Counted from the first letter of the stretch, positions 1-64,000 are shown. The stretch: 64,000 nucleotides of DNA from Takakia lepidozioides (GCA_030704615.1 CM060732.1:49352001-49416000); one strand, 5' to 3'. Made by a program: numbers and translations. The notes: generated by a model not told the origin, from the sequence alone.

Positions 1-1499
1 CCAAGAGAGCTCAGACATTTATATAACTAGGGTACCTGCAAGGAGCAACAATTGAAGGCGTACGGTTCCAATCGTCAAGTTCGAACATCTAAGAGTTTGT
101 TATACGACTGTAGGCAACGGCTGATTGTTATCAACTCAACGTCTAATCACTATCAACTTAAAGAAGGCAAGTCAGGAGAGCTTGACCTAGAAGACAAAAG
201 GCCCGATGGGCTATATTTTAAATGACACGGTTGACAGCAGTCTCGTATTTTCTAGGTGTAATTTTCCACGTATTTTTGAATGTTGTTTGAGATTTTGCTA
301 TATTAAGGACCTCAAACTAACAGGATGAAACCGTTATCAAACGCTGTTGGTGGGGAACTTTTTTGTGTATGGCTAATGGTGGGGGAAAAGTGGTGTAGGA
401 GCAGTTTCAACCCCAAGCGTCGATCTATCCACACCCTAAAATTTTGCTCCGCTATGGTTCCATAGAGATTCGCGGCTCCTGAGTGTTTTTTCATGGTTGG
501 TGATTAAACCCAATGGACCTGAAAATTGGTGGGAATTTTAAGGGTACCCCAAGGAATATATGGCCAAGTTTGAGGAATTTCGACCAAAATGGACACCATT
601 TTTGAAGCTTTTCGGGCGTCGTGACCACCCAAATTCAAATAAAGGGATTTTTGGGGGATAAAATATCTAGGAGTGCCATAGGACAGCTGGTGGGATGAAC
701 AGTGTTACCTACCAACTGAAAATGGACAATATCTTTCATCATCCTTGATAATTGGATATTCCATCTAACATTGTTTATTACTTTTCTAGTACAATATAGA
801 AGTGGGTTTATGGGCTTGCCCATGTTGTTTTTTAACAAGATAAATTGACCTTAACCCTTAGTCTGAATACCCAATGTTGAGTCCTAGAAAATTAGCATAA
901 ATACGACTTTAGGCCAAAAGCTTTGGCTAGTGTGAATATGTATCAAATCCAATCCTTTAAAATTTAAAATTAGTCAATCTGTAGGGAGCATGGAACATGA
1001 TGTCCGAATTAAGTGGCGCCTGCATGTCTAAGTTTCATGCATTTGGGGCATTCTTGTGTAAAAGTATGAACATCTATAGACAACATCCATGGATCGATAT
1101 TTCAGCCACCTCTCAATGTAGATGTATCTATTATGTAACTGTGATTTTTTGCAGCAAAACTATATGTACAGAACTCTATTGTATACTTCATTTGGACTCG
1201 TTATCTCTGTATGTAGTACCCAATTTGTATGGAATATGAGTGAATATCAGTACTTCCACGTCTGATAATGCTTGGTATGGAGCGTGCCTAACTATTGCTT
1301 AATAGATTGTTAGCTAGTGATAATAAGTGAAGTTTAACACTTGCTACACCCAAACCTTAAACTTGGCAAGGATTATAGGATTTTTTTAATAATCGTGGGC
1401 AATCATCATTGGTCAGGGGCGCAGTTTGTACCATCGTCCCTCTCATTTCTTTTGATGGTTGCGATGGCCTAGACAGTCCATACAATACCTGACCAACAA

Positions 1500-1570
1500 G
1501 GTAGCAGGATTTGAACCCGGAATCACCTGGGTGGCACACAGCGAACCAACCAACTGAGCTACCGACAGGC
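1500..1570 (-). repeat. tRNA-derived (SINE-like) Pol III head
   Basis: The minus strand reads gcctgtcggTAGCTCAGTTGG...ccgGGTTCAAATCCtgc, giving A and B boxes at tRNA spacing, but there is no paired acceptor stem. Confidence 0.6.
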
Positions 1571-2194
1571 AATTTGATTTGTGGATAAGAGATGGATAGA
1601 TCCACGCTTGATTCACAGATATCAACTGAAAACATATCAAATGGATGACTATCGTCTATAATCCAGGGAATCGGTCCATCCAATAGGGTACCCTGCTTTT
1701 TCTGAGCTTGTGAATGGAATATTGATATTTTTATTTCAGTCTATTTTTGGGGCATTTTTGGGTGGACAATTAAATGATGTGGATGATCGTGTCACTGTCA
1801 CTTCTCCCCCTTTGACTCCGTCCCACAGAACAAATATTATCCCCTTTTATAATATTTTTGTATATAATAAATATAGGACACCAGCCAAAAAGAAAGGGGC
1901 AGAAGTCTATACCTGGTTTCCTTGGGTATCAAGTATCAACCCATGACATAAACACTGGTATGAGAACGAAGAGTTCCAATACCTAGATGAGGAACCTACT
2001 ATGCTAATATCATCCTTCCTGCCGGAAGGCAGTAGGTAGCCCTTGCAATCAAGAGACACCATAATTTACGCTTCCTTCGGGAGGCGTCATATATTATTAT
2101 TGTGCTATTATCATTGGACCAAAAAAGACAAACTTGAGAACCGGGTGGTTGTGAAAAATGTAATACCAGAACAACTGGATAAAGCTTTTCGACA

Positions 2195-2372
2195 ACCAGC
2201 ATGTAGCCCAGTGGTCATGGACACATACCATGCTGGATGTGGCCGTGGGTTCAAACCACAGCCTGGTGCGTCATGAAGGTGTCCGTCCACCTTTCAGCTG
2301 GGAGGCAGTAGCCCTTGTGGTGAAGTGACACCCTAAGTTACGCTCCCTTGGGGAGGCATCATACTTTTTTTC
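2195..2372 (+). mobile_element. SINE-like element: tRNA-like head, hairpin body and T-run end
   Basis: A box TAGCCCAGTGG and T-arm GTGG-GTTCAAA-CCAC are present. The ~75 bp 3' body is duplicated at ~2015-2095, and the element ends in a T-run. Confidence 0.5.
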
Positions 2373-2390
2373 TTAAGCTTATAACACACA

Positions 2391-2760
2391 CTCACAAGAT
2401 TTGAACCCAGAACCAACTGGAGAACTCAATACTCTATCCAACTGAGATACTGACAAGTGGTAAGAAGAACCCCAAAAAATAACAAAAAAACATTTATAAA
2501 AAAAGTAAAAAAACCACATACTTTCCCCTTCCAACCACAGGTTAAAACAATAGTAATAATCATAAAGTAAAAAATAAAAAATAAAAACCACCTGGAGAAC
2601 TCAATACTCCTGGCATCCTAATGAGCTACCGAACAGCAAAAAAACATTTATTAAAAAAAAGAAAAAACCACATACTTTCCCCTTCCAACCACAGGTTAAA
2701 CCATAGTAATAGTAATAAAGTGAACAATAAAATAAAAATAAAAATAAAAATAATTAAAAA
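2391..2760 (-). repeat. Tandem duplication carrying two further tRNA-like heads
   Basis: 2391-2460 has A and B boxes (tatctcagttgg, ggttcaaatc), and 2591-2636 is a partial copy. A ~120 bp A-rich unit (ccacatactttccccttccaaccacaggttaaa) repeats at ~2475-2590 and ~2636-2760. Confidence 0.55.
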
Positions 2761-4144
2761 CAAATAAGTATTCACCAGAGAAACCTTTGTATATCGCAGA
2801 GGGAGGAGGGAGGGCGAGACTGAGAGCGAAAAAGACTGAGGGGGTAGTGCTGTGCGATTTGTGGTGAAGGGTGGTTGACTGCTCGGAAGGTCTTGGAAAC
2901 GTAGCACACTGCCAGCCTTGGTAAGTCAACCGTGCGGTTTTTGACTAGAGTGGGGGAGCAGCCAACGAACGGGAGAGGAAAAGAGCAGGTATGCGTGCAT
3001 TGGAGTCGGAGATTCAGATTCAGTCAAGGAGACTAGAGATTAATCTATCTAGAAGAGGCGAGATTGATGGGTTAAAGTGATGTTTGTGCAGTAGCCGACA
3101 ATATAATCAGCTTCCCGTAAAATTGGTGAAGCACTTGAAGGTAGGTGGATCTGTTGAGGTTTTTGGCCATATGCAGCTTGGCCGTGGACGTTTCCTGGTT
3201 GGTTTTCAGTGTCTTGGTTCCTCTTTTGCGTGCTCGTACGGGAAGTAGACGTAGACAGTCTTAGCGTTTCATGGACAGTCGACTCTGTCTGTGGGAGAGA
3301 GAGGGATGTGAGAGGGAAGGGAGTGACATTCGGAAACCGTTCAGTTGGGTCTTGCTACACATCCGGATGCTGGAATCTGAAGTTTTCGTGTGTCTAGCCA
3401 GAGTTTGGAGCAGTGCGTGCAAGCTTGCGGTTCATGTTTAGGACGACCATTGTGGCTCGAAGTGGCTGGTTCAGAAAAGTACTCTTGGTAAGAATGCACA
3501 GTGAACTTCTGTAACTGTACGAACACCTCTTTTCGCGTTGTTGTCTCTTCATCCGACTCTATCGGTCAATCGATCGATCGTTCTGGGAATCGACAGAATA
3601 TCATTGACTAACAATTCCTTTTTTGCTACAGAACGCTTTCACTCAGCATCTAATTCACCATTTTGATCTTTGGTCAGATGGTGATTTCTAATACGGCAAG
3701 TCAGATCTGAGAGAATCAAAACACTTTCTTCCGATTTTATTTGTAAAAACAAGGGCGTGAAATTGCGACAGGCAGGCAAGATAACCTCTTGACCATGATG
3801 TGCTTAGAACTATTTCTATGTACTGTGAAATGTTTCTGCTCGACCTTTGGTGTTTATGATGTTCATTGGGATTTGCCTCTTCCCACCATAAGCCTGTACT
3901 AGTGGGAGGCCTTACTTAACAGGTCTACTCGTCCAGCCAGTTGGGGCTTGGGCTTGATGCAGAAATCTCCTCTCTCTTGTTGAGTTGACCACATACCATG
4001 TTCTCATCTACCAAGTAGGCCATTTCCAATCTGTCTGGTTTCAAGCCCTTAATGCAATTGAGAGGCGAAGTGTCACATCTGCTTGCACCAAAAAGCTTGA
4101 GGTTCTATTTCTTGTGTTGTCCAGATTTGTTGCTCAGGTTCCAG

Positions 4145-7100
4145 ATGGCGGAGCGGCCAAAGTTGCTATACATTTTAGTGGAAGATGAAGAGGAGTCGGG
4201 CATACAGGGTGGACGAAAGGTGCTGGGTGCCCGCTACACACGTCCTGTGCTCCAAAGCACGCTTCAGCTCATGGGCTGCAAAATACGTCATGCATTCAAG
4301 GTGGGTAATGTATGTGTGTCACATGTACTATGCCATAGACAGGTTGCCCAGAGCATGGAACAAAAATGCACCTTTTGGTGGTGACGATTTGTTTCATCCT
4401 CTCATTAATTTGGTTAGTCTTAGCACGGGTGACACTTCATGGCAAAAGAGGCAAGGCTTTTAGGCTGGTAAGATCCTGGTCTCTTTGTGGGTTTGTCACA
4501 AGGCAAATTCTAGTTGTAGGCCAGCTGGTGGGGCATGGTTGTGGAGGTTACATGGTCCTGCTCCATTTGGCAGTACATTAATCAGAGATATGAGCGTGGA
4601 CATAAGGAAAGGAGTATCACTTGATTGGTACAGGTCTGTCATCAGTAGGTTTTATAACCTGGCATTGTCAGACACTTTGGCATAGGAAGGGCAAGGCTAT
4701 GTAAACATTTCACATTGAAAGGCTGACATTGTTGCCAAGGCAGCAGATTTGACTTATCTTGGGTTTTTCGCAACTTTCCAGATAAGTGATCGAGTGTTTG
4801 AGATGATGAGGAGTGAGATGCCCTTGAAGAAGCCCAGAAGTCGTCACTTGGTCAACCGATGGATTGGTTCAGCTTCTCCTCCAGAGCAACCCAAGAAAGA
4901 AAAAGTTACACCAACAGAAAGCAAACCTCGAGACAATGACAAAATTAAAGTCAGTCCGAAACGGCGCATGAAGCGGCCAACAGTGACTGTGAGCCGAAAA
5001 AAGTTTCTGGATGTGGTGTGTGACGGATTGGCACAGTACCATTATCTGGGTCCCAAGCAACGGTCAGACCTGATGGTTGCCTGCCGGTATGCACATTAGA
5101 TTGAACCTGAAGATCTGTTTCATATGATCAGGGAAAAGCTGATAATAGATTGTGACTTTTCAGGTGTGTTGTAAATGCTCTAAGAAAATGTGTCGATCTC
5201 CAGCCAATATTGTTTTGTTTTGTGAGAAGATGGGTTCCTCTCAGGTGCGTCTGTGTGATCTGCTGCTACGATCCCAGGGTGCCTAAATAAGTTATGGAGG
5301 CCCAGAAGCAAAGCATCAGAGCTAGATCCAAGGTTGCTCTGGTGGTCTTTACAGCAAATTTGCTCACTAGGTGGACATGTCAATTCTTTGGACTTATTGC
5401 TAAGCACACTTCTTGAAACATTGTGCACTGAACATTATAGTTTTTACCTCAGAAGCACAGACTTGGTTCACTGTGTGAATCAAATCACCTTCTGGCTCAA
5501 GAGAAGAGGGGCGGATGGTGTCACAGAGTTCGGGAGAGGAAGACATCGGTAACAGTTCTGCTATGTGGGACAAGTGGTTGTGGGAAGTCAACACTGTCTT
5601 CTTTGCTGGTATGCACCTCCTGCTGGCTTTTATACCCACTTCTGCAGTAACTAGATAACCCCCTCTGTCCTCTGCTATGCTGATTGCAAAGAGTTATCTA
5701 TTCCTTGGCAAGGTCTTCAGAAAAGCTGTGGGGTATGCAGGCAAGCAGGCTTGGGGTCACGACAGTGGTATCTACTGACTCTGTCCGACATATGATGAGG
5801 GGTTTTGTCACTGAGAAGGAGAACCCTCTACTCTGGGCTTCCACCTATCATGCTGGTGAGTTTCTAGATCCTGTGGCTGTGACTGAGGCCCTTGCTAAGA
5901 AGAAAGAGGCCAAGCAGGCTAGCCTCCCTCTCCGCACTTCATCGAGCGGGTCACAGGGTTCACTAGCGCCTACAACTTCTGCAGATAGGAAGAGTCTTGC
6001 CCAAATGGTTTCAGAGCTCACCCTCAACAATGGAAACAGTGACCATAGCATTAACAAGGAGAAACACGCGGCCGTCGAGGAGATCCCTAAGTCTGAGGGA
6101 AGTGGCAAACTTGAATCGGCCGATTCCTTGGTGGGCGCCAAGGTCATGGCAGTTCAGGGCTTCAAGGCCCAAAGTGAGATGGTGATGGACAGTCTTGACC
6201 GCTTGATTACAGCTTGGGAGGCTAGAAAGGAGTCAGTTGTGGTGGAGGGCGTGCATCTCAGTCTCAACTTTGTGGTATGTGGTAAATGCGACTGACAATT
6301 CAGGCACCCACAATTGCACTCCTGCTTTCTTTGCTCTACCGTGAATAGCTATACATGGAATCTCCACTATTTTTTTTGCAAAGGATTCAAGTGGAATCAT
6401 CAAGCTCTCTCTGCAGAGTCAGAGATGGTTCCATCTATTTGGAAGGTGCTGTAAATGATTTCACGTTTCTTTCAAATTCAATCTTTTCCTTTCCTTTCCT
6501 TTCTAACTGGAGGCTACAAGTAAGGTTAGGGTTATGAATCACGATAGTTATATGTCCTTCTAATAATTGGGGTTGATTTTTCATGTTGTTAAACCTCAAA
6601 ATTTTGGCCATTGCAGATGGGGCTGATGAAGAAACACCCATCGATCATTCCATTCATGGTGTACATATCAAATGAAGGAAAACACATGGAACGATTTGCA
6701 GTGCGTGCTAAATATATGACTCTGGACCCAGCTAGAAATAAGTATGTGAAGTACATTCGTAATATCAGGACCATTCAGGACTATCTGTGTAAACGAGCCG
6801 ATAAACATCTTGTGCCTAAGGTCAACAATACCAATGTGGATAAGAGTGTGGCAGCCATTCATGCCACTGTGTTCAGCTGTCTCCGCCGACGGGAAGAAGG
6901 TGAACCTCTCCTTGACCAGGCCACTAATACAGTAAAGGTTGTCCAACAAGAGTACACGAAACAGAGTACTGCATCATCGGTTGGATCCAAGGGTATGTTT
7001 CAGTTGATACAGCGCAGAAGCTCGTCTCGTAATCTGATGGCTGTGATGAACAATGATGGAACAGTAGTCAAAGCATGGCCACTTTTGTCTGTGCAAGTTG

Positions 7101-8843
7101 ACAGAAGAAGACTAGTGGACAGTATTACAGATAGAGGGGCGGGCACCCCCCTGTATGGGCCTTTGTCTGTTACATCAGCAAAACATGTGAATTTGCCATT
7201 TGGAAACCTTGGATTGAGTGCTTGGCCAAGTGATAAGGGGGGCACTAGTGAGAACAGTAGCAGTGTGGGCCAAAGCTCTGGGGAAGGGAGCACTGGTGAG
7301 CTCCTTCGCCATGCGTCATCATCAGCTTCCTCTCTCATGCCTGAGAAAGAGGTTAGTGGCCATCTCCTTGCTCCCTTACTCCCGCGCCTGCTTCCCTACC
7401 CTTTCCTTCTCTGTCCACAAGAGATGCATTAGGTGGTGTATATCCTTCAATCTAGCCATATGTTTTTGACACAATAGGCAACTGGGTGTTGTTTTCATTA
7501 TCCTCTGCTGATGCACGCATTGCAACATCCAGTTTTCTGACCAGCTTGTGGAGAGGGGGGCTTCCAACAACTTCCAGTGATTGTATGTTAATGAAAGAGA
7601 TGAGAGAAGCTGTATGTATCTACCCTGGGCCTATAGCCCTTATTAAAAACAAAATTCCAGTCTTGGGCATGGAAGTTCACCACATTTGGCCTCTGACTCG
7701 TTTCCCATGTTTATCATCTTGCTTTTGTTGCTTGCTTTCACAAAGTTTCAACCATAGCTTTTGTTTCAAACCTGCAGCTTACAGAGGAAGTAGAGGTATC
7801 AGATAGTGAGGAGGAGGAGGATGGTGATGCTGAGGAGGAAGATGCAGAGACGAATGGAGATGCTAGCAACTCCGAGCTGGAGCCTGTCGAGGAAGATGAT
7901 GTACGATTTCTATTCTGTTTTCTATCTGTGTCTCTCTTCACTCCATGAACCCCTCACAAAGGTAGTGTTATGTTCCCTTTTGTTCCGCCCAAAATAGGGG
8001 CAGTGTCTTTAGCCACAAGGCTATGACAAACAACGTCTAGTGAGTACATTCTCTCCTCTCCCACTCACTTTTCCCCAGGATCTTTTCTTTCAGTCGTTGG
8101 ACACCTGTGGGATGTGAGGGCTTTGCTGCCACATCATTGTTGCCATTAGATTCACCAGCCCCTGTATGCAAAGAAGTCGCAGCAGACCAAATGTTACCAT
8201 AGAGATCAAGATCCAAGTGATACTCAAGTAGTTGATACTTCCTGTGGGCCTTGCATGGGACCTCAGAAATTCTGAAGCTGCCTCACTGATGCTTTCTAAT
8301 AGAGGCCAGGTGTGGTTTGATCAATCAACCCATTGTTATCACTTCAGAACCTAAACCCCTGGATTATTGAATGTAAGATTACTATGTGCATTTGTATGTT
8401 ACTGGAACATCATCATCATGGAACGGATCCAACCTGTGAGTTCAGCCACAGGTGTCTTGGCATCTCATATTAATGAGCAAAGTCCTTTGTGACTATTTCA
8501 GACAAATGTAATCACGTTCTGATCGATGACTGGCATGTTGGTTTGCTAACAGCTGGAGGGTTCGGTCAATGACGAGAGCATACGATCAGATGATGACTTC
8601 GAGGAAACTGACATAGTGGAGGGGGATGATGGCTATTGGTACGATGACGACACAACTCCCTCCCCGATACTGCTGTCAACAGCCACCAATGGTTCAGTGG
8701 ATAGAGGCAAGAGTAAGGCTGGCATGTCACGGTTACGGTCCTTCGACCGGGCGGCTGCAGGCCAGGGCCCACCTCAGTTACGAAAGTCAGCTTCCCACAA
8801 GATATCCAGGATGTCTTCACGAAAGCAAACCAAACCTAGTTAG
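4145..8843 (+). CDS. LPA1: P-loop NTPase / 2-phosphoglycerate-kinase-like protein (LPA1 homolog), 7 coding exons
   Basis: Exons 4145-4300, 4782-5086, 5527-5608, 5741-6274, 6617-7351, 7778-7900 and 8553-8843 are all GT-AG and phase-consistent. Motifs include [16 protein letters not shown], Walker [11 protein letters not shown] (in an exon the ORF track misses), [21 protein letters not shown] and an acidic tail. Confidence 0.9.
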
Positions 8844-9659
8844 TCGGATTGCAATCTGCTGTTAGTACTCAGCACTGGCGCTAGTCCTTTGGACTCGATG
8901 GCGTAGATCTGTGTTTATGTACGATTAGGATACTCCAAGTTCCTAGCTTTGAGACTGTCTGTAGTTGTTCTGCTAAGGGTCTTCATACTCTGACTGCATT
9001 CAAAGACATGGATCATAAGTGAGGGCTGAATAGTGTCCAAAGAGAAAAGGGATCTTTGAGAGCGAGGGATGGCTCAGTGTCATGGAATGTGGAGATCCCT
9101 TCACTGCATGCCCAAAAATTGTGAAGGGACAAAGCTATGTAGTTCATAATCTTGCAGACCACCTCTTGGATGACTTGGTAAAACTCTGAAATTCTTCTCA
9201 TGGGAATGGCATCAAGTTTTGGGTCAAGAGTAGCCCGCCTTCAATTTTGATGATCCTGCTCTTCATAACAAAGCTTTTGACTTTCTTTGCTCAATGTGGA
9301 TTCATTTCCTGGATTGAAGATTGAAGGTCTGTTGGCACTTCCAAGTAGAAGCAAACAGAGCCACTCAGCAAGCATTGCTTCTGTGCTATTTTGCAGGCTC
9401 TCAATGGCCTGCGCTTGGGTTGGGAAGTTGCTTTCAAAAACTTTCACCTAAAGAGGTCCTTCAGTCTCGAACACCAACATGTGAAGTGGGGCACCAGCTA
9501 ATACATTTAAGAACCAGGATTGGACAGGTCATCCACACTCCCAAGTCCTATGCCTAGAAATAACCAAAGACTCAGATCTATCATCTACTCCACTTTCAAA
9601 GCAAGGTAGAGATCATGCTTGCCAGATCACCAACTACAAACCAATTATCACAAAGTTTT

Positions 9660-10088
9660 CATACCAGTCTGGTCTATATAATGGTGGATGTATATTTGTC
9701 CAAATACTGGTATGAGTATGAGTATCATGACCACAATACCCCTTGGTATGAGATCAACTCTGGTATCATCCTTTATGTGTATTGTATTTATTTCACTTGA
9801 TATTTGCTATTTGATAAACTTGTAATTCAAGGTGGATTTAGAAGTAAATATACATAAATACAAATGTATAGGCAAATATACACATAAATTAATATGGTAC
9901 ACATACCAAATGAGGTAGACTGCGGGGGAGTACTGGTATTGTGGCTGGTATGAAAAAACTGATACCAGCCTGGTCTGGTATATGACCAAGTACTCTCCCA
10001 AACGATACCTAATTAGTCTGGTATCTAATACCAGTGCATATACCAGTACTTTAGACCAGTCCTTCACCTATATACCAGTCCAACACTG
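9660..10088. mobile_element. Non-autonomous hAT-like element remnant rich in ATACCAG/CTGGTAT motifs
   Basis: Many ATACCAG/CTGGTAT motifs occur in both orientations and the element ends ccaacactg (rc CAGTGTTGG). Related pieces lie at ~13135-13192 and ~1909-1960. The left end is not defined. Confidence 0.4.
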
Positions 10089-10652
10089 GTATGCACCAAG
10101 ACATAGGAACAAATCCAAATAATGCGTCCACAAATGCTTTCTACTCTTACTTGTTTTATAGGGAAAGGGCAATACGGCTCTTTTACTTAGGCCGCCACCT
10201 TCTCTCTTCTCTCTCTCTCTAGTTGTTGACGCTGTCATAGTCACACTGTCGTCTTTGGCAACGATATCCTGTACTCATAGCTGCCCGAATTTCTCTTACC
10301 AATGCCCCGCATTTTTGAACTTCTTCTATCTGCACTGTTTACTTGCACTTGCATCAGATGCTACTCTGTGATTATCTTTGATGCAGCTTTGCCGGAGCCA
10401 TAAAGACTGTCCTGGCATTACGCTCTAGGTAGGTGAGCAGAACACTCCTAGAATGTTCAATATCAGGGGATCTCGGCTCGGCATCATATCCATACAGAGA
10501 GATGGCAATCAGAGGTTGTGTGAGGGAGAGAGAGAGAGAGAGGGCGAGAGACTCTTGAAGGCAAAATTTTGACGTCCAAGGGAGAGAGGTTGAACGTGCT
10601 CCTCACAAGGGCACTTGCAGTTTTGGCACTCAGCAGCCACAGCGGAGCAGTT

Positions 10653-12353
10653 ATGGAAAGCACGGAGGAGTCGGTGTTGCTGCCTGCACAATCTACGTTG
10701 ATTGCTGTAGCAACTTCAATCGTTCTAATTGCCGCAGTAGTTTATGCCTGGTGGAATCATCCGGACTATGGTAAAAACAAGGGCCCCAAGATCTATCCCT
10801 TGGTTGGCTGCCTGCCTCTTGTCATGAGGAACAGACACAGATTGTATGACTGGGCAACTGAAGAGCTGCAGAAAGTTCCATCACATACAATGAGGGTCGT
10901 GATGCCTGCAGGAAATGTTTTGATAGGAACAGCAAATCCGGCTAACGTAGAGCACATTCTAAGAAGCCGATTTGAGCAGTATCCTAAAGGGCAACTACTC
11001 CAGGACAACTTTTTTGACCTCTTAGGACGAGGAATTTTCAATGCTGATGGAGACCTTTGGAAATTTCAGAGAAAAGTAGCTAGTCATGAGTTCACCACGC
11101 GATCGCTCCGAGAGTTGGTCGTGCAGTCGGTGAATGGAGAGCTCCAAAGTCGCCTTGTACCCATCCTTGCAAAGATCAGCGATGAAGGCAGTACCATAGA
11201 TTTACAAGACCTTCTCTTGCGGTTCGCATTCGACAACATCTGCCAGATTTCATTTGGAGTGGACCCTGCCTGTCTGGATTCCTCGCTCCCAATAGTGCCA
11301 TTTGCTCAAGCTTTTGACGACGCAACTGAGTATAGCACCCAACGCTTTACTGGGTTTGGACTTCTCACTTGGAAATTGAAAAAGGCTTTTGACATTGGGT
11401 CCGAGAGAAAGCTGCGGAAGGCGATAGCTGTGGTCAATGAATATGCCAAAGTTTTAGTCGGAACAAGGAGAAAGCAGCTTCAAGAGGCTACAGGGGGCCA
11501 ATCTAGTGGTGAGCATCTCGACATGTTATCAAGATTCATGCGATTTGCTGATAGTGCAAGTGGAGATATTCCAGGAAGGACTGAACTCGAGCAGAAGGTC
11601 ATTCAGGATCTGAGACACAAAGGAAACGATGACGGGGCTTTCAACAGTAAGGAGGAAATGTCGGATGAGTTCTTGAGAGACGTTGTTATCAGTTTTGTTT
11701 TGGCAGGTAGAGACACTACTTCGTCAGCCCTCGCATGGTTCTTTTGGTTGCTGACTTCCAATCCGCGTGTGGAAGCTGCAATCTATGGCGAAATCGAAGG
11801 GCATCTGCGGGCTAGAGACTCAAAAGAAGAGGAGGATTCAAGCAGCTTGTACACTCAAAATGCATCCTTCACATTTGAGGAGCTGAAAGACCTGCATTAT
11901 CTGCATGCGGCTCTATCCGAATCTCTTAGGCTGTACCCACCTGTCCCAGTTGATTCGAAGGCGGCACTGCAAGATGATGTTTTGCCCGATGGGACTTTTG
12001 TGGCCAAGAATCAGAGAGTGTCTTATAATGTGTTTGCCATGGGCAGAATGGAGAACCTCTGGGGGCCCGATTGTCTGAAGTTCAAGCCCGAGAGATGGTT
12101 GAACGATGGCGTCTTCACTCCTGAAAGTCCATACAAGTATCCTGTGTTCCAGGCAGGGCCCCGCATTTGCCTCGGGAAAGACATGGCCATGATTCAGATG
12201 AAGCTCATAGTGGCTGCACTCATCCATAACTTCACCTTCAGCCTTGCTAGCAGTGACAGTCCACAGTATAACCTGTCGGTTACAATGCGGATCAAGCATG
12301 GATTGCATGTAATTCCACACCACAGAATTCCTTTGCAAATTCTAAAATCTTAA
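10653..12353 (+). CDS. CYP94: Cytochrome P450, CYP86 clan, CYP94-like fatty acid omega-hydroxylase (single coding exon)
   Basis: ATG at 10653, an N-terminal TM anchor, GRGIFNADG..WKFQRKVASHEF, I-helix AGRDTTS, ExxR (ESLR), PERW and heme motif FQAGPRICLG. Confidence 0.92.
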   Translation: MESTEESVLLPAQSTLIAVATSIVLIAAVVYAWWNHPDYGKNKGPKIYPLVGCLPLVMRNRHRLYDWATEELQKVPSHTMRVVMPAGNVLIGTANPANVEHILRSRFEQYPKGQLLQDNFFDLLGRGIFNADGDLWKFQRKVASHEFTTRSLRELVVQSVNGELQSRLVPILAKISDEGSTIDLQDLLLRFAFDNICQISFGVDPACLDSSLPIVPFAQAFDDATEYSTQRFTGFGLLTWKLKKAFDIGSERKLRKAIAVVNEYAKVLVGTRRKQLQEATGGQSSGEHLDMLSRFMRFADSASGDIPGRTELEQKVIQDLRHKGNDDGAFNSKEEMSDEFLRDVVISFVLAGRDTTSSALAWFFWLLTSNPRVEAAIYGEIEGHLRARDSKEEEDSSSLYTQNASFTFEELKDLHYLHAALSESLRLYPPVPVDSKAALQDDVLPDGTFVAKNQRVSYNVFAMGRMENLWGPDCLKFKPERWLNDGVFTPESPYKYPVFQAGPRICLGKDMAMIQMKLIVAALIHNFTFSLASSDSPQYNLSVTMRIKHGLHVIPHHRIPLQILKS

Positions 12354-12486
12354 AAGATCCTTCAGAGTTGTGTCACATACCTCTTCAGTTTGTTCCACTT
12401 CCACTGCAATTGTGTGGTTTGTATGTTTTGGAGCTTTGTTTCTGCCTTCGTCCTTCTCTTTGTCATCCCTTTTGTGTATATCTTAA

Positions 12487-13124
12487 CCCTTAAATGCCCA
12501 CCACGCCCGTTTTGGGCTTTGGGTGTAGAAAATTCTGAATAACTTCTTACATTCTCAATGGAATTGTCTGAAAAAAAAATACAGTGTTCTTGGGCACCTG
12601 GCACACCAAGATTCATTGCCCCATTGCCTCCCCATTGCCTCGGATCTGCCAAGTTGCAAAGAGGTCTCATCACGCAAGTAGGGGGGTTCACGATTTGATA
12701 AAGGTAATTCTCGTTGTTTCATTCTTCACACGAGAGAAACATGGGATTTTCCCAGGTTTGACCAAGTGGCAACATCACATGCATTGGCCAAATGCAATTG
12801 GATACTTTTTGGCTTGTTGGATGAGGGATCTCAAGGGGATGAAACCCTGCTAATTCCCATTTGATCCCGTCACTCAAATCTTACCAAAAATGGATATGTT
12901 TCTCAAAAGGGCCCCCATAATGGGGCCCACATTCAACAGTGGTATTTTGTGGATCTGGGGCTGATTGGCCTCAAATTTGGCAGGTGGATGCAGTAGGAAG
13001 GTACGCACCTAATGTGCGGTCAAGTTCTTTAAGAAGTTAATTTTCTGAAAGTTACACCAATAATTCACTTAAGGGGTCATGTTTTTAAGACAAAAGTCAA
13101 ACTATGGCACTGGGCGTTTAAGGG
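12487..13124. mobile_element. piggyBac-like MITE inserted in the CYP94 3' region
   Basis: TIRs CCCTTAAATGCCCA / TGGGCGTTTAAGGG match at 13 of 14 positions and the left flank is TTAA. The element is absent from the paralogous pseudogene 3' region. Confidence 0.55.
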
Positions 13125-13293
13125 TCTTGTACTAGGACCAGTATGGTATGTAAAAAACTTGATGTAAAAAACTTGATACCAGTCCAACACTGGTGTATAC
13201 TTGATGGAGCTCTTTGGGGTTGAGTTTCTTTTCCCACTTAGGGGCCTCCGTCCATAAGCAAATTGTGTTTTCTTTTTTGTTTTGAAATTTTGG

Positions 13294-13985
13294 GAAATGA
13301 AATGAAATGGTGCTTTATAACGTCCGCGGAACGCTCATAGAGCTTATGGGACAAAATGGAAAGAAAAACATGAGAGAAAACAAGAAACCAAAGTCAGAGA
13401 TAGGAACTATTGTTCGAGTGATTGTCTAAGGGTGAATGCCTCGTGCAGGTAGGCTACCAAGCATTTCTGATCTTCGTAGTGAAAGACTTCAGTGAGAGAT
13501 TGGGTTCCATGGAATAGAAAATGGAATCTCCCACGGATCTCATAGTATAGAGGGCAATAGAAGAAGAAGAGTTCTTCAGTTTTAATTTCCTGGTTGCGCC
13601 CTGTGCAAGCTGGACAGAGGCGGTCCTCCCGCTGCAGGTTTTTCTATCTGTCAGTCTCTATCCGTAGGTTGTGGGAGCCCACCCTAAGCCTCCCTAAAGC
13701 CCTCATAGGAGAAGGAGATAAAGAGGCCGAAAGGTAATTGGGCCGCAAGATTCTATCATCTCGAAGTTTCTCGATAGAAATGGAGCTTTGTCGTGAGGTT
13801 GGGTAACTTCCAAGTTCTCCTGACACGTAGCTCCATGAGCTCCTTTCTAATGAGTTGGTTGCGGTCATGCTTGGATGTGATGTCCACCCCTTTTGGGTTC
13901 GCTGGCAATAGTGAAGCAATAGAGAGTCCATGGCGTTCAAAAAAGGTATCCACACAAGCATAATCGGAGAAAGACCGCTGGAAGG
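13294..13985 (-). mobile_element. 5'-truncated non-LTR retrotransposon (RTE-X-like LINE) 3' end
   Basis: Degenerate ORF2 C-terminus LRVGSHNLRIET..REDRLCPAC..EELFFFYCPLYYEIR, followed by a short 3' UTR and a (CATTT)3 tail. A second copy lies at 23572-23912. Confidence 0.75.
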
Positions 13986-14473
13986 GCCAAAGATTTATTT
14001 TAAAATTACGAGGAAAAAGTAACCTCATAGAAGTGTGTTAGTTTCTAGATAAATGTTTCACTGTTTTTCTGCTTTTCATATTACTAGTGTGGGATCAATT
14101 TGTTAATTTATACCATGTTTGCTGTTTTTCAATGTGTATATATGTTGTGCTTCATGAAATTTACATTGTCAGCTTGATTGAGGTCTTCAAAATAGAGGAC
14201 CCCAATCAATTTGAATAGATGACCTCGAGAATTTACTGAAAATGGACCTCATGCAGACTGCAGACGTAATAATTTGTTTCATTCTTCTTTCCAATGGGCC
14301 AATGGATCTGTGTCCCCATTGACAAGTTGATTTTGTTCGTTGTCCCTCATGGCTCTCATGTATGTAAGTGAAATGTTTATGCTATAGTTTGATCTCAACC
14401 ATCATCATGTGAGGATGTTGCATGCATGTCTATTTTGTAATTTGTAGATGCAAATGTGGGAGGGAGCATATAG

Positions 14474-14960
14474 GTACAGTAGTAGACAAGGATATCTGCC
14501 ATCCCTAACAACGATTTCTTCTGGTGCAACCATGCAGCCATTGTGTGTTTCCTCTCATCACCCGACTGGACTTGTGTAGCAAGGATCTTGAAACTTGTTA
14601 ACATCCATATTTTGAGCACTGGTTCATCACAACCAGCTACCTGGTTTCAAATAGTTGGATTTGATGTGGTAGTATAAGATCACTTTGAGCAGTTGCACCT
14701 CCTCTTTCTTATATGTGTGACTATCATGTAGATTAACCTAGTTTGTTGGGTTGCACATATACCTCATATATTGTCTTACCTAATAGTTGTTGTCTCTTGT
14801 GAACCTAGCAGTACATGTGATGCAAACAATGTATTTTTGTGCATCTAAAGAGGATTGCATGCAGGAAACTACGAGGCCAACACATTACCATGTCCTAATC
14901 AATGAGAACAATTTCACAGTTGATGATTTGCAACAATTGACAAACAATCTTATGTATACT
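14474..14960 (+). pseudogene. Argonaute PIWI-domain fragment (two consecutive exons, AGO4/6/9-like)
   Basis: Exon 14474-14545 reads GTVVDKDICHP[fs]NNDFFWCNHAAIV and exon 14865-14960 reads [32 protein letters not shown]. Each follows an AG acceptor at the usual plant AGO exon boundaries. Confidence 0.85.
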
Positions 14961-14986
14961 CTCTAAGTTATATACATTGGTGATGG

Positions 14987-17900
14987 GTGAAATTGCCATT
15001 TGCAAATTTCATGATCAAAGGCAAGCCTTCACAATGCACTACAACAGACAAAGGTACTTCAACATTACTCGCTCAATATCAAGATTTCAAAGATGTATTC
15101 GAGAAAAAAAATGCAGACATATTGCCAGAACATCGACCTTATGACTGTGCAATTGAGTTACAAGAATGAGCCCAACCACCATTCGGCCCAATCTATAACT
15201 TATCCCAGACGGAGTTGGCTGCATTACGCGAATACATTGATGAAAATTTGTCAAAGCACTTCATCCGACATTCCAAATCACCCGCGGGGGCGCCTATTTT
15301 GTTTGTGAAGAAAAAAGACGGATCATTATGCATGTGTGTCAACTATCGTGGTCTCAACAAAATCACAATCAAGAATCATTATCGGTTGCCGCTGATTTCT
15401 GGGCTTTTCGACCAGCTGGGACGAACGAAGATTTTCACCAAAATCGACTTGAGATGAGCTTATAACCTTGTACGGATAAAAGAATGAGACGAATGGAAAA
15501 CAACTTTTCGAACAAGGTATGGACATTTTGAATACAGTGTTATGCCTTTCGGTCTTACAAATGCTCCAGCAATTTTCCAACATATGATGAATGACATCTT
15601 TCGAGAATTTTTAGATGACTTTGTAGTCATCTATTTGGACGACATTTTGATATTTTCACAGAACGAAGAAGAACAAGGCCGCCATGTACGCCGTATCCTT
15701 GATAAATTTAGATAAAGATGACTATATGCCAAGTTGAAAAAATGTTTTTTTCATCAATCTGAGGTCGAATTTCTGGGCTACATTATTTCCGACATAGACG
15801 TCTTTATGGATCAGAAGAAAATATAAACCATGATCGAGTGGATTAAACCAACTTCGGTCCGAGTTGTTCAATGTTTTCTGGGTTTTACAAATTTCTATAG
15901 AATTTTCATCAATGACTACTCCAAAATTGTTGCACCATTGACACGACTCACAGGAAAGGACAAATTTGTATGGGACGAGAAGGCTGACCAGACATTTGAA
16001 AGGCTGAAGCAGGCATTTACAACGGCTCCAATATTGGTACATGCAGACCCATCTAAACCATTCTTCTTAGAAGTAGATGCATCGGACTTTGCACTTGGCG
16101 CGGTACTCTCACAAAACGGTACAGATGGCCGACTCCACCCTGTTGGTTTTCGGTCTCGCAAATTTTCCGCTGCGGAGATCAATTATGAAATCCATCACAA
16201 AGAACTTCTAGCGATTATCGATGCTTTTGAGGAGTGACGTCATCTATTGGAGGGAGCTAAACATCAGGTCACTGTCTATATCGAATACAAAAACCTCAAA
16301 TATTTTATGAGTGCTCGTGTTTTGAATCGACGTCAAGCGAGATGGAGTATGTCACTAGCAAGGTTTGATTTTGTTATTACCTACCATCCCGGACATATTC
16401 AAGGAAAACTAGATGCTCTTTCTCGACGATCGTATCTTGCGCCAAAGGAAGGGGATGCAGTTTTTGACCAACAGAAATCCATCATCTTAAAATCAGCAAA
16501 TCTCCAATTGAATATACTATCAATGTCCACCTATGACGATGCCGAGATCATAAAGGAGATTCAGGAAGCACTGGAGAGCGATCAATTCGCTATGACACTA
16601 CGAAGTCAACTAAATCGACCTCGAGACAACCCACATGTTACAAACGACTTCGAGTTCAAAGATGACTTACTTTATTTCAAGGAACTTCTCTATGTACCTC
16701 CAGGACCTACACGACTTCGAATTCTTCAAACATGTCATGATCTTCCGGCTACATGACAGTTCGGCTTCAACAAAACAATAGAATTGATATCCAAGGACTA
16801 TTGGTGGCCGCAGATGTGGAAACTCGTAAAAGAATTTATAAAATTTTGCGACACGTGTGCTAGAGCGAAGGGACCACGACATCGGCCTTACGGCTTTCTT
16901 CAACCATTATCCATTCCCAAGGGTCCATGGTCGTCCGTGTCTATGGACTTTATTACGGACCTTCCAATCTTCAAGACCACGGATTCGATCCTTATTATTG
17001 TAGATCGTTTTACGAAGATGACACATTTCATTCCATGTAATAAGACAGTTACCGGCGAGGAAACTGCAAGACTCTTCCTCAATAATATCTACCGCATTCA
17101 TGGACTCCTGAAGGACATCGTATCTGATCGAGGACCACAGTTCATATCAAATTTCTGGAGGGGATTATTTCACATATTGGATACTAAGATCAACATTTCT
17201 ACAGCTAATCATCCACAAACTGATGGTCAAACCGAACGTGTAAACCAGATTTTGGAGCAGTATCTTCGTTGTACGATAAATTATCACTAAGATAATTGGA
17301 CGGACCTTCTGTCATTGGTTGAGTTTGCCTACAACAACACTATACATTCTTCGACCCAACAAACTCCATTTTTCTCCAATTATGGTCATCATCCTCGAAC
17401 AAACCTATTCCACATGAAGACTGTTGGAAGCCCTGCTGCAGAAAACCTTGCTACTCATCTTGCTACGATTCACAAGGAGCTTACATTCCACCTCGCAGAA
17501 GCTCAAAAACAATACAAGGAGTATGTAGATCAACGTCGCCAACTTCAACCCCAGTTCAAGGTCGGAGTCGCATGAACCAGATACATTCGAGTTGTCGCTT
17601 ACCCAGCTACCAGATCAGCCGTTCCGACTCTCACGACCTTCAACATCACGCCGACGCTCTCGAGACGATGGGCCACCAATGCGACGCGTACTTCCTCGTC
17701 TGGACCCCGTACGACGGTAAGTGGAGCCTACTCGAAGTCTGATAATTCTGTTGGAGGTTGAGGCTTCGAACTCAGAGGACAACAAAATCATGTTTGAAGA
17801 CAGTTTCGAAAATCAGAATGCTCAAATCACTGCGTGGTCTCAAGTTCAAGGTGTTGGACACTATCGATGGTTGCAGGGACCTATAAATCATTTGAGTCAA

Positions 17901-18647
17901 GAACGAAGAGCCGAATACTTGGCAAGTACCATTCGTTGGATTTTGGATTTTCTTCAACTTTAAGCAAGTCCAAGATTTTACCGCTCCTCGAGGAACTCGG
18001 CGCTAGAGGAGGGGGTGATGTCACGGACATAGCCCAGAAGAACTTACCACGAATAAATACCAAAAATTACCAAGTTACCATGTTACCAAAAGTTACAATA
18101 ACTTACCGTGATTTATTATGATCTACCATGATTTACCATTACTTATCAAGTTACCGGGAGTTTACCAAATTACCAAGAGTAACTTGGGAAACTGCTCAGG
18201 AAGCTTCATTTGGAGGAAACTTCTCTATCAAGACACCTCATTTGTTTAAGGAAACTTCTCCATCAAGAAACCTTTGTTTAATCTTGGAAACTTTTCCAAC
18301 AAACAACCTCCATAGGGGAAGCTTCTTAGGGAAGCTTCTTAGTAGCCAGCATATATAGGAGGCGAGACTTGACACTCTTCAGTCTCGCCAACACCAGTTC
18401 AAGCTACTCTTGTTTCCAATTCCCAGTACCTTAGCCCAGTTTCCAGTATCTGGTACTCCAGTCCAGTTTCCATTCCAGTATTCAAGTCGTGTTCCAATAT
18501 CTTGTACTCTTGTTCATTGTTATAAAGATCGTCTTAATTTCTATTTACTCATCGTGCATTCGGCCACGCCGACCTTGACTTCTTGTCTAGCCTTGTACCT
18601 CTAGTCTTATCTCTTATTTGTGTTCAGTCATGTTCTCGTCCTTGACA
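14987..18647 (+). mobile_element. 5'-truncated Ty3/gypsy LTR retrotransposon (Tcn1-like chromovirus): RT-RNaseH-integrase, PPT and 3' LTR
   Basis: A single pol frame with in-frame stops carries [44 protein letters not shown] and HPQTDGQTERVNQ. PPT agaggagggggtga precedes the LTR at 18019-18647 (TGTCA...TGACA). Confidence 0.92.
18019..18647 (+). repeat. 3' LTR of the gypsy element
   Basis: TGTCACGG starts directly after the PPT and the LTR ends TTGACA. It contains internal TTACC-rich repeats and a TATA-like tatatagg near 18352. Confidence 0.8.
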
Positions 18648-19246
18648 CTATGATGACATGGACATTGCAACATATGACTGTTAGTATTCACGACTACGCG
18701 TGGCGATTGCTGGTTACCTAAGGAATGTCTATGTGGAAAATGCAAAGATAAATAGATGAAATAGAACGAGATGTGACAGCAAATGACGACGTGTCTACAT
18801 ATCATTGCTCGCATGGTTGAAATATTATGGTGTATTGGATGCAAGTGCATCTAATGACTGCAAATGATACGACTTCGAGGGTGACGTGGACTTATTGGTG
18901 ATTTATTTTAAACTCCACAATTATATTTTAAATTCATGTGATTTGAAATATATATTAGTGATTAACTACTCATTTAATGACTATGAATATATTTATATAT
19001 ACAAATATATAAAGCTAAAAATACCTTCACATATTAACATGGAATATAGAATTATTTTATATATTGTTAGGGTGCAAAACGTTCAAAAACTTCAAAAGGT
19101 TGGCTCGAATTTAGGGTTGCTAGGTCGCAGAGTGCAGGGCTGCGACTTAGCATTTTTGGGGGTCTGCGTCTTCTTCTTAGTGCCAAAACATCGTGATAGC
19201 AGGCCGTGTTTCAAACTCTACGAGTGCACCGTGGCCGCTCTCACAG

Positions 19247-19406
19247 ACCTATCCGACATTACCTGACTATAGACACAAACAACACACACAAGAGGTCATA
19301 TTGCGTTCATGGTCAGTCGAATCCTCCATGGGTCAAGACACAAGGTCGAGGACAATGTGGTGAGGGCACCTTACTCTTCGACCTATTTCAGCCTGTTTTG
19401 CCCTCT
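19247..19406 (+). pseudogene. OSB-type PDF-motif exon fragment (5' part)
   Basis: After acceptor tcacag it reads TYPTLPDYRHKQHTQEV..[fs]VHGQSNPPWVKTQ, resembling the OSB NP..PDFKHK..GEALW...PPWV motif. It is cut at an insertion starting TGTAGTG. Confidence 0.7.
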
Positions 19407-22400
19407 TGTAGTGTGAATGCAAGGGAGTGACATTCAAATTTTTGTTGCATTTCTACAAAGGAAGGGCCCTGGTACGAGTGTGAAAATAGGTTGAGTTGTC
19501 CCTGCGATTTATTCCATCCATGTTTCTAAGTTGCATCATGGGGACGATGGGGAACTCTTGGCCAGGATGAAAACTTTTAAGCGTCTTGCAAATTTATTTC
19601 ATCTATGCAATGGACGGAATTCATCCCTGCCTACATATTATTTCATGGGCACACTGTGATCATACTTAGCCAAGATGAAAGTGACTAAGTCGTGTGACCA
19701 TGCGTATTTTCATCCGGAGGATGAACGGATTACATCCATGCTTACTGGGAGACTCACGGGAATGGTCAAGACCTATAATTGCATTTCTGAAAGAGTAGTC
19801 ATCCATCACTACAACAGATCCTGGCTTTTACGTCTGCTATTTTCCAGTCGTATCAGCCTTTTATGACTGTGTCAGATCATAGTCGGGTGATCAGTACATC
19901 CTCCACTCCTCGATCTCAACATCGTGCCCCCGCCTAAACTCATGGTAATCATCCATGGGCGGCCCCGGAAGGTGCTGAAACAGCCCCTTCCATGCCATAA
20001 AACGCGTAAACAGTTGTAGATTGCACATTTGCTGCAAGTCACACCAACTATCAAACTCTTGGATAAAATCATCCAACTCAATGGTGCCCATCGCCCCAGA
20101 GTACCTTCGTGGCCCCTTGGTAGCTCCATACATCTCCTCCATTGTGTCCCACAACAATGGCAAGGAAACAACTTGCACCGCCGGTGTGAGTCATCCTGAT
20201 TCACAATCCGAATCAGAACCTTCCGTAGAAGACACAGGAGGTGAAGGTGGCCTAAATAACACACCTCGTCTCGTATACCGCTAGTATCGCTAGTGCTCGT
20301 ACCGGCACTTTCCCCAGCAACTAGTGGCACCTCCGTGTTGACAAACTGACACTCAACCAGTCATGAATATGTTCCTAAACCCCTCTCCACAAGGTAACCG
20401 GGTAGAGAACTTGATGCAGCTTATGGTTTGGAATACTAGGTTCTTAACATAGCCTGCACATGCACCTGCACCTGCATCCACCGCAGGCACTTCCATGGTT
20501 GCCCGGTCATCACCTCCAACCTCGCCATAGGAGAAATAAAAATGGTCTTACTGGTCATCAACCCAGCCTCACCATTGACAGAATACTCTAGGGTTGAATT
20601 GGCGATCAAGCCCAAGTCAACCACCTATAAAATCAAACGCCCACACAAAACTAGCATGGTGCAGAATCAAGCATGCAGGTGTGGAGGGGATCCAAACACA
20701 AGAATGAAAACAACAATTCCTCCACACCAAAAACAACTCCACAGTGTCGCTCCTCCAACCCAGCCCAAACCCAGACTGACTCTTGCCTCAACCTACGCAA
20801 AGGTCTCGGCCTACAGAGAAGGTGGAAAACTACGAGGAAGGTAAGCTAAAACAATGCCTATCCCCAGCACGCTCTCATCCCAACACCCTCTTTTTCCCTC
20901 TCTTCTCACTTGCATAACCATGAGAGCATCCTGTAGACACTCCTCAAACCGCCCTCCACGAGCTCATGAAACTTGGCCTCCAAGGCCCCATGCAAGTCTC
21001 CACAGGGTCCGCCAATGCCTCCTTACGTCCACCAGCCATTCCTCAGAATGGAACCACCTCAGGAAACCACGCCATTCACTGAAGGTTAAAAAATGGAGCA
21101 AATAGAGGTACATATAGGCCCCAACAACATTCTGTCCAAAGGAATTACCTGCAGGCTGGTCTCCCCCATAGTTAAGAATTGGGTTGAAAACCCGAAAAGA
21201 CTACCTGTAGGGAAGTAATCCCCTTTGTTAAAACGCAACAGGGAGGCAATTCTGACTTTTTTGCCGGATCAGCTAGCTCAAAACCGTTGTTCTTCAGAGC
21301 CCAGCCTCCCCATCAAAGTCCCACGAAACCAGTGAAAAAAATAATAATAAAAATAAAATAAAATAAAATAAATTTGTTTTTCACTATGCCTGTTCGCGGC
21401 CTTCCGTGGCTCTAACCGCCACGACTCCTCACAGCCCGCCCTAGGCGCTCGTTGGCCACGAGTTGCCCCGTGATACCCCGTGGTACCACGCCCACGAGCC
21501 TTCAGGGCCCGCCATCCCCACGATCTGGTCACCGTGCCAACCCGTGGTGTCCGTACCACTGCTTCCCACGGTCACTGTCAACGGTCACGGTCAATAGTCA
21601 CGGCCTGGGCTTGTGGTATCTCGTGATACCGCCCCAACGGCCCATCACGGCCACTGTTTCCTGCGTTCCCTGGAACTCCCAACGAGTTCCCATGCGTTCC
21701 TGGGCGTTCCCACGCGTTCCTGAGCTCTCGCCGAGCTATGGCTTCTGCAAAGCCACCAGACCTGCTGCCATGCTCTCTTGGGCTCTCACGACCCACCAGA
21801 GGCACCCTAAACTCAACAAGCAAGCAATATGCTGCCCAACAAGCTCCATTTCTTCATGAAGCTCACAAAAACGAATCTGAAAATACACACCTTTACAAAC
21901 TTGGTGCACCTGCATTTCTCATGCATATCCCATGGCTCTAGGGCGCCTTGTTGCTGCCCTTTCAGCCCCGCTCTTGCCACTCCAAGAGCCCTTACACTGC
22001 TGAGTTTTAGATTGAAACTCCAACTTAGCACATGTTTCACAAGTGCACTGATTTGCATACAAGAGGGACCAGCCCCCTCTCTTCACTTATACCTTTTCAT
22101 GAGCTTGGAGCTGAAGCTCCCAACGGGCTGCGATGCATCCCCTCGCAGCTCCACCATTCGGCTGCTCCTCATCTACCCGCAACAACTAGTTTCGGCCAGA
22201 AATACCTGGAGCTGATCATATCATCTCCAACCTGCAACATGCTAGCTTCCCATGCGCAGCCCACATTTCTGTAGCTCCTTAACTCGGCCTGCAGCTGAAG
22301 AAGACGATCACCAGTTCGCCCACTCGTGGCCATCATCTTCTCCGCTTCACACTAGAAGCCCAAACTTGGTTGCCATAGCGTTGAGCTATGCAACGCCGCT

Positions 22401-22715
22401 CTTCAACATAGGCTACCCGCCTCTCTATCCATTGCAAACCTACAACCTGTTCACCTTTGCATTCTATCCACTTTGGATAGACTCATGCACGGATCCCTGC
22501 ACTCTAGGCTGAACCGCTTCTCATGATCTGAAAACACAAGTGCTACAACTAACTCGAACATGGCACTCACAGACTCAAGTTCATCTTTCTTGAGTGATAA
22601 AGAAAGAATGATACAAGCACACAAGCTCTCTCAAACTCACACACTTGCACATGAAAACATCACTCATATTAAGTCGAGCCAAGTGCATCCCATGCCATGG
22701 GGAATCCACACTACA
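19407..22715 (-). mobile_element. Degenerate LTR-retrotransposon-like insertion with a gag remnant
   Basis: Termini are TGTAGTGTG (19407) and CACACTACA (22715). The minus strand at ~19870-20180 encodes IELDDFIQEFDSWCDLQQ..AWKGLFQHLPGPPMDDYHEF, which is gag-like. The element may be composite. Confidence 0.55.
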
Positions 22716-22864
22716 GCGCCATAGCTAGACGCGGTGCTCAACTCGAGAAAGATGAGCCCACCGCGATCTGCCATGAAGATAACAACGCCAGGTACCCAAA
22801 CATATATTGGCCCCTGGATTGACACTTGGGTCAATCCCAAATGTCAATATATAAAAGCTAGCTA

Positions 22865-22997
22865 TTTCCTAGCTAATTTCACACTAGTGGTAACATAACT
22901 TGATAAGTTATTGAAACTCAAATCCAGCCAATCCAACAGCGGAAATGAACCCAATGAAGATGGTATCTGCCCCATAAGTTGATTGCCATTTAGAGCT
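22865..22997 (-). pseudogene. LRR receptor-kinase exon fragment
   Basis: After acceptor tgtacag it reads ALNGNQLMGQIPSSLGSFPLLDWLDLSFNNLS, a plant extracellular LRR consensus. Confidence 0.75.
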
Positions 22998-23307
22998 CTG
23001 TACACACATAAAGCAAACAAATAAACATTCAGCATCAAATCCACACAATATCTCAATAGAAACTTCCAAGTGTGCACAAGTCGTAGCTGGGGTCATCATA
23101 GCATGCCATCTACATGAGCTGCAGTGTCATCCGCGGGTAGACAAACTGATTCTACCGACGACCATATACTCAACTTGTCATTCGACTCTGCAGACCAGCC
23201 AAAGAAACTTGACGCTTATTCCCTTCTTTGAATGAGAAGAAGATCAACCAATGTGTGTGCCGAAGCTCCTCATGTGCTGAAGTGAAAGCTGTTGAGAGAA
23301 ATAATAC

Positions 23308-23420
23308 CTCATGCGTGTAGCTCTTGAGGGGGCACAGTGAAAGATCGACCAAGCCCGAGGTCCACAATTTTGAGGGTAAGGCTTTCCTTATCCACCAGCA
23401 AATTTTGCGGCTTGAGATCC
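23308..23420 (-). pseudogene. B-type cyclin-dependent kinase exon fragment
   Basis: An AG/GT-bounded exon reads DLKPQNLLVDKESLTLKIVDLGLGRSFTVP[+1 fs]LKSYTHE. DLGLGR..TVPLKSYTHE is typical of CDKB. Confidence 0.85.
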
Positions 23421-23571
23421 CTGCCATCTCCCCATGATTCGGTCATTTGATGTGACGTGCAGTAGGCATTGCAATGAAATGCAATGCTAAGATCAGACGG
23501 AGAACTACGCAGTAGTGTGGTAGGAATAAGCAATAAAGAAATCTTGGAGTGTTTCAGAAGAACAAATGAAA

Positions 23572-23912
23572 TGGTGGGTTCCCACAACCTGCGGATAGAG
23601 ACTGGCAGATGGGAAAACGTGCAACGGGAGGACCGCCTATGTCCAGCTTGCATAGGGCGCAGCAAGGAAATTGAAACTGAAGAACACTTCTTCTTCTACT
23701 GCCCTCTGTAATACGGGATCCGTGGGAGATTCCACTGTTTATTCAGTGGAACCCAAACTGTCATTGATGTCTTCCACTATGAGGATAAAAAATGCTTGGC
23801 AGCCTACCTGCACGAGGCCTTCACCCTTAGACAATCGCTAGAACATTAATTGTGCTTTCTGGATTTGTTCCTCTCTCATGTTCTTCCATTTTGTCCCATA
23901 AGCTCTATGAGC
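23572..23912 (+). mobile_element. RTE-X-like LINE 3' fragment (second copy)
   Basis: Encodes VGSHNLRIETGRWENVQREDRLCPAC..EEHFFFYC and shares its 3' UTR (ttgtcccataagctctatgagc) with the 13294-13985 copy in opposite orientation. Confidence 0.75.
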
Positions 23913-24099
23913 TTTAACAAATTTAGCCCACAGAAAATTGTTGTAAAAAAATGATTCCAACCTACAAATAATAACGAACCCAAGCATTGCTGGTGCAGTG
24001 ATTGCCACAGTTCCTTATTCATAACAAAGCTACAGTTGAGAACACTCCCTGAAAAGATGGACAAATTTCTTCACATCGTACATTAAGAAAAAGCCACAC

Positions 24100-24620
24100 C
24101 TTGCGATTGCGGTTGTCCCACCATCGTGAAGGATCTTTCACAAACTCATGCCAGCTCTGCTTCGTGCTGCAACTTCAGGGCTAAGTCTGATGAGAGCGCA
24201 AGACAGGCTGAAATAGGTCGAAGAAGAAGGTGCCCTCACCACATTGTCCTCGACCTTGTGTCATGACCCATGAAAGATTAACCAAGAGGACCTCTTGTGT
24301 GTGTTGTTTGTGTCCGTAGTCAGGTAACGTCGGATTGGTCTGTAAGAACCACCACGGTGCAACTGAGCGGGCAGAGATTGAAACACGACCTGCTAAGACA
24401 AAGCTGACTCTCCCAAGAACCTTGTAAACATCAAGAAGAATACCAAATCATGGTCCTAACAGGAGCCGAGATTCCACATTTGCAGGATGGACAAACTTCT
24501 TCACAACGTACATTAAGAAAAAGTCACACCTTCCTATTGCTGTTGTCCCACCATCGTTAAGGATCTTTCAAAAACTCATCCCAGCTCTGCTCCGTGCTGC
24601 AAATGCAAGTATGATGAGAG
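24100..24620 (-). pseudogene. OSB-type PDF-motif exons (continuation, inverted)
   Basis: Exon piece 24620-24530 reads QSWDEFLKDP*RWWDNSNRK|gt. Exon 24339-24100 reads ag|TNPTLPDYGHKQHTQEV...QSWHEFVKDPSRWWDNRNRK|gt with internal stops. Confidence 0.75.
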
Positions 24621-26282
24621 TGTAGTGTGAAAAGAAGGGCACGAATCCCTTCTGTAAAATCTAAATCTGGGTTCGTAGTGCAAAGAAGCTTGCTGCCCCA
24701 GCCCACTACACCCTAGTGAAGACAAGTTTGCTACCCTAAATCACTATCCTCAATCATTGACCCTGTACTGTTCATGACCAGAGACCAGATGCCCTCATCC
24801 ATGCCGCAACGGAAGAGAAAACATGGATGGGACTGGGAAGCTTCTCCATTTTTATCTCTCAGCTTACAACTGGTTATCCCTTCGTTCTTCCTTTTTCTGT
24901 GCAGCTCTCCCCTTTGCCAGATTTCTTTTCTCACCGTTGCATGACAAAATATTCCCTAGGTATCATGTAGAACACTGCACCTTTCCTACATGTTGTGTAA
25001 TTACACCAAGGCAACCCATCTAGCAGGACCAAATACAGAATTTGTGAGTTGATATCTCAAGGATGCCCCACATTCCCTGTTTGGTCATTTTCTCTTCCCA
25101 AAGAAGGCCCTCCATTCTGACTGCTTTCAGAGACAATTCAGGTTTGTCAGTCAGCGATAAAGAGCCCATTATCTACATCTACATTCTACACCATCCTTAC
25201 CTTTTGCATTCAGCTTTGAACCAACAGAGTTCCCAAACTAAATCCCCTCATTCTGGGATCAAACATCAGGTTTCAGCTTCAGAAATGCAGCTACACTAAA
25301 CGGCTTAAAATAATTTTCCACTTCATCCCTCTGATGTATGCATGCCACATAAATTTAGGATACCCTAGTTCTCCAATGAAACACCATCATCCTCATCTTT
25401 CTATTGTTAAAAAGGCAGCTAACCCTACTGGTTTGTGCTCTATTGTGCTCAAAATTGCATGTACATTTGACATCAAACTTCAATGCAACATTGAGTCCAG
25501 ATTCATGCTACTGGAAATAGATGATCTGAAGCTAAAGAAACATCATACACTCAATGACTATGGTGGGGCTGCATCTGCCCTCTAATCAATATTCCCACAG
25601 ACATATGCATCCTCTCACATCCTCTCTACAAATCTCCCTGCTTTGAAGTCAGACCACCTCCATTTCATTTCTCCAAAATTTTATTTCCTACATCAGTCTT
25701 GCTTGAGAGCTCCTAAGTCCAAGCAACAACAACTATTCCTGAGTGAAAGAAGCAACTATTCCTAAGTCTAAGAAGAGCACAGGCATCCACGAACTTAGCT
25801 GTCTTATACTCCAGGTGAAGCGGTGGGTTTGCCTGCCTGAAATGGCACCTCACCATACCCTATCAGCAGCTACCCTACTCCCCTTTGTTGTCTGAATCGC
25901 CGGCATTCTAAAAAGATCACGCACATAAGAGCCCTGCACCGCCTCAGCATTCCATCCTCCATATATTCAAAGTCCATTAAATGCCCACGACACTGCCCTA
26001 TCTACTGGCAGCATCACTGCCGTTTGGTGATTAGCTCCTCTATCCCACCATCTGTGCGAATCTACCCTAAGATAAGACATTATCTATGACATGAAAGCTT
26101 CAACATCTAAGTACCTCTTTCTCTAGACATTCACATCCCCTAACTCCCTATTTACAGATATCTTGCATCACCATCCGCCATGGAGAGAATATGCAAGTGC
26201 ATGTTGATGAGACAAAAGATACTCTCTCGTGGTCATGGGAGGCGAGGTGTAGAGCGGCCAATTTGCACCGCAAGCAAAAATC

Positions 26283-26513
26283 CGGGGATCAAATTGGACA
26301 AAAGCAGAAGCGCTGGTCCTTATAGAGTATGAGAAACGGCTAGAGTATGACGATCACCACCACCCAAACATAGTCGCCACCGAAATATTCATCTATGGAG
26401 ACGCGTGGAAAGTCATAATGGAGGGGTGTGATACAGTTGCAGGATTTAGAGTGAGGGATGTGGAGTAGATAATTAACAAGTGGGACACATTGCAGAAGCA
26501 GTTCCAAAATTAA
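26283..26513 (+). pseudogene. Trihelix / Myb-SANT-like DNA-binding domain fragment
   Basis: Reads RGSNWTKAEALVLIEY..AWKVIMEG..RDVE*IINKWDTLQKQF, with three spaced tryptophans and one in-frame stop. Confidence 0.65.
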
Positions 26514-27079
26514 CCAAAAGATTGTTTGAGCTCCAGCGGAGCTAGTCAGTGGTGGGGGTTGTCCAAGGTGGCAAAAAATAGGTTTAACCAAATCAATACC
26601 TGGCTTTATCCAATTTTGCTTGTCCCAAGAGCCACCATTTCTAATCCACAGTGGAATGGCTACAATTCCTCTAAATTGCAGGTCCAACAGATTTTTCCAC
26701 CTATGATTTCTTTGTATGTAATTACATGGGGGTCAAAATTTAAAAATGGAAAAGGAAAAATTTCCCTCCAAATGAAGTACTTTTTTTTCTACAAAATTTC
26801 TAAAACCCAACGGTAGATGTGTGTAAGGTGAAGTGGTTTACACTTTTTTTAAATGTTACTAACTTTATTAATTTTACAATTTGGGCATGTTTATCCGCCA
26901 CGTCAGCAGTCAACAAGCCCTTTACAAGCCCAAAACCTGACATAAATACCTTAGATATTTTCTGTAGGTGGTAGCTTTTGATTTTTCTTAACTTTTCATT
27001 TTGCATCATATTGTCAGCCCCTTATTCATCTTTGCTCTATTTCTATTAATTTATTATGTCATGGTTCGTGTTTTTTTTG

Positions 27080-27113
27080 GGGCCCTGCGTGCGCAGAGCC
27101 CTCTAGAAACTAG
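27080..27113 (+). mobile_element. Helitron-type 3' terminus
   Basis: GC-rich hairpin GGGCCCTGCG-tg-CGCAGAGCCC (one mismatch), followed 8 nt later by CTAG and then T. Confidence 0.65.
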
Positions 27114-28867
27114 TAGCTAGTAAGTGAGTAAGTAATAAGTGAGAGGGGAAAGAGAGCTCTCTTTATATACCCTCATAGGGGGTGGGACCTTCTAGAAGCC
27201 CGCAGAACCCTCAGCGGTGGGACCCTTCTAAGAAGGTTGGCTCTACCAAGTACACTTCTCCAAGCCTAAGGCCGCTGCTGGTCCCACTGCCGCACCATCC
27301 ATGTATTAATGTCATGGCATGGGGTGCGCAATTTTCCGGGCCCTCTCCCAGCCCTCTTCTTAGCCTTAATACACCCTTTTTCCGTCCCCTAATCTAATCC
27401 CCACACCCCCTTTCAAACCTCGGCCTTATTGGAGACAAGTCCTTTGTCATAAAAAGCTTCTGGAGTGGCCCCATCAGAGGAGATCCACTAAAATTAGGTG
27501 GAAGTGGAAATTCACCGATTCAGGTAGCTTGGGAAATTAAGGGTTAATCTATAATTTGGATTAAATTTGCTAGTAATGACGTGGCTTAGTTCATCTCCAA
27601 AAAACCCATGATGATGGATGGCTAGCGAGTTCCCACTCTTGCAAAAGAAATCCAGATCTTTCTCATGGATTTTTAGACACATTTGTCGCTTTCGCAAGAA
27701 ACCCACAGATGGCAAAGCTGTGATTTCTTCTAGTGATAGCCCTTCAAGTGTCGAGTAACACCGTACTTTTAAATGTATAGAGGAAGGCCCTACGTGGAGG
27801 GCGCCCTTTGAATTTTATGCCCAGGGCGGATACTAGGGGTCAAGGGCCGCCTGACACGAGGGTCTTCCTCTGCGTAAAGAAATGGGATGATTTCTTTGAG
27901 TTTGAATACACTGGAATAAATGATCAAAAGAAATGGGACTAGTGAAGGAAGAGATCTTGGAGGTAAAAGATAATGTCGGAAGTGTGTATTACACATAGTG
28001 TAATCGGCACTATGCATTATATTTTTTTGTAATGCCCTTGTACTCGTGGCTGGCTATTACGCTGTGTAATGAAACAATATTAACGAAGAGAAATCAGCTT
28101 CAGTTCTATACGCTTGCTTTGGCAATGTCCACATTCTCTGAAAGAGGTTAAACCTCACAATTGTGGGCCTTCATTGATGGCCGAAGATCCCAAGGATGAC
28201 GGTCAATAGAAATGAAATGAAATAGAAACCTTTAAAAAAAATAAAAAATAAAATAGAAAGGGGAGGACTCAAGCCCTTGTTATCAATAATTGAAGGGAAA
28301 AAAAATTAAAACCCTTACAGGCCCCGCATGCCGCCATGAGGCCCAACTCATAGTGAACCGTGAAGATAATCCAAAGAACAATAAGTTAATACCAGAGCAG
28401 CGAGATTGCAGAATGCAATCATTCTGGAACATTCTGTATTAGGGAAGGGTCGCTCCCAAGGCCCTTCCTGAATTTGAGAGCACCGGCAATGAGGGCGGAG
28501 TGAAAAACTGGGAAATTTCTCTTTCCCGCTCCTTGCCCCGCAAATCGGGGGACCCTTCCAAACGCGGAAGGTACTTCCAGCCATTCTTTTAGTGGCGAAT
28601 AATCGCTAGATTTCGACCTCCCGCGGGTCTTGGCGACAGGGGTAAAGGGAAATGAGGCTGAAAAATCATCACTTTTCGCCAAAAGCTTATCTGATTGGAC
28701 CACCTTTTGCTAGAGGGGCCGCCACAGGGAGGCACATGGCGCCATATTGAGTGAAGACAGTTTATAGCATAGGAGCCAGATCCCACCGACCACGTGCAGG
28801 ACATCGCCGCATTCTGAGTGCGCGGGAGGACGTGGGGCCAGCTATGTTGCCCATTTTTGTACATATA

Positions 28868-28898
<31 letters not shown>

Positions 28899-29820
28899 GG
28901 GTAAGTATAGTATAGTATGTATAGATAGACCTTGTAGTGATACATTTATAACATGTGTATGGGTAGCTTAGTGGTAGAGATCTCCCTTATGAGCCATCGA
29001 CTTGGTGTCCAATTCCTAACACCTCAACGTTTTTAACCTGGTTTGGATGATAAAGTTCCTAAATATGAAAAAGGTGGCCGCGGAGGAGGGCAAAAGGGTG
29101 CCTGCAGAGGAGGATGATAATAAAAAGGGTGGCAGAGGGTTACAAAAACGGAATGAGAATGTCATTTATTCATTGTTTTTGGGATGAAAGGACACATGTC
29201 AGCAAGTTTAGGACCTGAAAAAAAAAAAAACCTAAAACACACATCTTCTTCCTTCTTTCATTTTTTTCCTCCCATAAAACACAAAACTAAACATAGTGAC
29301 ATATAATCTTCATTACTGTTTACAAGCTTTGTGAGCCAAGTTACTTGGTAATTTTATTTGTATTTCCAAGAGCCTTGCAAACATTGATACTTCTATGTGC
29401 CATGTAGCATTAGGCAGGGTCTTTTTCTGCCAGGGTTCAAATATGCCACTTAGTGTAGATTGACTGAAATGCAATATAAGCCAATTTAAGGTTTTCTATT
29501 TATGAATGGTGGTTTAAATTTTTTTGGTGGTGTTTGGCATAATTTCTGCCTAGTCTCCAATGATGCCTACACCCTCCAATTTGCTATGTCAATTCTGGGA
29601 TATTCGCCTCAACAAGTCTACTAGGTTTTAGGTTCACTCGCCCAATACCCATTCAAAATCTCATATTATCGCCAGCCATTTCCACTACGCATTTTGTACA
29701 AGCGCCAGACATGCTCCTCTAAGGTTCTAATGGATGCCACTTGTGCTACAATGTAAATACCTTACAAGAAATGCTGGGTACTTCCCGCAAATTGGGGGAC
29801 CCTTCCGAAAGCGGAAGGTA

Positions 29821-30523
29821 CCGTCCCTGGACAACCGTTTAGGCATTTTTGCGCCTAATAATAAAATCAATTAATCAGAAAATTAGGCATGTTTTGAAAA
29901 CAATTTCTTAAACTAGGCATCTTCATGCTATAATTTTTTAGAATTAGGCACATGAGAAGAGAAAACATTTATTTTCTTAAGAATAAAATTACAAAATAGA
30001 CACCCAATGCCCATGGGCCCTTCCAGGCTCCAGCTAGCTTTCATTTCATTTGAAACCCTAAAAATGCCCCTCTTTGTTGTACGCGGTGCTCCAAGGCTCA
30101 AGCTGGCACATGCAAGCTCTCCCTTCGCTCTCACAGTAGTCCACACTAGTGTAGGCACGTTGGTATAGGGCTTTGGTACATTGAAGGCACGCTGGTTCAG
30201 GGCTTCGATACATTGGTCATTGGGTACACTCGTTTTCATATTCGTATGCAGGTGCATGGTGAAACCTCTTACACAATGGTACTCCTGAGTTGTGGTAGGT
30301 TGGTAGGCTAGTTAGTTCCGCACGCATATATTTGTATTGATTTTTGTTCAAAGAAATTTTGATCTTATTACAAACAACATGAGAAGAGGCTTGCAAGTTT
30401 TTTGGTGGAAATTTTGGGCATTAGGCACTTTGGTCCCATAATTTCCAAAATCTGAAAAATTCACAGAATTGATTAGGCACTTTCATTTTGAATTAATTAT
30501 CGCCTAAACGGTTGTCCAGGGAC
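29821..30523. mobile_element. Tc1/mariner-like MITE
   Basis: Perfect 22-bp TIR GTCCCTGGACAACCGTTTAGGC at 29823-29844 and 30502-30523, with TA at the left and internal aattaggca repeats. It sits inside a repeat whose empty form (ggaaggTActtcc) is at ~28566-28578. Confidence 0.75.
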
Positions 30524-30778
30524 TTCCCTTAAATCGGGGGAACCTTGCGGCCAGGGAGGTTCCTTGAATTACAAAGAAAAAACTTTGCCAGTGTTTTACA
30601 GAATCAGGGGTGACACAAGTTGGGGGTGGGGGTGGACCCTGGACACCCAGCTATATACACAGGGCGATTGATCAGTAATACGCTGAAGGACCTGTGACAA
30701 GAGACTTCGAAGAGGGCAGAAGAATAGAGCGCGTGTCTGTTGTGCTCCTCACAAGTAGCTGTGCAGGTTGGAGCAATT

Positions 30779-31853
30779 ATGGAAAGCACGGGGGAGTCGG
30801 TGTTGCTGCCTGCACCTAGTTTATGCCTGCTGGGAATCATCCGGACTGTGGTAAAAGCAAGGGCCCTAGGGTCTATCCCTTGGTTGGCTGCCTACCGACT
30901 CTTGTCATGAGGAACAGACATAGACTGTGACTGGACAACTGAAGAGCTGAACAAAGTTCCATCACATACAATGAGGGTGGTGACGCCTGGGAATGTTTCA
31001 ATAGGAACAGCGAATCCGGCTAACGTAGAGCACATTGTAAAAACCCACTTTGAGCATTATCCCAAAGGGCAGCAATTCCAGACATCTACTTTGACCTCTT
31101 CGGATTAGGAATTTTCACAGCTGATGGAGACCCGAGACCTTTGAAAATCGCGGAGAAGAGTAGGTAGTCACGAGTTCACCACGCGGTCGCTCCGAGAGTT
31201 AGTTGTGAAGTTGGTTCACGAATAAACCCATCCTTACAAAGACCAGCGATTTGCATGCGAAGGCAGTACCATAGATTTACAAGTTTTTCATGCAGTTGGG
31301 TTTGATGACGCAACTGAGTATATCACCCACCCCTTTCGTGGGTTTGGTCTTTTCACTTGGAAATTGAAGAAGGCTTTAGACATTGGGTCCGAGAAAAAGC
31401 TGCGGGAGGTGATAGATTGCATGCGGCTCTATCCGAATCTCGTAGGCTGTACCCACCTATCCCAATTGCCACGAAGGTGGCAATGCAAGATGATGGTCTG
31501 CCCGACGGGGTTTTTGTCGCCAAGAATGAAAGGGATTCTTCTAACGTGTTTGCAATGGGCAGAATGGAGAATCTCTGGGGGGCCGATTGTCTTGAGTTCA
31601 AACCTGAGAGATGGTTGAACGATGGCGTCTTCACTACTGAAAGTCCATACAATTGTCCTGTGTCTCAGGCAGGGCCCCGCATTTTCCTCGGGAAAGACAT
31701 GGCCATGGTTCAGATGAAGCTCATAGTCGCTGCACTCATCCATAACTTCACCTTTGAACAGCCACGTATAGCCTGTCGCTTACAATGCGGATCAAGCATG
31801 GATTTCATGTGACTCCACACCGCAGAATTCCTTTTCAAAACCTAAAATCTTGA
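30779..31853 (+). pseudogene. CYP94 pseudogene, duplicate of 10653-12353
   Basis: Colinear high identity from ATGGAAAGCACG to the stop and into the 3' UTR (~32050). It has frameshifts, a deleted TM anchor, a ~470 bp deletion spanning the I-helix, and heme Cys>Phe (GPRIFLG). Confidence 0.92.
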
Positions 31854-32680
31854 AAGATCCTTCAGAGCTCATTCAGAGTCGTCTGAAATACCTCTGTAGT
31901 TTGTTCCAATTTTACTCCACTGCAATTCTGTGGTTTATGTACAGTATGTTCAATGGAGCTTTGTTTCTGCCTTCATCCTTCTCTTTATGATCTCTTCTCT
32001 TTAGATATTATTACCCTCTTTGTGTGTCTGAACTTGTAGCCTCTAGGACTTGGCAGTGTGTCTACAAGCAAACACGGATGACGTCCCCCAATCCTGGACC
32101 AATAGCTCCGAGCTGTCACATGTCGCGGACTACTGATTCGACCAGAATATACAGTTCACGAATTGTGGCGAGCCCATATGTCCGAGAGCTATGAAGACGT
32201 AAGTGATGATCCGTTCTTATTCATCCAGGCCGGGTACCAAGTGACCAATGAAAGATACGAGTCTTCCAACAAGCGTTTGATCTTATATGCAAAGCGCAGG
32301 GGTACTAGCTTACATGAGCAAGAAACAAACCATTGCAACAATGAATATCACCCAAAACAATGATGTGAACCATTTTGGGATACACGAACGTCAATGTGTC
32401 CATTTACTTCAGCACCGATTTAACGGAGCCTGAAAATTATAGAAAGATCAGCCCTCGGAAGCTGATATCTACGGAGAGAAACTAGCTGCTCGCATCATTA
32501 AATCTGATTGGTAGAATATATGATCAACAGGTACTAATCTCATGAAATATTGAAGTAAGACTGCAGTGTTATTCAATATTTTGCCCTCTAAGCTCTGAGA
32601 TCGTTTGCATGGGGTAAGTCTTCATTGTCTTTGGAGATGCTTCCTCTGGGGAGCAAGTCCCGAGAATCCCAATTGGAATA

Positions 32681-33571
32681 TCACCGAAGAGCCTTGCGGT
32701 GGACGGTGCCAGAAGGCACAAGGATACCTGCAAGCGAAGAGAAATTCGAGATCAGTCTCTAGATAACATGCCAATTTCGTCTCGGAATAGTAAAGCGCTG
32801 TCCAGTCTCTCTCTTGGTTGATGTCTTCAGTCCCTCTTCAAAGACATTGAACTCGACATATGATCTGTCCGTGTCAGGGTTAAAATCTGACCGTTGATGC
32901 TCGGAAGGAGACATAATGTGAAATGGAAAGTGCTGAGCTAGTAGCTACTGCTCATCCTCACCGGTAATATGAGGAAGCCAGTGACCCCGCGCAAATCCGA
33001 TCCTCAAACATTTTCGACACTCTCGCACCGGAGCGGTTGGATGGATATCGTGATATACGAATAAAATCTCTCATAGATCTGTATTCTCTTTCTCTCTCGG
33101 GGGGGGGCAGGAATTTAAGGAAGTTTAATTTCGAGAGAATCTACAGAGAAATACAGCTCCACACAGCCCAGCGAGAGAGAGAGAGAAACCCCGACGAATG
33201 GACGGCATGCATTCTGAAAGAAATTTCAGAGAGGGACCAGATACGCTACCATTGCAGCGAAAGCCTTTGGGCACATAGCGGTGGCACTTGTGAGGCAGCA
33301 GGAGGGCAGCCCTCGTGTTGATTCCGGGAAACCTCCCAGACCTGATGTTGTTGCACAAGCATTGTGCGTTCACTTTCCTGATCACCTGGCAGCACCCGAC
33401 GGATGGGAAGGAGGGGTTGGAGCCCGTCACAGCCGGAAGACAAGGGAAGAGAGCCGAAAGAGTATTGCTGGGGCATTGAACTCCTTTGGCCTCCACAGTG
33501 GCGGAAACTACCAGTAAGAGCAGCAGGCTCAAAGCTGCCAGTTGCAGCTTGGAATACGTCTTCGACGCCAT
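32681..33571 (-). CDS. Non-specific lipid transfer protein (8-Cys motif, type D-like), 2 exons
   Basis: Exon 1 (33571-33250) has a signal peptide and C-C-CC-CLC-C-C. The intron falls 4 nt after the last Cys codon. Exon 2 (32727-32681) encodes GILVPSGTVHRKALR*, with no GPI tail. Confidence 0.85.
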
Positions 33572-34865
33572 CTCTAGGTGCTAGCTAGCTCCCGACTGGA
33601 TTTTGAGAGAGAACACACAGATCAGATTGAGACGAGCTCCGAGTTCGGAGTTAGAGTGATGCATATGCAGTACTGAAATGCATCTCTGAAATAGTCTGCG
33701 CTTCTCCTCAAGAGGCGGAGACGAGACTGCAGACTGTGGAGAGAAAGGTGGCGATCTCCTTGCTCATTACTGCGCAGAACTGCTAGTCTTTATTATTGTT
33801 CGGTGGATAATGCCACCTACTGACCGTTGGTTGTTGACTTTACTTTCATTTAAAAATAAACTGTAAGTGGATGGATGACTCGCAGCCTCTGTTTATGTGC
33901 ATCCATCTCTACGCCGCTTGAGAGAGGATCATGAACACTCCGCTCATTGCTCTCCATTACGTCCAAGTTAATCTCTACGAACTAGCTTCCTCCTCTGCTC
34001 TTTCGAGCATTCCTTTTTAGAGCATTGGGTTTCAAGAGAGTGTTGAATCTAACTATATTCAACCTATCAACACGGAGAGTTTTCTAATTAAGGATCAGAA
34101 ATTTCGCACAGACTCGAGGAGAGTACTCTGCCAGGCATGTAGCCAGCACTGTATAGGATGAAGAGGAAGCAATGGATCGCACTGGGAATAATGCAACAGT
34201 GATCCTGCACCAGGGCCACGACTACGGAACTAAAGTCAAACAATGAATGTCAATCTAGACAGGTTTTGATATGGATATGAGATGGATATACGCGAGAACG
34301 ACAACCTGAGGAAGAAACGTTTAAGTACTATCTGTGAAGACAAAGCGAAGGCAACATGCACCCATTCCTGATTGTTCATTGCATCATGGGTACACTGCAA
34401 TTAATCTCGAAAGACATTGATACACGATTGGAACTAGAATCCCAAATCCTCCTACAGTACACATTGAGAAGTCTCGTCACTGAAAAATTGGAAGTTCTAT
34501 CAGCTCTATACTACCAGTGTCAACATGCAGAGATGGGTGTTGTTGGATGTATACCAACATATACTATCCACTTCCGTCGAATATGCTTATCATGGATTTC
34601 GTATGGGAACAGGTTGAATGTGGTATCGTGTTGGGAACCTCAACTCGAAAACGTGTTCGAATAGAAACAGCCCACGTGGCCGAGAAAAGATGGAGCTGGG
34701 GAAAACCAAAAGGAAGAACTCCCTGTGGGCTTGTGTGTGGCTTGTACGCATTTCTTGCTGAATTTGAGCTTATGGTAAGCCCGTTTGTTGAGCGATTGGG
34801 CAAGAATTCTCTTGCTTCTTGTGCTGTTTGATGGTGGAATCTCCTGGAGAGAAGGCGATTCGCAA

Positions 34866-35925
34866 ATGGCGACAACAGGCATCAACCACATGCAGGCCAA
34901 GCTTGTACGTCCCTTCGTCCTTTCCTTCCGGATTTGTGGCTGACTTCCACCTTGGATTTGATTACAGTTAGTTTAGAAGAGATTCTCCACATGTGATTGA
35001 ATGATGATGAAGAGTGATGGATGATTGAAATGTGGTGACCATGTCTCTGTTTGTGATAAGTCACATGGAATTCACCAGATGTTGCAGTTAAGCTAGGAAA
35101 ACTGGAAATTGGTGGGGTTGCTGGGTTAATCTGGTGTGTGAGTGTGAGGACCACTTTCAATCGTATCAATTCGGAGAGTTGGGCTTTCGGCCATCGCCTG
35201 CTCGCCTCATGGACTGAATATATGAGGATTTACACAGTTCCCGTGTCTCTCTGTTCCCTTTCTGTGAAATGGGTCTCAGAGAGGGTTGATCATGTGATGG
35301 CCCAGATTCTCAGCCTTAACCTGTGCCAGCTCATTTACTTGCAAGGGTTTGGTCGTAGCACCTTTGGTGCTGGACTACCAAAGTGCTGGCTCGGACTGCC
35401 ATGGAAACCTGCCCATCCCTTTCCACAGGCGGGATTTTCATGGGGGGAATTCCAGGCAATCAATGGCCAAGAATTAATTATGTTTGTGGCAGGAATACAG
35501 TTAACTGTGGGTGTCAGATTCGCCTGTATACCTTTATCACACGAATTGAACTTCTCACTGTGAACCTGCCAACATGCGTCAGCTTCTAAGAACCCAGTTT
35601 TATGCGACAGGTGCTCCTAGGAGACATGGGAGCGGGGAAGTCCAGTCTTGTTTTGCGATTTGTAAAAGGCCAATTCTTTGACTATCAGGTGCTCTCCCTC
35701 TCTCTGTCTATCAGCTACGGCCACAAGGCTACGGAAAACGTCTTATGCTGTCTCTCAGCTTGGCAAGTGTAGTGGATTAGGGGGAAATTCATGCATCTCG
35801 GTGTTATTTGTCCAACCTCAGCAAGGGATGGCAGTGATGGCAGGTGCAAATTAGGGTCCTCAGTTGACATCTTTTATTTTCGGTTTTGATACACAGCTAT
35901 TATAGGGTTGTGTTTGTGTGAGTAT

Positions 35926-35956
<31 letters not shown>

Positions 35957-38900
35957 AAGAGGGATTTGATATATTCAAGTTGGGTGATGCAGGAGTCCAC
36001 AATTGGTGCAGCATTTCTCACTCAGACATTGGCAGTCAATGATACAACGGTGAAATTTGAGATTTGGGACACAGCTGGACAAGAGAGATATCACAGTCTG
36101 GCACCCATGTATTATCGTGGGGCTGCTGCTGCAATCATTGTTTATGACATAACCAATGCTGTATGTTCTATCTGTTACCCTGAATGAATGTAGTTCTAGG
36201 ACATTGTTTGCCATAGACCTCGTGCCAGTTTGGGTGCAGCAAGAGGGAACCGACACGACCTTTGTCAGGGGCTCACTCCAGCAGTGGGACTTACCTGATA
36301 TAAACAATTTAGTTTGGGCTCTCCAGATTTCCTCTGGTAAGCCCTTTACACAAGCATGAATCTGCTGTATGTGAGCTGCCCAGAAAGTAGACCCAACAGG
36401 GCTAGGGTTCTAGGCTCAGCCTCGAGATTTGTAAATTGGGGAATAAGATATGGTCAACGCAGCCCCTATTTCTCTGGAAGCCCGCTTGACTTTTTGGACA
36501 ACACTTCAGGAGTCCAAATCAACCTGAATTATGGGTGCTTATTATCCTACAAAGCAGCTTGCCAACTGCACTGACAAGCATAATGCCACAGTAGTTCTGT
36601 CACATTTCTTATACAGATTGACAGTGACACCCTCTCTCCAGCAAAAGGGTATCATTTCAGTCTCTGAATAAGGTCAAAGAGGAGGGCGAGGGCCTCTACC
36701 ATAGGATTGCCACCATGCTTAACTAACCTGCTGACAATGCCATCACACCCATGGCTTTATAGGTTTAGATGTTCTATTGTTTCAGCGATCTCAGAAGAAC
36801 TAAAGGGTGCGTTGTATCCTTTTTTTATATACTCCAGTTCATCAGGTTGTCATGGATCATAGGAACAGTTCTTTCTACTCTATCTTACCATACCACTTAT
36901 ATCCAACGACATCTCCAACCATTGTTAGTTCCCATGTCTCATGCCCAGCACGAATGTGAATGCCATTTTGCTTGAACAACTTGTCCTACTTCAAATTGTT
37001 TTCTTTGTTTAGTCAGCCACAGAAGTTAAAAGGTGGCCTTTTGCACACGATTTCTCTGTCGTCTAGCTTGCTTTTGAATTCTCCCAGGCATCCTACAATT
37101 CTGTGTCTTTGCGTGCAGGCTTTGATTGCCTTGTGTAAACTTGGCCTGCCATTGAGCATGCCATATCCTTCATTCACTGCTTGATTGGTCACTGCACACA
37201 AAGGCAGGTCTGACTGACATGGTCTTCTTGCATAGACCTTTGGGCTCGGCTTACCACTGGATTTGCCATGTCAACCTCTTCCAGGGCTTCAAAAGAGTTG
37301 GAAACTTTCAGGTTGAAGTCCCTGTCAGAAAACCGCTGGCCTGTGGTCGGGCTAGGGCCTCCCCCATTCCGGTGGGTTGCTCTACGACTGAGCTACCCGT
37401 CCTGTTTTGTTCTCAGAGTGCCATGCAAGGGCTATAGCGTTGACACCTCCAACAGTCCCCATCTTTGACTATCTTCCTGAGCCCCTCATTAAGTCACGAA
37501 GTCTAAGGTAGCTCTCTAACTTCAAGGGTCGAATTTCTCCGAGGTAAATTTGCTTTGGGACTCTTACCCGTCGATGTAGCCCCTCAAAGTGGGAAGTAAC
37601 ATGCTCTGGCTTGCATGATCAACACTTGGGCTAGGGTATGCCTTTTGCTTAAACCTCTCACCTGCTATAAATACATCTCATTTTCCAGACAATCAGCACA
37701 TTCCCAAGGGTAGTTCCGCACCTGTGCCAAAACTAGAGCCTTCTCATGTAGTTTTCAGGGTGATTCCAGGATTAGCAACATGTCCTTTTTAAACTACTTG
37801 CTCAAGTTAGGGTTGGATTATCTGGCTGATGGCACTATCTCGAGACTTGGTGACGGAGGTGCCTTAAGCGGTAAGGATCTGCTTGTTATCATTCAGAGGT
37901 CATCACTCCATAGGAGCTGCAGGGAATGGCCTGTGTGGGCATATTCTGAAGAAGGGGAGGCCCCTTCTCTGCAACTAAATCCAATGCACTACCTTACCTG
38001 AAACAATCTGCTACAGGTCAAACAAACATAGGCGAGGCACATGGCCATTTGGTCACAGAGACGTTTATCCCATGTCAAGCTCAACCATGGTCGGCTAAGG
38101 GAGAGAGAATGTACTCATAAGACTTTGTTTGCCTTAGCCTTGTGGCCATAGACCCTAGAGAATGTACTCATGCCATTCCCTGCGAACATTGGCTTGCCAT
38201 GGCCTTACAACCATTGATGCACGGGAAACTAACCCTCCCGGAGCCTTTTGTGGGGTTCGCACTTCGCACCCTCCCGAGAGAGAGAGAGAGAGAGCATTTA
38301 AATACTTGTCATAGGATTTGAGGAATGATTTAAATGGGCCAAGGGGCAGGAGAACTCGCTACAGTCGCAAAAGGGTTGTTATAGAAAGTAAACTCAATCT
38401 TTAAATAGAGTTAGTTCTGACCTTTCAAATTTGCTCTGAAAAGTGTTTAAGGCCCAAGGTTGCCCAGTGCTTTTTGCTTTGTCTTGAGAATAACCTGGTG
38501 TTCGAACCCAGTTAAAGTGGCATGAACAGTTAGTGTGCCCTAATCGTATAGTTGAGACCCTGGTTCAGTGCTCAAATCAGTCTTGTTACCTTCTGTAAAA
38601 TAAATGAGCTAGTTGTTGTGGCAGGAATCGTTTGAGCGAGCGAAGAAATGGGTGGAAGAGCTTCAAAGACAAGGTAATGCCATGAGTCTTGCTAGAATAC
38701 GAGTAAGTTGGTTAACAATAAATTCTTTATTCGCACACAATTTATGGTTGAGCTGCACTGAAATCCCAAACCTGTGTGAAGACATGAGTAGGGTGGTGCC
38801 TTGTGTTCATTTGTATTAGTAACAGAGAAGGGACAGGCACCGAGCAATACCATCTAACCGGGAAAGATGGCAATGGACATGAAGAAGACAGAAGGTGAAT

Positions 38901-39980
38901 GTTTTGTTGCCCCTTGATCCCTCAGAGGTGTCTTGTGGCTGGCTACCTTTTCTTGCAACCTTCAGGTGAGAAGTTATGTTAAGTGCCGAGGTTGGAAAGG
39001 GCCTCACAGTGAGATGTAAGGACAAGAAGCTAAGCAGCATTATTGGTTCACTGCAGGCAACCCAAATTTGGTGATGGCTCTTGCCGGGAACAAGGCAGAT
39101 TTAGACTCCAAGAGAAAGATTGAGGCTGAGGTATGGAACATTCTTGTGTCTAAACACATGGTTCGCAGTTTTCTTTTTCCTTAACAACAAATTTCAAGCA
39201 CTTTATGAATGGGTATCATGTAGGAAGTCCTCCCTAAGTCTTACTCTGAGGTGGACATGTGAAGCAGACAGGCATCCAGGATGATGGGAGTGGACTTGAC
39301 TTCGATGCTAGTTTCTGGTTTACTTTGTAACTGTAGAATGGTGTCCACCTCTCCTAGTTAGATAACTGATTTCCAGCTGCTGCGTTGGTCTGGTCGAATT
39401 TGCAGGAGGGAAAGTCATATGCAGAGGAAAATGGTTTATTCTTTATGGAAACCTCTGCAAAGACTGCTGTGAACGTGAATGAGGTTTTTTACGAAATCGG
39501 TATGGTCTTTCTCTTCTGTTGTGCAATGCTATTGCAACTCTCACGATTTTCTTTAGGTGAACATGTGGCCAAGCTTGTCATCAGTAGGCGTCTGCATGTT
39601 TGGAGTCCTCACAAGAAAATGATCTAACCTGGGGCACCCAGAAAGATATGCGTATGGCTGCTGTATGTTTTGGTACCTAACCCTTAGCAATTTTACACTG
39701 TGCTATGCCTGCTTTAAGAGAATACAAGCACTAGTTCTTTGCTGTCCTGGAGCTCACTCATGGCATGCATAGATACATATACAACAATGAGTTATAATGA
39801 GGCATTAGAAACAGGCAACATACAAGGTGTGACTGTAATTCTTGGTTTATGTATGCTTCTCGTTTGTGCATCACAGCAAGGAAGCTGCCAAAAGCTCAAC
39901 CAGCGAAGCAGCCTGCAGGGATGGTGCTTACTGACAGACCTGCCAACCGTCTTACTCAAAAGTCAAGCTGTTGCTCTTAA
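34866..39980 (+). CDS. RABF2: Rab5-family GTPase, conventional RabF2 (ARA7/RHA1 type), 7 exons
   Basis: Exons are 34866-34904, 35611-35688, 35993-36160, 38625-38673, 39057-39130, 39406-39499 and 39877-39980. Motifs are [44 protein letters not shown] and C-terminal CCS. Confidence 0.95.
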
Positions 39981-41487
39981 GATCTCTAGCTGTGGAGGTG
40001 TGGCAGACTCAATGTACAACGTACTCCCATCACTGGAGCAGTTACAATCAGGACAATTCCTTCAGGGCGTCTATGCATCCATTGAGTTTCTGTGCAGTCA
40101 TTTCATCACCTCCCTGGTTTGTCTATAGACTTGTTTAGAGAAAGACATGATGCAGGGCTCCCGATGCCTGAAGTGACAAACTTATCACCATGGGAGGAAG
40201 GGCCACAAGGAGGCTCTTATGTGTCATGTCATTTATGTCAGTTACAAGGAAGCTTGACAAGAAAACTTGTGTTATTTCTTGCCTTTTTTTGGTATACAAT
40301 TTTTTCCATACATTTGTTTGAAGAACATCTTTTGAAAGCTCACAAAACATGGCTGCTGGACAGTGTCAGGGTGACAAGTGTAAGGGTGACATACATTTGA
40401 CAAGTGTTATGTAGGTTGTCTGCTGTGTAGGGTAGAAGCACCCTGAAGAGCTGCCGGACAGTGTCATGACAGCTCTATGGAGATTGCAGGGCAGAGTTTG
40501 TTATGGTGGAAGTGATCTGTCCCTCTCAACAGGATGTAGTTGGCCAAATGGGAGCATCCTTGACGCCCTATGTGTTGAGGGCATTTGCGTCACGCCTCAG
40601 AAGAAAATCGATTCCAATTTACTGACGATTGTGGTTCTTCTTGACCTTATCCCCCACTGAGGAATGGTTCTCTTCAACACAGAATTCACCTACAATTAAG
40701 CCAGACACAGGTGCCCACTTGCAGGGACTTAAAAACTAAGTGTGAAACTGAGTATGTTTGTGCAAAGAATCAATCTGGATGGCAAAAACAATTTACTCCT
40801 TTACACACCCTGCCTTCCGACACAAAATAAGTCAATTCCCGGGAGATCTGCCTGCTCCATCTCAACAAATCTACCCCAAAAAGTTTAAGAAAGGTAACAC
40901 ACTTGGGTCAGGCATTGTCTAACAAGGGAGAGAAAGAAAAAGAGGGTGGTTCTGCTGATCCCCTTGCAGAGGATACAGTCAGAACTAACAAGGCATGGAA
41001 CTAACCCAATACTAGTGATGTTACAACAACTGTCTTTCATACTTACATTTTCCATGTTTCCGAGACAGATGGCATCCAGGTCACAGTTTCTCCTCCCAAA
41101 GCTTTGCCCAACAGAGATGCTTTAGTCATTTTTGGTATCAGATTGGTAGTCCACTAATACTCGCCAAGACCACTGTCAGTAGCAGTTGAGAGCCACTATT
41201 CTGATGCCGAAACACAGAGAAAGAGAGAGAGAGAGAGACACACACACACGCGCCCACCAAGAAAGCTGGGACTGTTTGTTGGCTAAAAGTGCGGGCATTG
41301 TGAAAGAATCAAGGCAAAAAAGTCTGTATTGTGTATGAGAGAAACAGGGGTGAATGTGAGAATGCTAATTGTTGCCCACATGATGGCCCTTATCAGACAA
41401 AATTAGACGAATTTCCAAGGGATAACCTACTCCATTAACAAATTTCCTGGGTGCATCATAAGGTTCATCAATTGTAACACACCTAGT

Positions 41488-42534
41488 TCACCTGGCAGAT
41501 TCAAGAGTGCGGGTAGGTCCTTCAATGGGTCCAGCCTCGTCGTGCAGGACTCCTAATCCTACAAGCCCTCTCTCTTCATCATCCTCTGGCGGTGTCATTT
41601 TCGTCATTGGGGGCTTAAACTTCGTGGTCGTTGTTTGCTGGTATAGGACCCCTCCAACAATTGTGAAGAGAAGGAACACAAGACCCGGGAGGCTGGAATG
41701 CTTATCCCATATGAGCACGTTGATCACCACCGTAAGCAACTTGTTTACCACGCCTGTCACTGTGAATGCGGTTGCTGAGATTGCCTTCCTCGCGGCAAAT
41801 CCAAAGAAGCTGATAGCTAGGCCGAACAGGCAAGAAAGTCCTACAGCAAAAACCGAGGAAGCCCACTGTTGCCCTGGTAATGAAGAGGCGGCAGCAATGT
41901 CGTTGTACTCGCCCATCGCAATCCAGAAGAAGGGGGAGAGAATCAGTGAGAGCAAGTTGTTGTACAAGACAAACCCCCATGTATTTAGCCCGAGATCTGT
42001 CACCATGTGCTTGACGTAAACCATCTCTGTGCATATGGTGATCAGGTATGCAATGGCCCATGAGTACGCAGTAATTGTAAAAGCAGAGTCTGTGATCACA
42101 TAACCTATCGCCCCACCAAGAATGACAAGAAGTGAGGCAAATGTGTACTTCGAAGGCAGGGCTTGCTTGCGGAACACAGTGTCCGCCAGGGCCACCAACA
42201 GGGGCGTGGACGATCTAAAGACAATAAAGGTGTCCACATTGGCATGCTTGAGGAGATTTGTGTTGGTAAATATCGCGAGGTAGAATACAAATGCAGCAGG
42301 AAGAAATTTCTTCGCCGTCTCCCAGTTGAAGGGGTCATGATGGATTAAGCCGATCCGACCGGCCACCCAGACGCCCAACACGCTGGTTGCATATTGCATT
42401 GCAGTAAGGAGCCCCGGAAATGGAAAGTAAGTGATTGCATACTTGTTAATCACAGCTAAGAGGCTTGAGCATATGCCGTACCCCACCACCACCGTGACCA
42501 CCCCATAGCTTTTGGCGTCTCCTTTGTCCTTCAT
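41488..42534 (-). CDS. GFT1: Golgi GDP-sugar transporter, GFT1/GONST4-like (GDP-fucose)
   Basis: Intronless 348-aa multi-TM ORF from ATG 42534 with CSSLLAVINK, FYLAIFTNTNLLKHANVDTFIVFRS and the GDP-transporter motif GVVNK. Confidence 0.88.
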   Translation of the reverse strand: MKDKGDAKSYGVVTVVVGYGICSSLLAVINKYAITYFPFPGLLTAMQYATSVLGVWVAGRIGLIHHDPFNWETAKKFLPAAFVFYLAIFTNTNLLKHANVDTFIVFRSSTPLLVALADTVFRKQALPSKYTFASLLVILGGAIGYVITDSAFTITAYSWAIAYLITICTEMVYVKHMVTDLGLNTWGFVLYNNLLSLILSPFFWIAMGEYNDIAAASSLPGQQWASSVFAVGLSCLFGLAISFFGFAARKAISATAFTVTGVVNKLLTVVINVLIWDKHSSLPGLVFLLFTIVGGVLYQQTTTTKFKPPMTKMTPPEDDEERGLVGLGVLHDEAGPIEGPTRTLESAR

Positions 42535-44838
42535 GGCAGAAAAACAGGAAATTAACAAAGAAAGGTCCCTGAAATCAACAAGAGCACATGGAATCGCGGT
42601 AGACTCTAAAATTTACAAGAACTCCATGTCCTCCAGCTCAATGCCATCCTGCAGCTCCGCTACTCCGATCCAAGCAGTATCAGGAAGCACTGGACTGAAA
42701 CGATCAAACCCAAAACCCACTATTTGAAAGATCAACAAATGCCTAAAACCCTTGCTCCACCCCACTACAATCTCTCTATCCTTCACGTCCCCCCATCTCA
42801 TCTGTCGTCTCTTTCAAGGACCAATGTGACATCCACTCATTGCAAACACTATCTTGGTCTGCATCACTTGTGCATGTCTCTCTGCTGCACAATCAAGAAC
42901 CTCCCGATTGCCATCCGTCGTCTCCTCCACCCTTGCAATCTAGCTGCGAGAACCAAGAAAACCACCGAGCACGCCTCTTTACCGTAACCCTCACCTCTTT
43001 TTACCCTTCACGTCTGAGATCTGCCATCTCTTCCATCCGACCGCTGGTGAGGGGCCACGGGGATCATCAGAAGACAAACAGGACCATCATTTGGGACGCG
43101 TATCACTGTTATGATAGTACTTTACTGTAATTACTCGGCTCATAACTGAATGAAACAATTGGGTCGTGATCTTGCATGAAGAAGGAATCTGTGGTATGAA
43201 TACCCCCCGTCTTTTCCTGTACCTTGATGACTACCTTGCATCTCAAAGTTGTTTCGAAAAATGCTCCATGATTGTCGAAAGAACAGGAAACTCTTGGTAG
43301 GTGTCTTCTCAATCAGGACCCAAGGTGCTCCTAGCCTCACAGATTCTCCTTCCTTTACGAATGTTGAGGGTGTTGAGGAAGTAGTAGTATCACAAGTGAA
43401 TCAGTGCCCACACGCAGCCCAAACTTGGACCACTGGGCCCCCACACTGTCACATTCACCAACACCTTCACACAAGGTGTGTGAGCCCATGCAACATCTCC
43501 TAGACCTCTCTCCATTGCGTTGCTAACATGGCATTAGACACAGCACCGAGACAATTACGACAATCTCAGCAGGCAGGGTAATCCGGAGAAAATTGGGCTG
43601 ACACGATAGTGAATTACTTAGTTCAGGACAAGACTGTAGCTAGCTAGAAGTATGGATAAAACAATAGCACATTAATTCGGAGAAAGTGTATTAACTGGTG
43701 CCCACTTCACGAGTCGGGATTGTAGACTGAAGGGCATCTTTAGGTGAAAGGTTTTGAAAGCAACTTCCCATCTCCAGCGCACAGAAGCAATGCTTGCTGA
43801 GTGGCTCTGTTTGCTTCTACTTGGAAGCGCCAACAGACCTTCAATCTTCAATACTTTTATTGGGCAGTTTGGTTGCAGAAAGCAACTTTGAAAATTGACA
43901 AACTTCCTCTGCACTCTATGGGACAAAAGTTATTGAAGGATTCTCTGAAATCCTTACCCTGCAACCTTCTTCAGGAAGGAAGTTTATCGCATAAGAGGTG
44001 ACTCTGCAAACTGGACTTGGAAAAAAAATCCTGGTCCTGACTGGGAGGAAGAATCTGTGGTCATATCCCACAGACCAGTCCCCCAGACCAGTCGGATGAT
44101 TACTGACGAATCTCATACAAGAAGACAAAAATTCCTTGCAACCTTTATGGGGATTGAGGCCGAGCCCTTTCCTACAGATGCACTGGATCATGAACTGGGG
44201 AGGTGACTGCTGTGTGCACCCCATCGTCCCCGGTTAACATTGAGCTCATGGAAGTACGTCTCAGGACCCGCACTTGTCCAAGTGATAGTGGAAGAACCAT
44301 ACTCCTACAGAGTAGAGGACTAGTACAACACATGGAATAAGATGCGTTTCAAGATCTGCAACAATGAGCAGTAGCGTCAAAGTGACTACAGGGTACTCAT
44401 AGCTCGCAACAAGCTGGGTGCTTGTCTGATCTAAGCCTCCTTGTAGGAACCCACATGGAAAGTGGATCCAACGTGTGCACATAAGGTTCAATTGGGAGCC
44501 AGCAAGTTACTGACCGGGATTGTCAGCCCTTCATCGAATTGTGAGCCATCCTGCAGCTATCACTCCACTGTTTCGCAACGGTGGGTCCACCAGACAAGCT
44601 TCTTATGGTTATCCAGGAGGCCAAGAAAATTTCCCTGCAACAAAAATTGTTTTGATGTTGCACTTTCATCGAGACATCATACTCTGAAATGGCAAATGAA
44701 GAGATGTTGTGGCGCCTGATTTTGTGGTATGGACTCAATGGCACAGAGTCTCTGGAACTCTACTCTTGCCTACAAAGAATAACAACTTGCACGATTTGCA
44801 CCCTCACATATGAAGATGCACTTTATTTCATTGCTTTC

Positions 44839-47088
44839 TCACCAGTAATCCCCACAAGAACAAGTTCCCTCTTGGAAGTGGTGAAATCGACTGGCATCCC
44901 GTACAACAACTGCTCGCCCCACAATCTTTGAGATAAACTTGGTGGCCGTGTGGCAATCACTGCACACCCGAAGATTCTTGATTATGTGGATTGGTGTTCC
45001 TGGGGGAGTTCTAATGAGCCCAAAAGCAATGGCCAGCTTCTCACTGTGGTGGCAAAGAGAAGACTCTTTTTGGTCCTCCAAATCATGTGATACAAAGCGT
45101 GTGTCAGGTATGTACCCAGCAGACTTCATCTGTCTGGTCAGTGTCTTCAGCTCAGCATGGATTTCACCAATTTGTGGGTGCGAATTGTCTTCTACAACAA
45201 ATGTATGCACTTGGTTGTCAACTTCAATGCAGCTGTGCCCTGGCTCCTTTCTGACACCTCTCTCCTCCATCAATTTTCTCACCTTTGCTCTCTCCTTGTA
45301 TCTTCCAGCAGCAGCATAGATATTTGACAGCAACACATAAGCTGCGGGGTGCTGTGGATCCCATTTCAAACTGGCTTTCGCCGCACGTTCAGCTAGTTCC
45401 ACATCCCCGTGAATTCTGCAAGCGCTCAGTAAGGCCCGCCACACTGAAGCAGCTGCTTCCATTGGCATTTTGTTGATGAATTCCTCTGCCTCATCCAATT
45501 TCCCTGCACGGCCAAGGAGGTCCACCATGCAGCCAAAATGCTCCATTGTAGGTGTTACGCCAAAATTTCGAGTCATGGAATCAAAGTATAGACGTCCTTC
45601 ATGCAGTAGACCTGCATGACTACAGGCAGACAGAATAGATACAAAGGTGACGTCATTTGGCTTCAAGCCTTCATCCTGCATTTGTTGAAATAATTGGAGG
45701 GCTTCATCACCATGGCCGTGCTGAGCATATCCTGCGATAATCGTGCTCCATGAGACAACGTCTCGTTCAGCCATATTGTCAAACAGTTGAAGTGCATCCT
45801 TTAGGCTCCCACACTTTGCATACATGTCAATGAGACTATTCTCTAAATTAACATACGACTCAATTTCAGCTTCAATGATCTCTGCATGGACCTCTTTGCC
45901 TTTTTCAAGGGCTCCTAGGCTGGCACAGGCATTCATAATGCAAATGTAAGTAACCTTGTTGGGTGGCACCCCTTCCTGTTGCATTTGCTCATAGACATCA
46001 AAAGCCTCCCTACCATACCCATGCTGTGCATATCCTGTGATCATGGCGTTCCATGAGACCACATTTCGGTGAGCCATGTTGTCAAACACTTTGCACGCAT
46101 CCTTCACACTCCCGCATTTGGCATACATGTCAACAAGGGTATTCTCCAAATTAATATATGATGATATTCCAGCTTTGATGATATCAGCATGGACCTGCTT
46201 GCCCTTTTCGAGGGCTCCCAAACTTGCACATGCATTGAGAATGCAAATAAATGTCACCTTGTTGGGCTTCACCCTTTCCCCTTGCATTCGCTCGTAGATC
46301 TCAAAGGCCTCCCTACCACTCCCATTCTCGGCGTATCCAGCAATCATCGCACTCCATGAGACAACATCTCGTTTGGCCATCTTGTCAAACACTTCACGCG
46401 CATCCTCTACGCTCCCACATTTGGAATACATGTCAATAAGGGCATTCTCCAAATTAATGTATGACACAATTTCAGCTTCAATGATGGCAGCATGCACCTC
46501 TTTACCCTTCTCCAGGGCTCCTAGGCTGGCACATGCATTAAGAATGCAAATGAACGTCACCCTGTCGGGGGTCACTCCTTCCTGTTGCATTTGCTCATAA
46601 ATCTCAAAAGCCTCCCTCACAAACATATGCTTCGCATATCCTGCTATCATTATAGTCCATGTAAACAATGTCCGTTCAGGCATTTTGTCAAACACTAGGC
46701 GTGCATCCACAATGCTCCCACACTTTCCATACATGTTGATAAGAGTGTTGAGTATGATAGTGTTTCGCTTGAATCCACTTTGCATAACGTGGGCATGCAC
46801 CTGCTTTCCTGCTGCCAGGTCATTCATCTTGATGCACACCTGCAAGAGACTGATGTAAGTACTGGAGTCGACCTGAATGCCTTGTTGATTCAAAATATAC
46901 AGAGCTTCTTTCAGCTGTCCTGCCTTACATAGTGTGCGTATATCTGCACAAGTACCAGAACAGTTCTTGCCTCCCTCTCTTGGCCCAATTTCAAAAGCAG
47001 CGGTGATGGTGGAGGCTCTACCCCCTCCACCAGTTCGATGTCCAGCAAACAATTGTCCCTGATTGGATGCAGCAATCCTGCATGCCAA
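44839..47088 (-). CDS. PLS-class PPR protein with E and DYW domains (organellar C-to-U RNA editing factor)
   Basis: P-L-S triplets with an exact 303-bp period, a PG box, HSEKLA, NLRVCSDCH and terminal CSCGDYW. The ORF-track start is TTG, so the true start is probably in an upstream exon. Confidence 0.93.
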   Translation of the reverse strand: MACRIAASNQGQLFAGHRTGGGGRASTITAAFEIGPREGGKNCSGTCADIRTLCKAGQLKEALYILNQQGIQVDSSTYISLLQVCIKMNDLAAGKQVHAHVMQSGFKRNTIILNTLINMYGKCGSIVDARLVFDKMPERTLFTWTIMIAGYAKHMFVREAFEIYEQMQQEGVTPDRVTFICILNACASLGALEKGKEVHAAIIEAEIVSYINLENALIDMYSKCGSVEDAREVFDKMAKRDVVSWSAMIAGYAENGSGREAFEIYERMQGERVKPNKVTFICILNACASLGALEKGKQVHADIIKAGISSYINLENTLVDMYAKCGSVKDACKVFDNMAHRNVVSWNAMITGYAQHGYGREAFDVYEQMQQEGVPPNKVTYICIMNACASLGALEKGKEVHAEIIEAEIESYVNLENSLIDMYAKCGSLKDALQLFDNMAERDVVSWSTIIAGYAQHGHGDEALQLFQQMQDEGLKPNDVTFVSILSACSHAGLLHEGRLYFDSMTRNFGVTPTMEHFGCMVDLLGRAGKLDEAEEFINKMPMEAAASVWRALLSACRIHGDVELAERAAKASLKWDPQHPAAYVLLSNIYAAAGRYKERAKVRKLMEERGVRKEPGHSCIEVDNQVHTFVVEDNSHPQIGEIHAELKTLTRQMKSAGYIPDTRFVSHDLEDQKESSLCHHSEKLAIAFGLIRTPPGTPIHIIKNLRVCSDCHTATKFISKIVGRAVVVRDASRFHHFQEGTCSCGDYW

Positions 47089-48362
47089 AACTAGTTGTTA
47101 CAAACCTCTCAACTCAAACCCCCACACTAGTAGGTTTCAAGGATACTGTGAAGAAAATACTCTTGAAGATGACTGACTCTTGCTATACAAAACAGGGACA
47201 AAATACTATTGCATGTTTGAGAATCAACTGTATTAATTTTACCTACTTAAGTTGAATCCCTTGAAGCATCGTCAGAACAATACCCATTGTATTCTTGGCC
47301 TGGAGCTCCATGGTTTACATCAACAATAGAACTATCACCAGATTGTGCTCGACCTTGTATTATACTTGGTCGTAGGTCAGACTCACATCCCTCCACAGCA
47401 CTTGCTTGACCAGAATCTGTGCTCCGACCATAATCTGCAAATCAGTCTGGACTCCCATCTTGAAACTTCAAGGTTCACACCAAACTTACAGCCATATTTT
47501 CATATCCATTCACCATCGCATTGTGTTCGACCTTTTCTCAAGGCTAGCTCCATTTTTCCCCAAACGGGGTGTGGCTGAGTCTCACACCAAAGAACCTCCT
47601 TTCTGCACTCATGTCTGAAGTTTGGTGAGCTTGGATTTTTCTGTGTAAACCACCTGTGTGTCGCTGAGCAGCCAAGCTTTAATCACAGCCTTTTAAAGAC
47701 CAGGCTACAACCGCCAAAGTTCCACAAGCATCTCCTCCAGAACAGCCAAAACTTTGAACAAACCAACTTCCATGCTACTGTGTATTAACAATCACTACAG
47801 CCAGTGTGTCACACCACAACAGGTCAACCTTGTGGACAGATACTAATTTCCCGAGTCTGTTTAGGAATGCTACTGTAGGGTTTCCACATAATTTTCTTTC
47901 ACTTCTCACTCCAATTCTGCTGCTCAAGACGGACCACAACAATGCGTGTCAGATAGGTAGAGGGCCTGGGAATCAACGAGTGAGCTCATATTCTACGCAC
48001 CTTTCGCAATCTCCTCGCTGACTACACGCTGTCACAACTTCCAAACTGGGACAACCTGGTGGGTGATTTCGACCAAAACAGCTTATCCCACAAGCGCTGT
48101 GCTCCCAACCTAGCCATCTAACCGAGTACTTCTCTGTCTGTCTCTTATGCGGGGAATGGATAGAGATAAATACCCCACAGGTTTCAGATCGTCGGGAGGT
48201 ACTGATCGAGATATGGAGACAGAATAAGGGTGTTAATTACGCTCGCGTTCCTTGTAGAAACTTCTTTGACCAGACTGGGGCCAAATTCTGTTGGCAGGGG
48301 CCCGAGAACAATCCTAATCCGAAGCACAGAATTAGTGAACTGAAAATGGTTTAATGCTTTAC

Positions 48363-48561
48363 CTTTCTTCAGTTCCCAAAGACGCTTGGTCACTTTCAAA
48401 GGCCTCTGGCCCGGCATCGCCGATGTGGATGCCCATCTTAACTCCACAGTTTGATTCGCCAATCTGCTACATGATGTTTGGCCTCCCGACGATTTCCTGC
48501 ACGGTAAAGACAGGGCATTTCCAGGTATGCCCTCTACCTGCGCACCGATAGCTCCAGCCAT
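48363..48561 (-). CDS. Candidate first exon (transit peptide) of the PPR-DYW gene
   Basis: ATG 48561 begins a Ser/Arg-rich peptide. The phase-1 donor AAG|gtaaag is compatible with the phase-1 acceptor tacttgtgcag at 46943. Confidence 0.45.
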
Positions 48562-50730
48562 CCCTGCGCAGAGGCACAACACGATGTGCACCTAGTGCCG
48601 ACGAGGTCGAGAGAGAGAGAGGTATCGTTTTTATTCTTTGGAATCTCTTATTTTATTCCTAGTTAACTATATACGTACTTGTTTTTTTCTCTTACATTCA
48701 TCTTTTTGTTTTTGTTTTTGTTTTTTTTTTGTTTTTGTTTTGGAAACACGGGAGTATTTGTTTTTCATATTTCCAAAATCGCTAGCGGGGCCACCTGTGG
48801 ATTCCACCCAGTGCCCATGTGGCGAGAATATCGAGGTGACAAAGTTAGAAAAGTAGCTATATTCCAGGTGTCACATTTTCATTTGTCCACGTTGTCACGT
48901 TCTTTTTGGCGAAAATCTCGGATTTTAGCCCCCATAATTCCTTTGTACAAGTAGCTGACCGAGTTTCCAGGTCGAAATCTGGCGATTTTTCGCCAGAAAG
49001 AAAAACACCAGAGGTCCTTGCTTAGATTTTATTTCAGATTATTCGGGGAAAAAAATTAAAACGTTTTAAAATGTTTTCTTAAAATCTACTTATTTCCTTA
49101 CATTCATTACTTTGTTTTTCTGTCCGAAATTAAATAAAAAACAATTCAGTAATAATAGAGTTAGGCTGTTACTTAGGAAGGAGCGAGCCGACCGGCCGGC
49201 GCCAGCCGGGCCGACGAGACAACGGGCGACCCGGGGCTGTGTCGTCCATGGACGTTAACCATGGAGGTGGTCGGCCATGGTGGTCACCCGCGCGCCTGCC
49301 TTGCGATCTTGGCCTCCTGCACCCTCGCTGTCGCTGTGCTCAACCAGTATGTTGATCTTTCCTTATCTTTTGTATTTGTATTTGTCCGTTGTGATCCGAC
49401 GGAAACTGATCGAAGTGTTCATAATGCCGTAGTGCGACTGTTTCATTTGATATGATTGACTCTATCAGCTTTGTTCCATGTTGATCTGATTTCTGATAGC
49501 TCTCTGCTGTTTTGATCTGATTGGAAGTGGTATCTCCTGGCCGTTTTCAGTTGGATCCCATTGCCGTTGATACGATTTTTGAGTTGAAGTCCATTGGAGT
49601 GCTTCGGGGACTGCTTCCTTTCTATCCTTGTTCCTGTCTTGGCGGCCTTTAGTTCCATGGACTCTTCAGTTGGTGGACTGAATGAAGCGCGTCGCATGCA
49701 TCAGATGTCGAAGAGTGAGGGAAGGAAGGTACGCCAGTCCAGGGTCGTTATTGAAGTTCTCAGTTCGGCATTGTCATCTTCTTTTGGTGTGGAACTCAAG
49801 CGCTCTCCATACCTGAGCTCGTAGACTATGTCGATCTTGAACGAGATGAGGCTTTGATGCCTGCATTGCCAAGACGGACAAAAATGGTGGCATTGACGAC
49901 ATTATCCCAACGAGTAAACACAATGTCGAAGAATGTAACTCAGAACCAGAAAACTTCCTCTCGGCTCCGTGTCCCGACTGGTTTTGTGTCCCTGTGGTGT
50001 TTTTGCTCTTCTCTCCTTGATTTTTCTTTTCTTTCCTCCTCAGGTTTCCGGTGAGGCCACGCTGGATGTCTGTAGTCTGTCAAATAACAATATGAGAGCC
50101 GGGATTGATCCATGTTCAGTGGATGCACGCCATGCATTTCAGACAGATCTTGCAAGAAACAAGTCTTGGACACTACTCAATAGTAACTGCGAATGACAAT
50201 GTGGCCCTTGTGAACAGCTTTTGTCATCATCCTCCTCGGGCGCTCATTCTCCGGTGTTTTAGCTCGAGTGTGCCGGTGGATGAAGTTTGTGTATAGTATG
50301 AGGGTCACAATCACAGGCTAGCTTGCTCCTCACCGATTGACAACTTTTCATCATCAAATTTATGAAAGTACAACGGATTTTCCTGATTTGGAGCATTCAC
50401 ATGGAGTCTGCATAATGGCGGAGCTCCTGGTCTGGAAATCAAGAGCAACGGGCTCAGTAATGGAATGATTTGCCATAGATTCGCTCCTGACTCAAGATGC
50501 TAGTGGAAAGGATACTCCTCAAACTCTGAACGTTTGTGCTCTTCTTGAAACTCAGCACTACTTATCTTCGTCAAACAGAAAACGCTTGGGACAGTTTTGC
50601 GATTGCACTTCAAAAGCTTCTAGAGTATTCATCGAGCACCCCACTGTGGAGCTTCTTTTTCTGGAGAATTCATACAAATATTGTGCTGGCTACCACCAGG
50701 GCTTTGTGAGTTGTACCTTGTGAAGGAGCC

Positions 50731-53700
50731 ATGCATGACATGCATGGAAGTGTGAATATGGGATCAGAAAATGGTCTTACCTCTGTTTATTCCTCTTATG
50801 AGGGCAGCAATGGAAGTGGTCGCGCCTCTGTCTACTCCTCGCTTGACGGAAACAACAACTTTCATTACCCGGAAAGAAGCATCCTTGACTATGAAAGACT
50901 GAAGGACCAGTCTTACAGCTTTGCAGAAGATGGTGTTCGGAAGGAGATGGATGCAGAATATTTGGGGCCAGTAAAGAATGGCAGTCCAGATGCAGGGATG
51001 AGACTGAGTGACACACACATGGCCTCAAGGAGGGCAGAAGAAGCAGGTTCGGATCTCTGGTTGTCAAAGAGGGTCGATTAGTCTTGTCGTCCCTTTCAGT
51101 TTGGTTCTTTATCCTATACCAAGACAAGCACATTATGCCAACTGCAATATGTAATCTCTTTCTGTCATTGTTGCATTGACCCAAATTTTGCATGTCTTAT
51201 GCTAATACTGCTGCCCTTCCTGGAAGAAGAAGCAACAGTCTCGGCAATCACATTTGAGGATCTCTTCAAGATAGTCTGATGTGTGGCAGGCTGTAACTTT
51301 GAGAAGTTAACGTCAGTAATGGCATGCTTATTTAGGCCGCTATTATGAAGCCCTTGTGCAACTGGCTCTGGTGCCGAGTGGCAGAGGTTGGATTCGAAGA
51401 GGAGAGTATAGGACAGAGAGGTGGCAGCTGGTTTGTCCATTAGAAGTCTGACAGTTACTAGTATTTTCTGTGCATGATTGGGGTGCCCAGCAAATAGGAG
51501 GGTTCAAGCATCAATGTGGTTGCAAGAGATGGTTGGATGCTTCCCCCTTGCTAACGAGCCGTCTGAGGAAGAGTTCAGGCTGTGTCTCAGAAATGGACTT
51601 GTGCTTTGCAATGTTATGAACAAAGTTCAACCCGGTGCAGTACCAAAGGTATGATTCTATTTCTTGATGTGAAACAGAGAGAAGTTTGCTAACTTGGACT
51701 GTTGGAATTAAATTCCAGATGGAAGGAAGCAATTTCGTGGAAGGGTATTTGAGATAGGGTCATAGCTATAGCTAAAGCCTCATCAGCTGCCACCTCCAAG
51801 CCCATCTCATTTTTTGCTCGTGTATATTGTTTATTTGAAATTCTTGGAAGGATGAAGACAAAGCCTTTTGGAGAGAAAATGAGAAGGAGAGAGGGTCTAG
51901 CAAGGGAGAAGTTTTGGCAGTATAATTAGAAGAGGTCTCTTGATCACCTCTGTATGATAAGATAAACTAATGATTGAGTTGCAGCTGTTTCTAATTTATT
52001 ATATTCCAGCCAAGTCAAAGGTGTGAGGGTTGTTTTGATTTGGATGAGAGGCTGTGTAGAGGAGGTTCATGGTGGTGTACACATTATGGGCAGGTGGTAG
52101 AGAACCCGACAATTTCAAATCACCTTGACGGAGCGCAGTCTGTATACCAGTATTTTGAGAACGTCAGGAATTTTCTTGTGGCTGTTGAAGAGATGGGGTT
52201 GCCTTCATTTGAAGCTTCTGATTTGGAGCAGGTACAGGTGACTAAAATCTACTGCCTGCTTGTCGATTTCAGTGGGTGTCAAATTCACAAGAACGCCATT
52301 AGGTGTGTGATGGCAGCAAAGCAGGTCACACATAGACATAGCAAATATGTGTGTAATTTGTTCACCAAGTTCACTTCACAGATTGAAACTTCTTTGCAGG
52401 CAAAGACATCATGGGTTACTTTTGTACATGAACAGCATACCCTTTTGTTTGTGCATTCAGATGAGCACCCTCACGCCGCATCCCTGCCCCACCCCCTCCT
52501 CCGTCAACTATCCCTTTCCCCTTTTTAGCTTCATCTTGAAGCTCCCCAACAAGCTCAGGTGGGACCCGAGGTGAAAACTGTACAGTGGTTGTAACAGCTT
52601 GGTCTGCAGTGTACATTCTTGCTAGAGATAGCGACGGAGGATTTGACTTGTGCTGTACTTGTTGTACAATGTTGACAGGGTGGCTTAGCTCCGGGTTCAT
52701 CAGTGAAGCTAGTTGACTGCATATTGGCACTTAAATCGTATCATGAATGGAGGCAGGGTGGAGGACTGGGTTTCTGGAGGCTAAAATCACCAACAGGACA
52801 TGGGAACAACTGTGGCAGATACTCAACCCCATCCAAAAGTCTGGGTAGTTACTCTAATCAGACTAGAAGAAAGTGGGCTCTTGCTGATCTGGATGGCGTT
52901 GAGGACACTGAGGGGTCGTCAAATGATCGGTCTACCTTTTCCCTGAGCTTTGACAAGGACAGTAGAGACTCCATGAACAGTGCTCGTTCTGGTCAGAATG
53001 GAAGCGGGGATGGAGTTTTTGATGGGGATGAACTCTTGTTCAATGTGAACGCCTCAGGTACTGGCTGCTTATCAGCACATTGCTAAGTCCAGAGTCAAAA
53101 TATCAATCTTTCTATCTAGCTGTACCCAGGGCTTCAAATTGGCAACTAGCTTCCCTGGGGCTTTGGTTGGGGAACAGTCTGTCTCGTTATGTTGGGAGAA
53201 AACCCTCCACTCTAGTCACTGGGTGGGGCATGAAGGGTCCTGATTATGGTTTTGAAGGAATGTGGAAGCCGAATTGGTTTATGTGGGGTTATAGAACACT
53301 TATAAGAGAGTTCAGTTCCCCACGGAGTTAAGATGGCCTTGACCGAATTTGGTAAGAACCTGTGCTTTACCAGGGGAGGATGTGAGGTTGAGTAATGAAG
53401 TGTGCAAGGCATGTATCTCATTGTCAGCACGCCAATATGTTTTGGTGATCATGTCTTCGGACAATATATATTGTGTGTTTCAAGGAACCAATGTTTGAGC
53501 TCTCACTTCACTCTGAGAATCTCACAATTCAGCTCTGTTCCTATAAAGTTATATAGCCATCAAAATTTTGTTTGTGAGCCACCCGATAGTGTCTGTACTA
53601 AAGCATGCGCCTTTTTGAAAATTGCAGGATCAACTTCCACTTGGCTACAGCACATTGGGCACAAGTTTCGTGAGGTTCTTCAAGTTAAAGCAAGGCGCAT

Positions 53701-56700
53701 GCAAGACCTGCCCACTTCTCAACACAGCTGGGGAACACCTCTAGCCATAGATGTATGTTGACTCACTTCGGTCACTGATCATCTACTTTGAGCATGTGGA
53801 AATTGTTTGGGCTGAGGAACGTTTACTCTATCGGGATTTGCTCCTCTTCTGATATTGAAGAGATAGCCTCGGTTCCATACGAGGATGAAGAAACTGATGT
53901 TTAAAAGGTGAACACTGGTTTTGATGTAGCAGCCTGATTCCTGTGCACCTGCCTAGAGTCTGTGGTGGTAAACTGATTTTTAACTTTACACTTCATCAGA
54001 CTAAGTATTGAGGTTGGCTGTAAACCGTGTCCATCTCACCAACTCATTTTGGTGTAATGCAGAATGCTCCTTCTCAATCACTCCTAGGCCTTGTTAGTGC
54101 CATTCTCGGTGACAAGCCTGCAGAGGAAGTACCGATGGTGAGTCTAATAGTCAGTCCATTGTTGTTTATTAGTGTTTGAAGTTGGTCTGACTTCAATAGA
54201 ATTCTTCTCTTCGTACTTTCCCTTTATACTATCCATACTCCCCTCACATGATGTTTGAGCTATTAAGAATGAAAGAGATGTTTGTTATCTGCAATCTGAT
54301 CTGAGATATTTGGCTGCCTGGTCCATTACAAATGTTTACAGGTTGAGTATATACTGCTGAAATGATTGTATGGATCCTACCCTTCTGTGTGGAGTGTAGT
54401 GATTTCCTGACTGTTGGTGCATACGGATACCTGGGTCTGCTTGGATCAATTGCACGTGTCAGCAATGTACAGCTGCCACTGCACATAAAAGAGAGGTTCT
54501 GAGATTACAAGAGTGTTCTAGTTGAGACCTAAGGACATGCTTGCAAACTATCAGATTGCACAAATGTTTTTCTGTTGTTACCTGCTACCACTGTTTAGGT
54601 CCTTCAAATCATATGCCAGGTTGCTGCATGTTTCTTACTTGAGTGGTTAGGTTCATTTAGCCCTTGCCCCTTTTGTCCTCACAAAGGAAGAAGCAGAAGT
54701 AAAAACTGAGACAGCACGGTGCGGTTGTTTCTCACAGTTGGTGGAGTTCATGCTGCGCAAAGTGATGGAGGAGTTTGAGCGTCACCTCCTTTCACAAAGA
54801 AAACAAGTCACTAAAGTAACTTATGCGAAGTCCATCAGTGCAATCCTTGAGGATTTTTGTATTATGATCTGTGGCCTTTGTGGGTGTGCTTTAAGAGTTG
54901 GCTAAACTGCATGGTCTTGATCACAAAAGCAGGGATGCATATGCTAGGGTGTCTACAACTTTTGTGCATATGACATGCCATTGTTGGTCTGGATCTCATT
55001 ATTTCTTTGTAATTGTGGGTGTCTGAACATTCAGTGGATCACCTAATTTCAGATCCAGATGTGAAGAAATCATACTGACCAGATCTTTGTAATGGTTGAT
55101 ATGTCTGTCAGGCTTACGGCGATCCTTTACATTCTGTAGTAGAAGCTCTCAAGTCTGATCAGAATCGAAGTGAAATTAATGGATGCTTCCCTTTGTAATA
55201 TATCTGGTAGGGGTGCCAGGTTCCCATTTCTTGCTAAGAGGTGAAAGGCTGGTTTGCATAGGTGAGGAGTCACCTGTGCCAAGTGGGATGGTCTCTTAAA
55301 TGTTAGTTCATGTTTGCTGCTGGCTTTTGTGCAGATGAAAAGTGCTTTAAAAGACATATTGGTTCGCGAAGAGAAGCTTGCATCAAGATCCATGGTTCTG
55401 GAGGCTCTGGCAGCTGGTTCAGGAGAGGAAGTTAAGGTATATTATCCTGTACTTCTCCTTAATCTGGAGCATATCAGCTGAGAAGAAAGAACCAGGAGAC
55501 ATGTAGATTGCTACGTTGCACCTCAAGAACTAAATTATCTTTTGACTGGGTATCTAACAACTTCAACAGGTCTTCCGCTGTTCTGCCAGATTTTATCCTA
55601 ACAGTTTGGACCGGTTATAGTAGTCTTTATGTGTCTTCTATACCCAGGTGCATGGCAAGTTATTTCTGTGTTTGAGGGGTGGAGTTGGTCATGATTTCGT
55701 CGTGCACTTCACATGTCCAGCACTTTGGTGAAGTGTGTCATCGTACTCTGCCAAGACTACCTTCTACTAGCCTTGAAAAGTGTGACTATTATTAATCTTC
55801 TGGTATTGTTACGTTGGCCTTAAGGTTTTGAGTGGTATAGGGAAGGACAATGACAGATTCAGCACTCTATGCTGCTAGTGCCCCTACTGTACATATTCCT
55901 TGCTGCACAGGTTGCTTTAAACGATGTGACCAAGGGAATGTATAGAGTTTAAAATGGCCAACATCCTTGGTATATGTTATCCCCAAATTGGCATTATTTG
56001 GATAGTCTACAGATGTCCTTCAATTCTCAGTAGGAATAGTGGATATTCAAATGAATATCTTGTCATACATTAGAACATTTCATCATTAGGGGAGTCCAAA
56101 TTGAGTAGGCAACAGCAGATGGTTGTCTTGGCCAACAGGTATTAAAAAGAAGTATCAGCACTGAGGTGGATTTCTTTTGTTTGATTGGCATGCGGGGGCT
56201 GGCAGTTGGTTACTAAAAAGCTTCAGCAAGTTAAGGTGGGCTCCCTATCCTAACCTGAATCAAGCATGCCTGTCTCACATCTTTCTTGGCTGGGTTTACA
56301 GATAAAGGGTATGATAGCCCCATTTTGCAAGGACGAACTTAGCTTTACAAGAAGCACCAATGAAAAACTCAAAGATTATTTCTTGCCCTCATATGGATCA
56401 GAAAGCAAGCCCAGATGTGCTCAACAGGAAGTAAAATTGCTCCCAACACCTTTATCTTCGGGTCAAAGTGGGAGTATAGCTATTCCCATCTGAAAAGTGT
56501 TGGTTGGACTCACTGCTTTTCAGTTATTAACCATTCAGACATTGTTGCTCGGAATAATAGCTGCTTACAAAAAGGAAACAGTCCAGCAGAAGATTGAACT
56601 ACAGATTGCTTGATTACTGTCACTCGTAGTTTTCCTTTCAGAGTTGTGTACCTATAAGCTGCAAACACTGGGAATTGGTGCAACCCCACTGGAAGTGCTT

Positions 56701-59700
56701 ATAGATTAGGGAAAGCTGCTTTCTAAGTTTGTGGGTTGGCTTTGTTGCGTTCCTGAGACTTCGTTCTCTCCATCTTCAGCAGTATGATCTCGAGGGATAT
56801 GTTGAAATCTGCCCATGATTTCCATTCTGTAAAATCTCACAGAAATCAGAAGTGTAGATTATGCAAGTTACTCCTTGCCTACATTAGACTGTTCCATGCA
56901 ACATGCTTCCAGTGACATGATTCCAGTGAAAGTAAGGGGATGCGCTTGCCTGGAGCGTGCTGGGTTGATACCCTGTATGAGTAGAAAGTGGAGCAATCGG
57001 TAGTGAATTCCCAATTCTATATAAAAGACAATTAAAGTTGTTTTTTCCTTGGAAATCGTTTAGGTGAGTACGTCATTTGACCAAGAAATTCCTAATGAAA
57101 TTAATCATGTCATACAGTCTGGACTGATCAGTGTTAATATCATGCGCATTTTATTTGAAGATGGAGAAACAGCAAGTGGAAGATGAGAAGAGGGTGAAGG
57201 AGGAGGAGACGGACAGGTTACTGAAGGAGAGCGAGGAGAAACAGATGGCTGTCCAAGTGCTGAAGAATGAGCTGGATTACATCAAGCGCCTTGATGAGGA
57301 ACACTTACTAAGACTGGAGAACCAGAAAAGACAGATTGAGACAGAGTCCAACGAAAGAATCCAATCACTCGAATTGCAGCTGCAAGAAGCTCAAAAGAGC
57401 GTTCAGGAAATGGAAGTGAGCTCCGCAAGGGAGCTCAGCAGCCTTCGTAGGAAGGATGTGCAGTACAAAAAGCTTCTCTCTCGCCATGCTCATCAATATG
57501 AGGTACAACAGTTGTTTTCCTAGTGAGACCTCAACCTAGGCCTTCAATCTGCAGCCCTCCACAATGACATCTTCAATTTTATATACCAACTACTTGGCTT
57601 TACCCGTAAATAATAGAGAAACTCTCTCAATAGAGGACCTTCCTCAATATATATGGGCTGTACAACCTTGGATGGGATTGTGACCCAGAATCCTGCTTAG
57701 TTACAAAAGCTATGCATATCTCTATTCAAGCTTGTGGTACCTATTAATGGAATATGAGATCTGGTTGCAGGATCTCCGGCTTGCATCACAGAATGCCAAA
57801 CAAGAAGTTCTGCGAATGCAAATGGCATGGGGAACACAGTTCAGCTCTCTTGGTAAACCATCAATGTTAAAATCATTGCTGTCAGTCATATTTCTGCATG
57901 CCTGCAAGATCAGAAGTGTCATGTGTGCAAAATAACATGCAATGAGCAATTATTTTTGGCACAGAGGAACAACTTCAGGGCATGGCAAGGGCAGCGTCTG
58001 GATATCATAAAGTGTTGGCTGAAAACCGTATGCTATATAATCAAGTTCAAGATCTAAAAGGTAAGACTTGCAGACCTTTACATCTTCTATGATCTGGTTG
58101 TTTATTATGGGCCACTTGTTTTTATGCAGGTAAGTTTTTGTCGACAACCATGAAATTTACACTACACACTTTGAGATACAGAGCAATACACTCTCATTCT
58201 ATTCTAATGGATATGCTGTCCCCTACCCTTTCTCTTTTCCCCATCATCTCCCTTTCTTCTCATTATCGTATGGAATGTATGCATACTTTATCTTTTGTCT
58301 TTGTATGATCTGTTGTTTCCAGGTAATATCCGTGTCTACTGCCGCGTGAGGCCTTTCCTTGGGGATGAACCTGGAAGGCAGACAACCATAGACTTCATTG
58401 GAGAAAATGGGGAGTTGGTGATAGTCAATCCCACCAAGGGAGGAAAGGAGGCTCGGAAGTCATTTACTTTCAACAAGGTCTTTGGAAGCGCTGCCTCACA
58501 AGGTAAGGTTCATTTCCCGACAGTTATTTATATTGCTATGTGACCACGATTGGGTGATTTGATTTCTTTGGGTCTGGAGAGTGCACACTTACACTGCATG
58601 AATCCCTACTGCATGTGTTTGACTGAGAGAGCCCCTGTCCTACTGCTCTTACATGTACAGCACATGGACCAGGTCTGATAATCAAAGTGGTTGGGTCCCG
58701 CAAATAGGTGATGCATTTTTGGCAGTTGTGTAAGTGGTGCAAAAGCTGTGGACACATTGGGACATATCATGAGCATAGGATTCACTTCTGAAGTATGAAC
58801 CACTAAACTGACAAACAGTAATAGCTCAGGCTGTCGTATACGTGATTTTTAATGTTGGTGCTGCCTGTCGTAAATTGCAGAGGAAGTGTTTTTGGACACA
58901 CAGCCATTAATACGCTCAGTCCTGGATGGTTTCAATGTCTGCATCTTTGCCTATGGGCAGACGGGGTCTGGGAAGACATTCACCATGGTAAGTGCAGGCC
59001 ATGGTCATTACTCTGCAAGCAAATGGCTGTGCAAGCGACTATCTTCCTTGGTTCAGTTGTTCCTAGCTACCGGTGGATGTTCAAAGGTTAGGTGTGAATG
59101 TGTTTCCATGTTCTGCTTGTTACAGTGGGTAACTTAGTAGTTGGTTCCTCAATGTTTCGGATGTGCAATGTTTTGGTCTAGGATGATGGAAGCCTAGCTC
59201 GGTCTTTGTCTGCATTGGAATCTTGAAGTTCATAAACTTGGGAGAGCTTCAGGGGAGGTGATTAGGCATTCTCCAGGAGCACCACCCAGGTCTTCAATGG
59301 CTAGTCATTGTTCAATATTCATTGTTCATCAAATACTGAGTTTGTTCAATCTCTGATCAGAGTGGTCCAAACAATATGATGGAGGGCAACTGGGGAGTCA
59401 ATTACAGAGCACTACATGATCTCTTTCAGATTACTCAGACACGAACTGATGTGTTCCATTATGAAATTGGTGTTCAAATGATTGAGATCTACAATGAACA
59501 AGTCCGCGATCTGCTCGTCACAGATGGCATCCAGAAGAAATATCCTTTTTGAACTGACCTCTTGTTGTGTAGTAACTAGTAACCTACTTCTCAATCAGGA
59601 GGTGGCTCAAGTCCACATGAAATTTCAACCAACTTGCAAATAGTACTATTGGAAGTTTGGTCCCTGGGTTGACTGACTGTTGCCTTTATCCCAGCTAACC

Positions 59701-62700
59701 AAGGAACATCAAAACAAATGTCTAACTCTTTGAAGGTGACTTTTCACATGAATTTACACTTAGATTAGGAATTGTCAGTGATAAGTGGCAGTAGCATGTC
59801 CCACATTCTGCACAGCGTGCATCGTCTATTTTGATCACCCATATGCACAAACCGCATCTGAGCTAGCAGAGTTGATTCCTTAGAGTTCCTTTTGGAAAAT
59901 ATAGTCCTTGTAAATGGTCTGGTTTGAAATCTCCTTTGATGATTGCAGCTTGCTGGCAGTATCACCATGTTGTCCCAATTGTAAACCTTGACTTTCTTAC
60001 GCTGGAGATTCGAAACAACTCCCAGTTGAATGGACTGAATGTGCCTGATGCCAGTATGATGCCAGTGAAGTCATCAGAAGATGTTTTGGAGTTGATGAAA
60101 GTTGGCCAGCGCAACAGGGCTGTTGGGGCGACAGCTCTAAATGAACGTAGTAGCAGATCTCACAGGTACGTGCTTACTATCATGTAGAAACTCTTGCCAA
60201 GTTTTTCAACTCTCCATGATAAAGAGTGCACAGCACCCATCAGCATGAGTGCATCCAACATGTCTTGCCCATAGCAGTGTTTGAACGTCAGTTGATTTGT
60301 TAGTGTTCTGTTATTTTAGTAGGATTTCGTCCAGCGTTGGACCTTCGGGTCTCACTGTAACACGATGGTTTAAACCTTGAATATCCAAACACTGCAAGGT
60401 TTCATTTCCATGAGCTGCTTTGGAGTACTTAAGGATAGAGATGGACAACTTCATCAAACTAATCACGTCATTGTGTGCAGTGTGCTGACTGTCCACGTCG
60501 AAGGCAGAGACCTGAATTCGGGGGCTGTTCTCCGGGGTTCACTCCACCTTATTGACCTTGCTGGGAGTGAGCGAGTAGACAAATCTGAGGCTACAGGAGA
60601 TCGACTGAAAGAAGCTCAACATATCAACAAGTCACTCTCTGCTCTTGGTGATGTGATCGCTGCGCTGGCACAGAAAAATGGGCATGTGCCCTTCCGGAAC
60701 AGCAAGCTGACTCAATTGCTTCAGGATTCCCTAGGTAAGTGGAGCGTTCAAGTTGCTATTTTGATTGTATATATGGTTTTTTAATCAAGAAACAGAGGTT
60801 TCATGTGTGGGGATAGAGGTATTACTGGGTTTTAATGTATATAGCTGCAAGTCATTTGTTCAGGTTGTACACATTATTGTATCTGTTCCCTAGGGGACCA
60901 GACTTGTAGAGGTATGATGCTGCTGTAACTTATAGTAATGAGAACATGCAAGGGTGAAGCCAGGAATTGTGTAGTTATGGCACTCAAAGAAGGTACATTG
61001 ACTGAAAGATGGCAAGGCATGCTGCATCTCACAAGCATCATGGTGGCAGAGCCAATGGTTTTGGAAGTGCACTTGTTGACCTTTAGTGGCATTCTTTGAA
61101 TCATAAGATTACTATTTTTAATCTACAAAATTTCATGGCGTAGTTATGGTAGCAATATTAGATTGTCAATGTGCTATTTTGAAGAACCTGCCAACGCTCA
61201 GCTTTGTATTGCTTGTTTCATAGATTGTCATCTGGGGAGCTGTATCATCCTGACTGTCCTACTACCTGAACATCTACTACTTCAGTTACTTCATTATCTG
61301 TACTGTTCATTGTGGAATGAGGATGCTCTCCACTAACTTTATTACATCCAAATGTTGTCTGTGCCATGGTTTACCACTGTTATGTTGATGCCTTTGCATG
61401 AGCCAAGTACTTAGATGATGGTAACTGCTGTTTGTACAGGTGGGCAAGCAAAAACTCTGATGTTTGTACATATAAGCCCTGACATGGAGTCATTTGGAGA
61501 GACTGCCAGTACACTGAAGTTTGCTGAGAGAGTTTCGTCTGTGGAGCTTGGCGCTGCTCGCAGCAACAAAGAGAGTGGGGAGGTCCGTGATCTGAAGGAA
61601 CAGGTGAGTGTATTGTTGTGATCTCTTAATAGTCGTGGCAGCGGGTTTTGTACATAGTTGTATGTGTAGAAATGGATTTGAATAACTAATTTAGTTCAAC
61701 GCCCATCACAGGCTTACAGTACTTACTCTAGGTATGACCATCGCACTCTCCCCGTCTCCATGTAGAAGTGATACATCTCTTGTCTGATTACAGTTCTTTC
61801 ATTTGACAGGTAGCCCAGCTCAGGGATGCTGTTGCCAAGAAGGACGCAGAAATTGAACGTCTGCAAAGTATGAAAGATCGCAGCAATGGTGGGGAAAGTC
61901 CATCTGGTTTTGAAAAGTTCAAATTCAAGAATATGAATTCTGCACATGCTCGGCGAACAATCACAGATCCAGTGGTGCTCCAGAAGAACCGTAGGTTGAC
62001 AATGGAGGGTGGAGGCGGGAGTCTAGAGGTATGTGAACAGGGCTTTCATTTTAAAGTCAAGTGGTCAAAGGGATTGCTCAAATATGTTTCTTTTTTGCTA
62101 ATAGAGCATGAGCGATCACAATGAAATCATGTATATGCATACATTCATCTGCAGTGAGCAGGATTTTTTACTATTCTGATACATATAGCAGTGGTTGTTT
62201 ACATGTCGTGTGAAAGCTTGGTCTGAAAACAAGGAATAATGTTTTGCATTTCTAACTTGTAGTTGGGGTCTGTGAAAGGACAAATATAGGTGAGGTATGG
62301 AGCATGCTTTGTATACTGTGTATCCCAGAACAGAATGCTAGAGAAAGACACGATTAAACAAACTGTTCTGGGGCTGTTGTTTGCAAATGCTGCATGCAGT
62401 TGTGAACTGGGGTGGTTAGTCCACGGGCCGAGTCCTTTGCACCGGCAGTGCTTGCTCTGGTAAGGTGGCTGCGTAAAATATGCGTAATTAGTTTTGAAGG
62501 CAATGGAGCCACAATGTGTCTAGGTTGCATGTTAGGTCTGTTGTGAGAAATGAGGGCTAGTCAGTATCAGGTTGACTCCAGTGTTGTGTATGCATGGGGC
62601 GGACAGGGCATCAAAATGCCGGGCATCCGTAGGACTGGTCTGTGGGTATTTTATTTTTGTGAGAACTGCTGGGAGGGTTGTTAGACAGAAAACCCATTTG

Positions 62701-63902
62701 AAAAGGGTATTCCATTGGGGGTATTCGAAGATGTTTGAATTGATATAGTTATTCATAGACATTTCCAGAAAAACATGTACCTGGTTGATACCCAAAACTG
62801 GTAGGTATGGACTCTGCAATATCCAGAACCGGCGGGTATTAGAAAATCAATGCGGTACCTGGAAGTGTGGGATGTTAAAGTTCAAACCATAGGGGATCTA
62901 CAAAAGTTCATACCCACACAATCCATAGGTAGACTCATTCAATATTTACGTACTGTGCTAATCAAGATGGCTACCAATGCAGGCTTGCCAGTCCCTCCTG
63001 AAGATGCCTGGTCGAGTCCTAAAGCGACCTCCATCCCTGATGCTGAACACAAGCCACAGTTCTGAGGATCCTACAGAGCACATGGTGTCTTCGTCTGCAG
63101 GGTCACCCTTGGAGTCCCCTAAAGAGCATCAATCCTCATTCGAAGCATCTGAAGAAGGGGTCAACAACCTAGATAACAAGCTCAAGCTACTGAGAGCTGT
63201 GCAGCACAATGTCTCCAGTCGTACTCTCACTACTCTTGCCTCAGAGCATATCCAACTGAACTCCAAGCAAAAGAGTAAACAAGAAGAAGCCGTCCTTGCT
63301 GAAGATGGCAAAATAATCATGCACAATGCCAACTATTACTCAACCGTACTTGATGCAACATCACCCATGGATCTCAGCATTGAGCAACAAGCCATTGCCA
63401 ATCAGTGGCATGAGAGATCCCAGATGGGTGATGTATCAGCGTCTCACAATGATGACAATAAATTCAGATATGGCAACGGTGTTCACATGGCCGCACTTGC
63501 CGGGGTGGAGCCTGAGGTGGCATATCCTACAGGTTACTATTCCTCTCAGACAACCATTTGCCTCAAGCCCCCCTCAAATGGCATGTACAGTAGTCAGCAA
63601 ATTACCAGAGGTTGCTTCGATTCTTCCATTCAAGGGGCACCACCAGGGATTAATGATGGACAGGAGAATCATGGAGTTATAAGTAGGAGGAGCACATACA
63701 TGTTAAACGATGTAGTTCTGGAGGAGCATTTTGAGAAAGGAGGAATGTTCGACCTACGGGAGGGGGACCATGATGACAGTGCAAGCTTATTTTCTGAAGG
63801 TGGTCTATCTGTGGAGACTGACATCCCATCTCTTACCATTGTAGATCAGAATAAGAAGGCACAATCAAGTTCAAACCGGCTTCAACATGGAGGTGAAAGG
63901 AG
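50731..63902 (+). CDS. Kinesin-14 with N-terminal calponin-homology domain (KCH type), at least 20 exons, 3' end outside the window
   Basis: Exons are 50731-51046, 51491-51648, 52094-52231, 52679-53057, 53628-53752, 54063-54137, 54738-54815, 55335-55436, 56206-56235, 57161-57502, 57771-57852, 57965-58060, 58323-58502, 58881-58987, 59361-59539, 60001-60165, 60481-60734, 61440-61603, 61810-62028 and 62983-63902. Motifs are CH ([17 protein letters not shown]), neck [26 protein letters not shown] and DLAGSER. Confidence 0.93.
59540..60000 (+). other. U12-type AT-AC intron in the kinesin motor domain
   Basis: The 5' site is ATATCCTTT, the branch site is ACCTTGAC at 59985-59992 and the 3' end is AC. 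Splicing restores ...QKK-LEIRNN in frame. Confidence 0.9.
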
Positions 63903-64000
63903 GTGAGTACTGTGATGAGAAATGTGTACCATCTACATGCCTGGAAGTTCACTGTAACAAGGTATGCCTGTGTTGTTCCGTGGACTGTTACCAGTGCGAA

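Follow-up and report, generated by a model that had tools for sequence, protein, structure and literature searches.

Short gene fragments and broken mobile elements between two cytochrome P450 copies in Takakia lepidozioides: probably a mosaic of several events

Introduction

The canonical Helitron (HLE1) is defined at its 3' end by a hairpin, followed by CTRR and then by T (PMC4683698, PMC11417382). Helitrons of the Helitron2/Helentron type (HLE2) have been reported in the moss Sphagnum magellanicum, and their marks are terminal inverted repeats of 12-16 nt, a stem-loop that comes after the right repeat, and insertion at T|T (PMC11417382). PIF/Harbinger two-gene transposons are made up of a DDE transposase and a Myb/SANT protein. 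In maize and other plants, the non-autonomous Helitrons of the HLE1 type that carry gene fragments hold arrays of short exon-intron pieces from unrelated genes, and a comparable array of such pieces is found at the locus described here.

We analysed a window of 64,000 nucleotides from Takakia lepidozioides, the window being the whole stretch of DNA under analysis, with positions counted from its first letter. A preliminary description had read the part that ends at 27113 as possibly one large non-autonomous Helitron loaded with exons of five host genes, all of them on one strand once an internal inversion is undone, and later invaded by LTR and LINE elements. Our findings support that reading only in part: an intact cytochrome P450 gene and a decayed tandem copy of it stand 18 kb apart, and the stretch between them is, on balance, probably a non-functional mosaic built up in several events. 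Its content is ordinary, with transposons that are no longer whole and short, dead fragments from several genes, and a canonical Helitron is one candidate carrier of those gene pieces among several.

Results

The island and its borders

The left border of the island is an intact, single-exon, CYP94-like P450 gene (10653..12353, plus strand; Pfam p450, E=5.4e-67) whose closest relatives in a protein search are moss CYP94D proteins with 53-55% identity, 55% being the maximum. The right border is a decayed tandem copy of the same gene (30770..32017, plus strand) that is 80-96% identical to 10644-12490 and has lost three internal stretches relative to it. These direct repeats, which lie 20 kb apart, were initially suspected of being LTRs that enclose the array; this was rejected because they are the two P450 copies. 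The island holds short unspliced copies, made at the DNA level, from unrelated genes, namely an AGO4-like Argonaute gene, a CDK gene, one for an LRR protein and one with PDF motifs. Interspersed with them are the remains of no fewer than five mobile elements: two tails of LINEs, a Ty3/gypsy element truncated at its 5' end, an isolated gag-like piece and what is probably a piece of a Harbinger-type Myb gene. A Pfam search of 69 further ORF pieces from the island, each of at least 60 aa, revealed no additional domain, and searches with Rfam and ARAGORN returned nothing.

Pieces of AGO, CDK and LRR genes

Two PIWI exons represent the AGO4-like gene. Exon A (14448..14542, plus strand) is degenerate and lies between an AG acceptor at 14446-14447 and a GT donor at 14543-14544; it carries a stop and a frameshift caused by one extra base at 14506, and its peptide is split over two frames (GTVVD..ICHP / NNDFFWCNHAAI). 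Exon B (14865..14960; Pfam Piwi, E=4.8e-9) matches residues 877-917 of Arabidopsis AGO10 (AtAGO10; E=6.6e-10), with homology that ends in the middle of the exon, directly against the truncated end of the gypsy element. The CDK exon (approximately 23486-23308, minus strand; Pfam Pkinase, 4e-5) runs from the catalytic loop to the activation segment and is followed by a GT donor; it has suffered two frameshifts and an insertion of about 17 nt, and it aligns with CDK2 (E=1e-4) over a stretch that includes RDLKPQNLL...DLGLGR. By its motifs it may be of the CDKB subtype. The LRR piece is a single 98-nt exon of plant type (22997-22900, minus strand; Pfam LRR_1, 9e-4), complete with AG acceptor and GT donor, that matches plant LRR receptor kinases in the PDB such as GSO1, ERL1 and MIK2. 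When the sequence was read again the strands were as previously described, with AGO, one PDF piece and the Myb piece on the plus strand and the other PDF exons, CDK and LRR on the minus strand. The AGO, CDK, LRR and PDF pieces are, as had been proposed, intron-bearing copies of unrelated genes and not decayed local genes.

A split array of PDF-motif exons

The PDF-motif exons form an array with a 430-nt period on the minus strand (24056..24712), defined by a direct repeat (24056-24196 and 24486-24620, 86-90% identity), by exon borders and by tblastn of the separate exons within the window. Four exons with AG/GT borders make up the array: b0 (approximately 24690-24630), a1 (24596-24530), which contains an in-frame stop, b1 (24339-24283) and a2 (24166-24100). 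On the plus strand, at 19197..19414, is a further piece of a PDF unit in which a b-type exon (19247-19303) stands between two introns, and this piece shares 81-92% identity with the opposite strand at 24395-24185. Half of PDF unit 2 is lacking from the array, and this piece fits there; the unit is present as two halves in opposite orientation which, when rejoined, are 86.8% identical to unit 1, with a lone gap of 90 nt at the joint. An inversion is plausible, and the split array fits breakpoints near 19197 and 24056, not the interval of about 22.7-24.7 kb that had been suggested. Undoing an inversion of 19197-24056 places CDK and LRR on the plus strand and leaves the PDF array antisense, so the fragments do not all become co-oriented as had been claimed. 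If the inversion, the gypsy element and the second LINE tail were all undone, AGO, CDK and LRR would lie near one another on the same strand, an arrangement in keeping with one capture array.

The PDF exons owe their assignment to their motif; they gave no Pfam or PDB match, and a length-limited word search produced no candidates. The donor had been named as an OSB gene, for which we looked for an OB-fold or SSB-like domain followed by one or more PDF motifs. We found PDF-type exons by themselves, with no other domain nearby. The OSB protein of Physcomitrella has one PDF motif (PMC4166229), whereas the array described here holds 2.5-3 PDF units. These exons fit better with the PDF-PPR-DYW family than with OSB; a search beside them for PPR remnants found none.

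The Myb/SANT piece

The fragment previously described as a host trihelix exon lies at 26259..26630 on the plus strand (tblastn, E=3e-25) and does encode a Myb/SANT domain of trihelix type (Myb_DNA-bind_4/5); it has no intron and keeps to a single frame, which two stops interrupt. Its family is small, with 21 relatives among 1.8e9 proteins, and an atlas search with the piece yielded no useful lead. In three contigs (L001, L002 and L006) these relatives adjoin a PIF/Harbinger transposase, the two genes being arranged tail-to-tail with the transposase of Plant_tran/DDE_Tnp_4 type, as in PIF/Harbinger two-gene transposons; the piece is therefore probably derived from a PIF/Harbinger Myb gene and not from a host exon. 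The relative in contig L005 has no paired transposase and the Ceratodon relative has none within 8 kb. Neither a Harbinger transposase remnant nor inverted repeats nor a TTA/TAA duplication was found for the Myb piece in the window.

Retroelements and the skewed stretch

Two 5'-truncated LINE tails have 83% identity and exactly the same 3' end. The first (LINE1; 13330..14037, minus strand) is the tail of a non-LTR retrotransposon for which a feature search of an atlas leads to zf-RVT. The second (LINE2; 23568..23915, plus strand) sits between the CDK and PDF pieces and is flanked by a 7-nt target duplication, AACAAAT, at 23561-23567 and 23916-23922; it is a clean insertion that arrived later than the gene pieces around it. 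The Ty3/gypsy pol fragment (14984..18015, plus strand) has reverse transcriptase, RNase H and integrase in the order expected of this group (RVT_1, 9e-17; RT_RNaseH_2, 5e-32; Integrase_H2C2, 2e-12; rve, 4e-7; all Pfam) and ends in a polypurine tract at 18005-18015. The presumed 3' LTR (18016..19190, plus strand) has a defined start only, a TG directly after the purine tract. The gag and protease regions and the 5' LTR are absent, the window contains no direct repeat of LTR size, and a second copy of the presumed 3' LTR was not found in it; the element is therefore a truncated copy and, lacking an LTR pair, not a clean nested insertion.

The gag-like piece (19879..20127, minus strand) is isolated and represents just 83 aa of its family, which has 120 relatives with 60-80% identity in liverworts and metagenomes; one relative, in contig L007, has RVT_1/RNase H ORFs 3.4 kb downstream of it. 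This piece of about 250 bp stands alone and, like the gypsy fragment, is not a clean nested insertion. Next to it is a GC-rich, strongly strand-skewed stretch (20128..22850; GC 0.46-0.51, GC skew -0.14 to -0.25) in which 22 ORF pieces gave no Pfam match, and which may be the leader or an LTR of the retroelement to which the gag-like piece belonged. The proposal that LTR and LINE elements invaded the array at a later time is thus borne out for LINE2 by its 7-nt duplication; it is not supported for the gypsy element, whose 5' half is gone and which has no LTR pair.

The candidate Helitron terminus

The candidate Helitron 3' end (27080..27113, plus strand) consists of a GC-rich hairpin at 27080-27101, with a 9-bp stem that has one mismatch, and of CTAG at 27110-27113 followed by T, the distance from hairpin to end being 12 nt. 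This CTAG has the CTRR form of a canonical Helitron end; a second CTAG is present at 27117-27120. The hairpin has a DNA folding energy of -8.5 kcal/mol (z=-1.6) and 12 of 200 shuffled sequences fold equally well. Chance alone would yield about 0.5 sites with a hairpin and CTRR|T of such quality per window; beside this one, the window has two more. The terminus is statistically unremarkable and no rarer than chance.

A 5' end, TC beside A as expected for insertion between A and T, was sought by a pattern scan, and the lone match lies within the gypsy pol, leaving no recognisable 5' end. There was no remnant of a Helitron Rep/helicase (Helitron_like_N/PIF1) in the 69 ORF pieces, and a non-autonomous element needs none. 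Among repeats of the HLE2 kind the only inverted match was one of 11 nt, 14039-14049 with 27102-27112, which is at chance level. The best pair of CACTA-type ends has 15/20 matches and no duplication, and neither long terminal inverted repeats of the MULE or CACTA type nor target duplications around the array exceeded chance. All of the fragments of the preliminary description, and its hairpin with CTAG|T, are thus present in the DNA; the terminus does not rise above chance and the 'trihelix' fragment is probably transposon-derived. With no 5' end or RepHel remnant found and the 3' motif at chance level, the data do not support one large non-autonomous Helitron.

Discussion

The gene pieces of the island would have arrived by transduplication, either as the cargo of a DNA transposon, or of several, or by copying during break repair, and would then have been reshaped by retroelement insertions, by deletions and by one inversion from about 19197 to about 24056. 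This history of several events is to be weighed against rival ones. A single canonical Helitron of the plus strand, ending at 27113, that captured every fragment and was later invaded and rearranged could account for a 3' end that is canonical in form and lies 450 nt past the last fragment, for the introns that the fragments retain and for the later insertion of LINE2. We nonetheless consider it unlikely: the 3' motif is no rarer than chance predicts and the z of its hairpin is just -1.6, a 5' end and a RepHel remnant were not found, the PDF array stays antisense even when the best-fitting inversion is undone, the last item of 'cargo' is probably a Harbinger Myb piece, and neither the gypsy fragment nor the gag-like piece is cleanly nested. 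That the fragments are instead filler DNA, for which scattered sites served as templates while double-strand breaks were repaired, with no transposon as carrier, is unlikely. The pieces are indeed very short (98-660 bp) and of mixed orientation, their junctions adjoin truncated elements, and terminal inverted repeats and CACTA ends were not found, but the multi-exon blocks with their introns (two exons for AGO, four for PDF) speak against this origin, since such exon-intron blocks exceed most filler patches in length.

On the minus strand the PDF-CDK-LRR cluster (24712-22900), the skewed stretch of 2.7 kb and the gag-like piece (20127-19879) follow one another, a succession that raises the idea that the retroelement of the gag-like piece carried the cluster within its leader or LTR. 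We think this quite unlikely, given that no LTR boundaries and no second LTR were found, that the tRNA-Met primer-binding site is a two-mismatch match at chance level and that so little of the gag-like family is present. The inversion of 19197-24056 provides no test of this proposal because the adjacency of cluster and gag piece is kept either way. It is extremely improbable that each fragment is what remains of a complete gene that formerly stood at this locus: the P450 pseudogene at 30770-32017 shows that genes do decay in the island, but five unrelated genes would each have to have shrunk to 0.1-0.7 kb within 12 kb, and no further AGO, CDK, LRR-kinase or PPR exons were found around the pieces. 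The mosaic of several events, whatever carried its gene pieces, stays our preferred reading.

A role for the island may be imagined in which it serves as a source of small RNAs against host genes, a form of transposon counter-defence for which rice miR820 and DRM2 offer a parallel. The PDF arms at 19197-19414 and 24185-24395 are inverted with respect to one another, 81-92% alike and 4.8 kb apart, so a read-through transcript could form hairpin RNA; the AGO4-like piece could be co-transcribed with these arms, and the resulting siRNAs could target the PDF-PPR-DYW family or AGO4 itself. We regard this role as very improbable. The significance of the locus would rise if the inverted PDF arms proved to give rise to small RNAs that hit the PPR-DYW family of editing factors, or if copies across the genome were to reveal a Helitron family with fragments of the AGO4 silencing gene. 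An annotation of this genome should mask the mosaic, treating it as a mixture of transposon and pseudogene sequence, and should enter none of the AGO, CDK, LRR and Myb pieces as a gene. A single hairpin with a CTAG motif is insufficient for calling a Helitron in this genome. The island also provides a further example of the duplication of gene fragments at the DNA level in a seed-free plant.

Among known cargo-carrying systems, the HLE1 Helitrons share with this locus a 3' hairpin that stands about 12 nt before a CTAG beside T. Unlike the fragment-carrying members of that group, the array has mixed orientation, no 5' TC end that could be found and a terminus at chance level, and one item of its 'cargo' is probably a piece of a transposon gene. 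That piece is the Myb domain, which alone survives here of the two-gene PIF/Harbinger arrangement. The HLE2 elements differ from the locus, whose stem-loop lies on the side opposite to theirs and whose right flank is G; they are rolling-circle elements as well, and their carriage of gene pieces in seed-free plants resembles this array. Transduplication by Pack-MULE and Pack-CACTA elements likewise yields clustered, short, degenerate and intron-bearing pieces within a transposon-rich island, as is seen between the two P450 copies of Takakia.

Gene fragments between two P450 copies

The window, with a GC content of about 0.44, consists of gene-rich land-plant DNA, and the array of gene fragments sits within an 18-kb island that has one P450 copy on either side. 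The first copy is an intact, single-exon, CYP94-like gene (10653-12353; Pfam p450, E=5.4e-67) whose closest matches in a protein search, CYP94D proteins of mosses, reach no more than 53-55% identity. Its decayed tandem copy, 20 kb downstream (30770-32017), is 80-96% identical to it, has three internal deletions, and also takes in about 60 nt 5' of the start codon and 137 nt past the stop codon. Direct repeats spaced 20 kb apart, first read as LTRs, are these two P450 copies. On balance, we favour an origin of the island as a mosaic of several events, and we name no single carrier of the gene fragments.

The AGO, CDK and LRR fragments of the preliminary description are real: they have domain or protein matches and splice-site borders. 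AGO exon A (14448-14542, +), which lies between an AG acceptor and a GT donor, carries an extra base at 14506 and one stop; exon B (14865-14960, +) follows a 322-nt intron, matches Pfam Piwi (E=4.8e-9) and aligns with residues 877-917 of Arabidopsis AGO10 (E=6.6e-10). From a ten-residue motif and an HP-NNDF motif we take the piece to be AGO4-like in look. The CDK exon (about 23486-23308, -) has two frameshifts and a GT donor at its end, and its alignment with CDK2 starts in the AYCHSH region, takes in the catalytic loop and reaches DLGLGR, the DFG equivalent; by its motifs it may be of the CDKB subtype. The LRR exon (22997-22900, -) holds one plant-type repeat and a half between AG and GT borders. 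All of the fragments are decayed; they are true duplicates, at the DNA level, of unrelated genes, and they lie amid broken transposons. That they are genes which decayed where they now stand is extremely improbable.

PDF-type exons and a possible inversion

Four PDF-type exons (b0, a1, b1 and a2) lie on the - strand within 24712-24056 with a 430-nt period, and a single b-type exon with its intron flanks lies on the + strand at 19197-19414; their identification as PDF carries no E-value. The + strand piece was considered as an upstream 'first exon' and rejected, being the same part of the unit as b1 with its introns; no PDF leader exon was seen elsewhere in the window. The pieces previously called OSB are present as PDF-type exons, and their donor need not have been an OSB gene: the OSB protein of Physcomitrella has just one PDF motif (PMC4166229), and no PPR or OB-fold remnant was found beside the exons.

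It had been proposed that re-inverting about 22.7-24.7 kb would place every fragment on one strand, but no breakpoint marks were found at 22.7 or 24.7 kb. When 24196-24056 (-) was joined to 19197-19414 (+) and this second PDF unit was aligned to the first (24620-24185, -), identity was 86.8% across both halves and the sole gap, of 90 nt, fell exactly at the joint. This alignment fits a unit that an inversion has split, with breakpoints close to 19197 and 24056 and some sequence lost where it broke; a possible alternative is an inverted partial duplication. Reverting the 19197/24056 inversion would bring CDK and LRR to the + strand, like AGO, and would leave the PDF array on the - strand.

Helitron-like terminus and retroelements

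By the published definition, canonical Helitrons begin with TC and end in CTRR, insert between A and T, and carry a GC-rich hairpin some 10-12 nt from the 3' end (PMC4683698; PMC11417382). The hairpin (27080-27101) and CTAG/T (27110-27114) described previously are present and formally have the shape of such a 3' end, yet they are weak evidence, because shuffles predict 0.5 occurrences per 64 kb of a 9-bp stem with one mismatch and CTRR/T at most 16 nt on, the motif of 9-bp stem and CTRR/T occurs at two other places in the window, and the hairpin folds better than shuffles by only 1.6 sd. A pattern scan for a Helitron 5' end gave a single hit, within the gypsy pol, and no recognisable end; 69 island ORF pieces contained no Rep/helicase remnant, and there was no second copy of the hairpin within the window, no Helitron2/Helentron layout at the terminus, and no CACTA ends or other terminal inverted repeats bracketing the array. 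One 11-nt inverted match that is exact (14039-14049/27102-27112) happens to bracket the region first described; with 100 nt tested, chance alone would give about 1.4 matches of this kind, and its flanks have no target duplication. That a single canonical Helitron carried all of the fragments is unlikely.

The later invasion by LTR and LINE elements that was part of the same proposal holds for one LINE and not for a clean nested Ty3/gypsy insertion. Two LINE tails (13330-14037, -; 23568-23915, +) are 83% alike with the same end base; AACAAAT lies on either side of the second, which therefore entered a CDK/PDF junction that already existed. In the Ty3/gypsy element (14984-18015), RT, RNase H and integrase come in their usual order and are followed by a purine tract and TG; gag, protease and a 5' LTR are absent. 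It starts 25-80 nt from the mid-exon loss of homology in AGO exon B, which points to a deletion that took away parts of both. The fragments might instead be repair filler, a source we hold to be slightly less probable than the Helitron.

Their carriage by a - strand retroelement ranks behind both and is improbable; the pieces that could belong to one are an isolated 83-aa gag-like piece (19879-20127, -), with 60-80% identity to liverwort and many metagenome-contig copies, and 2.7 kb of GC-rich, strongly skewed DNA ahead of it on that strand, whose ORF pieces gave no Pfam match. The gag-like domain, which has no Pfam family, is common to the window and its relatives (P0142-P0261) in the liverworts Calypogeia and Marchantia and many metagenome contigs, an unusually high conservation for a retroelement gag region. 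In one ENA contig, L007, ORFs for RT and RNase H lie downstream of a relative; between this relative and RT, on the same strand, is a 95-aa ORF (9753-10040) with a precomputed Pfam DNA_methylase match, and this may be a retroelement that carries a cytosine methyltransferase.

Small transposons and the Myb piece

A 700-bp MITE-like element (29823-30523) has perfect 22-nt terminal inverted repeats (29823-29844/30502-30523) and many TAGGCA-type subterminal repeats inside; copies of a 38-nt hairpin-containing motif occur on both its flanks and at 28537-28574. Inverted repeats at 9313-9508 and 43684-43852, 34 kb apart and 78-99% alike, probably represent one small transposon in two copies. The 303-nt direct repeats at 45622-46527 are the PPR triplets of an intact, single-exon PPR-DYW gene (44842-47097, -) with a 752-aa open frame and a DYW end.

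The fragment formerly read as a host trihelix exon is a Myb_DNA-bind_4/5 domain piece (26259-26630) with two in-frame stops, for which a search of 1.8 billion representative proteins gave only 21 relatives. No transposase remnant was found in the window, and none lies near the relative in one Logan contig or in Ceratodon. In three contigs (L001, L002 and L006) the nearest relatives stand tail-to-tail with a Plant_tran/DDE_Tnp_4 transposase, as in the two-gene transposons of the PIF/Harbinger type; because of this pairing, the Myb piece is more likely to be transposon debris than a host exon.
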